The translations under genes and the position numbers were made by a program. Shown here one piece after another: positions 1 through 47,241 of a stretch of DNA of 47,241 bases (position 1 is the first letter of the stretch; each line of letters begins with the position of its first letter). The notes under the pieces are model-generated. The model searched no databases. It was not told where the DNA came from and worked only from the letters and a program-made list of their open reading frames with translations. Source of the stretch: Mycobacteriales bacterium (lineage in GTDB: Bacteria; Actinomycetota; Actinomycetes; Mycobacteriales; SCTD01). The stretch is taken from contig JBKJVH010000009.1 of assembly GCA_046590985.1 (NCBI GenBank), forward strand, positions 1-47,241, written 5' to 3'.

Positions 1-104
1 AGGAGGTGCTGCTGCTCGTCGGCGTCGAGCAGCGGCCACACCGCGAGGTGCTCCTCGACGAGCGCCGACCCGTCCTGCGGAAGGCCGTGGCGTCGGAATC
101 TCAC
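1..104 (-). CDS. 5' part of a gene running off the left edge; possibly a zinc-dependent peptidase (MtfA/M90-like)
   Basis: Manual translation from GTG at 104: MRFRRHGLPQDGSALVEEHLAVWPLLDADEQQHL, with GC-rich third positions. Resembles from memory the N-termini of actinobacterial M90 proteins; too short to be sure. Confidence 0.35.
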   Translation of the reverse strand, partial: MRFRRHGLPQDGSALVEEHLAVWPLLDADEQQHL

Positions 105-196
105 GACGTCAGGTCTACATCAGCCGTGCACCTTGCAGCGTGACGTCAGCGTCCGCGCCACGGTCGCCCTGCTCCAGCGGCCGGGGGGCGTGCCGA

Positions 197-712
197 TCAG
201 TCGGCGCTGACACCGCCACGAGGCGACGTTCTGATCAGTCGCCGCAGCTTCATGCCGGGGTGACGCGTGGCTTCTTGGCGGGAAGCGAGGCGCTGATTGG
301 CCTCAAGCAGGTCCGCCCGGTCACCGGCGCTGAGGTCGCGGTCCGTCCCGGACGCAAGTCGGTCTGCGGCGCTCAGCGCACGATTCAGAATGGACTGGCC
401 TGCCTCCGGGCTGGTTTGCTGGTCGGCAAGATCGTCGCGTACCTCAGCATCCCGGTCCCGCTTCTCGGCCTGCTTGTCACGCATCAGAGCCGACCGGACC
501 AAGCCGTCTACTCTGGCGTCCCGTTCGGCCACGTCGACGTCACGCTGGTCGGCGACGGCATCACGCACATCGGCCACCCGATCACGCTCATCTGCAGCCA
601 CGTCGCGCTCGGTGGCCGCACGATCCCGCAGATCCTCTTCAAAGCCCAGCGTGTGACCCCGCTCCCGGGGCTTGTGGACAAGGCGAACATGTTGGATCGG
701 AATCTCGCTCAT
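197..712 (-). CDS. Hypothetical coiled-coil protein with RDxxAxx heptad repeats
   Basis: 171 aa ORF with a GAGGGG RBS before ATG; RD recurs in 7-residue register at aa 29,36,43,50,57,64,78,85,92. Confidence 0.7.
   Translation of the reverse strand: MSEIPIQHVRLVHKPRERGHTLGFEEDLRDRAATERDVAADERDRVADVRDAVADQRDVDVAERDARVDGLVRSALMRDKQAEKRDRDAEVRDDLADQQTSPEAGQSILNRALSAADRLASGTDRDLSAGDRADLLEANQRLASRQEATRHPGMKLRRLIRTSPRGGVSAD
419..628 (-). repeat. Coding heptad repeat (RDxxAxx)n
   Basis: RDRAATE RDVAADE RDRVADV RDAVADQ RDVDVAE RDARVDG ... RDKQAEK RDRDAEV RDDLADQ. Confidence 0.75.
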
Positions 713-1132
713 TTGCCCCCCTCAACCGCCGCTATTGACCGAAAATTATCAGCGACCGTCGCACTCCCCGCTCGGGGAGACGGACTCTTGCCGGTCCTTC
801 CGTCAGCAGCGGAGCAGCCGTGGTCACTGGCCAACGAAGCCGTCCGGGCGACGGACGGCAAGACGTCATCGAACAGGGACCGCACCGCGCAGTCGGCACG
901 CGCATCGCGCAGCCGGCGGTGATCCAGATTTGCGACGTGCTGGCGGCGGGGCCGTCGGAGCGCTACACCGAGGTCCAGGAGACCGTTGTCAGGGAGCGGG
1001 CCGATCCCCCAGCGGCAGACGTGCCGCTTCCGAGCGTTCGGCGTGCCGCCAATAACCGCTATGAGGCGGCGTCACCCGCAGCCCTCGGCGGGAATGAGGT
1101 TGCGGTGCGCCACCCCGGGGCAGACAGCGTGC

Positions 1133-1576
1133 ATGAGCGCTGCTGCGCGTACCGGTGCGGAACGAGCTGACGACGAAGTCGTGGTGGCTCTTCCCGACGA
1201 CGACACCGCTCCTGGCCGGGCACGCGAGGCTGTGCGGGAGATCCTGCTCCGCTGGAACTTGGCACACCTCACGGAGGATGCGGAGCTAGCGGTGAGCGAA
1301 CTGGTGACGAACGCCGTGAGGCATGGCTTGCCGCCAGTCAGCCTTCGGCTGTGCCAGCGTCCCGCGAATATCAGGATCGACGTCTCGGACATGCGCCCGG
1401 CAACGGCCAGCGTCGGGCTTCCCGTGAGCAGGGACGACGACGAGTCAGGCCGTGGGCGCTCCATCGTTGACGCCGTCTCCGACCGCAGCGGCACCGATGA
1501 CGTCTTCGAGCACGGTCCAGGCAAGAGCTCGTACGCATCGTGGGACGTCCCGCCATCCCCGCCGGGGGTCGCCTAG
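1133..1576 (+). CDS. ATP-binding protein, anti-sigma factor/RsbW-like (HATPase_c_2)
   Basis: Motifs AREAVR, AELAVSELVTNAVRHG, IDVSD and ESGRGRSIVDAVSDR. ATG at 1133 preferred over the 986 extension. Confidence 0.85.
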   Translation: MSAAARTGAERADDEVVVALPDDDTAPGRAREAVREILLRWNLAHLTEDAELAVSELVTNAVRHGLPPVSLRLCQRPANIRIDVSDMRPATASVGLPVSRDDDESGRGRSIVDAVSDRSGTDDVFEHGPGKSSYASWDVPPSPPGVA

Positions 1577-1895
1577 CCCGATTCGCCGGTTGCCCTTGAG
1601 GTTCCAGAGGATACGTGCTCCCCGAGCGTGCAAAGGCGACGCTGATGAGCGATCAGGCGGCGCTCTGCGCGGTTTCGTGACGGTCTGGACAGACCGGTGC
1701 TGGATGCGCAGCCGATACGGCGGCGAGTCGCCTGCTCATCCAGCACTGGGTCGCGAGGCTCGGCGGCGACTGCTGGGTTGCAGCGGAACGCCGAGCGCGG
1801 CTGCTGCCCATCCAGCAGTGGGCATCGGCGGGCGGAGGCGTCGCGAGGGTGCGGGCCGCATCGCCCTTTTCGGGAGTCGATCGGCGCACAACGTC

Positions 1896-1918
1896 ACCAG
1901 GGACGGCAAAGCCCTGGT
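1896..1918 (-). terminator. Hairpin just 3' of tRNA-Asn
   Basis: ACCAGGG-N9-CCCTGGT inverted repeat 5 nt past the tRNA 3' end; no U-tract. Confidence 0.4.
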
Positions 1919-1923
1919 CGGAG

Positions 1924-1996
1924 CTCCCCCACCTGGACTCGAACCAGGAACATTCCGATTAACAGTCGAACGCTCTGCCAATTGAGCTATGGGGGA
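1924..1996 (-). tRNA. trnN: tRNA-Asn (GTT), CCA not encoded
   Basis: Reverse complement TCCCCCATAGCTCAATTGGCAGAGCGTTCGACTGTTAATCGGAATGTTCCTGGTTCGAGTCCAGGTGGGGGAG: 7-bp acceptor stem, D arm, anticodon loop CTGTTAA, TTCGA T-loop. Confidence 0.97.
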
Positions 1997-2121
1997 ATCG
2001 CCGGAGACCGGCCAGAAGACGATAGCGCAACCACCCTTCGACCTCGGCTGTTTTCGCGGGTGCGGCCGCCATCACACCCGTCTTGGCGGTGTGAACCCCT
2101 GTGACCCCCTACCGTGTTGGG

Positions 2122-3384
2122 GTGATCTCCCTGCGCCGTGCCGTGTCGGCTGCCGTGCTGACGAGCCTGGTCCTCATCCCGGCCGCGAGCGCGGCTGGCC
2201 GCACCCAGGACGTCACCTGGCACGGCACCCAGATCCACCTGTACGCCGCCGAGGCGGCCGGCCACGACGGCGCCGGTGTGACGGTCGCGGTGCTCGACAG
2301 CTGGGTCGACACCACCCACCCGGACTTCGAGGGCCGCGCCCGTGGGGCGGTCGACTGCGTCGGGGGTACCTGCAAGGCCGGCCAGACCCGCGACGCCTGC
2401 ACGCACGGCACGCACGTGGCCGGCACCGTCGGTTCGACCTCGTTCGGGGTGGCTCGCAGGGCCATCATCTTGCCGGTACAGGTGCTGACGGCGGACAGCA
2501 AGGGTGAGTGCACGGGGACGCCGACCGACGTCGCTGCCGGCATCAACTACGCGGTCGCACACGGCGCCCAGGTGCTCAACCTGTCCCTCGGGCCGGACGT
2601 GTCGCTGCTCGGCTCCGGCAGCGCGATTCCGACCGCGGTGCACGCCGCCGCGGCCGCGGGTGCGGTGGTGATCTTCTCGGCCGGCAACGCCAACGATGCC
2701 GCTGCGCAGTCGTACGGCGACGACGCGCTGGTGGTGGCCGCGACCGGTCCGAACGGCAAGCTGGCCAGCTACAGCCAGCACGGGGCAGGCGTGTCGGTCG
2801 CGGCCCCCGGCGGGGAACCGGCGAGTGGCAACACCTGCAACCAGAGCATCTGCGTCACGTCGCTCTATCCCGGCGGCCAGTACGCCGTCGCGGCCGGCAC
2901 CTCGATGGCCGCGCCGCACGTCTCCGGCGTCGCCGCGCTGCTGCTCGGCCAGCAGCCCGGCCGAGGCCGGCAGAACGTCCTGGACCGGATCACCGGCACC
3001 GCCCGTCCGCTTGCCGGCGCGGGGGCCGGGCTGGTCGATGCCCAGGCAGCGCTCGGCGTCGCGACATCCACCCCGAGGCCGACCGCCACGGCCACCAGGA
3101 AGCCGTCCCCTGTCGTCAAGCCCCACACCGCGCCGCCGACGCACAAGGCCACCCCGAAGCCCCGGCCGGTCGTGGTCAAGGCCTCCCCCACGGCCACCCC
3201 GACGCCGCGAGCCGTGCCGACCGCGGCGCCGTCCGAGACCGCTTCGCCCGTGCCTGCAGCCCCGCGCGCCCTGCCGGTCTCCGCCACGGACGACGTGCCC
3301 TTCCCGGTCGCTGTCGTCGCTGGAATGCTCGTTCTGCTGGCCGGCGCAGGCATCCTGCTGACCCCCCGTCTCGTCAAGCGCTGA
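2122..3384 (+). CDS. S8 (subtilisin-family) serine peptidase with signal peptide, Pro/Thr linker and C-terminal TM anchor
   Basis: Triad motifs VAVLDS, HGTHVAG and GTSMAAPHV; oxyanion SAGN; hydrophobic N- and C-termini. GTG 2122 lies 6 nt after TACCGT (possible leaderless start); 2101 is the alternative. Confidence 0.93.
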   Translation: MISLRRAVSAAVLTSLVLIPAASAAGRTQDVTWHGTQIHLYAAEAAGHDGAGVTVAVLDSWVDTTHPDFEGRARGAVDCVGGTCKAGQTRDACTHGTHVAGTVGSTSFGVARRAIILPVQVLTADSKGECTGTPTDVAAGINYAVAHGAQVLNLSLGPDVSLLGSGSAIPTAVHAAAAAGAVVIFSAGNANDAAAQSYGDDALVVAATGPNGKLASYSQHGAGVSVAAPGGEPASGNTCNQSICVTSLYPGGQYAVAAGTSMAAPHVSGVAALLLGQQPGRGRQNVLDRITGTARPLAGAGAGLVDAQAALGVATSTPRPTATATRKPSPVVKPHTAPPTHKATPKPRPVVVKASPTATPTPRAVPTAAPSETASPVPAAPRALPVSATDDVPFPVAVVAGMLVLLAGAGILLTPRLVKR

Positions 3385-3406
3385 CCTGTGCGGGAGGCTC
3401 CTGGTT

Positions 3407-3748
3407 ATGGATCCCTCCTGGTACGCCGTCCGTTGCGTCTTCCGCTCGGCCTGGACTGTCGAAGAGCACGCCGACACCCCTGAGGACCAGCTGTACGAGG
3501 AGCGCATCACGCTCTGGCAGGCGACCTCCCTGGAGGAGGCCATCGCCCTCGCGGAGGCGGAGGCACTCGACTACGCGGGCGACGAGGATGAGTACCTCGA
3601 GATCGCCCAGGCCTACCAGCTGTTCGACGGCCCGTCGCAGGGCGCCGAGGTGTTCTCGCTGATGCGCTCGAGCCCGCTGGATCCCGACGCCTACCTCGAC
3701 GCGTTCTTCGACACCGGCGACGAGCGCCAGCAGGTGCTCGAGGAGTGA
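3407..3748 (+). CDS. Acidic hypothetical protein, DUF4288-like
   Basis: WYAVRCVF...YEERITLWQATSLEEAIALAE pattern; GGAGG RBS. Confidence 0.7.
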   Translation: MDPSWYAVRCVFRSAWTVEEHADTPEDQLYEERITLWQATSLEEAIALAEAEALDYAGDEDEYLEIAQAYQLFDGPSQGAEVFSLMRSSPLDPDAYLDAFFDTGDERQQVLEE

Positions 3749-3749
3749 G

Positions 3750-4196
3750 TCACCAGTGCGTGACGTGCACCTCGAGCCCGTCCCGGTCGAGGTCCTTGCG
3801 GCGCGTCAGCCCCGCCCGTTCCGCGAGCGAGAACCCGTACGGGCCGTTGCTTCGCGCCACGACCGGCAGGTTCTGCGACTGCTCCTGCGCGACGACCAGC
3901 GCCTCCTCGACGACCTCGAGCGCGTAGCCGCGCCCCCACGCATGCGGGGCGAAGTGGGCGTACAGGTTCCAGGTCTCGCGGAGGTGGAAGGTCAGGAAGC
4001 GCAGCCCGGCCACGCCGATGAGCGTGCCGTTCCGCTCGACCGCCCAGTATCCCAGGCTGTCGGAGGCCCAGTCCGCGAGGTAGCCGCGGACGGCCTCCTC
4101 CGAGCCCTCCAGCTCCCCGACACCGGGAACGTCATCCTCGGTGAGGCGGCGAAGATGAAGCCGGTCGGTCCAGCGCTGCTCGTTGGCCTCGGTCAC
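3750..4196 (-). CDS. GNAT N-acetyltransferase (RimJ/RimL-like)
   Basis: [14 protein letters not shown]...LIGVAGL, AWGRGYA motif A; 4-nt overlap with the miaB stop. Confidence 0.85.
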
Positions 4197-5623
4197 GCCG
4201 GCGCCCCGACGCGCGGCATCCCGAGACTGACGCCGGGCGTGGTGGTCGCCCGGCCTGTCTCCCAGGCGTCGCCGGCCCGAGTGTGCCTGACCTGCAAGGG
4301 ATCCGCGCCTCTCAGGTAGTGCGGAGCGGCCCCACTGACCTCGACCGTGACGACGTCGCCAGGCCGGGCCCCGGGGACCCGGTTCAGGTGCACCAGGCGG
4401 TTGTCGCGGGCCCGTCCGGTCATGGTGTCGGGCCCGTCCTTGCGGCCCTCTCCGAGGCTCAGCAGCACCTCGACCGTCGTGCCCACCCGCGCCAGCATCT
4501 CCTCGTACGAGATCTGCTCTTGAAGGGCGACCAGCCGGCTGTACCGCTCCGCGACCACCTCGGGCGGCACCTGGTCCGGGTAGTCGGCGGCGGGTGTACC
4601 GGGCCGGGTCGAGTACTGGAAGGTGTACGCGCCGGCGAACCTCGAGGCCGCCACGACCCGCAGGGTGTCCTCGAAGTCGGCGTCGGTCTCGCCGGGGAAG
4701 CCGACGATGATGTCGGTGGTGATGGCGGCCTCGGGGAGCTGCTCCCGGACGCTGTCAAGGATGCCCAGGAAGCGCTCGGAGCGGTAGGACCGGCGCATCC
4801 GGCGCAGCACGTCGTCGGAGCCGGACTGCAGCGGCATGTGCAGCGAAGGGCAGACCGCAGGGGTCTCGGCCATCGCCGCGATGACGTCGTCGGTGAAGTC
4901 ACGCGGGTGCGGGCTGGTGAACCGGATCCGCTCCAGCCCAGTCTCCCCCGCGGCTCGGAGCAGCTTGCCGAAGGCCTGCCGATCGCCGAACGAGCGGCCG
5001 TAGGAGTTGACGTTCTGGCCGAGCAGCGTGACCTCCAGGACGCCCTGCTCCTGCAGCACCTCGATCTCGCGGAGGATGTCGCCAGGACGGCGGTCCTCCT
5101 CCTTGCCCCGCAGCGACGGCACGATGCAGAAGGTGCAGGTGTTGTCACAGCCGACGCTGATCGACACCCAGGCGGAGTAGGTCGACTCGCGCCGGGCGGG
5201 CAACGTGCTCGGGAAGACCTCGAGCGACTCAAGCAGCTCGACCTGTGCGCGTTCCTCGATCCGGGCGCGCTCGAGCAGGACGGGCAGCGACCCGACGTTG
5301 TGGGTGCCGAAGACGACGTCGACGTAGGGCGCCTTCTGGACGATGAGGCCCTGGTCCTTCTGCGCCAGGCAGCCGCCGACCGCGATCTGCATCCCGGGAT
5401 GCGCATCCTTGACGGACTTCAGGTGCCCCAGGTTGCCGTACAGCTTGTTGTCGGCGTTCTCGCGCACGGCGCAGGTGTTGAACACCACGACGTCGGCGGT
5501 CGCGCCCTCGACGACCGGGACGTACCCGGCCGCGTCGAGCAGCCCGCTGATGCGCTCGCTGTCGTGGACGTTCATCTGACAGCCGTACGTGCGGACCTCG
5601 TACGAGCGGGGCGGGGCGTTCAT
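4193..5623 (-). CDS. miaB: tRNA (i6A37) methylthiotransferase MiaB
   Basis: [22 protein letters not shown], radical [24 protein letters not shown]-terminal TRAM domain. Confidence 0.97.
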
Positions 5624-5630
5624 GGGCTTG

Positions 5631-5636
5631 AGTCTA
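5631..5636 (-). promoter_or_regulatory. -10 box of a probable leaderless miaB promoter
   Basis: TAGACT 7 nt upstream of the ATG at 5623; no SD sequence. Confidence 0.55.
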
Positions 5637-5747
5637 GGAGGGACGCCCGGCTGATCTTTGCGGGTCGGCTGAGCGGGGACCGGCCCCGCCGCCCGCAAAG
5701 ATCGACTCGGCCCGGAGGGTGGAGCGCCCGCAGCAGCCAGCAGCCCG

Positions 5748-6293
5748 CTACAGCCGGTAGGACATCCGGGCAGTGACGACCGCGTCCGCCAGGCTGGCGT
5801 ACATCGTGGCGTTCTCCAGGGCGACCGCGGCGAGGCTGGCGAGCGCCACCGCGAGCTCGGCGTCCTCCTCGGTGAAGGACCCGGTGAGCTTGTTCATGAC
5901 CTCGATGACGCCGAGCGCCTTGCTGCCCATCATCAGCGGCGCGGCGATGAGGGACTCGGTCGCGGTGCCCATCGCCTTGTCGACCTCGCGGTAGACCTGG
6001 GAGTCTCCGGAGCCCTGCGAGACGATAACCGGCTTGCCCTCGCGCAGGGCCTGGCCGGCGACGCCCTGGTCGGACGGCATCCGCTGCCCGACCAGCTCGG
6101 GCTCGGCCGTCGCGACCCGGAACACCAGCTCCTCGCAGGTCGCGTCGAGCAGCAGCAACGAGCCGGACCGGGCCTCGAGCAGCTCGGCGGCGGACGCCAT
6201 GATGAGCTGCAGGAGCTCCTCGAGGTTGAGCGTCGAGCTCAGCTGGGTCGCGATCGCCACCAGACGCTTGAGCTTGTCGGGGGTGTCAGGCAT
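5748..6293 (-). CDS. Stand-alone GAF domain protein
   Basis: [18 protein letters not shown]...ELVF, GVAGQ, SLIAAPL...LGVIEVMNK...FTEEDAEL...AAVALENA (NKFDE-type signature); no output domain. Confidence 0.88.
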
Positions 6294-6308
6294 GTGTGCC
6301 TCCAGGGC

Positions 6309-7658
<1,350 letters not shown>

Positions 7659-7675
7659 GGCCCCGACCTCCCGGC

Positions 7676-8161
7676 TCAGTCGCTGTCAGGCGGGTCGACG
7701 TACATGAGCGCCTGACCGAACTCGACCATGACACCGTCCTCGACGAGGATGGCCGTGACCTTGCCGGAGACCTCGCACGGGATCCGGTTCATCATCTTCA
7801 TCGCCTCGATGATGGCGACCTCCTGGTCGGCCTCGACCATGTCCCCGACCGAGACGAACGGCGCCGCTCCCGGTTCGGAGGCCCGGTAGAACGCACCCAC
7901 CAGCGGAGCGGTGACCACGAACCGACCCGGCACCTCGTCGGGGGTCGCGACGGTCGCGCTGACCACCGCACCGACGGCGCCGCCCGGTGCAGCGGGCATC
8001 GCCGAAAGGTCCCACTCGATCTCGACGCGGTGCTCACCGCCCTGCACGCTGAGGCGCTTCACCGGTCCGGACACCCGACCCAGCAGGTCGCGCGCCTCCC
8101 GGCAGACGCTGCGCAGCAGCGCGTCCTCGCCGTCGGCCACCGTTTCGGCCTGGTCGCTCAT
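7676..8161 (-). CDS. accB: Biotin carboxyl carrier protein
   Basis: VTAPLVGAFYRA...PFV and biotinylation motif IEAMKMMN. Confidence 0.95.
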   Translation of the reverse strand: MSDQAETVADGEDALLRSVCREARDLLGRVSGPVKRLSVQGGEHRVEIEWDLSAMPAAPGGAVGAVVSATVATPDEVPGRFVVTAPLVGAFYRASEPGAAPFVSVGDMVEADQEVAIIEAMKMMNRIPCEVSGKVTAILVEDGVMVEFGQALMYVDPPDSD

Positions 8162-9846
8162 GCTGGCTCCTTCGAGGCTTTGGAGGCATTGACAGTCGGT
8201 TGGCGGCCTGGCGCACCGAAGGCCCGGTAGCGCTGGTAGCGCGCTTCCACGAGCTCGGCGGGGTCGAGCGTCATGAGCTCGGTGAGGCAGTTGACGATCG
8301 CGGTCTTGACGTTGCGCGCGGCCATTGCCGGGTCCTTGTGGGCACCGCCCTCAGGCTCGGGTACCACGCCGTCCATCACGCCGAGGCGGAGCAGGTCCGG
8401 GCCCGTGATGCGCAGCGCCTCGGCGGCGCGTGGGGCTGCCGAGGCATCGCGGAACAGGATCGTCGAGCAGCCCTCGGGGCTGATGACCGAATAGTAGGAG
8501 TTCTCCATCATGAGGACCCGGTCAGCGACCGCCAGCGCGAGCGCCCCGCCGCTGCCGCCTTCGCCCGTCACCAGCGTCACGATCGGCACGGGCAGCCGGC
8601 TCATCTCCATGATGCAGGTGGCGATGGCCGAGCCTTGACCGCGCTCCTCGGCACCGAGGCCGGGCGAGGCACCGGGGGTGTCGACCATCGTGACGATCGG
8701 CATCCGGAACTTCGCGGCGTGCCGCATGAGCCGCAACGCCTTGCGATAGCCCTCGGGGTCAGGCATGCCGAAGTTGCGCAGCACCATCTCGGCCGTGGTG
8801 TGGCCCTTCTGGTGGCCGAGCAGCATGACCGGTACGGACCCGAGCAGCGCCGGACCACCGACGATGGAGGGGTTCTCGCCGTTGAGGCGGTCGCCGTGCA
8901 GCTCCAGGAAGTCCTCGAACAGGTAGCCGGCGTACTCCAGGGTGGTCGGCCGCATCGTGTCGCGGGCCAGCGTGACGGTCTCCCAAGGCGGGCGCACCGG
9001 CAGCGCTTCCGGGTCGGTGACCATCGGCAGGCCCTCGGTCTTGGGCAGCTCAGCCGGCTCCACCGTGCCGTGGAAGGCAAGGATCTTACGCAGGCTGTTG
9101 CGCAGCCCCTCGCGGTTCTCGACCAGGTCGAGCATGCCGTGCTCGAGCAGGAAGCCCGAGGTCTGGAAGCCCTCCGGCAGCTGCTGCCGAATGGTCTGCT
9201 GGATCACCGACGGACCGGCGAAGCCGATCATCGACCCCGGCTCCGAGACGATCACGTCGCCGAGCATCGCGAAGCTCGCGGTGACGCCGCCGTACGTCGG
9301 GTCGGTGTTGAGGCACATGCTGAGGATGCCGGCCTCGCCGAGCCGGGCGAACGCCTGGCTGGTCTTGGCCATCTGCATCAGCGAGACGCAGCCCTCCTGC
9401 ATGCGCGCGCCACCCGAGCTGCTGATGACCAGCAGAGGGGTACGGGAGGACAGCGCGAGCTCGGCGGCGAGCGTCACGATCTCTCCGACACCGGCGCCCA
9501 TGCTGCCGCCCATGAAGGAGAAGTCGAGCATCGCCAGCACCACCGGGTGCCCACCGATCGTCCCGCGGCCGTAGACCGCAGCGTCGCTGCGCCCGGTCTT
9601 CTTACGTGCCTCGGCGAGCCGGTCCACATACGACTTGGAGTCGACGAAGCTCAGCACGTCGACCGAGCCGACGCCGCCGGTGAGGTCCTCGAAGGCGCCC
9701 TCGTCCAGGAGCTGACCGAGCCGCTCGTCGACGGTCAGCCGCAGGTGGTGATTGCACTCCGGGCAGACCTTGAGGTTGCGGATCAGCCGCTTCGCATACA
9801 GGTAGGCATCACAGGAAGGGCACTTGACCCATTGGGTGTCCGCCAT
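8158..9846 (-). CDS. accD: Fused carboxyltransferase beta+alpha (AccD-AccA)
   Basis: N-terminal Zn finger CPSC...CPEC, FMGGSMG and SGGARMQEG (beta); NFGMPDPEGYRKA, DTPGA, GEGGSGGAL and YSVISPEG (alpha). Confidence 0.95.
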   Translation of the reverse strand: MADTQWVKCPSCDAYLYAKRLIRNLKVCPECNHHLRLTVDERLGQLLDEGAFEDLTGGVGSVDVLSFVDSKSYVDRLAEARKKTGRSDAAVYGRGTIGGHPVVLAMLDFSFMGGSMGAGVGEIVTLAAELALSSRTPLLVISSSGGARMQEGCVSLMQMAKTSQAFARLGEAGILSMCLNTDPTYGGVTASFAMLGDVIVSEPGSMIGFAGPSVIQQTIRQQLPEGFQTSGFLLEHGMLDLVENREGLRNSLRKILAFHGTVEPAELPKTEGLPMVTDPEALPVRPPWETVTLARDTMRPTTLEYAGYLFEDFLELHGDRLNGENPSIVGGPALLGSVPVMLLGHQKGHTTAEMVLRNFGMPDPEGYRKALRLMRHAAKFRMPIVTMVDTPGASPGLGAEERGQGSAIATCIMEMSRLPVPIVTLVTGEGGSGGALALAVADRVLMMENSYYSVISPEGCSTILFRDASAAPRAAEALRITGPDLLRLGVMDGVVPEPEGGAHKDPAMAARNVKTAIVNCLTELMTLDPAELVEARYQRYRAFGAPGRQPTVNASKASKEPA

Positions 9847-10727
9847 CAGTCCGAACCCTCCGCATGCAGCCGACGGTGGGTGACCCGCTCGGCTCTGAGC
9901 TGCTCCTCGACGAGCGGCCAGTCCGGCTCGTGGCGCTCGCCCCCCGCGGAGCCGAACAGCTTGACCGAGACGAAGGCCAGCAGGTCGGTGGTGAGGTTGT
10001 GGCGGTCGAGCGCCGTGGCCGCGATCGCGGTGTCGAGCGCATCGCGCCAGCGACCCCCGCGGACCAGCGCTTCGACCTCGCCGTGCGCGGCGAACGTCTC
10101 GTGCCCGTCGTCGAGGGTCCGCAACCGCGCGAACGCGGCGGCAGCGCCGTCGTTGTCGCCGGTCTCCAGGCTGATCTCGGCGACGTCGAGGGCGGCCTGG
10201 ACGTCCTTCGGGTCGGCCGCCGTGAGCCGGGTCGCGGCGCTCAGCGCGAGCGGCAACCGGCCGGTGGCGTGCGCCAGGCCGACGAGGCTGCGCAGGATCT
10301 CGGGCTTCTCACCGGCCAGCGTGCTGGCCTTGTCGAGAGCCGCGAGTGCGTCGTCGATCCGACCCACCGCGTGCGCTGCGTAAGCCAGGTGCAGGAGCGA
10401 CTCGGGGTCCTCCGGCGTGAGGGCGACCGCCTGCGTGAAGGCGTCCGCCGCGTAACCGGCGTTGCCGCTCGCGGCGTGCGCGTGCCCGAGGTCCAGCCAG
10501 GCGTCCGCGTCCTTCGGCGCGCGGGCAGCCCTGGCCTGCAGCAGCGGCACCGCGTCCTCGAGCCCGAGCTCCAGGCTGGCGCGACCGGCCAGCTGGAGCA
10601 GCGCGACGTTGTCCGGGTCGGTCACCAAGGCCTCGACGGCCACGTCATGGCACCGGGCGAAGTCCTCGGCCTCGAACGCCGCGGTGACCTCCGCGACGAC
10701 ACTCTCGCTGCTCGTCACTGTCCCCAC
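9846..10727 (-). CDS. Tetratricopeptide repeat protein
   Basis: Repeated helical units such as DPDNVALLQLAG, APKDADAWLDLG and TPEDPESLLHLA; stop overlaps the accDA start. Confidence 0.85.
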   Translation of the reverse strand: MGTVTSSESVVAEVTAAFEAEDFARCHDVAVEALVTDPDNVALLQLAGRASLELGLEDAVPLLQARAARAPKDADAWLDLGHAHAASGNAGYAADAFTQAVALTPEDPESLLHLAYAAHAVGRIDDALAALDKASTLAGEKPEILRSLVGLAHATGRLPLALSAATRLTAADPKDVQAALDVAEISLETGDNDGAAAAFARLRTLDDGHETFAAHGEVEALVRGGRWRDALDTAIAATALDRHNLTTDLLAFVSVKLFGSAGGERHEPDWPLVEEQLRAERVTHRRLHAEGSD

Positions 10728-10762
10728 CCCCCGGTCCTTGGCACTTCCAGCAAGTGGGCGGG

Positions 10763-10791
10763 AGTGTTGTGCATCGCGGTGGGCTGGTCAA
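10763..10791 (-). promoter_or_regulatory. Promoter P1 TTGACC-N17-AACACT for the TPR-accDA-accB-accC-GAF operon
   Basis: Exact 17-nt spacer; same architecture at 11089-11117 and 37139-37167. Confidence 0.7.
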
Positions 10792-11088
10792 CTCCCGACC
10801 CGCTCCCCATGCCGAGTATTAGCAGGGTCACGCGAGACCTCACGCCTTGGTTCTCAACGGCCTGCACGAGCGGGCTCACTTCCTGTGGCTGCGCTGCCTA
10901 CCGACAGAGCAGCACCACCACGGCGCGGACCATGACGATGCCCTGTCACGACTGACTCGCCGACGGCGGGTGACTCCGGGGACTCGCCCACCTGCTGACC
11001 GTGGACACCCGGATCCCTTCGACAAAGCCGGTTCATGGGCAGAGCGACAAGCGACCCCAAGGGCCAGCGCCCCGGTCGCGTCGTCGGG

Positions 11089-11117
11089 AGTGTTGTGCTT
11101 GGCTCGGGAGGCGTCAA
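11089..11117 (-). promoter_or_regulatory. Promoter P2 TTGACG-N17-AACACT (tandem upstream copy)
   Basis: Shares CGGGAGTGTTGTGC (14 bp, + strand) with P1; 17-nt spacer. Confidence 0.65.
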
Positions 11118-11208
11118 CCAGGGTGTCCGCGACCGGACAACTGCCCGGTGACGGCCCTGCCAACCCCCTACACTCGCCTCCCTCGAGCCGTTGTCAGGAG
11201 GACTTCTC

Positions 11209-11631
11209 ATGGTCTCGATGCAGAACCTCGGCCCCACGGTCATCTTGAAGTCGCCACTGCACCCCATCATGAGCAAGGGGTTTCTGGTCCTGCAGTGGAC
11301 CGGTCGCAAGTCCGGCAAGACCTTCGCCGCCCCCGTCGGCTACGTGCCCGGGGACGACGGCGCGCTGCTCGTCACCAGCGACAGCACCTGGGTGCAGAAC
11401 TTCACCGGTGGGGCACCCGTCACCGTGTGGTTCAGGGGAAAGAAACGCACCGCTCGTGCGGAGCTGGTCGACGACCGCGAGGCCGCCGCCGAGGCCATTC
11501 AACGGATGGTCAAGGCCTACCCGTCCTGGGCCAAGAACGCCGAGGTCCGCCCGAGTGCCAACGGCGAGATCGACCTCGACGCCTGCCGGGTCGCGAGTGC
11601 CACCCGGCGGCTGGTCCGCATCACGCTCTGA
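11209..11631 (+). CDS. Deazaflavin (F420)-dependent nitroreductase-like split beta-barrel protein
   Basis: ILKSPLH...LVLQWTGRKSGK...PVGY...WVQNF pattern; AGGAGG RBS; TACACT at 11169. Confidence 0.75.
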   Translation: MVSMQNLGPTVILKSPLHPIMSKGFLVLQWTGRKSGKTFAAPVGYVPGDDGALLVTSDSTWVQNFTGGAPVTVWFRGKKRTARAELVDDREAAAEAIQRMVKAYPSWAKNAEVRPSANGEIDLDACRVASATRRLVRITL

Positions 11632-11702
11632 CGTCGGCAGCCCGACAGACGGCGCGCCTGTGCCGTTGTAGCGTCTCGTCTTCCGTACGCAGGGGAGCTG
11701 GC

Positions 11703-12896
11703 ATGACATCTCGCGACGACAGGGTCATCGTGATCGGCGGCGGCATCGGCGGGCTCGGTGCCGCACGCGGTCTGCACGGCATGGGCGTGCCCGTCACCGT
11801 CTTCGAGCAGGCGGCCGAGCTCAAGGAGGTCGGCGCCGGTATCCAGGTCTGGGTCGACGGCATGAAGGCGCTGCACGAGATCGGGGCGGCCGACTACGTC
11901 AACGCCCACTCCGGGCGGCTGGACCGGATGGAGTTCCGCTCCTGGAAGGGATCGGTGCTCGTCACGAACCAGCTCGGCAACTTGTGCCAGGAGACCGGCG
12001 CCGCGAGCCCGGTGATGATCCGGCGCGCCGAGCTGCTGACCGCGCTCAGCCGAGACCTGCCGCCGGAAGCCATCCAGCTCGAGAGCCGATGCGTCGGGTT
12101 CACGCAGGACGACACGGGCGTGACGGTGCAGTTCGCCGACGGACGCGAGGAACGCGGCGCGGTGCTGCTGGCTTTCGACGGCATCAACTCCGTGATCCGT
12201 CGCCAGGAGTTCGGCGAGGTCAGCACGCCGCGGTTCGCCGGCTACCAGTACCTCCGGGCCATCACCTACTACGACAAGCCGGCGTTCCCGCGCAACCAGT
12301 TCTCGTTCACCTTCGGTCCCGGCGACCGCTTCGGCATGGGCGACGTCGGCGGTGGCTGGATCTACTGGTTCGGGGTGCTGACCTACCCGCAGGAGAACAC
12401 CCAGGACGGGCCCGAGGGCCGCAAGGGCGAGTTGCTGCGCCGGTTCAAGGACTTCCCTGCACCGGTCCCCGAGGCGCTCGAGGGCACCCCCGAGGACGAC
12501 ATCCTGCGCAACGACATCCGCGACCTACCTGCTCTGACGCAGTGGGCGAGCGGTCGCGTGACCGTCGCCGGCGATGCCGCGCACGCCCCGACTCCCAACC
12601 TGGGACGTGGCGCCAGCATGGCCTTGGTGGACGGCTGGACGCTCTCGCGCCGCCTCGCCGAGGCTGGGGACCTGACCGACCTCGAGCGGGTCCGTGGCGC
12701 CCTCTCAGCCTTCGAGGCCGAGCGCCGCCCCGAGACCACGAAGATCCAGAACTTCTCGTGGCGGTTCGGGAGCACCGCGAACTGGTCGAACCCCGTGGCG
12801 TGGCGAGTGCGCGACAGCGTCATGAAGGTCGTGATGCCCCGGGCGATGGTCAAGGACTCCCGCCAGGAGTTCGCGCAGTACAGCCTGACTACCTGA
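11703..12896 (+). CDS. FAD-dependent monooxygenase (aromatic hydroxylase family)
   Basis: VIGGGIGG, DGINS, GDAAHAPTPNLGRGASMA; GGGAG RBS before ATG 11703. Confidence 0.93.
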   Translation: MTSRDDRVIVIGGGIGGLGAARGLHGMGVPVTVFEQAAELKEVGAGIQVWVDGMKALHEIGAADYVNAHSGRLDRMEFRSWKGSVLVTNQLGNLCQETGAASPVMIRRAELLTALSRDLPPEAIQLESRCVGFTQDDTGVTVQFADGREERGAVLLAFDGINSVIRRQEFGEVSTPRFAGYQYLRAITYYDKPAFPRNQFSFTFGPGDRFGMGDVGGGWIYWFGVLTYPQENTQDGPEGRKGELLRRFKDFPAPVPEALEGTPEDDILRNDIRDLPALTQWASGRVTVAGDAAHAPTPNLGRGASMALVDGWTLSRRLAEAGDLTDLERVRGALSAFEAERRPETTKIQNFSWRFGSTANWSNPVAWRVRDSVMKVVMPRAMVKDSRQEFAQYSLTT

Positions 12897-13836
12897 CGAA
12901 CTCCGGATTGGCCGCAGCGAACGACTCGAGCTTCTTGACCGAGTCCGCGGCGACGCCCTCGACGTCGCGGTCGATCTGCCGGATGAGACCGGTGAGGGTC
13001 CGGCCGGCCCCTAGCTCCAGAGTGCGCCCCACCCCCGCACCCACCAGAGCCTGTACGCACTCGACCCACCGGACCGCGCCGGTGATCTGGTTGGTCAGCG
13101 CCTCGCGCACCTCGTCCGCGGTGGTGACCAGCCGGCCCATCGCGTTGGAGGCCATCGGGACGTCCGGGTCCCGGAAGGCCACCTCGCCCATCAGCTCGGC
13201 CATCTTCGCCTGGGTCGGAGCCATCAGCTGGCTGTGGAACGCGGCGCCCACCTGCAGCCGTACCGCCTTCTCCGCCCCGGCGCCAGGAGCCGCCTCGACC
13301 ACCGCTTCGACGCCGGCGATCTCGCCGGAGACCACGATCTGCGTCGGGGTGTTGAGGTTCGCCGGGGCCACCAGACCAGCGGTGGCACTGACCTGCTCGC
13401 ACAGCGCCGTGAGGTCCGCCAGCGGCATCCCCATGATGGCCGCCATCGCCCCGGGGCGCTCGTCCTGCGCCCCCGCCATCAAGCGCCCGCGTTCGGCAAC
13501 GAGCCGCAGGCCGTCCTCGTACGACAGGGCGCCCGAGGCCACCGCTGCGGTGTACTCGCCCAGGCTGTGCCCGGCGACGAAGTCCGGCCGCAGGCCGAGC
13601 TCGCGAGCCACCTCGAGGACCGCGAGCGACAGCGCGAACAGCGCCGGCTGCGCGACGTTGGTCTCGGTCAGCGACTCGGCCGGCCCTTCAAGGGCGTACT
13701 GCCGGACCGGCACCCCAGCCGCAGCGTCGGCTGCCGCGAAGTAGCGATCGAACAGCTCAGGCCTGACCTCGAGGAGGTCCGCCCCCATCCCGACCTTCTG
13801 CGAACCTTGCCCCGGAAACACGAACGCGAGCTTCAT
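12889..13836 (-). CDS. fabD: Malonyl-CoA:ACP transacylase
   Basis: FVFPGQGSQ, AQPALF, GHSLGEY, GAAFHS. Confidence 0.95.
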   Translation of the reverse strand: MKLAFVFPGQGSQKVGMGADLLEVRPELFDRYFAAADAAAGVPVRQYALEGPAESLTETNVAQPALFALSLAVLEVARELGLRPDFVAGHSLGEYTAAVASGALSYEDGLRLVAERGRLMAGAQDERPGAMAAIMGMPLADLTALCEQVSATAGLVAPANLNTPTQIVVSGEIAGVEAVVEAAPGAGAEKAVRLQVGAAFHSQLMAPTQAKMAELMGEVAFRDPDVPMASNAMGRLVTTADEVREALTNQITGAVRWVECVQALVGAGVGRTLELGAGRTLTGLIRQIDRDVEGVAADSVKKLESFAAANPEFVR

Positions 13837-13868
13837 CTGCCGGATCCTGCCACAGGTTCCGCGCCAGG

Positions 13869-16811
13869 TCAGCGGGCGCCGACGGGCTCTCCGGCAGTGA
13901 CCTCGGCAGCGGCGTAGACGAAGCGAGCGTGCCCGATCCAGACCTCGTCGCCCTCCTGCAGCACTGCGGTACGCACCCTGGTCTTGTTGACGAACGTGCC
14001 GACCCGGCTGTCGAGGTCCGACACCCGACAGCCGCCGCCGGACTCCCGGATCGCGACCGCGTGGAAGCGCGAGACCTGCGGAGCGTCCAGCACGATGTCG
14101 TTGCCGCGGTCGCGTCCGAGGCGCAGTTCGGGACGGTCCTGAAGGAGCGTGGCCAGGTTGCCGCTGCGGACCTGCTGGGCCGACGGCGTCGGCCGCGGAG
14201 CAGCGCCTCGGACGGCGTGCGCGACGACGGCAGCCAACTCCGGATCGCGCGCCAGCAGAGCGGCGAAATCGTCGTAGCTCAGGGTCCACAGCTGCGCATC
14301 CGTCACGGCGGTAACCGTGGCGGCGCCGCGCGCACCGCCGAGCAGCGCGACCTCCCCGAACAACTGCCCGGCCCCGAGCCGCGCGGTCTCGGTGACGGTT
14401 CCGCGGAAGTCCCAGGCCACCGAGAGGGTGCCGGCGTCGAGCAGGCAGAGCTCGGTCAGCGGCGCGTTGTCGCGGCTCACGATTCCCCCGGCCGGCACGG
14501 TCTTGGGCCTCAGCAGCGCGGCGACCTGACGCATCCCCTCCGGGGACGCGTGTCCGAGCAGGGGCACCCGGCGCAGCCAGGCCACCCGTGCGTCCTCGAC
14601 CCGACCTTGACGAAGCAGCACGGTCTCCCTGGCTCCGGTGGGTGCCGCGCGCGTTCCGGAGGGGCCTTCGGAGATCCCGAAACGGTCATGGAGGCGGCGC
14701 AGCAACGGCGGGGCCCACCAGTTCGCCTCGCCCGCAAGGCGCATGAACGCAGGCACGAGCACGCCGCGCACCAGGGTCGCGTCCATGAGGACCGCGATGG
14801 TCAGGCCGACGCCCATCAGCTTGATGAAGGTGACCTGGGAGGTCGCGAACGAGGTGAACGTGACCGCGAGGATGGCGGCCGCCGCCGTCATGATCCGGCC
14901 GGTCTTCTGCAGCCCGACGGCGACCGCCGAGGTGGTGTCGCGGGAGTGGTCGCGCTCCTCCTTGATGCGCGACAGCAGGAAGACCTCGTAGTCCATCGAC
15001 AGCCCGAACGCGATGCAGAACATCAGGATCGGGATCGTGGTGTTCAGCGACCCTGTCGGCGTGAAGCTCAGCAGGCTCGAGCCATGGCCGTCCTGGAACA
15101 CCCACACCATCGCGCCGAACGTCGCCCCCAGGCTGAGCACGTTCAGCACGATGGCCTTGACCGGGATGAGCACGCTGCCGGTCATGAGGAACAGCAGTAC
15201 GAACGTCGCGCCCGCCACCAGCAGCAGAGCCACCGGAACGAGGCCGAAGATCGCAGACTTGGAGTCGACGAGCTCCGCTGCCGGACCGGCCACCAGGAAC
15301 GGCACGCCGGCCTTCAGCGCGCGCACTGCCTTGACGAGGCCGGCGCCGGCCGAGGACACCGGCTCCACGTTCGAGGAGACCTCCAGGTAGGAGCCGGTCG
15401 CATCCTTCAGCCGCTGCCCAGCGGGGGTCGGATCAGCCACCTTCGCGCCGTTCTCGAAGCTGCCCGTACTGGCTTCGACGCGACTGACCTTCGGCACCCT
15501 GGAGATGGCGGTCGCCAGCTCGGTCGTCTGCTCCGCGGTTGCCTTGGGGAGCACCACCGGGAACGACCGTGCGGCGCCGGCGGTGAAGTCGTGACGGACG
15601 CTGTCCCCGACGATCCGGGCGGGGTTGCTGGGCGGCAGGTCGCGGTCGTCGGGGAGGCTGAACGAGACGCCGAGGAACGGCACCGCGAGCGCCGCCAGCA
15701 CGATGACGACCGGCAGCCCGGTCCGCACCGGCCGACGCATGACGGTGTGCGACAGGCTGTACCAGAAGCCCGCACCGCTGTCGGCCTTGCTCCTGCGCCG
15801 GCCGACGGCGAGGTTGTTCACCCGCGGGCCGAGGACGGCCAGCAGGGCCGGCAGGGTGAGCAGGCCGCCGAGGGCGGCAATCAGCACCACCGCCACGCCG
15901 GCATAGGCGAACGAGCTCAGGAAGTAGAGCGGGAAGATGAGCAGCGCGGACAGCGCGACGGCCACCGTGATGGCGCTGAACGCGACGGTGCGACCGGCGG
16001 TCTCGACGGTCCGGGCGATGGCCGCTTCGGTGTCCAAGCCGTTCGCGAGCTCCTCCCGGAACCGCACGACCACGAGCAGGCTGTAGTCGATCGCGAGCCC
16101 CAGCCCGAGCGCGGTGGCGAGGTTGATCGAGAAGATCGAGACATCGGTGATGAGCGAGACCAGGAACAGCGCGAGGAACGTCCCCATGATCGCCAGTGCC
16201 CCGAGGGCCAGCGGCAGCAGCGCCGCCACGACCCCGCCGAAGACCAGGAGCAGCAGCACCAGCGTGATCGGCACGGCGAAGGACTCGGCCTTGGCGAGGT
16301 CGGCGCCGATCGTCTTGCCGAGGCCCACACCGGGGCCGCCGGCCTGGATCTTCAGTCCCTCGAAGGTGCCCTCGTACTTGGTGGCCAACCGGTCGGCGAT
16401 CTTGTCGTTCTCATCGCCGGCGTGGTCGAGCCGGACGAGCAGCAGGGCCTTGTTCCCGGCGGTGCTCCGCAGCCCCGGCACCGCCCCGGGCCAGTAGGAC
16501 ACCACGCCCTTGACGCCCTTCTCGGCGGTCACCTTGGCCGTCAGGTCGGTGCCGCTCCTGACGGCCGCGGGGGCATCGACGCTGCCCGGCGCGGTGACCA
16601 GCAGGAGCAGGTCGGTGCTGCCCGCGCGGAACCGGTCCGCGAGGACGGTGCCTGCCCGTACCGACTCCGCGGACGGGTCCTGGAAGCCGCCGGACTTCAG
16701 GCGGCTGAACACCCCGGGGCCCGCCACGATCGCCGCCACCAGGAACACGATGGTGCCGCCGAGCACGAGCCAGCGGCGCCGGTAGGCGAACTTGCCCAGG
16801 AAAGCGAACAC
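13869..16811 (-). CDS. MMPL (RND) transporter with C-terminal cNMP-binding and FHA domains
   Basis: GLGLAIDYSLL...RFREE and FGLSMDYEVFLLSRIKEE; then LRRVPLL...FGEVALLGG (cNMP fold) and LGRD...VSRFHA...GTFVN (FHA). Confidence 0.92.
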   Translation of the reverse strand: MFAFLGKFAYRRRWLVLGGTIVFLVAAIVAGPGVFSRLKSGGFQDPSAESVRAGTVLADRFRAGSTDLLLLVTAPGSVDAPAAVRSGTDLTAKVTAEKGVKGVVSYWPGAVPGLRSTAGNKALLLVRLDHAGDENDKIADRLATKYEGTFEGLKIQAGGPGVGLGKTIGADLAKAESFAVPITLVLLLLVFGGVVAALLPLALGALAIMGTFLALFLVSLITDVSIFSINLATALGLGLAIDYSLLVVVRFREELANGLDTEAAIARTVETAGRTVAFSAITVAVALSALLIFPLYFLSSFAYAGVAVVLIAALGGLLTLPALLAVLGPRVNNLAVGRRRSKADSGAGFWYSLSHTVMRRPVRTGLPVVIVLAALAVPFLGVSFSLPDDRDLPPSNPARIVGDSVRHDFTAGAARSFPVVLPKATAEQTTELATAISRVPKVSRVEASTGSFENGAKVADPTPAGQRLKDATGSYLEVSSNVEPVSSAGAGLVKAVRALKAGVPFLVAGPAAELVDSKSAIFGLVPVALLLVAGATFVLLFLMTGSVLIPVKAIVLNVLSLGATFGAMVWVFQDGHGSSLLSFTPTGSLNTTIPILMFCIAFGLSMDYEVFLLSRIKEERDHSRDTTSAVAVGLQKTGRIMTAAAAILAVTFTSFATSQVTFIKLMGVGLTIAVLMDATLVRGVLVPAFMRLAGEANWWAPPLLRRLHDRFGISEGPSGTRAAPTGARETVLLRQGRVEDARVAWLRRVPLLGHASPEGMRQVAALLRPKTVPAGGIVSRDNAPLTELCLLDAGTLSVAWDFRGTVTETARLGAGQLFGEVALLGGARGAATVTAVTDAQLWTLSYDDFAALLARDPELAAVVAHAVRGAAPRPTPSAQQVRSGNLATLLQDRPELRLGRDRGNDIVLDAPQVSRFHAVAIRESGGGCRVSDLDSRVGTFVNKTRVRTAVLQEGDEVWIGHARFVYAAAEVTAGEPVGAR

Positions 16812-16839
16812 GCTCTCAGACCTTCCTGTTCAACGCCGG

Positions 16840-18363
16840 TCAGGTGAGGGCGGGCATCGACTCGGGGTTGAAGCGCTCCGCACTGGCAGGCACTCCGAGC
16901 TGCCCCATGACGAGGCCGCTGGAGAAGACCCCGGAGATCATGGCACGCAGGAAGCAGCCGCCTGGCTGGGTGAAGGCACCGGCGAGGTAGAGCCCCGGCA
17001 GCGGGGTCACCGGGGCCGGCCGCGAGCCACCGGCGGCTTGCGGGGTCGGTGCCCAGCCGAAGGCCGTACCGCCCTGCCGGCGAGCCTGGAGCGCCAGCAT
17101 GGCCGGGGTGGTGACCTGGGTGTGGGTGAGACCTGCGGCGAGCCCGGGGAAGGTCTGCTCGGCGACCGCGAGCAACCGGTCCCGCCAGCGCTCGGCCGCC
17201 TCCTCCCAATCGGGCTCGGCGGACTGGGGCGCGAACGCAGTCACCGCCACGACGTGCTCACCAGCCGGAGCGAGCGAGGGGTCGACCAGCGACGGGACCC
17301 GGATCAGCACGCTCTGCGGGTCACCGGCTGCGGTGGCGTCGAAGCAGGCGTCGAGGTCGAAGCCACTGACCACCGTGGTGTCCTTGGCGTCCGCGGCGGC
17401 CAGGTCATGGGTGGTTGCCGCGTGCAGGATCACCGCGGACGGCGCGGCCCCGAGCCGTCGGACCTTGCGCAGGAACGGGACCGGCAACGCGTCGGCGGGC
17501 AGCAGGTGGTCGTAGGTGCTGGTCGCGTCGGCGTTGGAGATGACCGCCGTGGCGTGGAGCGTCCGGCCGTCAGCGAGCTCGACGCCGGTGACCGTCCCCT
17601 CGGCGACGACGATGCTTGCCACGGCCGTACCGGTCAGGACCGTGCCACCGCCGCGTTCGATGGCGATGACCAGCGCGTCCGTGAAGGTCTGCGCTCCCCC
17701 GGCGAACATGAACGCGCCCTCGGTGACGTAGGTGCCGACCGCCTGGGCGAACGTGTTCATGGAAAGATGCCGTGGCGCAAGCCCTTGCATCATCCCGTTC
17801 AGCGCGCAGACGGCGCGCGCGACCGGGTCGGTGAGGTAGTCGTCGAGGGCCTCGTTGACGGTCGCCTTGCGGTAGCGGAACGCGGCGGGGTACTCCGCCT
17901 GCAGCCGATCGAGGTCGGCCAGCCCCGCGCTCTGCGGCAGCGCATGAGCCTGCTCATGAAGGTCGGTGCCGGCGGCGAAGAACGACGTCACGGCGGCGGC
18001 GTGCTCGTCGGGCAGGACCGCGGTGTGCGCGCCGACGAACGCCTCCATGGTGCCGATCGGGGCGTCGAAACGGATCCCCGGCAACACACCCGTGAAGAAC
18101 GTGTCGAGGTCGATCATCGAGCACACGTCGGTGATGCCGAGGAACGCCAGCATCGCCCGGAACAGCGGCGGGTCCGACAGTGCATGCACCGCAGGATCGA
18201 AGGTGTACGGACCGGAGTGCGCGGCCCGGGCATAGCCACCGGCTCGCTCGGCGGCCTCGACGACGACGACGTCGACGCCTGCCTTGGCCAGCAGCGCCGC
18301 AGCTGTCAGCCCCCCGACGCCTCCTCCGACGACGATCACGTCATGCCCGTTCGGGACTCCCAT
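16840..18363 (-). CDS. Phytoene desaturase (CrtI)-family FAD oxidoreductase, copy 1
   Basis: DVIVVGGGVGGL, GGYA...YTFD, VISNAD, TPLPGLYLAGAFTQPGG. Confidence 0.88.
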   Translation of the reverse strand: MGVPNGHDVIVVGGGVGGLTAAALLAKAGVDVVVVEAAERAGGYARAAHSGPYTFDPAVHALSDPPLFRAMLAFLGITDVCSMIDLDTFFTGVLPGIRFDAPIGTMEAFVGAHTAVLPDEHAAAVTSFFAAGTDLHEQAHALPQSAGLADLDRLQAEYPAAFRYRKATVNEALDDYLTDPVARAVCALNGMMQGLAPRHLSMNTFAQAVGTYVTEGAFMFAGGAQTFTDALVIAIERGGGTVLTGTAVASIVVAEGTVTGVELADGRTLHATAVISNADATSTYDHLLPADALPVPFLRKVRRLGAAPSAVILHAATTHDLAAADAKDTTVVSGFDLDACFDATAAGDPQSVLIRVPSLVDPSLAPAGEHVVAVTAFAPQSAEPDWEEAAERWRDRLLAVAEQTFPGLAAGLTHTQVTTPAMLALQARRQGGTAFGWAPTPQAAGGSRPAPVTPLPGLYLAGAFTQPGGCFLRAMISGVFSSGLVMGQLGVPASAERFNPESMPALT

Positions 18364-18402
18364 GGAGCGACAGTAACAACGCGCACTGAGTCGTGGGCCG
18401 GA

Positions 18403-19926
18403 TCACCAGGAGAACTCGACGGGGACGCCGGCGCGGGCACCGATCTGAGCAGCGGCCAGCCGACCCGCGATCGAGGAGCGCAGGAAGCCACTGCCCGGCG
18501 AGGTCCAGCCGCTGGCGAGGTAGAGCCCCTCGATCGGGGTGACCTGGTCGAGCGGTCGCGCTCCCGTTCCGTTGCCCCAGCCGTACTGCGCGCCCTGATG
18601 GTTGCGGGTGAACCGCTTGATCGTCTCCGGCGTGGAGAACGAGCTCGAGACGAGCTGGTTGCCGGTGCCGGGGAACAGCTCCTCGACGACCGCCTGCGCC
18701 GACTCGGCGTACTCAGCCTTGAGGTCCTTCCACGGCCGGCCGGCGTCGAAGGGTGCCGAGGTGGTCGTGACGAGCTGGTGCGGCTGACCCTCCGCGCGCC
18801 CTTCGAGCAAGGTCGGGACCGCGACGGCGGCGTAGCCCACGCGGCCGTCGAACGACGCCTGCCAGGCAGCCTCGAGGTCGACCATGGTGCTGTAGTAGAC
18901 GCTGTAGCCGCCGGCACCGCCGCGCTCGGCGTCCTCGAGAGTCGCGTTGGTGGCGAAGAAGCCGTTGAAGGTCGAGTCCGACGGGACGCCACGCCTGAGC
19001 TTGCGCTGGTAGCCGGCAGGCAGCTCCTGGTCGCCGAGCAGAGCCATGGTGGAGATCGGGTCAGCGTTGGACACGACCACCTTCGCAGCGATGGTGTCCC
19101 CGCCCTCCAGCCTGACCCCGGTCACCCGACCGTCCGCGACCGTGATGCCGTCGACCGCCCGGCCGTGAACCTGCTCCCCCCCGTGCTTGTCGATCGCACC
19201 GGCCACCGTGTCGAGCAGGTGCTGGATGCCGCCAACGACCCGCCCGGCGCCGTCCGCAGCGTGCGAGAACAGGTGCTGCGAGAAGACCGCAAAGGACAAT
19301 CGCGAGGGGGGAAGGCCGAGGTAGAGCCCGGGCAGCCCGATCACCGCCCGCGCCTCCGGGTCGTCGACGAAGACCTCCAGGACCTCGGCGAGACTGGCGG
19401 TGCGGTACTTCATGACCTCGGGGTGCTGGTCGACCAGCATCTGCAGGTTGCGCAGCCCACCGCCGCCTTCAAGGGTCTTGTGCAGGGCGAACTGCGTCTC
19501 GGCCGCGAGGGACAGGACCGCCCGCACCTGGTCGGCCGATCTCGGGAACAGGTCCACATGCGCGTCGATGTAGGGCTCCGCGCCGAAGGGCGCCGCGAGG
19601 TTCAGGTCCTTCCCGACGGCGATCCGCCAGAGGTAGGGCGGGACTGTGAACTCCACCTGGTCGGCGACCCCCAGGACGTCGAGGAGCCGATGCCAGTGCG
19701 GCGGGTCAAGCGTCGGGTGCACCGCCGGCTCCCAGCGCAGCCCGTCGGCCTCGAAGTCACTCACGAGGCCACCGGGCTTGGAACCTGCGTTGACGAGCAG
19801 GACCCCGAAGCCGGCGTTCGCCAGCACCGCGCCGGCGGTCAGACCGCCGATGCCACCGCCGATGACGATGACGTCGTACGCGTCGTGCCGCGGCGAGGTG
19901 GTCCTCGCATCGCTGGACTGGCTCAT
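18403..19926 (-). CDS. Phytoene desaturase (CrtI)-family FAD oxidoreductase, copy 2
   Basis: YDVIVIGGGIGGL, VVSNADP, STPETIKRFTRNHQGAQYG, TPIEGLYLASGWTSPGSG. Confidence 0.88.
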   Translation of the reverse strand: MSQSSDARTTSPRHDAYDVIVIGGGIGGLTAGAVLANAGFGVLLVNAGSKPGGLVSDFEADGLRWEPAVHPTLDPPHWHRLLDVLGVADQVEFTVPPYLWRIAVGKDLNLAAPFGAEPYIDAHVDLFPRSADQVRAVLSLAAETQFALHKTLEGGGGLRNLQMLVDQHPEVMKYRTASLAEVLEVFVDDPEARAVIGLPGLYLGLPPSRLSFAVFSQHLFSHAADGAGRVVGGIQHLLDTVAGAIDKHGGEQVHGRAVDGITVADGRVTGVRLEGGDTIAAKVVVSNADPISTMALLGDQELPAGYQRKLRRGVPSDSTFNGFFATNATLEDAERGGAGGYSVYYSTMVDLEAAWQASFDGRVGYAAVAVPTLLEGRAEGQPHQLVTTTSAPFDAGRPWKDLKAEYAESAQAVVEELFPGTGNQLVSSSFSTPETIKRFTRNHQGAQYGWGNGTGARPLDQVTPIEGLYLASGWTSPGSGFLRSSIAGRLAAAQIGARAGVPVEFSW

Positions 19927-20012
19927 GGCGTCCCCCGCCTTGTGTACGTCGGCTGGTCAAAGGTTCCCGCTCCCCCGCCGCACAGGTCAACATTTCCGGC
20001 ATACTCGTCAGC

Positions 20013-20681
20013 ATGAGCCGGGACGGTGCCGTGGCAGCAGGTGCTGCCGTCTACTCCCCGCTGCTGCTGCGCAGCTACGACATCGCGGTGCACGCGATCA
20101 GCACGCGGCTGGTCTTCCGCTGCAACCCCGAGCGACTGCAGCGGCTCTACGACCTGCACGCCGGCGCCCGGCACCTCGACATCGGCGTGGGTACGGGGAA
20201 GTTCCTCGACGGCGCGACCTGGCCCGTACCGAAGCCGCAGATCACGCTGGCCGATCTCAACGCCAACTCCCTGAAGCACGCCGCCGGTCGCATCGCGCGC
20301 TACTCCCCCACCACCATGCACGCCAACGTCCTGGAAGGCGTCGACCGCCCGCCCGGGTCGTTCGACTCGGTCGCCGTGATGCACTTGCTGCACTGCGTGC
20401 CGGGCAGCTTCGACGGCGTGAAGGGCGCGGCGTTCGCCAAGCTGGCGCCGCTGCTGGCTCCCGACGGTGCCCTGTTCGGTTCCACGATCTGCGGCACCGG
20501 GGTGAAGCACACGCCCTGGTCGCAGGGCCTGTGCAACCTGTACGACAAGCGCGGGATCTTCCACTGCCAGGAGGACTCCCCGGCCAGGGTCGAGGCTGCG
20601 TTGCGTCGGGCGTTCACCGACGTCCAGGTCGAGGTCCACGGTGTGGTGGCGCTGTTCGTCGCGCACGGCCCGCGCGGCTGA
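20013..20681 (+). CDS. Class I SAM-dependent methyltransferase
   Basis: HLDIGVGTG motif I, LADLN, FDSVAVMHLLHCVPG; CATACT 7 nt upstream suggests a leaderless start. Confidence 0.9.
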   Translation: MSRDGAVAAGAAVYSPLLLRSYDIAVHAISTRLVFRCNPERLQRLYDLHAGARHLDIGVGTGKFLDGATWPVPKPQITLADLNANSLKHAAGRIARYSPTTMHANVLEGVDRPPGSFDSVAVMHLLHCVPGSFDGVKGAAFAKLAPLLAPDGALFGSTICGTGVKHTPWSQGLCNLYDKRGIFHCQEDSPARVEAALRRAFTDVQVEVHGVVALFVAHGPRG

Positions 20682-20861
20682 GCGCCGAGCCCTAGATGCA
20701 CTGCGCCGGGGACTCGTAAGGGTCTGTGCACGACACGCGAGACTCGCAAGGACGTGTGCACCAGGAACGCGCAGGGCAGGAGGCATCGTCGGCCCGTACC
20801 AGGCCCAGGCTGAGCGCGCGCACGTCCACGCGGGGACGTGGCACACCTCGCGAAGGGGACG

Positions 20862-22523
20862 TCAGGCGGGCACGATCGGCAGCAGTACGTGCGACGCGCG
20901 GACCGCGTCGTGGCAGACCGTCTGGTCGGCCACCCGCAGGTCCTCCGGGCCGTCGACGCCGAGGGCGTGGCCGGTGTTGGGGTTGCGGTCGAAGCGCGGG
21001 AAGCTCGCGCTGGTCACGTCGACGCGGACCCGGTGCCCAACGCCGAACACGTTGGACGTCGCGACCAGGTCGACCCGGAGCTCCTCGACCTGGCCCGGGA
21101 CCATCGGCACCTCGCGGTCGCGGCCCTCCCGGAACCGGCAGCGCAGCACCCCCTCGGCCAGCAGCATCGACCGCCCGTCAGGGTGCACGTCGCAGAGCTT
21201 CACGACCACGTCGGTATCGAGGGCGCTGGTCGCGAAGTGCAGCACCACCGTCAGCGGGCCGGTGACCTCGAGCGGTTCCCCCAGCGCCTCCGAGGTGAAC
21301 ACGAGCACGTCCGGGCGAGCCTCGGTCGGGGTCTGGTCGCGCGGGCCCTGGTCGGTCCGCATCATCCGGCCGGGCAGCGAGGTGGGGCCGCCGAGGGTCG
21401 GCGCCGGGTCGGCAGGGTCGTAGCGGAAGCGACTGGGCTCGGCGGCCTGCGGAGCAGCCGGCGAAAGGCCACCGCCGGCGTGCAGGAACCACGGTGTCGG
21501 CACCGCCCGCGCCAGCGGCCAGGACTCCTCGTCCCGCCAGGTGTTCACGCCCTGGACGAAGATCCGCACCGGCCGCTCGTCGTCGCCCTCCCAGAGAGCA
21601 ACCGAGGAACCCCGGAGGTGCCGGTCGAAGTACCGCAGCTGCAGCTCGGTCAGGTCGAGGTCAGCGCTCTCGGGAACGCCCTCGAACCGGTGGTCGGGGT
21701 AGGAGCCGAGCGCCGCCCCGTGCGCCCACGGGCCGATGACCAGCCGCTGCCCGGCGCGGGCTGCCTCGTGAGCCGCCGACACCCGTAGCCGCGAGAAGTT
21801 CTGCAGCGTGCCGGCCAGGAAGATGTCATACCAACCGCCGATGTGCAGGGCCGGCACGGTGATCCGGTCGTAGTGCAGGCTCACCGCCTGCGAGGCCCAG
21901 TGCTCGTCCCAGCACGGATGCGCGAGCCACTCGGCGTAGAAGTTTGCGAGCGGGTTGCCCTGCAGCTCCGGGATGGCGTTGAGGGGCAGGTGCCCGGTCC
22001 AGTCGTCGAGCGGGCCGGAGCGCTTGGGCTCCGCGATGAGCCGTACCCAGAACAGGTTGAAGCCGAGCAGGAACGCACCGCCCTGGAAGATCGAGCCCTC
22101 GTAGGTCTCGCTGCCGGTGATGACCGGCGCCAGCGCCCGAAGGTGCGGTGGCCGGTGCACCGCCCCGAACCACTGCACCGCAGCAGGGTAGGAGCGCCCG
22201 ACCATCCCGACGGCTCCGGTGCACCAGGGCTGCGCAGCGACCCACTCGACGCTGTCGTAGGTGTCGGTGCCCTCGTGCACGAACGGCTCGAACGTGCCCT
22301 CGGAGCGACCCCTCCCCCGGACGTCCTGCACGACCACGGCAAAGCCTGCGTCGGTGGCCCGCTCCAGATCGATGGCCGCCTCCGCGATGACCGCGCGGCG
22401 CCCCTCGTACGGGGTACGGGTCAGCAACGCGGCAGCGGGCTCCTCCGCCTCGGGCAGGTAGACGTCAGCGGTGAGCACCACCCCGTCGCGCAAGGCAACA
22501 GGACACTTTCGGAGAGTACGCAC
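20862..22523 (-). CDS. CocE/NonD-family serine hydrolase
   Basis: LRDGVVLTADVY, RTPY, QDVRGRGRSEG, nucleophile GRSY, GGWYD, IGPWAH, C-terminal jelly-roll domain. Confidence 0.93.
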   Translation of the reverse strand: MRTLRKCPVALRDGVVLTADVYLPEAEEPAAALLTRTPYEGRRAVIAEAAIDLERATDAGFAVVVQDVRGRGRSEGTFEPFVHEGTDTYDSVEWVAAQPWCTGAVGMVGRSYPAAVQWFGAVHRPPHLRALAPVITGSETYEGSIFQGGAFLLGFNLFWVRLIAEPKRSGPLDDWTGHLPLNAIPELQGNPLANFYAEWLAHPCWDEHWASQAVSLHYDRITVPALHIGGWYDIFLAGTLQNFSRLRVSAAHEAARAGQRLVIGPWAHGAALGSYPDHRFEGVPESADLDLTELQLRYFDRHLRGSSVALWEGDDERPVRIFVQGVNTWRDEESWPLARAVPTPWFLHAGGGLSPAAPQAAEPSRFRYDPADPAPTLGGPTSLPGRMMRTDQGPRDQTPTEARPDVLVFTSEALGEPLEVTGPLTVVLHFATSALDTDVVVKLCDVHPDGRSMLLAEGVLRCRFREGRDREVPMVPGQVEELRVDLVATSNVFGVGHRVRVDVTSASFPRFDRNPNTGHALGVDGPEDLRVADQTVCHDAVRASHVLLPIVPA

Positions 22524-22529
22524 CCGGCG

Positions 22530-23621
22530 CTAGTCGGGGCAGGGGCCCGCGGTCCAGGGCAGGACCATCCCCGCGTACTTCCACATGCTCGTCTCGATCG
22601 CGAGCAGCATGACCAGGTCGCCGTTCTTGACGCCGCCGGTCTTCCACACGTGGTCCAGCGCGAGCGGCAACGCGGCCGACCCGGTGGCGCCGACCAGGGC
22701 GAGGTTCTCCATGATCTTCGGCGCGATGGCGACCCATTCGGGAGTGAGCAGGCCGGCCTCCTCGAGCTCATCGGTCATGTAGCTGGCGTTGCCCTCGGGG
22801 ATCACGCAGACGTCCACCTGGTCGGCGGTGATGCCGGCGGCCTTGCACAGCTCGGTGAGCGCTTCGGTCAGCACATAGGGCGTGAACTTGCCGCTCTCCA
22901 CGACGTCGACGTTGAGACGGAACAACTTGGGCTTGGCCAGCTGCTCCATGAGAGGCAGCGAGGTGCCACCGCCGACGACCTGCATGCCGGGCTTCTTGCC
23001 GCCGCCGACGCACGCGATCGAGGAGGCCAGCACGCCACCACCGCCGCTGTCGTCGTCGAAGGCGCGGAGCACCATCGCGCCGGCGCCGTCGCCGAAGCTG
23101 TACATCCCGACCCGCTCGCGCATCCGGATCGACTCCGGGTCCTTCCCACGGAACACCGGCACCAGCAGCGGGCTGATGGTCTCGGTGCCGACCACGACCG
23201 CGGTGCGGTACTGGCCGCGCTCGAGGTACATCCGGGCGACGTCGAGCGCCTCGACCGCGCCTGCACAGCCCGATCGGACGTCGAGGGTGGCGCACTTGCG
23301 CAGCCCCAGCCGGTCCTGCAGCAGCGTCGCCATCGGCGGCAGCAGCACGTCGGGGCTGGCCGTGGAGACCGCCAGGAAGTCGATCTCGTCGGCCGCGATG
23401 CCGGCGCGCGACAGCGCCTGCTCGATGGCCTTGAGCGCCATGTCGCTGTTGCGCTCGCGGTGCTCGCCGGTCTCGGTGTCGACCATCCAGTGCCGGGTCT
23501 TCACCTGGATGCCGTCGAGCACCTCCTCGGGCAGCGGCCCCATCAGCCGGGCGACCTCGTCGTTGCCGATCGGGTCACCGGGCAGGTAGGCGCCGGTGCT
23601 GACCAGCCGGACGGTCGTCAC
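22530..23621 (-). CDS. KAS III (FabH-fold) enzyme with non-canonical catalytic residues
   Basis: STGAYLPG, RSGCAG (Cys), FGDGAGA; the His site reads IPEGNA and the Asn site reads VGATGSA. GTGA overlap with the upstream stop. Confidence 0.85.
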   Translation of the reverse strand: MTTVRLVSTGAYLPGDPIGNDEVARLMGPLPEEVLDGIQVKTRHWMVDTETGEHRERNSDMALKAIEQALSRAGIAADEIDFLAVSTASPDVLLPPMATLLQDRLGLRKCATLDVRSGCAGAVEALDVARMYLERGQYRTAVVVGTETISPLLVPVFRGKDPESIRMRERVGMYSFGDGAGAMVLRAFDDDSGGGGVLASSIACVGGGKKPGMQVVGGGTSLPLMEQLAKPKLFRLNVDVVESGKFTPYVLTEALTELCKAAGITADQVDVCVIPEGNASYMTDELEEAGLLTPEWVAIAPKIMENLALVGATGSAALPLALDHVWKTGGVKNGDLVMLLAIETSMWKYAGMVLPWTAGPCPD

Positions 23622-25981
23622 ACCGGCCCCAGCACGATCGAGATGTTCGTACCACCGAGCGAGAGGCTGTTGATGACGATCGGCCCGCGCGGGGAGTGCT
23701 CGGTGTCCCCGAGCTGCCAGCCGTGCAGCGCGATCGCCGCGGCGACCGCGGCGCCCGCACCGAGCGGCTCCCCGAACAGCGGCCTCGTCGACAGCACCGC
23801 CAAGCCCGTACGGCCCCCGAACATCCTCGTGAGGGCCGCCTGCTCTGCTTTGTCGACCAGGGGATGCCCGCACGCCGAGCCCCACACCGCGACGACGTCG
23901 TCGGCCTTGACGGCCGCCCGCTCGAGTGCGATGGCCATGGCCCGCTCGATGCCGCGACCGTCCGGGTCGACGCCGGCGACCCCGAGCGCGTCAGAGGTGA
24001 TCCCGTAGCCGAGCACTTCACCCAGCACGGTGGCGCCGCGGGCCCGCGCGAGCGAGAGCCGCTCGACGGTGAGGGTGACCCCGGCCTCCGAGAGCCCGAA
24101 TCCTGCGTCGGAGCCCTCCGAGGGGTTGTTGGCCGCCAGGATCCCGATGCCGTCGTAGGCGCCGATCATGGTCTCGGTCAGGGTGTCGGCCGCGATGGCG
24201 ACGATCGCGTCGGCCTGGTCGGTCGCGACCAGGTCGGCGGCGTAGCAGAGCGCCGAGGCGCCGGCGGCGTGGCCCGCGGTGACGGTCGAGGTCGGCCCCG
24301 TCGTGCCGACGAGCATCGCGACCTGGCCGGTGGCCGCGTTGTACACGGTGTTCGGGAAGACAGCCGGGTTGGCACCGCTCGCGCCCTCCTCGATGACGCC
24401 GCGGGCGAACTCCTCCATGCTCTCCATCGGACCGACGGCGGTGCCGAGGATCGGGCCGATCCTGGTCCGGTTCTCGTCGGTGATCTCCAGGCCCGCGGCC
24501 TTCAGCGACTGAATGGTGGAGATGACCGCAGCCAGTCCGAGCCGGTCGACGCGGCGGCGCTGCTTGGGGTTGAGGTAGCTGCTGCCGTCCAGCTCGATCC
24601 GGCCGAGGCTGTGGCCGCCCTCCTCCATCAGGCAGGTACGACCCTCGACCCAGGCGCTCCACAGCGCGTCGATGTCGGGTCCGGCGCAGGTGACGGCGCC
24701 GATGCCGGTGATGACAGCCCGGTCCAGGTCGGGTGTGGGGACCGCGTCGGTCCGCCGACCGGCAGCGCCCATCATGAGCGTGACGTTGGCGCCACCGAAG
24801 GCGAAGTTGTTCGACATCGCGACCGGCATGTCCATCGGGCGAGCGACGTTCGGGACGTAGTCCAGGTCGCACTCGGGATCGGACTCGGTGAAGTTGGCCG
24901 TGGGCGGGGCGATCTGGTTGTGCAGCGCCAGGCTGGTGACGACCGCCTCGACCGCACCGGCCGCACCGAGCAGGTGCCCGATCATCGACTTGGTGCTGCT
25001 GACCGCAACGGTCGCGGCCGCTTCGCCGAGGCCGACCTTGGTGGCCTTCGTCTCGGCGGGGTCGTTCTTGGCCGTGCCGGTGCCGTGGCTGTTGACGTAG
25101 CGGACCTCTTCGGCGCGGACACCGGCGTTGCGGAGCGAGGCCTTGATGGCCCGGCCGGCGCCCAGGCCCTCAGGGTGCGGGGCGGTCGCGTGGTAGCCGT
25201 CCGCCGACAGTCCGTAGCCCAGGATCTCGGCCAGGATCGGCGCGCCCGCAGCCTTCGCGAGGTCCTCGCGGACGAGCACGAGCATCGCGCCGCCCTCGCC
25301 GAGCGACAGCCCGGTGCGGTCCTTGGAGTAGGGCGCCGCGGGGTTGGGCGACAGCGACTCCAGGGAGTTGAAGCCGGCGTAGAGCACGTCGGAGAAGGCG
25401 TCACTGCCCCCGGTGAGGACGGCATCGGCCTGACCGCTCCGGATGAGGTCGAGCGCCAAGCCGATCGCGTTGGCACTCGCCGCACAGGCGGTGTTCACCG
25501 ACAGCACCGGACCCTTGAGGCCGAAGGCGCCGCTCAGCGCCTCGGCCAGCGCCTGCGGGGTGACGAGCATCAGCAACCGAGGGTCGGCCTTGAGGCCGGC
25601 CTTCTGGTCGATCCACCACTTCTCCGCCGACAGCAGGCCGGCGTTGCAGGTGCCGATCGTGACGCCCCAGCGCTCGGCCGGGATCGACGCGCTGATCCCC
25701 TCGGCGGCCCCCATCGCCTCCTCCGCGGCCTTCAGCGCGAAGTCCACGACCGGGTCGCGGAAGTCCGGCGGCCGCCGGTAGTCGTGGGTCGGCAGGACGC
25801 GGTCCTTGACCTCGCCACCGATGCTCGTGCGGTAGCCCTCCATGGACAGGTGCTCGACCTCGCGGATCGCGCCCTTCCCTGCGACGACCGCGTCCCACAG
25901 CTCGGTGGCGGTGGAGCCGTGGCCGGTGATCGCTCCGACGGACGTGACGACGACCCGCGGCGGCGGTGCTTGCTCGGACAC
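23618..25981 (-). CDS. Tandem ketosynthase fusion: active FabF-type KS plus degenerate CLF-like KS
   Basis: Domain 1 has NTACAAS, HGTGT, GHLLG and NNFAFGG. Domain 2 has RAVITGIG, TAGHAAG (Cys to His), WGSACG and FGEPLG. Confidence 0.92.
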   Translation of the reverse strand: MSEQAPPPRVVVTSVGAITGHGSTATELWDAVVAGKGAIREVEHLSMEGYRTSIGGEVKDRVLPTHDYRRPPDFRDPVVDFALKAAEEAMGAAEGISASIPAERWGVTIGTCNAGLLSAEKWWIDQKAGLKADPRLLMLVTPQALAEALSGAFGLKGPVLSVNTACAASANAIGLALDLIRSGQADAVLTGGSDAFSDVLYAGFNSLESLSPNPAAPYSKDRTGLSLGEGGAMLVLVREDLAKAAGAPILAEILGYGLSADGYHATAPHPEGLGAGRAIKASLRNAGVRAEEVRYVNSHGTGTAKNDPAETKATKVGLGEAAATVAVSSTKSMIGHLLGAAGAVEAVVTSLALHNQIAPPTANFTESDPECDLDYVPNVARPMDMPVAMSNNFAFGGANVTLMMGAAGRRTDAVPTPDLDRAVITGIGAVTCAGPDIDALWSAWVEGRTCLMEEGGHSLGRIELDGSSYLNPKQRRRVDRLGLAAVISTIQSLKAAGLEITDENRTRIGPILGTAVGPMESMEEFARGVIEEGASGANPAVFPNTVYNAATGQVAMLVGTTGPTSTVTAGHAAGASALCYAADLVATDQADAIVAIAADTLTETMIGAYDGIGILAANNPSEGSDAGFGLSEAGVTLTVERLSLARARGATVLGEVLGYGITSDALGVAGVDPDGRGIERAMAIALERAAVKADDVVAVWGSACGHPLVDKAEQAALTRMFGGRTGLAVLSTRPLFGEPLGAGAAVAAAIALHGWQLGDTEHSPRGPIVINSLSLGGTNISIVLGPV

Positions 25982-25994
25982 TGTGGTGCTCCCT

Positions 25995-27263
25995 CTAGTG
26001 GGCTTGGGCGAAAATCAGGGCGACGTTCTGGCCGGTGAGCCCTCGCGCAACGGCGAGGGCATGGCGTACGGGGAGGTCCCTACCGGAGCCGGTCACGACG
26101 TTGAGGTCGCACGCCGGGTCGGGTCGGTCGAGGTTCAACGTGGGTGGGACGGTCTGGTGGTGGACGGCGAGGGCCGCGACGGCGGCGTTGAGCGCCCCGG
26201 CACCGCCCATCAGATGGCCGGTGGCGGCCTTGACGCTGCTGACGGCGACGGTGTCCGCGGTGGAACCCAGCACGGTCCGGAGGCCGCGCACCTCACTGAC
26301 GTCCCCGGTGCGGCTGCCGCTGGCGTGCGCAGCGACGTAGTCCACCGCGCCCGCGTCGACCCCGGCCTCGCGCAGGGCCGAGCCGACCGCACCGGCCACC
26401 GCCCGGCCGTCCGGGTTCGGCGTCAACGTGCCGTATCCGTCGTAGCTCGCGCCGTACCCGCAGATCTCGGCGTAGATGCGCGCTCCGCGGGCGAGCGCGC
26501 GCTCGCGCTCCTCGAGCACCAGGATCGCGGCGCCCTCCCCCGGCACGGTGCCGGACCGGCGGGCGTCGAAGGGTCGGCAGGTGCTCTCGCTCAGCAGCCC
26601 GAGCGACTGCAGGTTGGACATGTCCCACCAGTTGATGGGGTCGTCGAACCCGCCCGCGAGGATGACGTCGGCCTCGCCCCGCTTGATGGCGCGGAAGCCC
26701 CGGCCGACAGCGGTGGCGCTGGCGTCGGCCGTACCGGAGAAGTAGGTGTTGGCGCCCTTGAGTCCGTAGGCCTGGGACAGGAAGAAAAGGGAGGCGGCCT
26801 GCAGGCCCTCGACGAAGACGAGCGGGTTGACCGAGCTCTGCGCCTCCTTGCCGAAGCGGTGGATGTCGACGGTGCCGTCGTCATCACGGGAGGCCAGGAA
26901 CGCCTCCTTGAAGTGCGCCACGTCAGCAAGCTCCTTGCTGCTCCCGACGTACGCGCCCGCCCGCTCGGCTTCGTTCTCGGAGATCTCCAGGCCGGCGTCG
27001 GCCGCGGCCGTGAAGCCACCGGCCACCGCGAGCTGGTCGTTGCGCGTCATCATGCGCAACTGCCGGCGGTTCTCCTTGCTGACGTAGTCCTTCGGTACGA
27101 AGTCGGGCACCTCGGCGCCGAGCCCGTTGGCCAGGCTGGAGGTGTCGAACAGCGTCACCGGACCGAGCCCGCTGCGGCCGTCCATCAGGCCGGCCCAGGT
27201 GTCGGTGACGGTCGCGCCGAGACCCGTCAGCAGCCCGACGCCGGTCACGACGACCCGCCTCAT
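25995..27263 (-). CDS. FabF-like ketosynthase lacking the catalytic Cys (CLF-like partner or decarboxylase)
   Basis: MRRVVVTGVG; active-site loop GTADASA (Cys to Asp); both His kept (AHASGS, GHLMG). Confidence 0.88.
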   Translation of the reverse strand: MRRVVVTGVGLLTGLGATVTDTWAGLMDGRSGLGPVTLFDTSSLANGLGAEVPDFVPKDYVSKENRRQLRMMTRNDQLAVAGGFTAAADAGLEISENEAERAGAYVGSSKELADVAHFKEAFLASRDDDGTVDIHRFGKEAQSSVNPLVFVEGLQAASLFFLSQAYGLKGANTYFSGTADASATAVGRGFRAIKRGEADVILAGGFDDPINWWDMSNLQSLGLLSESTCRPFDARRSGTVPGEGAAILVLEERERALARGARIYAEICGYGASYDGYGTLTPNPDGRAVAGAVGSALREAGVDAGAVDYVAAHASGSRTGDVSEVRGLRTVLGSTADTVAVSSVKAATGHLMGGAGALNAAVAALAVHHQTVPPTLNLDRPDPACDLNVVTGSGRDLPVRHALAVARGLTGQNVALIFAQAH

Positions 27264-27634
27264 CGGGGTGCCATCCGGAGCGCCCGTGCGGTGGTCACGG
27301 GCCGGTCGTCGACCTTGACGTCCGCCTTCAGAACAGCTGCGTCGTCGGTCACGCTCTTGAGCTCGACCGTGATGACCATCTGGTCCCCTGGCTGTACGAA
27401 GTGGCGGTAACGGACCTGCTGCGCGCCGACGAGGTGCCAGGGTTTGCCCGTGGACTTCTCGAGCAGCTGGGCCGCGAGCTCACCCATGCTTCCCAGGATG
27501 AGAACCCCTGGCATCACCGGGAAGCGCGGGAAGTGATGGTCCAGGATCTGCAGCGTGCTGGTGATGTTGCGGTAAGCCACGGCCCTGTCGGCCTCGAGGC
27601 TCACGATCCGGTCGAGCCCGGTCCAGTTCTTCAT
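27260..27634 (-). CDS. FabZ-like hotdog dehydratase subunit (His-bearing)
   Basis: LDRI...HHFPRFPVMPGVLILGSMG...FVQPGDQ; ATGA overlaps at both ends. Confidence 0.85.
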   Translation of the reverse strand: MKNWTGLDRIVSLEADRAVAYRNITSTLQILDHHFPRFPVMPGVLILGSMGELAAQLLEKSTGKPWHLVGAQQVRYRHFVQPGDQMVITVELKSVTDDAAVLKADVKVDDRPVTTARALRMAPR

Positions 27635-28887
27635 GCTGCCTTCACCACCAGAGCCGCGTTGGTGCCACCGAACGCGAACGCGTTCACGAACGCCGCGCGT
27701 ACGGGCATCGTGCGGGCGACGTTGGGGACGTAGTCGAGGTCGAGCACCGGGTCCGGGTGGTCGAGGTTGATGGTCGGTGGCACCACGCTGTCGCGCATCG
27801 CGTAGGTCGCGGCCAGCATGTTGAGCGCGGCCGACGCTGCGGTGAGGTGGCCCATCGTGGACTTCACCGAGCTGATCGCGACGCGGTAGGCATCGGCGCC
27901 GAGGACGGCCTTGATGGCGTTCGTCTCGCACAGGTCGTTGCCCGGTGTGCTGGTGCCGTGCGCAGCCACGTAGTCGATGTCGCTGGTCGCGAGCCCCGAC
28001 TCGGCCAGCGCTGCGGCCATGCAGGTGATGGCGCCGCCGCCGTCGGGCGGGGCGTCGGTCATCCGGTAGGCGTTCATGCTCGAGCCGTAGCCGACGACCT
28101 CGCCCAGGATGCGGGCACCACGGCTGACCGCGCTGTCCCAGTCCTCCAGGACGAACGTGGTGGCGCCCTCACCGAGGACGAACCCGTGCCGGGTCTCGTC
28201 GAACGGCTTGGAGGCCTTCGTCGGCTGGTCGTTGAACTCGCTGTTCAGGGCACCCAGCAAGGAGAAGCCCAGCAGGTCGAGCCAGCTCGTCAGGGCGTCG
28301 GCGCCACCGGTCAGCACCATCTTGGCGTCACCGTCCTGGATGATCCGGACCGCTTCGCCGAGGGCGTGCCCGGCGGCGGCGCAGGCGGTGCTCACCGACA
28401 GCACCGGGCCCTCGATGCCTGCCAGCGCAGCGAGTCCGCCGATCCACACCGTGGGGTCACGTTCGAGGGTGCCGCTCGGGCGCGGTTGGAGCAGGTCCCA
28501 CTTGTCGGCTGAGGCGTAGGTCGGGTAGAGCAGGTCGGACAGCTCCTGGATCCCTGGTCGGCCGACGCTCGCGCCCATGCTCAACGCCCGCTCGCTCGGC
28601 GCGTAGGTGCCGGCCGGGATGGCCGCGTCGTCGAGCGCTTCCAGCGAGGCGGCGACGCCGAACGTCGCAGCCCGGCCGAGGCGTCGCGCGAACCGCTTGT
28701 CCGGCAGCCGGTCGCGGACGTCGAAGTCCTTGACCAGCCCCGCGATCCGCACCGGGTAGCTCTCGGCGTCGAAGGTCGTGACAGGCCCGATGCCGCTGCG
28801 GCCGGCGACCAGCGCGTCCCAGGTGGTGGTGGTGTCGTTGCCGCCGGGCGTGACCGCACCCACGCCGGTGATCGCTACCCGGTTCAT
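27631..28887 (-). CDS. fabF: Beta-ketoacyl-ACP synthase II family, catalytically complete
   Basis: STACAAAG, HGTSTPGND, GHLTA, NAFAFGG. Confidence 0.9.
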   Translation of the reverse strand: MNRVAITGVGAVTPGGNDTTTTWDALVAGRSGIGPVTTFDAESYPVRIAGLVKDFDVRDRLPDKRFARRLGRAATFGVAASLEALDDAAIPAGTYAPSERALSMGASVGRPGIQELSDLLYPTYASADKWDLLQPRPSGTLERDPTVWIGGLAALAGIEGPVLSVSTACAAAGHALGEAVRIIQDGDAKMVLTGGADALTSWLDLLGFSLLGALNSEFNDQPTKASKPFDETRHGFVLGEGATTFVLEDWDSAVSRGARILGEVVGYGSSMNAYRMTDAPPDGGGAITCMAAALAESGLATSDIDYVAAHGTSTPGNDLCETNAIKAVLGADAYRVAISSVKSTMGHLTAASAALNMLAATYAMRDSVVPPTINLDHPDPVLDLDYVPNVARTMPVRAAFVNAFAFGGTNAALVVKAA

Positions 28888-29333
28888 GTGGTCACCCCTC
28901 TGGTCAGCATGTCCTGGATCGTCTTGGTGTCCTCGAGGTCGGCAAGGGTGTCTCCGTCGATGAGTGCGCACATGATCTCGGTGGCCCTGAGCACCACCGT
29001 GCCGTCGACGGTGACGGTGCCGGACACGACGGCGACCTCGTCGCCCATCGTGTCGATGGTCCCGTGCAGCTCGAGGACATCACCGGGAACGACGGGGCCG
29101 AGGAACTCCACGTCGGCGATCGACAGCAGCGCGGCCCGCTTCTTCCGGTCGGTGCTGATCATCACCAGCCAGGTGCCGGCCTGGCAGAGCGCCTCGAGCA
29201 CCAGCGGTGGTGGCATGACCGGACCCGCCCCCGAGTCCTCCCAGAAGGTCTCACTCGAGGAGGTGAGCTTGCGCCCCTTGATCCACTCCGACGCCGCGTA
29301 GGAGTCGACCTTGTCCAACAGGTGGAACCGCAT
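28884..29333 (-). CDS. FabZ-like hotdog dehydratase subunit (Glu-bearing)
   Basis: MRFHLLDKV...PVMPPPLVLEALCQ...FLGPVVPGDVL; no HFP histidine. Confidence 0.85.
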   Translation of the reverse strand: MRFHLLDKVDSYAASEWIKGRKLTSSSETFWEDSGAGPVMPPPLVLEALCQAGTWLVMISTDRKKRAALLSIADVEFLGPVVPGDVLELHGTIDTMGDEVAVVSGTVTVDGTVVLRATEIMCALIDGDTLADLEDTKTIQDMLTRGVTT

Positions 29334-29334
29334 C

Positions 29335-29736
29335 TCATGCCTTCCGCCAGGCCGTCAGCGCGGAGGCGATGGCGATACCTCCGCTGTGCGACATGCTCAC
29401 GTCGATCTCGATCAGCCCACGGCGGGTGGCGTAGGCCGCCACCTCGCCCTGGAGCCGCACCTCGGGTCGACCGTTCCGTTCGTTCACGATCTCGACATCG
29501 GTCCAGCGCATCCGTACGCCGAGACCGGTGCCGAAGGCCTTGAGCACCGCTTCCTTCGCGCAGAAGCGGGCCGTCAGGTGGTCAAGACGACGGCGCTTGC
29601 CCTCGCAGTACGCCTGCTCACGTGGCGTGAAGAGCGTGTCCACAACCCCGTCGTCCTCCGTGAGGAGCCGTTCCATCCGCGCTACCTGCTGGATGTCGAC
29701 CCCGACGCGGAGGCGCTGGTCAGGCGCTCCCTGCAC
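29335..29736 (-). CDS. acpS: Holo-ACP synthase (PPTase)
   Basis: VGVDI, FTPREQAYC, ARFCAKEAVLKAFGTG, GRPEV, SMSHS. Start uncertain (GTG 29736). Confidence 0.92.
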   Translation of the reverse strand: MQGAPDQRLRVGVDIQQVARMERLLTEDDGVVDTLFTPREQAYCEGKRRRLDHLTARFCAKEAVLKAFGTGLGVRMRWTDVEIVNERNGRPEVRLQGEVAAYATRRGLIEIDVSMSHSGGIAIASALTAWRKA

Positions 29737-30121
29737 TGGCGCGTTCCATGTACATGCTGGCGAGGTTCGCGACCGTGAAGTGCGTGATGACGTTCTCGGC
29801 CGTGAGCTTGCCCGCGAGGGCGTCGGTGTCGAGCTGCGGCATGACGGTCTTGAGATGCTCGAGGCCCTTGGCGCTGACCAGCTCGCCGGCGTCGCTGAAC
29901 TCCTCATCCGGGATGCCGCCCTGCACGTAGGCGGCGAGGTCGGCAGCCTGGATCTTGATGCCGGTCTTGCGCTCGACGCGGAACAGCACGTCGAGGAGGT
30001 CGATCGACTCCGCTCCCAGGTCTCCCATCAGTGTTGCGTCGGGTGTGGCTTCGTCGTCATCGAGCCCGAGAGCGGCGACGACCGCCTCCTGTACGACGGC
30101 GAGCGTCTCGTCCTGGTCCAT
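29720..30121 (-). CDS. Long acyl carrier protein with internal insertion
   Basis: DLGAESIDLLD attachment motif; 133 aa with an extra segment before the terminal TVANL helix; AGGAGG RBS. Confidence 0.9.
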   Translation of the reverse strand: MDQDETLAVVQEAVVAALGLDDDEATPDATLMGDLGAESIDLLDVLFRVERKTGIKIQAADLAAYVQGGIPDEEFSDAGELVSAKGLEHLKTVMPQLDTDALAGKLTAENVITHFTVANLASMYMERASAGSA

Positions 30122-30169
30122 GCGATGTCCTCCTGTTGCGATCCTGTGAGCAGTGCGTTGCGGCCGGTC

Positions 30170-30943
30170 CTACTTCAGCGGTGCGCCGACCCCGACCATC
30201 GTGCTGACGCCGCCATCGACGACGTACAGCGAACCCGTGACGTACGCGGAGCCGGGGCCGGCCAGGAAGAGGACCACCGAGGCGATCTCCTCCACCCCCC
30301 CGAACCGCTTCATGGGGATCTGCTTGAGGATCCCCTTCCCGCCGTCCTTCTCGAGCAGCCCCTCCACCAGGTCGGTGGGCGAGAAGCCCGGCAGGACGGC
30401 GTTCACCCGGACGCCGAACCGTGCGAACTCCACGGCGGCACACTGGGTGAAGGCGTTGATCGCGCCCTTGGACGCGGCGTAGTTCGACTCGCCGATCCAG
30501 CCGCGCTGGCCCATGACGGAGGACACGTTCACGATGACCCCGTCGCGGTTGAGCATGAACTGCTCGAGCGCGGCCTTGGAGCAGTTGAACGTACCGCCGA
30601 AGTTGACCTTCATGACGTCGAGCCAGTCGCCCGGCGCCATGTTGTAGATGAGGCCGTCCTTGGCGATGCCGGCGTTGTTGACGAGCACGTGCAGGTCGCC
30701 GAGCTCAGCAACGGTCTGCTTGACGGCCGCCTCGGCCTGGTCGTACTCCGACACGTCCCCGGCGATGGCCACCGCCCGACCGCCGGCGGCGACGATCTCG
30801 GCCACCACCTCGTCGGCCTGGTCCTTGCGCGAGCGGTAGTTCACCCCGACCGCGGCGCCCTCTGCGGCGACGGCCTTGCAGATGGCTCGGCCGATGCCAC
30901 GGGAGCCCCCCGTGACGAGTACAACACGTCCTTCGAGCTGCAT
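30170..30943 (-). CDS. fabG: 3-oxoacyl-ACP reductase (SDR)
   Basis: TGGSRGIG, VNNAGI, NVSS, YAASK, VNAVLPG. Confidence 0.92.
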   Translation of the reverse strand: MQLEGRVVLVTGGSRGIGRAICKAVAAEGAAVGVNYRSRKDQADEVVAEIVAAGGRAVAIAGDVSEYDQAEAAVKQTVAELGDLHVLVNNAGIAKDGLIYNMAPGDWLDVMKVNFGGTFNCSKAALEQFMLNRDGVIVNVSSVMGQRGWIGESNYAASKGAINAFTQCAAVEFARFGVRVNAVLPGFSPTDLVEGLLEKDGGKGILKQIPMKRFGGVEEIASVVLFLAGPGSAYVTGSLYVVDGGVSTMVGVGAPLK

Positions 30944-30953
30944 ACCGCCCCCT

Positions 30954-31014
30954 GGAAGGTGGACCTTCCGCCGACCTGGCGGAGCCTCTCAAGCCTTACG
31001 CGGCGGATCGTAAG
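30954..31014. promoter_or_regulatory. Inverted repeats in the fabG/ABC divergent region
   Basis: GGAAGGT-gg-ACCTTCC (30954-30969), TCCGCC-N5-GGCGGA and CTTACG-N8-CGTAAG (30995-31014). Confidence 0.35.
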
Positions 31015-31110
31015 CGCACGATGGACATGAGCGCCACTGCCTGTCGAGTAAGAGACATCCGCGCCGCCTACACTCGGCCAGCCTCATCCGAGACAGGACG
31101 GGAGAACGCC

Positions 31111-33570
31111 GTGACGGTCGACGAAGAACCGATGCCTCCGGCAGCGAACGCGGAGCCGCAACCAGAGGCGGACCAACTGCGCTCAGTGCCGTTGTTCACC
31201 CGCGTGGACAGCCCCAGCCTGCTCGCCGACGTGGCAGCGCGGATGCGCCTGGTGTCGCTGGCGGCCGGCGGGACGGTGTTTCGCGAGGGTGACATGAGTA
31301 CCGATTTCTACCTCGTGCGCTCGGGCACGGTGGGGGTCTCCACCGACCTCGGCGGCCGGGTCCGACAGCTCGCGCGGGTTGGCCCGGGGCAGTTCTTCGG
31401 GGAGATCGCACTGCTCGGCGGCGGCCGCCGGTCGGCCACGGTGACCGCCACGACAGACGTCGAGCTCTGGGTGCTGTCGGCGCAGGCGTTCGCGCAGCTC
31501 CAGCTGTCGGCTCCCGCCCTGGCAGCCCAGGTGGCGACCGAGGCGCAGCAGCGCAAGCAGCACTCGAAGACCCTGGCGTACGAGGTGCAGCGCTACCACC
31601 TCGCCGACCTGCTCGAGAGCCGCGCCTCCCTCACCCTCGGCCGGGACGCGAGCAACACCGTCACGCTGGAGTCCCCCCAGGTGTCGCCCTTCCACGCCGT
31701 CATCGGCCGCGACGGCACGGGCTACACGCTGACCGATCTCGACAGCACCACCGGCACGTTCGTCAACGGCAGCCGCATCCACACCGCCCAGCTGGCCGAC
31801 GGCGACGAGCTCTGGATCGGCGACGAGCGGCTGGCCTACGACGCCGGCCAGCTCGCGCAGGTCAACGAGTCGCGGGGCGTGCGGATCGACGCCCGCGGGC
31901 TCTGCCGCGATGTCAAGGGCGGCAAGCGGATCCTGCACGACATCGACCTGACGATCCTGCCCGGCGAGCTGGTCGCCCTCGTCGGCGGTTCGGGGGCCGG
32001 CAAGTCGACCCTGCTCGACGCGCTGTCCGGCGTGCGGCCCGCCACCTCCGGCGGCGTCCTCTACGACGGCCGCGACTACTACGCGAACCTGCCCTTCTAC
32101 CGCAAGACCCTGGGCTACGTGCCGCAGGATGACATCATCCACACCGACCTGCCGCTGCGCCGCACCCTGCTGTACGCCGCCCGACTCCGGCTGCCGCTCG
32201 GGACCCCCCGGGCTGAGCTCGACACCCGGGTCGACGCCGCGCTGGAGCAGCTCGCTCTCACCGGCCAGGCCGATGTGCAGGTCGCGAAGCTCTCGGGCGG
32301 CCAGCGCAAGCGCTGCAGCATGGGCGTTGAGCTACTCACGCAGCCGCGCGCCTTCTTCCTCGACGAGCCGACCTCGGGGCTCGACCCGGCAACCGACGCC
32401 CAGATGATGCGGCTGCTGCGCCGGATCGCGGACGTCGGCGACACCGTCCTGGTCACCACGCACGCCACCAAGAGCGTGATGCTGTGCGACAAGGTGGTGT
32501 TCCTGGCGCGCGGCGGGCACCTTGCCTTCGTCGGCCCTCCGGCGCGCGCGCTGGCCTACTTCGGCACCTCGTCCTTCGACGAGATCTACGACCGGCTGGC
32601 CGACGAGGACACGCCCGAGGAATGGGCCGAGCGGTTCCGCACCTCGCCCGACATGGACACTGTGCGTGAGCAGCAGGTCGCACAACCGACACCCACGGTC
32701 GGCGACACCAGCGGCGGGGGGCACCGCAGCCCGCTGCCCGCGCTCCGCGAGGCCTTCCGTCAGTTCCGGGTGCTGACCGCCCGCACCACCGACATCAGCG
32801 TCCACAACCCGGCGGTCCTCATGCCGTTGATCGTCCTACCCCTCGTCAGCACGCTGCTGCTGCTGGCGCTGTTCCCCTCGAACGTCTTCAGCGACAAGAG
32901 CCACCTGTCACGGCCGCTGCAGGTCATCTTGCTGCTGACCTTCACGACGTTCCTGAGCGGCCTGCTGACGGGGATCCTGGCGATCGTCAAGGAGCTGCCC
33001 ATCTTCCTCCGAGAACGCATGGTCGGGGTCGGCGTGACGCCCTACCTGCTGTCGAAGGCGACGTTCCTCGGACCGGTCGTGGCGCTGCAGGCCGCCGTCA
33101 TGGTCGGCATCCTGCGCGTCACGAACCGGCTGCCCGCCGACGGCTGGTCGTTCTACGGACCGCTACTGCTGACCACGGTGCTCGTGGGGCTGGCGGCGAT
33201 GGCCGCGGCCCTGTTCACCTCGGCGGTCTCGCGCACACCCCAGCAGGCGACCGATTTCCTGTCGATCTGGATCATGCCCCAGATGCTCTTCTCGGGCGCC
33301 CTGTTCGCCGTCCCGACGATGACGATCGTGGGGCGGCTGTTGGCCGACATCACGGTGGTGCGCTTCGCCTTCGAGGCCAACGCCGAGCACACCGGGCTGC
33401 TGAAGCTCTTCCGTGACTCGGGCACACCGGCAGGCCAGTCCCTGACCAGCGACTACGGCTCCAGCTTCACGATCGACCGGCTGACGCACTGGGGGATCCT
33501 GGTGGTGTTCATCGTCGTCCCGCTGGTCGCGGCCCGGGTGATCCTGGCGAAGCGCGCCCAGACCCGCTGA
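31111..33570 (+). CDS. cNMP-FHA-ABC ATPase-ABC2 membrane exporter (Rv1747-like architecture plus cNMP domain)
   Basis: FFGEIALLGGGRRSATV; LGRD...VSPFHA...GTFVNG; GGSGAGKS, LSGGQ, FLDEPTSGLD; hydrophobic C-terminus. GTG 31111 follows GGAG. Confidence 0.93.
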   Translation: MTVDEEPMPPAANAEPQPEADQLRSVPLFTRVDSPSLLADVAARMRLVSLAAGGTVFREGDMSTDFYLVRSGTVGVSTDLGGRVRQLARVGPGQFFGEIALLGGGRRSATVTATTDVELWVLSAQAFAQLQLSAPALAAQVATEAQQRKQHSKTLAYEVQRYHLADLLESRASLTLGRDASNTVTLESPQVSPFHAVIGRDGTGYTLTDLDSTTGTFVNGSRIHTAQLADGDELWIGDERLAYDAGQLAQVNESRGVRIDARGLCRDVKGGKRILHDIDLTILPGELVALVGGSGAGKSTLLDALSGVRPATSGGVLYDGRDYYANLPFYRKTLGYVPQDDIIHTDLPLRRTLLYAARLRLPLGTPRAELDTRVDAALEQLALTGQADVQVAKLSGGQRKRCSMGVELLTQPRAFFLDEPTSGLDPATDAQMMRLLRRIADVGDTVLVTTHATKSVMLCDKVVFLARGGHLAFVGPPARALAYFGTSSFDEIYDRLADEDTPEEWAERFRTSPDMDTVREQQVAQPTPTVGDTSGGGHRSPLPALREAFRQFRVLTARTTDISVHNPAVLMPLIVLPLVSTLLLLALFPSNVFSDKSHLSRPLQVILLLTFTTFLSGLLTGILAIVKELPIFLRERMVGVGVTPYLLSKATFLGPVVALQAAVMVGILRVTNRLPADGWSFYGPLLLTTVLVGLAAMAAALFTSAVSRTPQQATDFLSIWIMPQMLFSGALFAVPTMTIVGRLLADITVVRFAFEANAEHTGLLKLFRDSGTPAGQSLTSDYGSSFTIDRLTHWGILVVFIVVPLVAARVILAKRAQTR

Positions 33571-33572
33571 CC

Positions 33573-35009
33573 TCAGAGCGTCAGGACCGTCAGCCGCGGG
33601 GTGTCGGTCGCGCCGCCCTCGCGGAAGCCCTCCACCACCAGCACCCGGTCACCGGGCACCGCTAGGTCGAGCTTGAGCGCCAGCCGACGGGCGAGGTCAT
33701 CCGGGGTCGCGAGCTCGGCAGCCTCGACCGCGCAGGGCACCACGCCCCAGAGAAGGCTCATCTGCAGCAGTGTCCGCTCCGCCGCGACCGCGCCGATGAC
33801 CGGAGCACCTGGCCGGGCCGCGGACATCACCCTCGCGGTCGCGCCGGTGCCACCCGTCGAGACGACCACGATGGCCCGCAGCTTCAGGTCCCGCGACAGC
33901 TGCGCCGTCGCCTGCGCGACCGACTCCGCGACGGGTGAGCCGGCCGGGCCGCTGTCGTGGTCCAACCGGAACCGCGACGTGGCGAACAGGTGCGCCTCGG
34001 CCTGCCGCGCGATCCGATCCATCATCTCCACGGCCCGTACGGGGTAGCGCCCGCTGGCGGTCTCCGCCGACAGCATCACGGCGTCGGCGCCCCCGAACAC
34101 CGCGGTCGCCACGTCCGAGACCTCAGCCCGGGTCGGTTGCGCGCTCTCGATCATCGACTCGAGCATCTGAGTCGCGACGATGCAGGGCTTGTTGTGCCGG
34201 CGAGCCATCGCGAGGAGCTCGCGCTGGATGATCGGCACCTCCTCCGGAGCCATCTCCACCCCGAGGTCCCCGCGGGCGACCATGATGCCGTCCGACGCCA
34301 TCACGATCGCCTCCATGTCGGCGACCGCCTCGGGCCGCTCGATCTTCGCGATCACCTTCGGCGGCGACTCGCCCGGCAGCAGCTCGGAGAGGTCCGCGAG
34401 GTCCGCAACGCTCCGGACGAACGACAGCGCGAGGTAGTCCACGCCCAGGTCGATCGCGAACCGGGCGTCGACGCGGTCCTTGTCGGTGAGGGCCGGGGCG
34501 GACAGCGCGCTGTCGGGCAGGTTCATACCCTTGCGGTCCTTCAACGGCCCGCCGCGCCTGATGGTGCAGGCGATCTCGGTGCCGTCGACGCTGTCGACGA
34601 CGAGCTCGAGCTTGCCGTCGTCGAACAGGATGCGACCGCCCGGCTCGATCTCCGAGTGCAGCTGCAGGTACTGCGACGGGATCAGCCCGGGCTCCCCCTC
34701 GACCTGCCGCGTCGTCACCACCACCTGCTCGCCCTCGACGAGGTCGATGACGCCGCCGGCGAAGACACCGACCCGGATCTTGGGGCCGCACAGGTCGGCC
34801 AGGATGCCGATGGGCTTGCCCGCAGACGCGGCAGCCGCACGTACCAGGTGGAAGGCGCGGGCGTGGCCGTCGTGGTCGCCGTGGGACATGTTGAGGCGGA
34901 AGACGCCGACCCCCGCGGCGATCAGCCGAGCGATCGTGTCCGGGTCGCTGGAGGTCGGCCCGAGGGTCGCGACGATCTTGGTGCGGCGGAGCTTGAGCAG
35001 CTCGGTCAC
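33573..35009 (-). CDS. pyk: Pyruvate kinase
   Basis: RRTKIVATLGP, RLNMSHG, IAKIE, GIMVARGDLGVE, ATQMLESM, DAVMLSAETA. Confidence 0.97.
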   Translation of the reverse strand: MTELLKLRRTKIVATLGPTSSDPDTIARLIAAGVGVFRLNMSHGDHDGHARAFHLVRAAAASAGKPIGILADLCGPKIRVGVFAGGVIDLVEGEQVVVTTRQVEGEPGLIPSQYLQLHSEIEPGGRILFDDGKLELVVDSVDGTEIACTIRRGGPLKDRKGMNLPDSALSAPALTDKDRVDARFAIDLGVDYLALSFVRSVADLADLSELLPGESPPKVIAKIERPEAVADMEAIVMASDGIMVARGDLGVEMAPEEVPIIQRELLAMARRHNKPCIVATQMLESMIESAQPTRAEVSDVATAVFGGADAVMLSAETASGRYPVRAVEMMDRIARQAEAHLFATSRFRLDHDSGPAGSPVAESVAQATAQLSRDLKLRAIVVVSTGGTGATARVMSAARPGAPVIGAVAAERTLLQMSLLWGVVPCAVEAAELATPDDLARRLALKLDLAVPGDRVLVVEGFREGGATDTPRLTVLTL

Positions 35010-35099
35010 GGCGCTTCCCCCAGGTTGGCTCGTCCCGTCGCACGATGGCACAGTTCCAGCGCCCCGTGAAAGGTCGCGTAGTGGGGCGTGGTGCCCATC

Positions 35100-35426
35100 T
35101 CAGCCCGGTGAGTCCCAGCTGTAGAACTCGCGGGCAGTGGCATCCTTCGGGGACTTCCACGTGGCAGGGTTGTACGGCACGATGTGGGCGTCGAGCTTGC
35201 GACTGATCTCGACGAAGGCCGGGTGGTCCCGAACCTCGGCGACCTTGTCGTCGAAGGAGTCCTCGAGCTCCACCAGGTGGATGTAGATGTCCTCCAGGAT
35301 GAACAGGCTCCGGTGCCTGACACCCACCAGCCCAGGAAGCTCGCCGCCATCGGACTCGGCGAAGATTTTCGCCACCGCATCCTCAGACCCTGGCTTGATC
35401 TTCGCCACGATCACTCCACGTCGCAC
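35100..35426 (-). CDS. TcmI-family type II polyketide cyclase
   Basis: IVAKIKPGSE...IFAESD..ELP..VGVRHRSLF...YIHL...PYNPATWKSPKDATAREFYSW; GGGAG RBS. Confidence 0.92.
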   Translation of the reverse strand: MRRGVIVAKIKPGSEDAVAKIFAESDGGELPGLVGVRHRSLFILEDIYIHLVELEDSFDDKVAEVRDHPAFVEISRKLDAHIVPYNPATWKSPKDATAREFYSWDSPG

Positions 35427-35478
35427 GCCACCACTCCCCTTCGGTCTGCGCCCGGTGCTGCGACGCGGTGTTCCTTGG

Positions 35479-37101
35479 TCATGCGCCGGGCGGCGGCTGC
35501 TCCAGCCAGATGGTTCCCCAGTACGGCCCGCGCCCGAAATTCGGGGGTACGGTCGCGAGCGAGAACCGCAGATCGCCGGCCGCGTTGCGGAAGATGCCGG
35601 TGCTCTTCTCGCCGTTGACCCAGAGCTTCGCGCTGAGAACGCCGCGCCCGCCGCTTTCCAGGAAGTCGAGCAAGAGGTCACCGTGCTTGGTGTTGATGAT
35701 CAGATGCCCGGCCATGTCGTAGTTCGGTGCGGTGATCTCCACCTGCCCGGTCGAGCCGAGGAAGATACCGGTGCACTTCTCCGGATCGACGGTGGCCATC
35801 ACCTCCATGTAGAACGGCCGCCCGGGGAACAGTCCGCGCGGACCACCGGGGGGACCACCAGGGGGACCACCGGCACCGGGCGGACCACCGGCACCGGGCG
35901 GACCACCAGGCGGGCCATGTGGCGGGCCGCCGGGGGGGAGGTCCGGCATGCCAGCCAGGCCATCCTTCCCGTCGGCGAACGGATGCTCGGTCGGGCGCGG
36001 GGTGAGCAGGGATCGGATCTCCTGCTTGATGGTGAGCGCGATCGAGCCGTTGGGCAGATCGAGAACGAAGTCCCGCTCGTGGGGTGTCGTGCTCCCGAAC
36101 CGGTAGCCCTGGTAGAGCCCCTCGAGCGGCCCCGTGAAGATGCCACTCGATCCCTCCTTGAAACCGAGCGTCCTGATCTCGCCGCGGACCGGGAACCTGC
36201 CCGCCATCTCCTTGTCGGAGCGCTCGTACGCAGACGTCGACCCCATCGGATGCTTGGCCAGGTACTCCGCGAACGCGCTGGCCATTCCCGGCGGGTCCAT
36301 CAGAGCCAGCGCGTGCTCGGCCTTCTCCAAGACCATCGTCTCGGTCTGCGGGATCCACGTCTTCAGGATCTCGTGAACCTTCTGCGCGCGTTCCGGGCTG
36401 TGCGCTCCGAGCACCGAGAGGGTGGGCTGCGTCACGTCCTTGGCATCTGCAGGAGTGAAGTTCCACGCAAAGGCGGCTGGCATCTCGATCTTCAGGAACG
36501 TGCCCGCGTCCCTGATCGCCTGGTCGAACTCGCCGGTCTCGGTGAGCCAGTCGAGGACTTCTCGGAAGGCGCTTCCTGCGCGCGTTTCCAAGAAGAGGGT
36601 GAGCGCGCCGCGCACATCACCGGAGTCGTAGGTCTCACCCACGCGACGCATGCCCTCGATGAACAGCTGCTGGTTCTTGGCGGCGTCCGGCAGCCCAGCC
36701 GCTCCCTCGGCCTTCGCGATCGCACCCATGATCGCCGGCTCCATCAACACCAGCGTCTGCACCATGTCGGGATGATCTATGGCGGCCTGGATGGCGATCA
36801 CCCCACCCAGGGAGTGGCCGATGAAATGCGCCTTCTTCAGACCCAGGTGATCCAGCAAGGCTTTGCAGTCCGCCACCTGGTCCTCGATCGTGGCCCGACC
36901 CGGCGGCTTCTCGCTGCCGGCGAAGCCCCGCCGGTGGTAGTTGATCACCCGGTAGTTCTCGGTGAGCGCCGGCTCCTTCGCGATCGGCACGTTCTCGTCG
37001 GCCAGCAGTCCTCCATGCAGGAGCACGACCGGTTCCCCGCTGCCCGCGATGGTGTATTCCAGCTCTACGCCGTTGACGCGTGCCCGTTCCATCGAAGCCA
37101 C
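35479..37101 (-). CDS. Alpha/beta hydrolase fused to a C-terminal beta-rich region with a Gly/Pro insert
   Basis: LLHGG, YHRRGFAGS, nucleophile GHSLG, His in AEHAL; ~240 extra aa at the C-terminus. Alternative start ATG 37092. Confidence 0.88.
   Translation of the reverse strand: MASMERARVNGVELEYTIAGSGEPVVLLHGGLLADENVPIAKEPALTENYRVINYHRRGFAGSEKPPGRATIEDQVADCKALLDHLGLKKAHFIGHSLGGVIAIQAAIDHPDMVQTLVLMEPAIMGAIAKAEGAAGLPDAAKNQQLFIEGMRRVGETYDSGDVRGALTLFLETRAGSAFREVLDWLTETGEFDQAIRDAGTFLKIEMPAAFAWNFTPADAKDVTQPTLSVLGAHSPERAQKVHEILKTWIPQTETMVLEKAEHALALMDPPGMASAFAEYLAKHPMGSTSAYERSDKEMAGRFPVRGEIRTLGFKEGSSGIFTGPLEGLYQGYRFGSTTPHERDFVLDLPNGSIALTIKQEIRSLLTPRPTEHPFADGKDGLAGMPDLPPGGPPHGPPGGPPGAGGPPGAGGPPGGPPGGPRGLFPGRPFYMEVMATVDPEKCTGIFLGSTGQVEITAPNYDMAGHLIINTKHGDLLLDFLESGGRGVLSAKLWVNGEKSTGIFRNAAGDLRFSLATVPPNFGRGPYWGTIWLEQPPPGA
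35840..35938 (-). repeat. Coding GGPP tandem repeat
   Basis: PPGGPPHGPPGGPPGAGGPPGAGGPPGGPPGGP; 18-bp unit ggaccaccggcaccgggc duplicated. Confidence 0.85.
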
Positions 37102-37138
37102 CTCGTCCTACCTCTCTCAGATCAAGCAGGTGGGCGGG

Positions 37139-37167
37139 AGTGTTCTCCATGAGGATCAACGGGTCAA
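37139..37167 (-). promoter_or_regulatory. Promoter P3 TTGACC-N17-AACACT for the hydrolase-TcmI(-pyk) unit
   Basis: Same hexamers and spacer as P1; AGCA[A/G]GTGGGCGGGAGTGTT is shared 19/20 with P1. Confidence 0.7.
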
Positions 37168-37211
37168 CACATCCGCACTGTCGGTCATCTGACCTTTGTC
37201 GGCGGTCGAGA

Positions 37212-37239
37212 ACGGCCCCGCCAAGGGTGGGGCGGCCGT
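37212..37239 (-). terminator. Imperfect GC hairpin after the ABM gene
   Basis: ACGGCC...GGCCGT enclosing GCCCCACC/GGCGGGGC; lies between the ABM stop and P3. Confidence 0.3.
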
Positions 37240-37541
37240 CAGTGGCCGGTCTCCTGAACGACCTCGAACTTCAGCGAGCGGGCCTCAGCGAAGCACTCAC
37301 GCATCGGCTTCACGAGATCGCGGTGCTCCTGTGTGCGCTCCCATTCAAGGAAGTCCTCGAGGTCGTCCCACTCGCTCGTGATCAGCCAGCTGTCGTCGTC
37401 GTCTGGCATCCGGCAGACCTGGTCCAGGATGTGGCCCTTGACGCCGTTGGCAACAAGGTGCCGGATGCCTTCATAGGCCTCGAGAAACTGCTGCTGGGTG
37501 CCCGGCTTGAGGCGGAGCAGGAACACGACCCGAGCTTTCAC
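37239..37541 (-). CDS. Antibiotic biosynthesis monooxygenase (SchA/CurD-like single domain)
   Basis: RVVFLLRLKPG...FLEAYE...GHILDQVC...WLITSEW...FLEWE...HRDLVKPMR; GAGGAGG RBS. Confidence 0.88.
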   Translation of the reverse strand: MKARVVFLLRLKPGTQQQFLEAYEGIRHLVANGVKGHILDQVCRMPDDDDSWLITSEWDDLEDFLEWERTQEHRDLVKPMRECFAEARSLKFEVVQETGH

Positions 37542-37811
37542 GTCTATGCCTCCTCGAGCGAAGGGACCGAACGTAACAGCCCTGAGCGCGCCGGAGCAAT
37601 CACGGAAATGCCAGCTGCGGAAAGGCCGGCACTGCCCGCGCGATCGACTCGATCGGCGACCCCGCTCTCGTGGCCTGTGCGTACGTCGCGCGCCGTGGAA
37701 GAGTCAGTCGCGGGGACTTCGTCGGCGCCCGCGGATGTTCACCTGCGCTGAGAAGCCTTCAGCACTGAACCGGTCTTACCGTTCGAGCAACCACCTCTGG
37801 AGGACGAAGCC

Positions 37812-38225
37812 ATGACGTCGCACCGCATCGTGACAGCCGCAGATGTCGCCGGAGACCGGCGGCATGGCGCCGAGATCAAAGCCCTGCTGGGCCCGAAGTC
37901 GGTGCAGGCCACCGCAGGGTTCATGGGCGTCGGGACCATCCGCCCCGGCGAGGTGATCCGCGAGCACTACCACCCTTACTCGGAGGAGTTCACCTATCTC
38001 GTCTCGGGAAGCCTGATCGCCACCGTCGACGGGGAGGCGCAGGAGGTCGTTGCCGGACAGGGGCTGCTCGTCCCGATCAACAGCCGGCACCGGTTGTCGA
38101 ACGAGGGCACCGAGGACGCCTTCATCGTGTTCAGCCTCGCCCCGCTCGCTCCTCGTCCAGACCTCGGACACGTCTCGACCGAGGAGGCCGACGAAGCGGG
38201 TGTCAGCCATCCAGCACAAGACTAG
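37812..38225 (+). CDS. Cupin-type polyketide cyclase (TcmJ/WhiE-II-like)
   Basis: RRHGAEIKALLGPKSV...GFMGV...EHYHPYSEEF...LAPLAPRPDLGHVSTE. Confidence 0.92.
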   Translation: MTSHRIVTAADVAGDRRHGAEIKALLGPKSVQATAGFMGVGTIRPGEVIREHYHPYSEEFTYLVSGSLIATVDGEAQEVVAGQGLLVPINSRHRLSNEGTEDAFIVFSLAPLAPRPDLGHVSTEEADEAGVSHPAQD

Positions 38226-38285
38226 ATACGGGTTCCTGACCTGTGCCATGCTGCCGCGCGTTGACATGGAAGGTCGGGAGTGAAC

Positions 38286-39548
38286 ATGCGCCGAGCAGCC
38301 GTAACGGGCGTGGGAGTGGTGGCTCCGGGGGGGACCACGCGCGAGGCCTTTTGGGAGATGATCACGGCCGGGCGTACCGCGACCCGCAGAATCACCCTCT
38401 TCGACCCGAGCGGGTTTCGGTCGCAGATCGCCGCAGAGTGCGACTTCGACGGCAAAGCCGCCGGTCTGACGGACCAGGAGATGCGGCGACAGGACCGCTA
38501 CATCCAGTTCGCCGTCGCCGCAGGCATGGAGGCGATGTCCGACAGCGGCCTCGACCTGGACACCGTCGACCGAGACCGCATGGGAGTCGCCATGGGCAGC
38601 GCCGTCGGCGGCACCACGGGTCTGGAGGACGAGTACGTCGTCGTCAGCAACCACGGCGAGAAGTGGCTGGTCGACCCGGAGTACGCCATGCCCTTCGTCT
38701 ACCAGGCTCTCGTTCCGAGCAGCCTCGTCAGCGAGCTGGCCATGAAGTTCGGTGCACATGGACCCGGGACCGTCGTGTCGACGGGCTGCACCTCCGGGAT
38801 CGACAGCATCGGGTACGCGTTTCACATGATCGCCGACGGTCGCGCCGACGTGGTGATCACCGGCGCGGCGGACTCACCGATCTCGCCGATTTCGATGGCG
38901 TGCTTCGACGCCATCAAGGCCACCTCGGCAAACAACGACGACGCGGCACACGCCTCGCGGCCCTTCGACCGCGACCGTGACGGCTTCGTGATGGGCGAGG
39001 GGTCCGCGGTGTTGATCCTGGAGGAGTACGAGAGCGCCGTGGCCCGAGGCGCGCACATCTACTGCGAAGTGCTGGGCTATGCGACCCGGGGCAATGCCTT
39101 CCACATGACCGGCCTCCGCCCTGACGGCGAGGAGATGACCGTCGCCATCATCGACGCCATGGGCCAGCGAGGGGTCACGCCCGCGGACGTCGACTACATC
39201 AATGCACACGGTTCGGGCACCAAGCAGAACGACAGGCACGAGACTGCAGCGTTCAAGCGCTCACTCGGCGACCGGGCCTACGACATCCCCGTGAGCTCGA
39301 TCAAGTCGATGATCGGCCATTCGCTCGGAGCCATCGGCGCACTGGAGATGGCGGCGTGCGCGCTCGCCATCGACCGGGGGGTCGTACCGCCCACGGCCAA
39401 CTATGCCAATCCCGACCCGGAGTGCGACCTCAACTACACGCCGAACAAGGCCCTGGAAACCACGGTCGACGTCGCCCTCTCGGTGGGCAGCGGCTTCGGC
39501 GGTTTCCAGTCCGCGATGCTCTTCGGCAAGCTCGAGCCGACCTCATGA
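38286..39548 (+). CDS. Type II PKS ketosynthase alpha
   Basis: [52 protein letters not shown]. Confidence 0.97.
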
Positions 39549-40789
39549 GCGCCCGCGCCGTCATCACCGGGTTGGGAGTGGTCGCGCCGAACGGCACAGG
39601 CGTCGACGCCTACTGGGCCGCCACCCGCAAGGGGGTCAACGGCATCAAGCGCATCTCACGGTTCGACCCCGACAAGTACGCGACAAAGGTGGCGGGTGAG
39701 GTCGAGGGCTTCGTGGCCACCGACTACATCGACCGGCGCCTCACGGTGCAGACCGACCTGTGGACCTGGATGGCCCTGGCCGGCGCCAAGCTGGCCTTCG
39801 AGGACGCCGCGTTCGACCCGGCCACGTTCGACCCCTACAACCTCTCCGTCGTCACCGCGAGCTCCTCGGGCGGCAACGAGTTCGGCCAACGGGAGATCCA
39901 GAGCCTGTGGGCGAAGGGCTCGAAGTACGTAGGCGCCTACCAGTCCATCGCCTGGTTCTACGCGGCGACGACCGGACAGCTCTCCATCAAGCACGGCATC
40001 AAGGGCCCCTGCGGGGTCGTCTGCTCCGAGCAGGCCGGCGGCATCGACGCCATCGCCCAGAGTCGCCGCATCCTTGCTCGCGGCGAAGCACATGCTGTCG
40101 TGACGGGCGGCACGGAGGCACCCATCGGCCCGTACGCGCTGGCTTGCCAGCAGGCCAGTGGCTTGTTGAGCCAGGTGGACGACCCCGACCTGGCGTACCG
40201 GCCCTTCTCCGAGGGCGCCCAGGGGTACGTGCCGGGTGAGGGCGGGGCGATCCTGCTCCTCGAGGACCTCGAGCGGGCCCAGGCTCGCGGGGCGCAGATC
40301 TACGCAGAGGTCATCGGGGACGCCGCGACGTCGGACGCCTTCCACCCCACACTTCCCAACCCGGACGGCAGGCAGTACGCGAGGGCCATCACATTGGCGC
40401 TCGCCGACGCCGGCATCGATCCCGACCAGGTCGACGCCATCTTCGCTGACGGCATGGGCATGCCCGACGCCGACGCCGCCGAGGTCACGGCGCTCCACGA
40501 GGTGTTCGGGGGACGGCCCTCGGCGCCGGTGACAGCGCCCAAATCGATGGTGGGCCGGCTCTACGCGGGCGGCGCCTCTCTCGATGTGGCGACGGCGGCA
40601 CTGGCCGTGCGCGACAACTTCCTGCCGCCCACCATCAACGTTGGCAAGCAGTCAGCGCAAGCAGACATCGACCTGGTGACGCAGGGCAGGGACCTCACCC
40701 TGAAGACGGTGCTCGTGTGCGCCCGGGGCACCGGCGGGTTCAACAGCGCACTGGTCTTGCGCAAGCTGGACAAGGCCGCCAGCAGTTGA
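39545..40789 (+). CDS. Type II PKS chain length factor (KS beta)
   Basis: ATGA-coupled to KS alpha; SEQAGG (Cys to Gln), [19 protein letters not shown]. Confidence 0.97.
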
Positions 40790-42414
40790 CGGTCGCCGCG
40801 CCCGAGCTCTTAGCCGGCCTCGCCCCGGATGCCGTCACCGACATCCTTGCGGGAGCCAGTTCCCGCTCGTTCGCGGCCGGCGAGGCGCTGTGCCACGAGG
40901 GTGAGGTCGCAGCCAGCGTCTTCGTACTGCAACGGGGGGCTGCCGAGGTGCTCGTGGGGGGTGGCGACCATCGGCTCCGACGACTGCGCCGAGGCGACGT
41001 CGTCGGTGAGATCTCACTGCTCACCGGCGCGCCGCGATCGGCCACAGTCCGCGCCAGCGTTGCCACAGAAGCCCTCGAGATCGGACGGGACACGCTGACA
41101 AGGGCGCTGGTCGCGCATCCGCAGCTCCTGGTCAACCTCAGTCAGATCCTCAGCCAGCGGCTCGCGCGGGCGCACGTCGAGCAGGTACCGGCCGGACGAG
41201 GCGAGGCAGTCGGGCTGATCCTGGGGCGCTCCGCCCAGGGGGCGCTCGGTGAGATCCTGAAGGCGGTCGTCGCAGCAACCCCGCAAGCTGTGGCAACCAT
41301 CGGCCTGGTGCCGGGTATGCCGTCCGCGACGACCGCAACCAGCGCGGATGCGGCAGCGGCCGCGCTCGACGACCTGCTGGCCGAACACGGCTTCGTCGTC
41401 GTGGTGGCGACACCTGACACTCCGGACCTCTCCACGCTCGTGGCCCAGCTCGACCGTACGTTGGCCGTCGGTACTGCCGACGAGGCGACCGCGATAGCGG
41501 ACCGGCTGGGACCTGCCGCCGGCGCCGAGATCGTCGACCTGGAACGACGAGGCGTGGCTTGGCTGGGCCGCCATCTCACTCGGACGAAGCTGGGGCTGGC
41601 GCTGGGCGCCGGCGGGGCAAAGGGCTACGCGCACGTCGGCGCCCTGGCCGTCCTCGAGGAGGCCGGCTACACCGTTGATGCGGTGTCCGGCAGCAGCATC
41701 GGGGCGGTGGTGGGCGCGTGCATCGCCATGGGGCAGCGCAGCGCCGAGATCGACCTCACGTTACGCAAGCGCTTCTCTCCCGAGGTGGTGGCAGCGGTGT
41801 TCACGCTCTCCTTCTCGGGTACGTCCTCGGGCTACGCCACGATGGAGGCGCTCACACGCGACCTGTGCGGGACTCTCGACGTCGGCGACCTGGGGATCCC
41901 CTTCGTCGCCCTCGCAGCCGATCTGAACACTCGACTACCCGCCGAGATGTCGTCCGGCCCGCTCGCCGAGGCCCTGCTCGCCTCGACGGCACTGGCGGGC
42001 CTGTTTCCCCCGTTCCTCCGCGACGGCCAGCGCCTGGTGGATGGGCTGGCCCTGGTGCCCGTTCCCGTGGGGGCAGTGTCGGACGCCGGCGCTGATGTGA
42101 CGGTGGCGGTGAACCTGATGAGCCGGGATGTGCTGGAGGCCTGGCCTGGCGAGGACCCACCGGCACCACCCGGCGGAAGGCAGCGGATGCTCGAGACGCT
42201 GCTTGAGGTCATGGACCTCACCCAGCTCGACGCGAGCGTCCGCAACGCCGCACAGGCCGATGTTGTGGTCACGCCCCGCTTCGGGCCCTGCACGTGGCGC
42301 GACTTCCACCTGGCTGACCGGTTCACCGCCGCCGGTCGCGACGCCGCGACCGGCTCCCTCGAAGCTCTACGAACGCTGGCCAACCCGATGCACCAAGGAG
42401 AAGGACATGGCTGA
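40786..42414 (+). CDS. cNMP-binding domain plus patatin-like phospholipase
   Basis: VGEISLLTGAPRSATV; GAGGAKG, GSSIG, VDGL. The TTG start overlaps the CLF stop (TTGA). Confidence 0.9.
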   Translation: MTVAAPELLAGLAPDAVTDILAGASSRSFAAGEALCHEGEVAASVFVLQRGAAEVLVGGGDHRLRRLRRGDVVGEISLLTGAPRSATVRASVATEALEIGRDTLTRALVAHPQLLVNLSQILSQRLARAHVEQVPAGRGEAVGLILGRSAQGALGEILKAVVAATPQAVATIGLVPGMPSATTATSADAAAAALDDLLAEHGFVVVVATPDTPDLSTLVAQLDRTLAVGTADEATAIADRLGPAAGAEIVDLERRGVAWLGRHLTRTKLGLALGAGGAKGYAHVGALAVLEEAGYTVDAVSGSSIGAVVGACIAMGQRSAEIDLTLRKRFSPEVVAAVFTLSFSGTSSGYATMEALTRDLCGTLDVGDLGIPFVALAADLNTRLPAEMSSGPLAEALLASTALAGLFPPFLRDGQRLVDGLALVPVPVGAVSDAGADVTVAVNLMSRDVLEAWPGEDPPAPPGGRQRMLETLLEVMDLTQLDASVRNAAQADVVVTPRFGPCTWRDFHLADRFTAAGRDAATGSLEALRTLANPMHQGEGHG

Positions 42415-42661
42415 TCAGTTCACGTACGACGACCTGAAGGAGATCCTCACCGGCAGGGTCGGCATGGAAACGGGCGAGGTGCCGGACGATCCGAACACGA
42501 CTTTCGTGGCTGCCGACGTCGACTCCCTGGCCATCATGGAGATCCAGGCGGAGCTCGAGCAGCGGTACGGCTTCGAAGTCACGGAGGAGGATGCCGCCGA
42601 CGTCAAGACCTTTGCCGACGTCATTGCCTTCGTGCAGCGGAAGCTGGACGGGGGCGCATAG
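42407..42661 (+). CDS. Type II PKS acyl carrier protein
   Basis: DVDSLAIME..AELEQRYG; 84 aa; AAGGAGAAGGA RBS. Confidence 0.95.
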   Translation: MADQFTYDDLKEILTGRVGMETGEVPDDPNTTFVAADVDSLAIMEIQAELEQRYGFEVTEEDAADVKTFADVIAFVQRKLDGGA

Positions 42662-43117
<456 letters not shown>

Positions 43118-43132
43118 GGGAACCAGGCTCCG

Positions 43133-44032
43133 TCACTTCAGGAGCAGCTGAACGAACCGCCGCCACGTCTCGACGTCCCCGCCGCGGCTCGACAGCAGTT
43201 CGGTGAGGTCGTCGAAGTCGCGATGAACGCTGTCGGTAAGGCCAACTGCCGTGGCCTCCCATGCCGAGAACCTCGCTCCGTCGGGCATCCCCGGTAGTAG
43301 GCAGTCGCGGTACAGGTCGAACAACGCGACGACGACCGCATGCCAGGGCGGGCCCGCCAGGGGTGAAACGGTGGCGCGCACCTGCGCATATCCGGCCGCA
43401 TCCTCATCGATGAGCCGGTACTCGAGCAGGTTGAGCCGTGCGAACAGGTTCGTCGGGGCACTGGCCACGGCGCCCGCGATGACCTTCTCCGCGTCCTCCC
43501 GGCGACCGAGGTCCCGAAGCAGCAAGGCCAGCCGCTTGACCGCCCAGGTGTAGCTGGGGTTTCGCTCCAGGACGTCCCGGTAGGCGGCCACCGACTCGTC
43601 GGGCTTTCCGCACTTCTCCAGAAACCATGCATAGTGCGAGCGCGCCCACAGGTCGCCGGCGTCGTCGCCCTCCAGCGCCCGCTCGTACCACGGCGCGGCG
43701 GCGTCGAGCCGTCCGAGACGCTCCAGGATGTAGGCGTAGTAGCTGGCACCGAGGGTCCGGTCCGGGTCCAGCTCGAACGCTCTGCCAAGGTGCTCGGCCG
43801 CGGTTTCGTAGTCGTAGATCTTCCCGTGGCACTGGCCCATGCCGTAGCGGGCAGCCGACGTCTCCTGCCGTTCGAGCAGCCAGCCGTACAACTCGATGGC
43901 GACGTGGTAGAGGTCGTCTTCACGCAGGTGGTCGGCGGCCGCCGCCACGTCGTCCTCCGGGTGCGTCCGGTACGAGGACAGAACCCCCTTGACGTCCTTG
44001 GCCTTGGCCAGTTCCAGCAAAGACGTGCTCAC
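43133..44032 (-). CDS. Tetratricopeptide repeat protein
   Basis: ARYGMGQCH...RAFELDP, YERALE, LERNPSYTWA repeats; GTG after AGGGG. Confidence 0.85.
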   Translation of the reverse strand: MSTSLLELAKAKDVKGVLSSYRTHPEDDVAAAADHLREDDLYHVAIELYGWLLERQETSAARYGMGQCHGKIYDYETAAEHLGRAFELDPDRTLGASYYAYILERLGRLDAAAPWYERALEGDDAGDLWARSHYAWFLEKCGKPDESVAAYRDVLERNPSYTWAVKRLALLLRDLGRREDAEKVIAGAVASAPTNLFARLNLLEYRLIDEDAAGYAQVRATVSPLAGPPWHAVVVALFDLYRDCLLPGMPDGARFSAWEATAVGLTDSVHRDFDDLTELLSSRGGDVETWRRFVQLLLK

Positions 44033-44148
44033 AGCAGTCCCCCTGAGTCCTGTCCGAACTGCTGCCGGCTGGCACGTCGGATCTTCTTGGGTGAGATTGC
44101 CGACACGCTTGCACATGCCGAGCTTCGTGACCAACCCCCGCGAAAGCG

Positions 44149-45885
44149 TCAGCCTGGGCGTACGCCGTTGAGCGAGACGGGGTGGCCACAGCCGGCGAGC
44201 CCGGACAGGTCCCCGGACAGTGCGAGCTCGCCGGCCTTGCGGCCCTCCGCGATGACCCGGGCGCCGTAGCGGTAGTCGAGCAGCCCGACCCCCAGCAGCT
44301 CAGGGGTGATGACCATGTCCGCGCGCAGCCGGTTGCGGTCGTTCTTGCGCCGGCTGCCGAGCACGCTGGAGCGCGCCAGGGTCTCTACGAGCGACGGCGG
44401 CGGCGCCCCACCGGACGGCGGCGGCGCGTCCTTGCGCATCACGTCGATCGCCAGGATCGGCCCCTCCGCCCGCTCGGCCATCACGTCCACGGGGAGGTTG
44501 TTGAGCACCCCACCGTCCACGAGCAGCCGGTTGCCGTCGCCGACGGGGGCGACCAGTCCGGGCAGCGACATGCTCGCGCCGACCGCGACGACGACCCGGC
44601 CGCGGCGGTGGATGATCTCGCGGCCGGTGACCAGGTCGGCGCTGACGGTGAACAGACTGCGGCGGGTGTTCTCGACCTGCGCGTCTCCGAACAGCCGGGT
44701 CAGCATCCGTTCGGCCTTGCGGGCCTTGATGAGCCCGCGGCGCGGCAACGTGTAGTCGTTGAACGGGTTCTGCTCGACCATCTGCGCGCGGCAGAGCTCC
44801 TCCATCTCCTCGGGTGGGTAGCCGAGCGCGAACAGTCCGCTGACCAGGCTGCCCATGCTGGTGCCGCCGACCCGGTCGATGACGAAGCCGGCCTCGAGCA
44901 GGGTTGCGAGCACCCCGATGTGCGCGAGCCCGCGGGCCCCGCCACCGGACAGGATGACACCCAGGGAGTGCCCGGTGAGCCGGCGGGCGAGCCGGGCGAG
45001 GTCCTCCCGCTGCCGGCCGCCCGGGCTCACCAGGTGGTGCGCGGCCGCGTCCAGCCGGTCGATCCACCCGACGAGCCGACGGTCCTCGTGGTTCACGTCG
45101 GTCAGCAACAGCAGGTCGCAGCCGGCCAGCTCAGGCTCAACCCCGGCCGGTGCAGGGGTCCGCGGGTCCACGACAGCCAGCACGGCATCGGCCTGGCGTA
45201 CGCAGAAGCGCGCCCACCCGTCGGCGTCACCCCAGGTCGGCGCCACCAGGAACACCGTGTCGTGCGCGCCCTCCAAGGCGCCGATGGTCCGGCCCAGCTC
45301 GGCCTCGCTGAACGCCCCGTCCGGGGCCTCCAGGTGGGTGGCCCGCCCCCAGGCGCCGAGCTCGACGCAGAGCGCCTGCGCCAAAGAGCCGACGGGCAGC
45401 GGGGACGTCACGCCGACCAGGGCGACGACGGCGACCTCACGGGTCGGTGGGCGGGCCTCGGGCACCCGCCGCTGCAGCTCGTGCGCGAGCGCCCGGGTGA
45501 TCGCCGCCGCGAACGCCGGCTCGTCCCGCAGCAGCTGGTCGAAGGCGGGCTTGCGCAGCTGCAGCACCTCGGTCTCGCGCAGCGCCCGGACCGACGCGGT
45601 GCGCACCCCACCGAGCAGCAGGGCCAACTCGCCGAGCACGCCGCCGGGCCCGATCAGCGCGGCGCGCTGGCTGCCGGTCGCCAGGTCGACGACGACCTCG
45701 AGCCGACCGGTACGCACCACCATGAGGGAGTCCCCCGGGTCGCCGCGACGGAACAGCCACGAGCCGGCTGGCACCCGTACCAGGTCGAAGGCGGGGATGA
45801 GCTGCTCGCGCAGGGCGGCGCTGAGCGAGGCGAAGAGCTCGACGCCGGCGAGGAACTCCGCGCTGATCTCGTCGGCTGCGGTCAC
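44149..45885 (-). CDS. cNMP-binding domain plus patatin-like phospholipase (NTE/RssA-like)
   Basis: LFRRGDPGD, LGELALLLGGVRTASV; SGGGARG, GTSMG, DGGVLNNLP. Confidence 0.93.
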   Translation of the reverse strand: MTAADEISAEFLAGVELFASLSAALREQLIPAFDLVRVPAGSWLFRRGDPGDSLMVVRTGRLEVVVDLATGSQRAALIGPGGVLGELALLLGGVRTASVRALRETEVLQLRKPAFDQLLRDEPAFAAAITRALAHELQRRVPEARPPTREVAVVALVGVTSPLPVGSLAQALCVELGAWGRATHLEAPDGAFSEAELGRTIGALEGAHDTVFLVAPTWGDADGWARFCVRQADAVLAVVDPRTPAPAGVEPELAGCDLLLLTDVNHEDRRLVGWIDRLDAAAHHLVSPGGRQREDLARLARRLTGHSLGVILSGGGARGLAHIGVLATLLEAGFVIDRVGGTSMGSLVSGLFALGYPPEEMEELCRAQMVEQNPFNDYTLPRRGLIKARKAERMLTRLFGDAQVENTRRSLFTVSADLVTGREIIHRRGRVVVAVGASMSLPGLVAPVGDGNRLLVDGGVLNNLPVDVMAERAEGPILAIDVMRKDAPPPSGGAPPPSLVETLARSSVLGSRRKNDRNRLRADMVITPELLGVGLLDYRYGARVIAEGRKAGELALSGDLSGLAGCGHPVSLNGVRPG

Positions 45886-45886
45886 G

Positions 45887-46369
45887 TCACATCCCCTCCA
45901 TCCGGCCGGAGCGCACGTCATAGCGGAAGCCGTGCACCTCCAGACCCTCGGGCAGCAGCGGCGAGGTCGCGACCGTAGCCACGTCCAGCCACAGCGCGTG
46001 GTCGGCGTCCTCAGCCGTCATGAAGTCCTCGTCGGTCGTCGCGCCGACCTGCTCGACGAGCGCCTGCAGGTCCTCATTCCCGTGCTTGGCCATCCCGCAG
46101 TCCGTGTGGTGCACCACCGCGACCACGCGCACCGCCATGGCGAGGGTCGACACCACCAGCGACCTGATCACGTCGTCGTTCACCCGGCCGCCGGCATTGC
46201 GCATCACGTGCATGTCCCCCGCGGCCAGCCCGAACATCGCGAGCGGGTCGATGCGCGCATCCATGCAGGTGACCACCGCCAGGTGCCGGCGCGGCGGGCT
46301 CGCCAGGGCAACGCCGGCAAACCCTGAGACATGCGCGACGTTCCCGGCCAGCAGCTCCTCCCGGGTCAT
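45887..46369 (-). CDS. Beta-class carbonic anhydrase
   Basis: Zn ligands TCMDAR and HHTDCGM; RNAGG. Confidence 0.93.
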   Translation of the reverse strand: MTREELLAGNVAHVSGFAGVALASPPRRHLAVVTCMDARIDPLAMFGLAAGDMHVMRNAGGRVNDDVIRSLVVSTLAMAVRVVAVVHHTDCGMAKHGNEDLQALVEQVGATTDEDFMTAEDADHALWLDVATVATSPLLPEGLEVHGFRYDVRSGRMEGM

Positions 46370-46442
46370 GCTCAAGCGCTTCCCCTCCCGTCCCTGCGGG
46401 GACACTCGCACATCTCGCTCCGGTGTGCACAAGTCCCTGATC

Positions 46443-46470
46443 TTGACCCGCTGAAACACGGGGATACGCT
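46443..46470 (+). promoter_or_regulatory. Putative promoter TTGACC-N16-TACGCT for the MBL gene
   Basis: Hexamer match about 30 nt upstream of the TTG start. Confidence 0.45.
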
Positions 46471-46499
46471 GCGCCGTCACGATGACGAGAGGGGGCGCG

Positions 46500-47241
46500 T
46501 TGCGGGTTCACCTGTGTGGGGTACGGGGGTCCACTCCCGTGTCCGGCGAGGCCTTCCTGCGCTACGGGGGACACACGTCCTGCGTGGCGCTCGCCCACGA
46601 CGGCGAGGACTCGTCGCTGGTGCTCGATGCCGGTACGGGGCTGCAGCTGCTGGCCGCGCAGCTCGGCGACCGGCCGTTCCGAGGCACGGTGCTGCTGAGC
46701 CACCTGCACTGGGACCACACGCAGGGACTGCCCTTCTTCCCACCAGCTGACCGTCCCGAGGCGCGAGTCGCGGTGCGCCTTCCCGCGCAGCCCGACGATG
46801 CCACGGTGCTGTCGGTCTTCATGGGTCCGCCGTTCTTCCCCATCACCCCCGCGCAGCTCCGCGGCGCCTGGTCCACCGAAGGGCTCGCGGCGGGCGAGCA
46901 CGAGCTCGAGGGCTTTCGGGTGCTGGCGCTGGAGATCCCGCACCGCGGCGGCCGGACCTTCGGGTTCCGCGTCTCCTCCGGTGGCCGGACGGTGGCCTAC
47001 CTCAGCGACCACTGCCCCACCGACCTCGGCCCCGGGGAGGACGGCCAGGGCGCCTTCCACCCCGCCGCCCGCGCGCTCTGCCAGGACGCAGACCTGCTGC
47101 TGCACGACGCCCAGTACACCGCCGAGCAGCTCGTCACGCATGGCGACTTCGGTCACAGCACGGTGGACTACGCCGTCGGACTCGCGCAGGCGTGCGACGT
47201 GCAGCAGCTGCTGCTGTTCCACCACGAGCCGACCCGGACCG
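46500..47241 (+). CDS. MBL-fold metallo-hydrolase (putative phosphodiesterase), truncated by the window edge; absent from the ORF track
   Basis: Manual translation from TTG after AGAGGGG: MRVHLCGVRGSTP...RYGGHTSCV...LDAGTG...SHLHWDHTQGLPFF...HDAQY...FGHS...LFHHEP. Confidence 0.9.
   Translation, partial: MRVHLCGVRGSTPVSGEAFLRYGGHTSCVALAHDGEDSSLVLDAGTGLQLLAAQLGDRPFRGTVLLSHLHWDHTQGLPFFPPADRPEARVAVRLPAQPDDATVLSVFMGPPFFPITPAQLRGAWSTEGLAAGEHELEGFRVLALEIPHRGGRTFGFRVSSGGRTVAYLSDHCPTDLGPGEDGQGAFHPAARALCQDADLLLHDAQYTAEQLVTHGDFGHSTVDYAVGLAQACDVQQLLLFHHEPTRT

What the first reader, a model, noticed from the sequence alone, without database searches (positions are those of the whole stretch)
13869..16811. 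MMPL exporter with a cytoplasmic cNMP-FHA tail
Seen: a complete MMPL core followed in frame by cNMP (~14240-14580) and FHA (~13915-14130) domains. The phosphate-binding cassette reads GEVALLGGARGAATV, with Gly where the ABC copy has the conserved Arg, so it may be degenerate. Known: MMPL proteins export lipids and polyketides; I know no characterised one with these domains. Inference: gated export, or docking onto the ABC exporter's matching module.
Basis: partly seen in the sequence, partly recalled or inferred. Interest (0 to 1): 0.78.

Follow-up and report, generated by a model that had tools for sequence, protein, structure and literature searches.

The report
Lipid exporter with a borrowed sensor tail
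A membrane lipid exporter in a soil bacterium's lipid-making gene cluster ends in a signalling module copied from the neighbouring ABC exporter, a rare arrangement that probably puts both pumps under one control.

Summary
Window 13869-16811 (-) is one open 980-aa gene. It has an MmpL3-type MMPL core (residues 1 to about 715), then a cyclic-nucleotide-binding (CNB) domain and an FHA domain, all above Pfam cut-offs. An independently assembled contig of run X1 bridges the core/tail junction with no differences.

The tail is a diverged copy (44-52% identity) of the N-terminal CNB-FHA head of the cluster's ABC-2 exporter at 31021-33570.

It alone among 14 such modules lacks the phosphate-binding Arg (G829) and the Ser/Thr after it (A830). 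It keeps the FHA phosphothreonine-binding residues.

I found no second MMPL with this C-terminal tail. The nearest same-genus homologue ends 35 residues after the last helix. An Egibacteraceae MAG has the same module fused independently to the N-terminus of a different MMPL/RND pump, next to the orthologous ABC exporter. One origin for both is rejected (AU p = 2e-11).

MMPLs with FHA, kinase or other tails exist, so I rate this a new variant of a known kind.

Most likely function, inferred only: phospho-dependent co-regulation or co-assembly with the ABC exporter, not classical cAMP/cGMP gating.

The parts
13869..16811 (-). Whole gene: MMPL core + CNB + FHA, 980 aa (P0001); stop codon TGA at 13869-13871
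14667..16811 (-). MmpL3-type (cluster II) MMPL/RND core, residues 1 to about 715. Asp-Tyr pairs D242-Y243 (16080-16094 region) and D607-Y608 (14985-14999 region); last helix ends at WWAP, residues 698-701
   Evidence: PF03176; full-length alignment to M. smegmatis MmpL3 structures, E=1.3e-107, both DY motifs aligned; hydropathy, no hydrophobic segment after about residue 690
14577..14666 (-). Linker between the last transmembrane helix and the CNB domain (residues about 716-745); lowest GC3 of the gene (0.78)
   Evidence: the same-genus homologue G004:C374 is alignable up to about residue 716 and then stops 20 residues later
14214..14576 (-). Cyclic-nucleotide-binding (CNB) domain, residues about 746-866
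   Evidence: PF00027, 50.8 bits; MloK1 CNBD E=1e-12; AF2 pLDDT 77-94 over the domain; Foldseek TM-target 0.83-0.91 to CNB domains
14313..14360 (-). Phosphate-binding cassette FGEVALLGGARGAATV (residues 818-833): Gly-Glu kept, canonical Arg is G829, following Ser/Thr is A830
13914..14144 (-). FHA domain, residues about 890-966; G899-R900, S914, H917 and N942 kept
   Evidence: PF00498, 58 bits; GarA/OdhI/Rv1747 FHA structures, E 1e-12 to 3e-10
31021..33570 (+). Partner exporter P0021: CNB-FHA head + ABC ATPase + ABC-2 permease. A gene caller's version starts 30 codons later (P0172, 819 aa)
31138..31890 (+). CNB-FHA head of the ABC exporter (residues 40-290), the paralogue of the MMPL tail; PBC FGEIALLGGGRRSATV is canonical
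12889..13836 (-). FabD-like acyltransferase gene, starting MKLAFVFPGQGSQ 32 nt after the MMPL stop (same strand, likely same operon)
16840..19926 (-). Two CrtI-family FAD oxidoreductase genes directly upstream on the same strand
20862..30943 (-). Type II FAS/PKS-like genes on the same strand: CocE/NonD hydrolase, KASIII-like, fused double KS, two KS, two FabA-like dehydratases, ACP, FabG-like ketoreductase

Best explanation
The gene encodes a proton-driven MmpL3-type (cluster II) MMPL lipid exporter. It sits in the middle of a species-specific type II FAS/PKS-like lipid gene cluster. In place of the usual C-terminal cytoplasmic domain it carries a folded CNB-FHA module. That module arose by duplication of the N-terminal regulatory head of the cluster's ABC-2 exporter and was fused just after the last transmembrane helix. 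The FHA half keeps its phosphothreonine-binding residues. The tail therefore most likely ties the MMPL to the same Ser/Thr-kinase-dependent input, or the same phospho-dependent assembly, that controls the ABC exporter, so that the two exporters of the cluster are switched or gathered together. The CNB half has lost the canonical phosphate-binding Arg and Ser and has evolved fast. It probably no longer senses cAMP/cGMP in the classical way and serves as scaffold or adaptor. Shown: gene continuity, domain identities, paralogy to the ABC head, the unique PBC change, retained FHA residues, and an independent second fusion elsewhere. Inferred: export substrate, kinase input, co-regulation, and loss of nucleotide binding.
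For: The gene is real and continuous. The core aligns over its full length with MmpL3 structures (E=1.3e-107) with both Asp-Tyr proton-relay pairs, against E about 1e-22 for MmpL4/5. Cluster II MmpLs have a cytoplasmic C-terminal domain used for localisation, partner binding and Ser/Thr phosphoregulation (PMC10171966, passages read). Over about 245 columns the tail is 43.7% identical to the window's own ABC head and 50.6% identical to the head of P0003, an orthologous ABC. In the ML tree of 14 modules the tail lies inside the W_ABC/P0003 clade (98/98) on a long branch (0.83 against 0.23 and 0.45). PBC Arg is present in 13 of 13 other modules but is Gly in the tail; Ser/Thr is present in 11 of 13 but is Ala in the tail. 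For the FHA residues, Gly-Arg is kept in 12 of 14 modules, Ser in 12 of 14, His in 14 of 14 and Asn in 14 of 14, and the tail keeps all of them. AF2 folds both halves (mean pLDDT 75.8) with a low-confidence linker between them. There is a second, independent case. G229 (named 'Egibacteraceae' by NCBI) has a 1225-aa CNB-FHA + MMPL/RND protein directly upstream of the orthologous CNB-FHA-ABC exporter. Its module is 64% identical to its neighbour's and sister to it (96/94). Its transporter core is only distantly related to this one (27% over 162 aa). A single origin of the two MMPL-fused modules is rejected (AU p=2.1e-11). The genome has 11 Pkinase and 7 class III cyclase matches. Precedent: the M. 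tuberculosis ABC exporter Rv1747 is regulated through its FHA domains and PknF phosphorylation of its linker (PMC8339232, abstract).
Against: There is no functional data of any kind: the organism is an uncultured MAG (78% complete). No Ser/Thr kinase gene lies in the window. The tail's long branch and weaker CNB score (50.8 bits against 81.4 for the ABC head) could equally mean decay. An Arg at position -1 of the lost Arg (R828) might still reach a phosphate, so loss of nucleotide binding is not proven. The tree places the tail as sister to P0003's head rather than to the window's own ABC head (95/91), although the alternative is not rejected (AU p=0.34); the donor may have been a different ABC gene. 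In G255 the ABC exporter has no MMPL within the 20 kb fetched, so the pairing is not universal. One X1 contig at 88% likeness suggested a joint 14118 to 16947, with only 21 letters on its short side. The tool's own note calls such joints unreliable.
Confidence: 0.55

Rival explanations
1. Ligand-gated exporter. The CNB domain still binds a small molecule, either a cyclic nucleotide through R828 or another nucleotide or nucleoside, and this binding directly opens or closes MMPL transport. The FHA domain is a secondary input.
For: The CNB fold is intact and confidently modelled. Gly-Glu of the PBC and the flanking residues are kept. The window holds four CNB proteins and the genome has 7 cyclase matches, so cyclic-nucleotide signalling is a theme of the locus. 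CNB domains without the Arg can bind other ligands: one Foldseek hit is titled 'cAMP-independent protein kinase A from Trypanosoma brucei'; what that protein binds is recalled, not tested here.
Against: The canonical Arg and Ser/Thr are both replaced, only in this copy (13 of 13 and 11 of 13 others keep them). The best PDB sequence match is an MloK1 CNB domain mutant (1u12; titles it a mutant). That this mutation is at the same Arg and weakens cAMP binding is recalled. The branch is long.
Confidence: 0.2
2. Physical docking. The tail pairs directly with the ABC exporter's homologous head (CNB-CNB or FHA-phospho-linker contacts). The two transporters then form one export complex or cluster, as FHA-phosphothreonine contacts cluster Rv1747.
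For: The modules are paralogous. The same pairing recurs with adjacent genes in G229, made by an independent fusion. Reviews listed discuss Rv1747 clustering by phase separation (listing only, not read).
Against: No direct evidence. The modules have diverged to 44% identity. The MMPL and ABC genes lie 14 kb apart on opposite strands here. In G255 the ABC stands without an MMPL in the 20 kb fetched.
Confidence: 0.15
3. Neutral or decaying fusion. An accidental duplication landed in frame behind the MMPL, and the tail has no function.
For: The architecture is a singleton in the searches. The nearest same-genus MMPL has no tail. The branch is long and the PBC is degenerate.
Against: About 55% amino-acid and 35% nucleotide divergence has accumulated since the duplication, with no stop or frameshift in 265 codons. 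Coding-type GC3 is kept. All FHA ligand-binding residues are kept. Both domains fold confidently. A convergent fusion exists in another lineage.
Confidence: 0.07
4. Assembly chimera or missed frameshift. The MMPL and the CNB-FHA protein are really two genes.
For: The contig comes from a metagenome bin. Only contig-level data, not raw reads, could be laid.
Against: A second assembler's contig bridges residues 604-827 with 0 differences at even depth. There is no repeat at the junction. The frame and GC3 are continuous. Pieces from another study match both sides.
Confidence: 0.03

Closest known systems
Mycobacterial cluster II MmpL transporters (MmpL3, MmpL11, MmpL13)
   Same: Same core type: full-length alignment to MmpL3 structures, both Asp-Tyr pairs, no MmpL4/5-type docking domain. 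A cytoplasmic domain is attached after the last helix, and in MmpL3 that domain serves localisation, partner binding and Ser/Thr phosphoregulation (PMC10171966).
   Different: MmpL3's C-terminal domain is described as disordered and is itself the phosphorylated substrate. Here the tail is two folded reader domains (CNB, FHA). The protein scores 435 bits against a 1400-bit cut-off on NCBIfam's MmpL3 model, so it is not a trehalose-monomycolate exporter orthologue. Its gene context is a type II FAS/PKS-like cluster.
Rv1747 of M. tuberculosis (FHA-FHA-ABC-ABC2 exporter regulated by PknF)
   Same: A lipid-type exporter with cytoplasmic FHA domain(s) read by Ser/Thr phosphorylation. The window's ABC partner has the same body plan, and the tail's FHA matches the Rv1747 FHA structure 6cah (E=3e-10; PMC8339232 abstract).
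   Different: Rv1747 has two FHA domains and no CNB domain. It is an ABC transporter, not an MMPL. Its kinase is encoded next to it; no kinase gene is in this window.
Uncharacterised CNB-FHA-ABC-ABC2 exporters (P0003, P0173, P0174, P0175, P0176, P0178, P0179; L030, L031; G229 and G255 copies)
   Same: The tail is a member of this module family by sequence and by tree.
   Different: In all of these the module is N-terminal to an ABC ATPase and keeps the PBC Arg. Here it is C-terminal to an MMPL and lacks it. I found no paper on this family.
G229 protein P0293/P0294 ('MMPL family transporter [Egibacteraceae bacterium]')
   Same: The same three Pfam families in one protein (MMPL, cNMP_binding, FHA), with the module copied from the adjacent ABC exporter.
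   Different: The module is N-terminal and its PBC is canonical. The RND core belongs to a different subfamily (27% over 162 aa). The origin is independent (AU p=2e-11). No lipid-synthesis cluster lies around it.
MmpL3-like MMPLs with other C-terminal tails (P0026 and P0139/P0290 with two FHA, P0052 and P0078 with one FHA, P0028 with Pkinase, P0023 with AMP-binding, P0067 with EF-hands)
   Same: Same core subfamily (39-52% identity) and the same attachment point; four of the nine long proteins scanned carry FHA.
   Different: None has a CNB domain. Their FHA domains show no special likeness to the ABC-head FHA.

Membership tests
MMPL family (PF03176), RND superfamily | Two-lobed match to the family model above the curated cut-off | tested here: met
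   232.3 bits against a cut-off of 20.5, 2 stretches
MMPL family (PF03176), RND superfamily | Asp-Tyr proton-relay pairs in TM4 and TM10 | tested here: met
   AIDY (D242-Y243) and SMDY (D607-Y608) align with the AIDY and STDY motifs of MmpL3. The role of these pairs is from PMC10171966.
Cluster II MmpL (MmpL3/11/13 type) | [quoted passage not shown] | tested here: met
   A 265-residue non-hydrophobic tail follows the last helix. MmpL3 structures match at E=1e-107 over the full length; MmpL4/5 match at 1e-22, mostly over residues 502-705.
MmpL3 (trehalose monomycolate exporter) equivalog, NCBIfam NF052608 | Score above the curated equivalog cut-off | tested here: not met
   435.1 bits against a cut-off of 1400
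MMPL lipid exporter | Transports a lipid or polyketide substrate | not testable with these tools
   Only gene context
Cyclic nucleotide-binding domain (PF00027) | Family model above cut-off, and the beta-barrel plus helices fold | tested here: met
   50.8 bits against 27.5; AF2 model plus Foldseek, TM-target 0.83-0.91 to MloK1, PKG and other CNB domains
Cyclic nucleotide-binding domain (PF00027) | Phosphate-binding cassette with Gly-Glu and the Arg-Ser/Thr pair that holds the cyclic phosphate (the role of these residues is recalled) | tested here: not met
   Gly-Glu present. Arg is G829 and Ser/Thr is A830; 13 of 13 and 11 of 13 other modules keep them.
Cyclic nucleotide-binding domain (PF00027) | Binds cAMP or cGMP | not testable with these tools
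   -
FHA domain (PF00498) | Family model above the cut-off | tested here: met
   58.0 bits against 20.7; GarA, OdhI and Rv1747 FHA structures at E 1e-12 to 3e-10
FHA domain (PF00498) | Conserved Gly-Arg, Ser-x-x-His and Asn of the phosphothreonine site (list of residues recalled) | tested here: met
   G899-R900, S914, H917, N942
FHA domain (PF00498) | Binds a phosphothreonine peptide | not testable with these tools
CNB-FHA regulatory head of ABC-2 exporters (family defined here) | Colinear CNB + linker + FHA module alignable over about 245 residues | tested here: met
   E=6.9e-130 to the 3-row profile that includes it. Independent measures: 44-52% identity to the ABC heads, and a position inside their clade.
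CNB-FHA regulatory head of ABC-2 exporters (family defined here) | Sits N-terminal to an ABC ATPase | tested here: not met
   Here it is C-terminal to an MMPL core

The most novel reading that the evidence does not exclude
Matched 'address tags'. Bacteria repeatedly copy the CNB-FHA head of an ABC lipid exporter onto a partner RND/MMPL pump, at either end of the protein. Phosphothreonine-FHA contacts then gather the two mechanistically different transporters into one kinase-controlled export hub. In the copy, the CNB domain is freed from nucleotide sensing and becomes the adaptor. This would be a modular, convergent way to couple an ATP-driven and a proton-driven transporter for two-step export of one lipid.
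Probability: 0.2. Interest if true: 0.75.

Novelty: new variant of a known kind. Interest (0 to 1): 0.55.

Why it matters
How MMPL exporters are regulated, and whether they work with other transporters, is an open question. Even for MmpL3, the review read here says it is unclear how C-terminal phosphorylation lowers activity (PMC10171966). This locus offers a natural experiment. The disordered tail is replaced by two folded reader domains whose origin is known (the partner ABC exporter's head). One half has changed at its defining ligand-binding residues and the other has not. The same solution was reached independently in another actinobacterial lineage. That makes co-regulation or co-assembly of an ABC and an MMPL exporter directly testable with soluble domains. 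It also brings to notice an apparently undescribed CNB-FHA-ABC exporter family and a cyclic-nucleotide-themed lipid gene cluster.

Tried and rejected

Complex prediction. I ran complex prediction on the ABC head (A2, residues 40-288) with the tail (A1). The result was 'no answer' (score 0.00 in both runs; controls not folded). It counts neither for nor against binding.

Metagenome scan. The metagenome-contig scan with profile A1 returned 70 loci. It was unproductive.

Genome-collection scan. The genome-contig scan kept 80 of 307 relatives. Two (L030, L031) matched both halves, and both are ABC heads. I did not examine the other 78, whose tblastn matches cover one half only.

Limits of the protein searches:
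- The word-index searches score only 8000 candidates each.
- One search listed 120 of 168 hits, so 48 went unseen.
- One search also missed P0294, which the genome search found later. 'Singleton' therefore means 'none found', not 'none exists'.
- The HMMER search of 1.84 billion representatives shows only the best 150 of 43,316 hits. An MMPL with a distant core plus this tail would fall below that list.
- Of the 22 listed proteins longer than 850 aa, I scanned 9 with Pfam. I screened all 150 with phmmer using the tail as query, and only P0139 matched. That screen missed the FHA tails of P0026, P0052 and P0078, which Pfam then found, so it is insensitive.

Sequencing runs. Runs X3 and X6 (small word shares) gave only short pieces, mostly on the conserved MMPL motif near 14950-15030, and say nothing about this gene. 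No RNA run was available, so expression is untested.

MMPL FHA tails. I tested whether the FHA tails of P0290, P0139 and P0026 derive from ABC heads. They showed no special likeness, so I dropped the idea.

Shared contig length. P0290 (MMPL with two FHA) and P0178 (CNB-FHA-ABC) list the same longest-contig length, 26038 bp. This may mean one contig.

Unpublished genomes. G023 and G030 are among the 40 relatives. Only the tallies 'no CNB-FHA module found in 40 relatives' and 'best MMPL core 54%' include them.

Supplements. Supplementary files of the papers were not consulted.

I corrected that and sent the same report again.
Full report
1. Observation

The window is the whole 47,241-bp contig C104 of a metagenome-assembled genome (3.46 Mb, 259 contigs, 78% complete). 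It has about 70% G+C.

The ORF 13869..16811 on the minus strand is 980 codons long with no internal stop. It starts at a GTG preceded by GGAAGG, 29 nt after the stop of the upstream CrtI-like gene. A FabD-like acyltransferase gene follows 32 nt after its stop.

Pfam gives three families above their gathering scores:
- MMPL: 9.3e-69, two stretches.
- cNMP_binding: residues 770-856, 50.8 bits.
- FHA: residues 897-960, 58.0 bits.

2. Is the fusion real?

- Third-position GC is 0.78-1.00 in all 50-codon blocks and dips only in the two linkers.
- The tail and the ABC head share just 65% DNA identity over 490 nt, so there is no repeat that could mislead an assembler.
- Logan contigs of run X1 (97% of the sampled words; probably the source sample, so not independent of the sample, only of the assembler) tile the gene at even depth (10.4-12.1). 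One 671-nt contig spans 14329-14999, from the transmembrane region (residue 604) into the CNB domain (residue 827), with no differences.
- Run X2, from another study, holds near-identical pieces on both sides: 14652-14803 with 0 differences and 14374-14524 with 1 difference.
- These are contigs, not raw reads.
- One low-support joint (21 letters on its short side) was also listed. I discount it, in line with the tool's own note on such joints.

3. The core

Residues 1-717 align with the M. smegmatis and M. tuberculosis MmpL3 structures (E=1.3e-107). Both Asp-Tyr pairs are in place (D242-Y243, D607-Y608). MmpL4 and MmpL5 match far less well, at about 1e-22.

The NCBIfam MmpL3 equivalog score is 435 bits against a cut-off of 1400. 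The protein is therefore an MmpL3-type ('cluster II') MMPL, not an MmpL3 orthologue.

The review PMC10171966 (passages read) states four things about cluster II MmpLs:
- They differ from the others by a cytoplasmic C-terminal domain.
- That domain acts in localisation, protein-protein interaction and Ser/Thr phosphoregulation.
- In MmpL3 it is predicted to be disordered.
- How its phosphorylation lowers activity is not clear.

In the window protein the last hydrophobic segment ends near residue 690 and the tail has none.

4. The tail is a copy of the ABC exporter's head

The window encodes an 849-aa exporter at 31021-33570 (+) with CNB, FHA, ABC ATPase and ABC-2 permease domains.

- BLASTP aligns tail residues 746-971 with head residues 53-278 at 46% identity (6e-49).
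- P0003 is an 828-aa orthologue of that ABC exporter (67% identical overall). Its head is 52% identical to the tail.
- Over the common alignment the three pairwise identities are 43.7, 50.6 and 52.8%. The duplication is therefore about as old as the split of the two ABC orthologues.

The maximum-likelihood tree of 14 modules places the tail inside that ABC clade (98/98), on a branch of 0.83 against 0.23 and 0.45 for its neighbours. The tree puts the tail as sister to P0003's head. Sisterhood with the window's own ABC head is not rejected (AU p=0.34).

5. What changed and what did not

In the alignment of 14 modules:
- The tail alone has Gly (G829) where the other 13 have the cassette Arg.
- The tail has Ala (A830) where 11 of the 13 have Ser/Thr.
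- The alignment to the MloK1 CNB domain gives the same register.
- An Arg remains one position earlier (R828); it is shared with the two closest ABC heads.

The FHA residues Gly-Arg, Ser, His and Asn are all kept in the tail. Across the set they are kept in 12, 12, 14 and 14 of 14 modules. The roles of the cassette and FHA residues are recalled textbook knowledge, not tested here.

AlphaFold2 with a 7-row alignment gives mean pLDDT 75.8. It models a CNB domain (residues 1-134 of the tail), a low-confidence linker (135-146) and an FHA sandwich. The top Foldseek matches are CNB domains of MloK1, PKA and PKG, with TM-target up to 0.91.

6. How rare is it?

Searches that found no other MMPL with a CNB domain:
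- Word-index search with the tail: 19 hits, and the only row with PF03176 is the window's own protein.
- Profile search among longer proteins: 168 hits, 120 listed, with the same result. It also defined about eight CNB-FHA-ABC clusters.
- HMMER of the whole protein against 1.84 billion representatives: the best 150 are all MMPL cores at no more than 55% identity.

Among the 9 long relatives scanned with Pfam, however, the tails are varied:
- two FHA domains (P0026, P0139);
- one FHA domain (P0052, P0078);
- a protein kinase (P0028);
- an AMP-binding enzyme (P0023);
- EF-hands (P0067).

Genome searches:
- In the window's own genome the nearest paralogue (51% identity) has no tail.
- In 40 relatives, 22 of them of the same genus, the best cores are 51-54% identical and end near residue 720. 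No CNB-FHA module was found.
- The closest same-genus fragment (G004:C374, 62% identity over residues 483-730) stops 35 residues after WWAP and is followed by a TetR-like gene.
- The 20-kb cluster has no syntenic copy in 22 same-genus genomes.

All of these searches have limits, which are set out under Tried and rejected.

7. A second, independent fusion

Among 401 genomes sampled from the phylum, the module occurs in three: G000, G229 and G255.

- G229 carries two copies 3 kb apart. One heads the orthologous ABC exporter. The other heads a 1225-aa MMPL/RND protein encoded directly upstream. NCBI names that protein 'MMPL family transporter [Egibacteraceae bacterium]'.
- The G229 module has a canonical cassette. 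It is 64% identical to its neighbour's and sister to it (96/94).
- Its transporter core is only distantly related to the window's (27% over 162 aa).
- Among 120 listed relatives of that core (219 hits in all), it is again the only one with CNB+FHA.
- Forcing the two MMPL-fused modules into one clade costs 61 log-likelihood units (AU p=2.1e-11).

The same ABC head has therefore been copied onto a partner RND-type pump twice, once at each end of the protein. This argues that linking the two transporters is selected for rather than accidental.

8. Context

On the same strand as the MMPL gene lie:
- a FabD-like acyltransferase;
- two CrtI-family oxidoreductases;
- a CocE/NonD hydrolase;
- a KASIII-like enzyme;
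- a fused double ketosynthase;
- two further ketosynthases;
- two FabA-like dehydratases;
- an ACP;
- a ketoreductase.

Acetyl-CoA carboxylase subunits lie on one side and the ABC exporter on the other. The product is unknown. It is probably a polyketide- or fatty-acid-derived lipid or polyene.

The genome has 11 protein-kinase and 7 class III cyclase matches. No kinase gene lies in the window.

9. Mechanism

The best-supported reading is that the tail couples this MMPL to the same phospho-dependent control or assembly as the ABC exporter. It would do so through an intact FHA domain, while its CNB half has left classical cyclic-nucleotide sensing.

The closest characterised analogues are Rv1747, with FHA domains and PknF (abstract of PMC8339232), and the phosphoregulated MmpL3 tail.

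Only the anatomy and the evolutionary history are shown. Substrate, kinase, ligand loss and any contact with the ABC head are inferred.

Rival readings are a still-functional ligand gate, direct docking, neutral decay and an assembly artefact. They are weighed in their own sections.

10. Literature

- Full-text search for MmpL with 'FHA domain' and 'cyclic nucleotide-binding': 22 papers held at least 2 of the 3 terms. None of the 15 listed concerns an MMPL with such domains (listing only).
- 'Cyclic nucleotide-binding domain' with 'FHA domain' and 'ABC transporter': 3 papers matched and 1 was listed, on Toxoplasma (listing only).

I therefore found no description of this architecture or of the CNB-FHA-ABC family. 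Subscription journals and supplements were not searched.

11. Verdict

- This is a new variant of a known kind: a cluster II MMPL with a regulatory tail. It has an unusual and traceable origin and a convergent twin.
- Interest is moderate.

Noticed in passing
window 40717-42414 (+) and 44149-45921 (-): Two genes for CNB-domain + patatin-like phospholipase proteins. With the MMPL tail and the ABC head, the window holds four CNB-domain proteins, so this is a cyclic-nucleotide-themed lipid locus.
   Followed up: no
window 37752-43117 (+): A second, separate type II PKS set: cupin, KS, KS/CLF-like, ACP (about 42420-42661) and SRPBCC polyketide cyclase. The ABC and the MMPL might therefore serve different products.
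   Followed up: no
window 11000-30990: The 20-kb biosynthetic stretch has no syntenic copy in 22 genomes of the same genus. Only conserved patches of MMPL, FabF-like and FabG-like genes match, at 64-97% DNA identity. The cluster is species-specific or acquired.
   Followed up: partly
window 20709-20761: A 53-nt intergenic stretch between the methyltransferase and the CocE/NonD hydrolase genes recurs on other contigs of the same genome, at 94% on C68 and C62 and 87% on C154. It is a small dispersed repeat of unknown nature.
   Followed up: no
G000:C228:3318-10246: The nearest tail-less MMPL paralogue (51% identity) lies about 4 kb from a class III cyclase match and a CNB-domain match. This suggests a looser, unfused link between an MMPL and cyclic-nucleotide signalling.
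   Followed up: no
G000:C81:3431-6307: Another MMPL gene is followed within about 800 nt by a protein-kinase match.
   Followed up: no
proteins P0023, P0026, P0028, P0052, P0067, P0078, P0139, P0301: MMPL/RND exporters carry a wide range of fused cytoplasmic domains: FHA, two FHA, Ser/Thr kinase at either end, AMP-binding enzyme, EF-hands. This range of regulatory fusions appears to be little studied.
   Followed up: partly
proteins P0290 and P0178: An MMPL with two FHA domains and a CNB-FHA-ABC exporter both list a longest contig of 26,038 bp, so they may be neighbours on one contig. That would be a third kind of FHA-matched MMPL/ABC pair. Not verified.
   Followed up: partly
L185:6930-7820 (-) (G229): A PNPOx-like + CNB-domain gene sits directly downstream of the G229 ABC exporter, and two metallophosphoesterase genes lie beyond it. 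They are possible cyclic-nucleotide turnover or sensing partners.
   Followed up: no
modules of P0003 and P0179: Two ABC heads have Ser in place of the FHA Gly-Arg arginine, so loss of a canonical ligand-binding residue also occurs on the FHA side in this module family.
   Followed up: no

Follow-up and report, generated by a model that had tools for sequence, protein, structure and literature searches.

One regulatory head of about 230 residues, in which a linker joins a cyclic-nucleotide-binding (CNB) domain to an FHA domain, is carried by two unrelated exporters encoded in a single island of a soil actinobacterium, at the N-terminus of an ABC exporter and at the C-terminus of an MMPL exporter, and the two copies are collinear through the linker. 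It is probable that this head was copied from the sub-lineage of ABC exporters to which the neighbouring ABC gene belongs and fused to the MmpL3-like RND exporter of the island; both pumps may then be gated through it. Capture of such a head has also been found on a different MMPL exporter in a syntenic island of a second genome, G615.

The window analysed here is the whole stretch of 47,241 nucleotides, positions 1 to 47,241 of the forward strand of contig JBKJVH010000009.1 (Mycobacteriales bacterium, GCA_046590985.1), from a metagenome-assembled genome that is 78% complete and in 259 contigs. The features discussed are given in Table 1.

Table 1. Exporters, heads and surrounding genes of the island, with their positions in the window
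Feature	Position	Strand	Basis and remarks
Malonyl-CoA:ACP-type acyltransferase, immediately following the MMPL stop codon	12889..13866	-	Pfam Acyl_transf_1, E 3.9e-41
MMPL/RND exporter with head copy at the C-terminus	13869..16811	-	980 aa, single open frame, Pfam
Captured head of the MMPL exporter (P0004)	13890..14582	-	CNB 14244-14504, FHA 13932-14123
MMPL body, residues 1-734	14610..16811	-	MmpL3-like, below equivalog cut-off
Two FAD desaturases of the CrtI family, immediately upstream of the MMPL gene	16840..19926	-	Pfam Amino_oxidase; NCBIfam crtI_fam, below cut-off
Biosynthetic core between the exporters	20862..30943	-	Pfam and NCBIfam
ABCG-fold half-transporter (predicted) with N-terminal CNB-FHA head	31021..33570	+	849 aa; ORF and translation, Pfam domain order
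Regulatory head of the ABC exporter (P0003)	31171..31863	+	CNB 31252-31500, conserved linker, FHA 31633-31821
CNB-patatin phospholipase, third cNMP-sensor protein of the island	40717..42414	+	Pfam; the G573 cluster has a homologue (45% identity)
CNB-patatin phospholipase, fourth cNMP-sensor protein of the island	44149..45921	-	Pfam; its CNB domain and the ABC head share 37% identity

The ABC exporter and its family

The gene call for the ABC exporter (P0291, 819 aa) begins at 31111, which is also the start used in the initial annotation, and a longer open reading frame begins at 31021. Along the longer chain Pfam finds cNMP_binding at residues 78-160, FHA at 205-267, ABC_tran at 305-452 and ABC2_membrane at 580-786. 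In an AlphaFold2 model (pLDDT 90.8, pTM 0.88) the exporter is predicted to have an ABCG-type fold with an ATPase and a membrane domain, the top fold matches of the model being ABCG2, ABCG1, ABCG5/G8 and ABCG25 (TM by target 0.70-0.86).

The order cNMP_binding-FHA-ABC_tran-ABC2_membrane in one chain of about 800-850 aa is shared by the exporter with 118 of the 120 homologues listed, and the 119 relatives listed are 45-67% identical to it over the full length, with the 67% belonging to P0156 and the others lying at 45-57%. Domain order, full-length homology and tree placement all put the exporter in a widespread family of CNB-FHA-ABC (ABCG-fold) half-transporters, the members of which include proteins named Thermomicrobiales, Thermoleophilaceae and Acidimicrobiia, as well as P0339, which one source names 'Egibacteraceae bacterium'. 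Candidates for this family number thousands in a protein search, and no publication on it was found as far as literature searches reached.

The MMPL exporter and its additional head

The MMPL open reading frame falls outside the coordinates with which the initial annotation had been concerned. PF03176 matches the protein in two stretches (E 9.3e-69), as is required of a two-repeat MMPL (RND) exporter, and cNMP_binding at residues 770-856 and FHA at 897-960 follow. Its body scores 435 bits against the NCBIfam MmpL3 model NF052608, for which the cut-off is 1400, so the exporter is MmpL3-like only and is rejected as an equivalog of MmpL3, the trehalose monomycolate exporter.

It is the head that is the exception here, as the 119 MMPL homologues listed (53-72% identity, 698-798 aa) carry PF03176 only and none has a CNB-FHA head, whereas the head is usual on the ABC homologues (118 of the 120 listed). 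This distribution excludes, among the matches listed, a transfer of the head from MMPL to ABC. Of the 17 matches to the MMPL head, the query is the sole MMPL protein, the head was found in none of the five genomes that hold the closest MMPL orthologues, and none of ten further long CNB- or FHA-rich representatives scanned for MMPL domains had any. In the genomes of the genus that were searched, many of them incomplete, the exporter has only paralogue matches (51-54%), and the 80 loci around MMPL orthologues contain no other cluster gene of the window, apart from three weak SDR matches.

A fusion seen once in a metagenome-assembled genome of 259 contigs, within an island that is in none of the congeners searched, might be an assembly chimera or the product of a mis-binned contig, but such an artefact is highly improbable. 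The junction is spanned with 0 differences by a 671-nt contig (14329-14999) that was built separately in run X1, although this bridge cannot count as independent of the reads, X1 being possibly the source sample. A run of another study, X2, contains near-identical 151-nt pieces on either side of the junction and none that bridges it. The reading frame and codon bias are continuous across the junction, the contig has a GC content of 0.699 against 0.709 for the genome, its tetranucleotide correlation (r 0.995, rank 29 of 78 from the bottom) is ordinary, and a fusion of the same kind exists independently in G615.

Homology and extent of the two heads

BLASTP aligns residues 53-278 of the ABC exporter with residues 746-971 of the MMPL exporter, with 105 of 227 positions identical (46%), two gaps and an E value of 3e-49, which is far beyond chance and supports the two heads as true homologues. 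The observation from which this work began, that a collinear cassette, linker included, sits on two unrelated transporters, is thus confirmed, and the motifs on which it was based are all present, LRSVPLF, GQFFGEIALLGG, HLADLLESRASLTLGRD, PQVSPFHAV, STTGT and GDELWIG in the ABC reading frame and LRRVPLL, GQLFGEVALLGG, NLATLLQDRPELRLGRD, PQVSRFHAV, SRVGT and GDEVWIG in that of the MMPL exporter.

When the ABC family is modelled as a profile from which the window ABC is left out, MMPL residues 739-972 align to profile positions 14-246 of 819 with 221 bits, so that the shared piece is exactly the whole head of the family, from its first conserved residues to the junction of FHA and ATPase. Separate assembly of a CNB and an FHA domain on the MMPL exporter is excluded by this match, which spans the linker and stops exactly at the boundaries of the family head. 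The genome assembly, at 78% completeness, holds 13 matches to the head (E<=1e-3), and the only two that run full length over both halves are the ABC and MMPL exporters. A heterodimer prediction for ABC residues 51-281 (with alignment) and MMPL residues 742-975 scored 0.00 and counts neither for nor against an interaction. The tail of the MMPL protein, 'EPVGAR', lies outside the profile alignment, and its resemblance to 'EPRGIRID' at the start of the ATPase in the ABC family is too weak for use.

Origin of the MMPL-borne head

The two window heads form a 3-member clade with P0156 (UFBoot/SH-aLRT 99/95; 96 and 98 in two quick trees), which is the single outside ABC head in it and is encoded on a 4.7-kb contig. 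Neither window head therefore groups with distant outside homologues, and the derivation of the MMPL head from the ABC lineage, within the sub-lineage of the window ABC and P0156, is supported. Metagenome contigs searched with the three-head alignment A1, the patterns of which are too generic, gave at least 67 loci with ordinary CNB or FHA proteins, none of them listed with a full head.

The initial annotation proposed a duplication within the cluster, and its proposed check, a pairwise alignment with a phylogeny, upholds this in part: the heads are homologous and the MMPL copy comes from the ABC lineage, but the sister status of the two window heads is not recovered. In the maximum-likelihood tree the MMPL head is paired with P0156 (94/86, below the level at which branches were starred; 85 in the two quick trees), and constraining the window heads to be sisters costs 6.8 lnL with an AU p of 0.054, so direct sisterhood is disfavoured but not rejected. 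If the neighbouring ABC gene had its own head copied onto the MMPL gene after its split from the P0156 lineage, the window heads should be each other's closest relatives, yet the MMPL head is nearer to P0156 (53.5%) than to the head of its neighbour (46%), with ABC and P0156 at 53.7%. Such a copying would find a ready setting in one island where the two genes are 14 kb apart, both heads do fall in the same clade, and a second ABC gene with a head was not found in the 78% complete assembly. It would also be expected to leave long end branches, and these are seen, with 0.41 for the ABC head and 0.69 for the MMPL head, the longest in the clade, against 0.22 for P0156; the window ABC has moreover diverged faster in its head (0.41) than in its body (0.17), the body being sister to that of P0156 with support of 100. 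Long-branch attraction, on the other hand, would favour sister window heads, which were not recovered, and we regard a direct copy from the neighbouring gene as rather unlikely.

The alternative, plausible if short of probable, is that the head was donated by another ABC gene resembling P0156, either paralogous or acquired by transfer, which has since been lost or lies in the unassembled 22%, or that the copy is older than the split of the window ABC and P0156. The maximum-likelihood topology agrees with this, as does the constraint that holds the ABC and P0156 heads together, which costs 5.3 lnL (p 0.169); the genome has room for such a gene at its level of completeness, and the lack of a counterpart of the island in the congeners searched makes gene flux plausible. 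No such second ABC gene was found in the assembly, however, and the branch that pairs P0156 with the MMPL head falls short of the starred support level. Under either course the donor would belong to the ABC sub-lineage of the clade, which is the origin preferred here.

Binding residues of the heads

The phosphate-binding cassette of CNB domains, as in CAP and PKA, has Gly-Glu followed by Arg-Ser/Thr/Ala-Ala, and the canonical FHA residues, as in Rad53 FHA1, are Gly-Arg, Ser-x-x-His and Asn. Residue states scored over 132 heads of the family have the cassette Glu in all 132 and the Arg in 105. Both are present in the cassette of the ABC head, FGEIALLGGGRRSATV, which follows the CNB rule, whereas that of the MMPL head, FGEVALLGGARGAATV (GGARGAATV), keeps Gly-Glu but has Gly in place of the Arg and Ala at the following Ser/Thr position, and so departs from it. 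The two heads are not equivalent, the MMPL copy having lost the CNB phosphate-binding Arg, and the earlier description of both exporters as being under one regulatory module was too strong, since the window ABC and the majority of the family keep this residue. The MMPL head therefore probably has weak or no nucleotide binding.

The FHA domains of both heads have Gly-Arg and Ser..His. Replacement of the Asn of STNGT in both, as the initial annotation had pointed out, is correct (Thr in the ABC head, Val in the MMPL head) but is not special to the pair, as Asn is kept in 82 of the 132 family heads and absent in 50. P0156 has neither the FHA Asn nor the FHA Arg, so all three heads of the clade are without Asn, which makes the canonical reading of phospho-threonine uncertain in this clade.

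The loss of the Arg to Gly, of the following Ser/Thr to Ala and of the FHA Asn to Val, together with the longest branch of its clade, might be taken to mean that what the MMPL exporter carries is a pseudo-receptor, a remnant that has decayed and no longer senses, kept as a structural tail or being lost, and that the pumps are not co-regulated. This is unlikely, given that the frame of the head is open for 240 codons in a gene with a GC3 of 0.92 over its whole length, that the profile match extends over the whole head, and that the Gly-Glu of the cassette and the Gly-Arg and Ser..His of the FHA domain have been retained; the Arg is also missing from 27 of the 132 family heads, and in the MMPL head an Arg sits one position earlier.

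The island and its relatives

Between the exporters lies a core of genes for an S15-family hydrolase, a KASIII-like protein, a fused KS/KS-like protein (787 aa), a KS, a FabA-like protein, a further KS and FabA-like protein, an ACP and an SDR ketoreductase. Four of the ten CNB-type matches in the assembly are within the 47-kb window. The genome has seven cyclase-domain and 11 Ser/Thr-kinase (Pkinase) matches, all on other contigs, and no cyclase, kinase or phosphatase gene was found within the window. No RNA dataset was listed as covering positions 13800-15400.

In 40 relatives, of which 22 belong to the same genus and one, G030, is unpublished, no listed match covers both domains of the head, and a search of 400 genomes from the class gave none at E<=1e-22; many of the genomes in both sets are incomplete. 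A syntenic match to the window DNA from 13800 to 33600 was likewise found in none of 15 congeners, among 25 relatives searched including the unpublished G030, many of these genomes also being incomplete.

It is in G615, which shares only the phylum, that the island reappears, with SDR-ACP-FabA-KS-FabA-KS-KS/KS-like in conserved order at 52-68% identity and KASIII at 50%. This genome has an ABC exporter with a head at 50.5% identity, adjoined by a 1225-aa CNB-FHA-MMPL fusion in which the head is N-terminal. As in the window, an MMPL/RND pump here bears a head of the ABC family, near a head-bearing ABC exporter and beside a homologous KS/FabA/ACP/SDR core. The two heads of G615 are 63-67% identical, N-terminal on the fusion and encoded by tandem genes, whereas those of the window are 46% identical, with a C-terminal copy and genes on opposite strands. 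Within a 4-row clade (100) the two G615 heads pair as sisters (95), and the starred branches of the tree require two separate origins of MMPL-borne heads, one in the window and one in G615. The MMPL bodies are 27% identical over 162 residues only, and G615 is thus an independent second capture of the head, by a different MMPL exporter in a homologous island. Two independent captures beside homologous cores support a functional partnership of ABC and MMPL better than does gene neighbourhood alone.

G573 also has a homologous core (50-70% identity); the fused KS/KS-like protein is 63% identical in G573 and 59% in G615. An ABC exporter, an MMPL exporter or a full head was not found in the 60 kb examined in G573, nor across its genome with the query used, and the core can therefore do without these pumps. 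In G639 there is an ABC exporter with a head and no MMPL gene on the same contig.

Comparison with known exporters

Rv1747 of Mycobacterium tuberculosis is described as an FHA-FHA-ABC exporter (PMC3138270, PMC8339232) and as being positively regulated by PknF (PMC3138270). Rv1747 as described there and the window ABC both have FHA N-terminal to an ABC-2/ABCG-type exporter, and the window FHA matches the Rv1747 FHA structure 6cah (E 1.9e-7), with the FHA domains of EmbR and GarA scoring slightly better. The analogy with Rv1747 and PknF drawn in the initial annotation holds for an FHA domain on an ABCG-like exporter and goes no further, as the window ABC has a CNB domain where the described Rv1747 has a further FHA, its single FHA is missing the Asn, and no kinase gene is adjacent or elsewhere in the window. 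As an exporter of the Rv1747 type, with two FHA domains and a Ser/Thr kinase in its operon, the window ABC is rejected (one FHA; none of the 11 Pkinase matches of the genome on this contig).

Export of PDIM is described as involving an RND transporter, MmpL7, together with an ABC transporter, DrrABC (PMC11539658, PMC8427324). The window resembles that arrangement, as described, in having a lipid or polyketide locus with an RND (MMPL) and an ABC transporter, although its ABC exporter is a fused half-transporter, unlike DrrABC. To our knowledge neither MmpL7 nor DrrABC carries a CNB-FHA head. The proteins Rv2564 and Rv2565 are an ABC ATPase in one case and a patatin-type esterase in the other, the two kinds of protein that also occur in the window island. 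Their genes are described as neighbours, both with PF00027 (PMC4886424). Unlike the window exporters, they are not known to have an FHA domain or an MMPL partner.

Possible function of the shared head

In the ABC family the cytoplasmic N-terminus consists of the CNB domain, the conserved linker and the FHA domain, placed directly before the ATPase. A complete head, probably copied from an ABC gene of the window ABC and P0156 clade, was joined in frame to the MMPL exporter at its cytoplasmic C-terminus, candidate donors being the neighbouring ABC gene, its ancestor or a P0156-like second copy. Both pumps may serve a hydrophobic product of the fatty-acid/polyketide island as their predicted substrate.

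From domain content we infer a two-pump lipid export route gated by a second messenger or by phospho-threonine. The heads would place both pumps under post-translational control, by cAMP or cGMP through the CNB domain and by Ser/Thr-kinase signalling through the FHA domain, and the two CNB-patatin lipases of the island would fit post-translational control of the pumps by cNMP. With its canonical cNMP contacts retained, the ABC head may bind such a ligand, whereas the MMPL head, with probably weak or no nucleotide binding, may act mainly via its FHA part or as a docking domain.

Regulatory domains on transporters are already known, as with the FHA of Rv1747, but it is unusual for an entire two-domain sensor head to move from one transporter class to an unrelated one. 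It may be suggested, tentatively and with some doubt, that the CNB-FHA head works as a movable gating unit, copied time and again from a lipid exporter of the ABCG type to the MMPL/RND pump that partners it, with at least two captures, at opposite termini and within homologous islands, in Actinomycetota that are only distantly related. If so, a single second messenger or kinase signal would act directly on both legs of two-pump export, and together with the CNB-patatin lipases these would form a transcription-independent, cNMP-gated unit that makes, exports and remodels lipid. The two fusions offer natural chimeras in which to study how one sensor may gate an ATP-driven and a proton-driven pump, and they point to a direct post-translational control of lipid/polyketide export by cyclic nucleotides, which is little explored in bacteria.

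A regulatory head shared by two exporters

The ABC exporter and the MMPL exporter of the window share a head of about 230 residues, made up of a CNB domain, a conserved linker and an FHA domain, which stands at the N-terminus of the former and at the C-terminus of the latter. The initial annotation had described this sharing, and the motifs that it quoted for both heads are all found in the two ORFs. Alignment of the two proteins is confined to the head, with 105 of 227 residues identical and 2 gaps (E 3e-49), and the DNA of the heads is 65% identical across about 475 nt. Against a profile of the ABC family made without the window ABC, residues 739-972 of the MMPL protein aligned to profile positions 14-246 of 819 (221 bits), thus what the two proteins share is the regulatory head in full, beginning at the first conserved residues and ending where the ATPase joins. 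The sharing is real and non-random.

Features of the window with their coordinates
Feature	Position	Strand	Description
ABC	31021-33570	+	849 aa; cNMP_binding 78-160, FHA 205-267, ABC_tran 305-452, ABC2_membrane 580-786
MMPL fusion	13869-16811	-	980 aa; two MMPL repeats, then cNMP_binding 770-856, FHA 897-960
CNB-patatin phospholipase	40717-42414	+	
CNB-patatin phospholipase	44149-45921	-	
Fused KS/KS-like protein	23618-25981	-	787 aa; two ketosynthase-type halves
Precursor supply	5748-9846, 33573-35051, 45887-46507	-	biotin carboxylase, BCCP, carboxyltransferase, pyruvate kinase, beta-carbonic anhydrase
53-nt stretch	20709-20761		between methyltransferase and S15 hydrolase genes

The genome is metagenome-assembled (3.46 Mb, 78% complete, about 70% GC) and the composition of the window, its contig C104, is ordinary for it, with a GC of 0.699 vs 0.709 and a tetranucleotide correlation of 0.995 (29th from the bottom among 78 contigs). 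The fusion junction is bridged with 0 differences by a 671-nt contig of sequencing run X1, possibly the source sample, and run X2, from another study, has near-identical short pieces either side of the junction, none of its contigs bridging it. The 53-nt stretch has copies of 87-94% identity on three other contigs (C68, C62 and C154) and may be a small intergenic repeat.

The biosynthetic island and its distribution

Domain annotation of the window reveals an island rich in fatty-acid and polyketide genes. Together with the MMPL fusion it holds acetyl-CoA carboxylase subunits adjoined by a stand-alone GAF-domain protein, an FAD monooxygenase, an acyltransferase, two CrtI-family desaturases, a methyltransferase, an S15 hydrolase, a KASIII-like enzyme, the fused KS/KS-like protein, two further KS, two FabA-like dehydratases, an ACP, an SDR gene with the ABC gene divergent from it, and pyruvate kinase. 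A second set comprises a cupin, two KS, an ACP and an SRPBCC cyclase, and there are also two CNB-patatin lipases and a carbonic anhydrase. The window, at 47 kb, accounts for four of the 10 CNB-type matches in the assembly: the two exporters and the two CNB-patatins. The fused KS/KS-like protein, in which the Pfam ketoacyl-synt N and C domains each match 2 stretches, shows 59-63% identity across three distant genomes (G573:C1:406289-408616, G615:C48:5490-7811) and can serve as a convenient marker of this type of island.

The island is absent from kin among the relatives searched. The matches listed for 40 relatives, of which 22 are congeners and one (G030) is unpublished, include no full head, and a search at E<=1e-22 through 400 genomes of the class gave none either. 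DNA syntenic with the 20-kb core was found in none of 15 congeners. The MMPL protein finds only paralogue matches in the genus (51-54%), and this genus-wide paralogue is also present in the genome under study (region G000:C228:3261-10438; 51% identical to the window MMPL). There, a 1034-aa open frame with a class III cyclase domain stands about 1.2 kb away on the opposite strand, and a CNB protein interrupted by the contig end about 4 kb away; in two congeners, G017 and G020, this paralogue likewise has a CNB match less than 2 kb away.

Direction of transfer

PF00027, FHA and ABC domains occur together in 118 of the 120 proteins listed by a search with the window ABC, the remaining two being shorter (685 and 721 aa). 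When 10 representatives of an exhaustive HMMER search were scanned for domains, seven were CNB-FHA-ABC, one had added RCC1 repeats, one was RCC1-CNB-FHA and one CNB-FHA alone. The predicted model of the whole ABC is confident (pLDDT 90.8, pTM 0.88), the FHA strands continuing straight into the ATPase, and its body has the ABCG fold, matching ABCG2, ABCG1, ABCG5/G8 and ABCG25 (TM by target 0.70-0.86). The closest relatives of the MMPL body (119 listed; 53-72% identity, 698-798 aa) have PF03176 only, no other MMPL is among the 17 matches of the MMPL head, and no full head is found in the five genomes with the closest MMPL orthologues (69-72%). The head is thus normal in the listed ABC relatives and absent from the listed MMPL relatives, so the transfer went from ABC to MMPL.

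The window ABC adds a member to a family that is known by sequence and is unstudied, and the C-terminal MMPL fusion of the head is a new form. Literature searches, with supplementary files outside their range, returned no relevant paper joining CNB, FHA and an ABC transporter, and none joining MmpL, CNB and FHA.

Other arrangements were also seen. One sub-group of the ABC family (P0025, P0300, P0302, P0303, P0305, P0316, P0317, P0321, P0323 and P0333) has 300-500 residues of RCC1 repeats before the CNB-FHA head, and P0044 is RCC1-CNB-FHA with no ABC part, its sequence possibly cut short. The representative search further gave P0129, an MFS protein with four FHA domains, and P0070, a type-I ABC exporter that has three CNB domains.

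Ancestry of the MMPL head

The closest outside protein to the window ABC is P0156, of 828 aa and from a 4.7-kb metagenome contig, its body being 72.5% identical. Its head is 53.7% identical to that of the ABC and 53.5% to that of the MMPL, with the two window heads at 46%. In a careful tree of 38 heads these three form a clade (UFBoot/SH-aLRT 99/95), so the window heads do not each group with distant outside homologues, and within the trio it is the P0156 and MMPL heads that pair (94/86); two quick trees, of 62 and 46 rows, give the same on both points. Holding the two window heads together cost 6.8 lnL (AU test, p 0.054), and holding the ABC head with that of P0156 cost 5.3 lnL (p 0.169). For the ABC bodies, the window protein and P0156 come out as sisters with a support of 100. 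The end branch of the window ABC is longer for the head (0.41) than for the body (0.17), those of P0156 being about equal (0.22 and 0.23).

By the trio together with the sisterhood of the bodies, the donor belonged to this ABC sub-lineage, and it may have been the neighbouring gene, an ancestor of it or a P0156-like copy. The initial annotation had proposed sister heads from an in-cluster duplication, and this is not what the tree gives. The copying of the ABC head to the MMPL holds; the sisterhood is disfavoured, though the AU test did not reject it, and the heads are no longer equivalent, the MMPL head having exchanged an Arg for Gly.

A second capture

Besides the genome under study, a 400-genome sample of the phylum gave head matches only in G615, where a single contig has two, and in G639, where one ABC matches and its contig lacks an MMPL gene. 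The G615 ABC is 100% identical to P0339, another member of the family, and adjoining it is a protein of 1225 aa whose N-terminus has CNB and FHA and whose C-terminus has MMPL repeats. This MMPL-borne head is 63-67% identical to that of the neighbouring ABC, and the MMPL bodies of G615 and the window have only 27% identity over 162 residues. The two G615 heads pair as sisters (95), in a clade of 4 rows (100) that is distant from the window trio (98). By the starred branches of this tree, MMPL-borne heads must have arisen twice, in separate events.

Gene order on the G615 contig follows that of the window through SDR (68%), ACP (65%), FabA (61%), KS (57%), FabA (55%), KS (52%) and fused KS/KS-like (58%), and the contig additionally has a desaturase (35-37%) and KASIII (50%). 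The complete genome G573, of the same phylum, has both biosynthetic sub-clusters in C1:380000-439999 (L210-L212) at 50-70% identity, with fused KS at about 62%, SDR 70%, AT 64% and one CNB-patatin 45%, and also the second KS pair, the cyclase and the cupin. An acyltransferase divergent from its SDR gene stands at the place of the window's ABC. No ABC, MMPL or desaturase match, and no exporter, was found in the 60 kb examined, nor a full head in the phylum-sample search. On these very small numbers, both islands with a head-bearing ABC also have an MMPL with a copied head, and the sole island without one has no such pump.

Functional residues and proposed working of the heads

Residue states were scored across 132 family heads, the ligand-contact roles of the CNB and FHA residues presumably being those of CAP, PKA and Rad53. 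The Gly-Glu of the phosphate-binding cassette is found in all 132 and its Arg in 105, including the window ABC and P0156. The MMPL head has Gly at this Arg (GGARGAATV), with an Arg one position earlier, and because of this loss it is suggested to be nucleotide-insensitive or weaker, relying on its FHA part. The FHA residues are mostly kept (Gly 131/132, Arg 127/132, Ser 119/132, His 131/132). Replacement of the Asn in the STNGT turn had been noted for both window heads, and correctly so (Thr in the ABC, Val in the MMPL), but this is not special as only 82 of the 132 heads have the Asn. P0156 has Ser at the Arg of Gly-Arg and Val at the Asn, and this small clade may be losing canonical phospho-threonine binding.

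Both heads would be cytoplasmic, that of the ABC lying N-terminal to the ATPase and that of the MMPL after the last membrane helix, a topology we take to be that of MmpL3. The pumps of ABCG fold and the MmpL3-like pumps carry hydrophobic molecules. The window FHA matches the FHA structure of Rv1747 (6cah), and also EmbR and GarA. No cyclase gene and no Ser/Thr kinase gene is on the window contig, and elsewhere in the genome there are 7 cyclase and 11 Ser/Thr kinase matches. According to PMC11539658 and PMC8427324, the lipid locus for PDIM needs both an RND and an ABC pump, MmpL7 and DrrABC, and PMC3138270 describes the FHA domains of the ABC exporter Rv1747 as acting in positive regulation via phosphorylation by PknF. 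Read with these precedents, the two heads would most likely be export gates for both pumps. The head would be a direct post-translational gate coupling export to the cyclic-nucleotide level and to kinase signalling, and its copying to the partner pump may have served to let the two pumps respond together.
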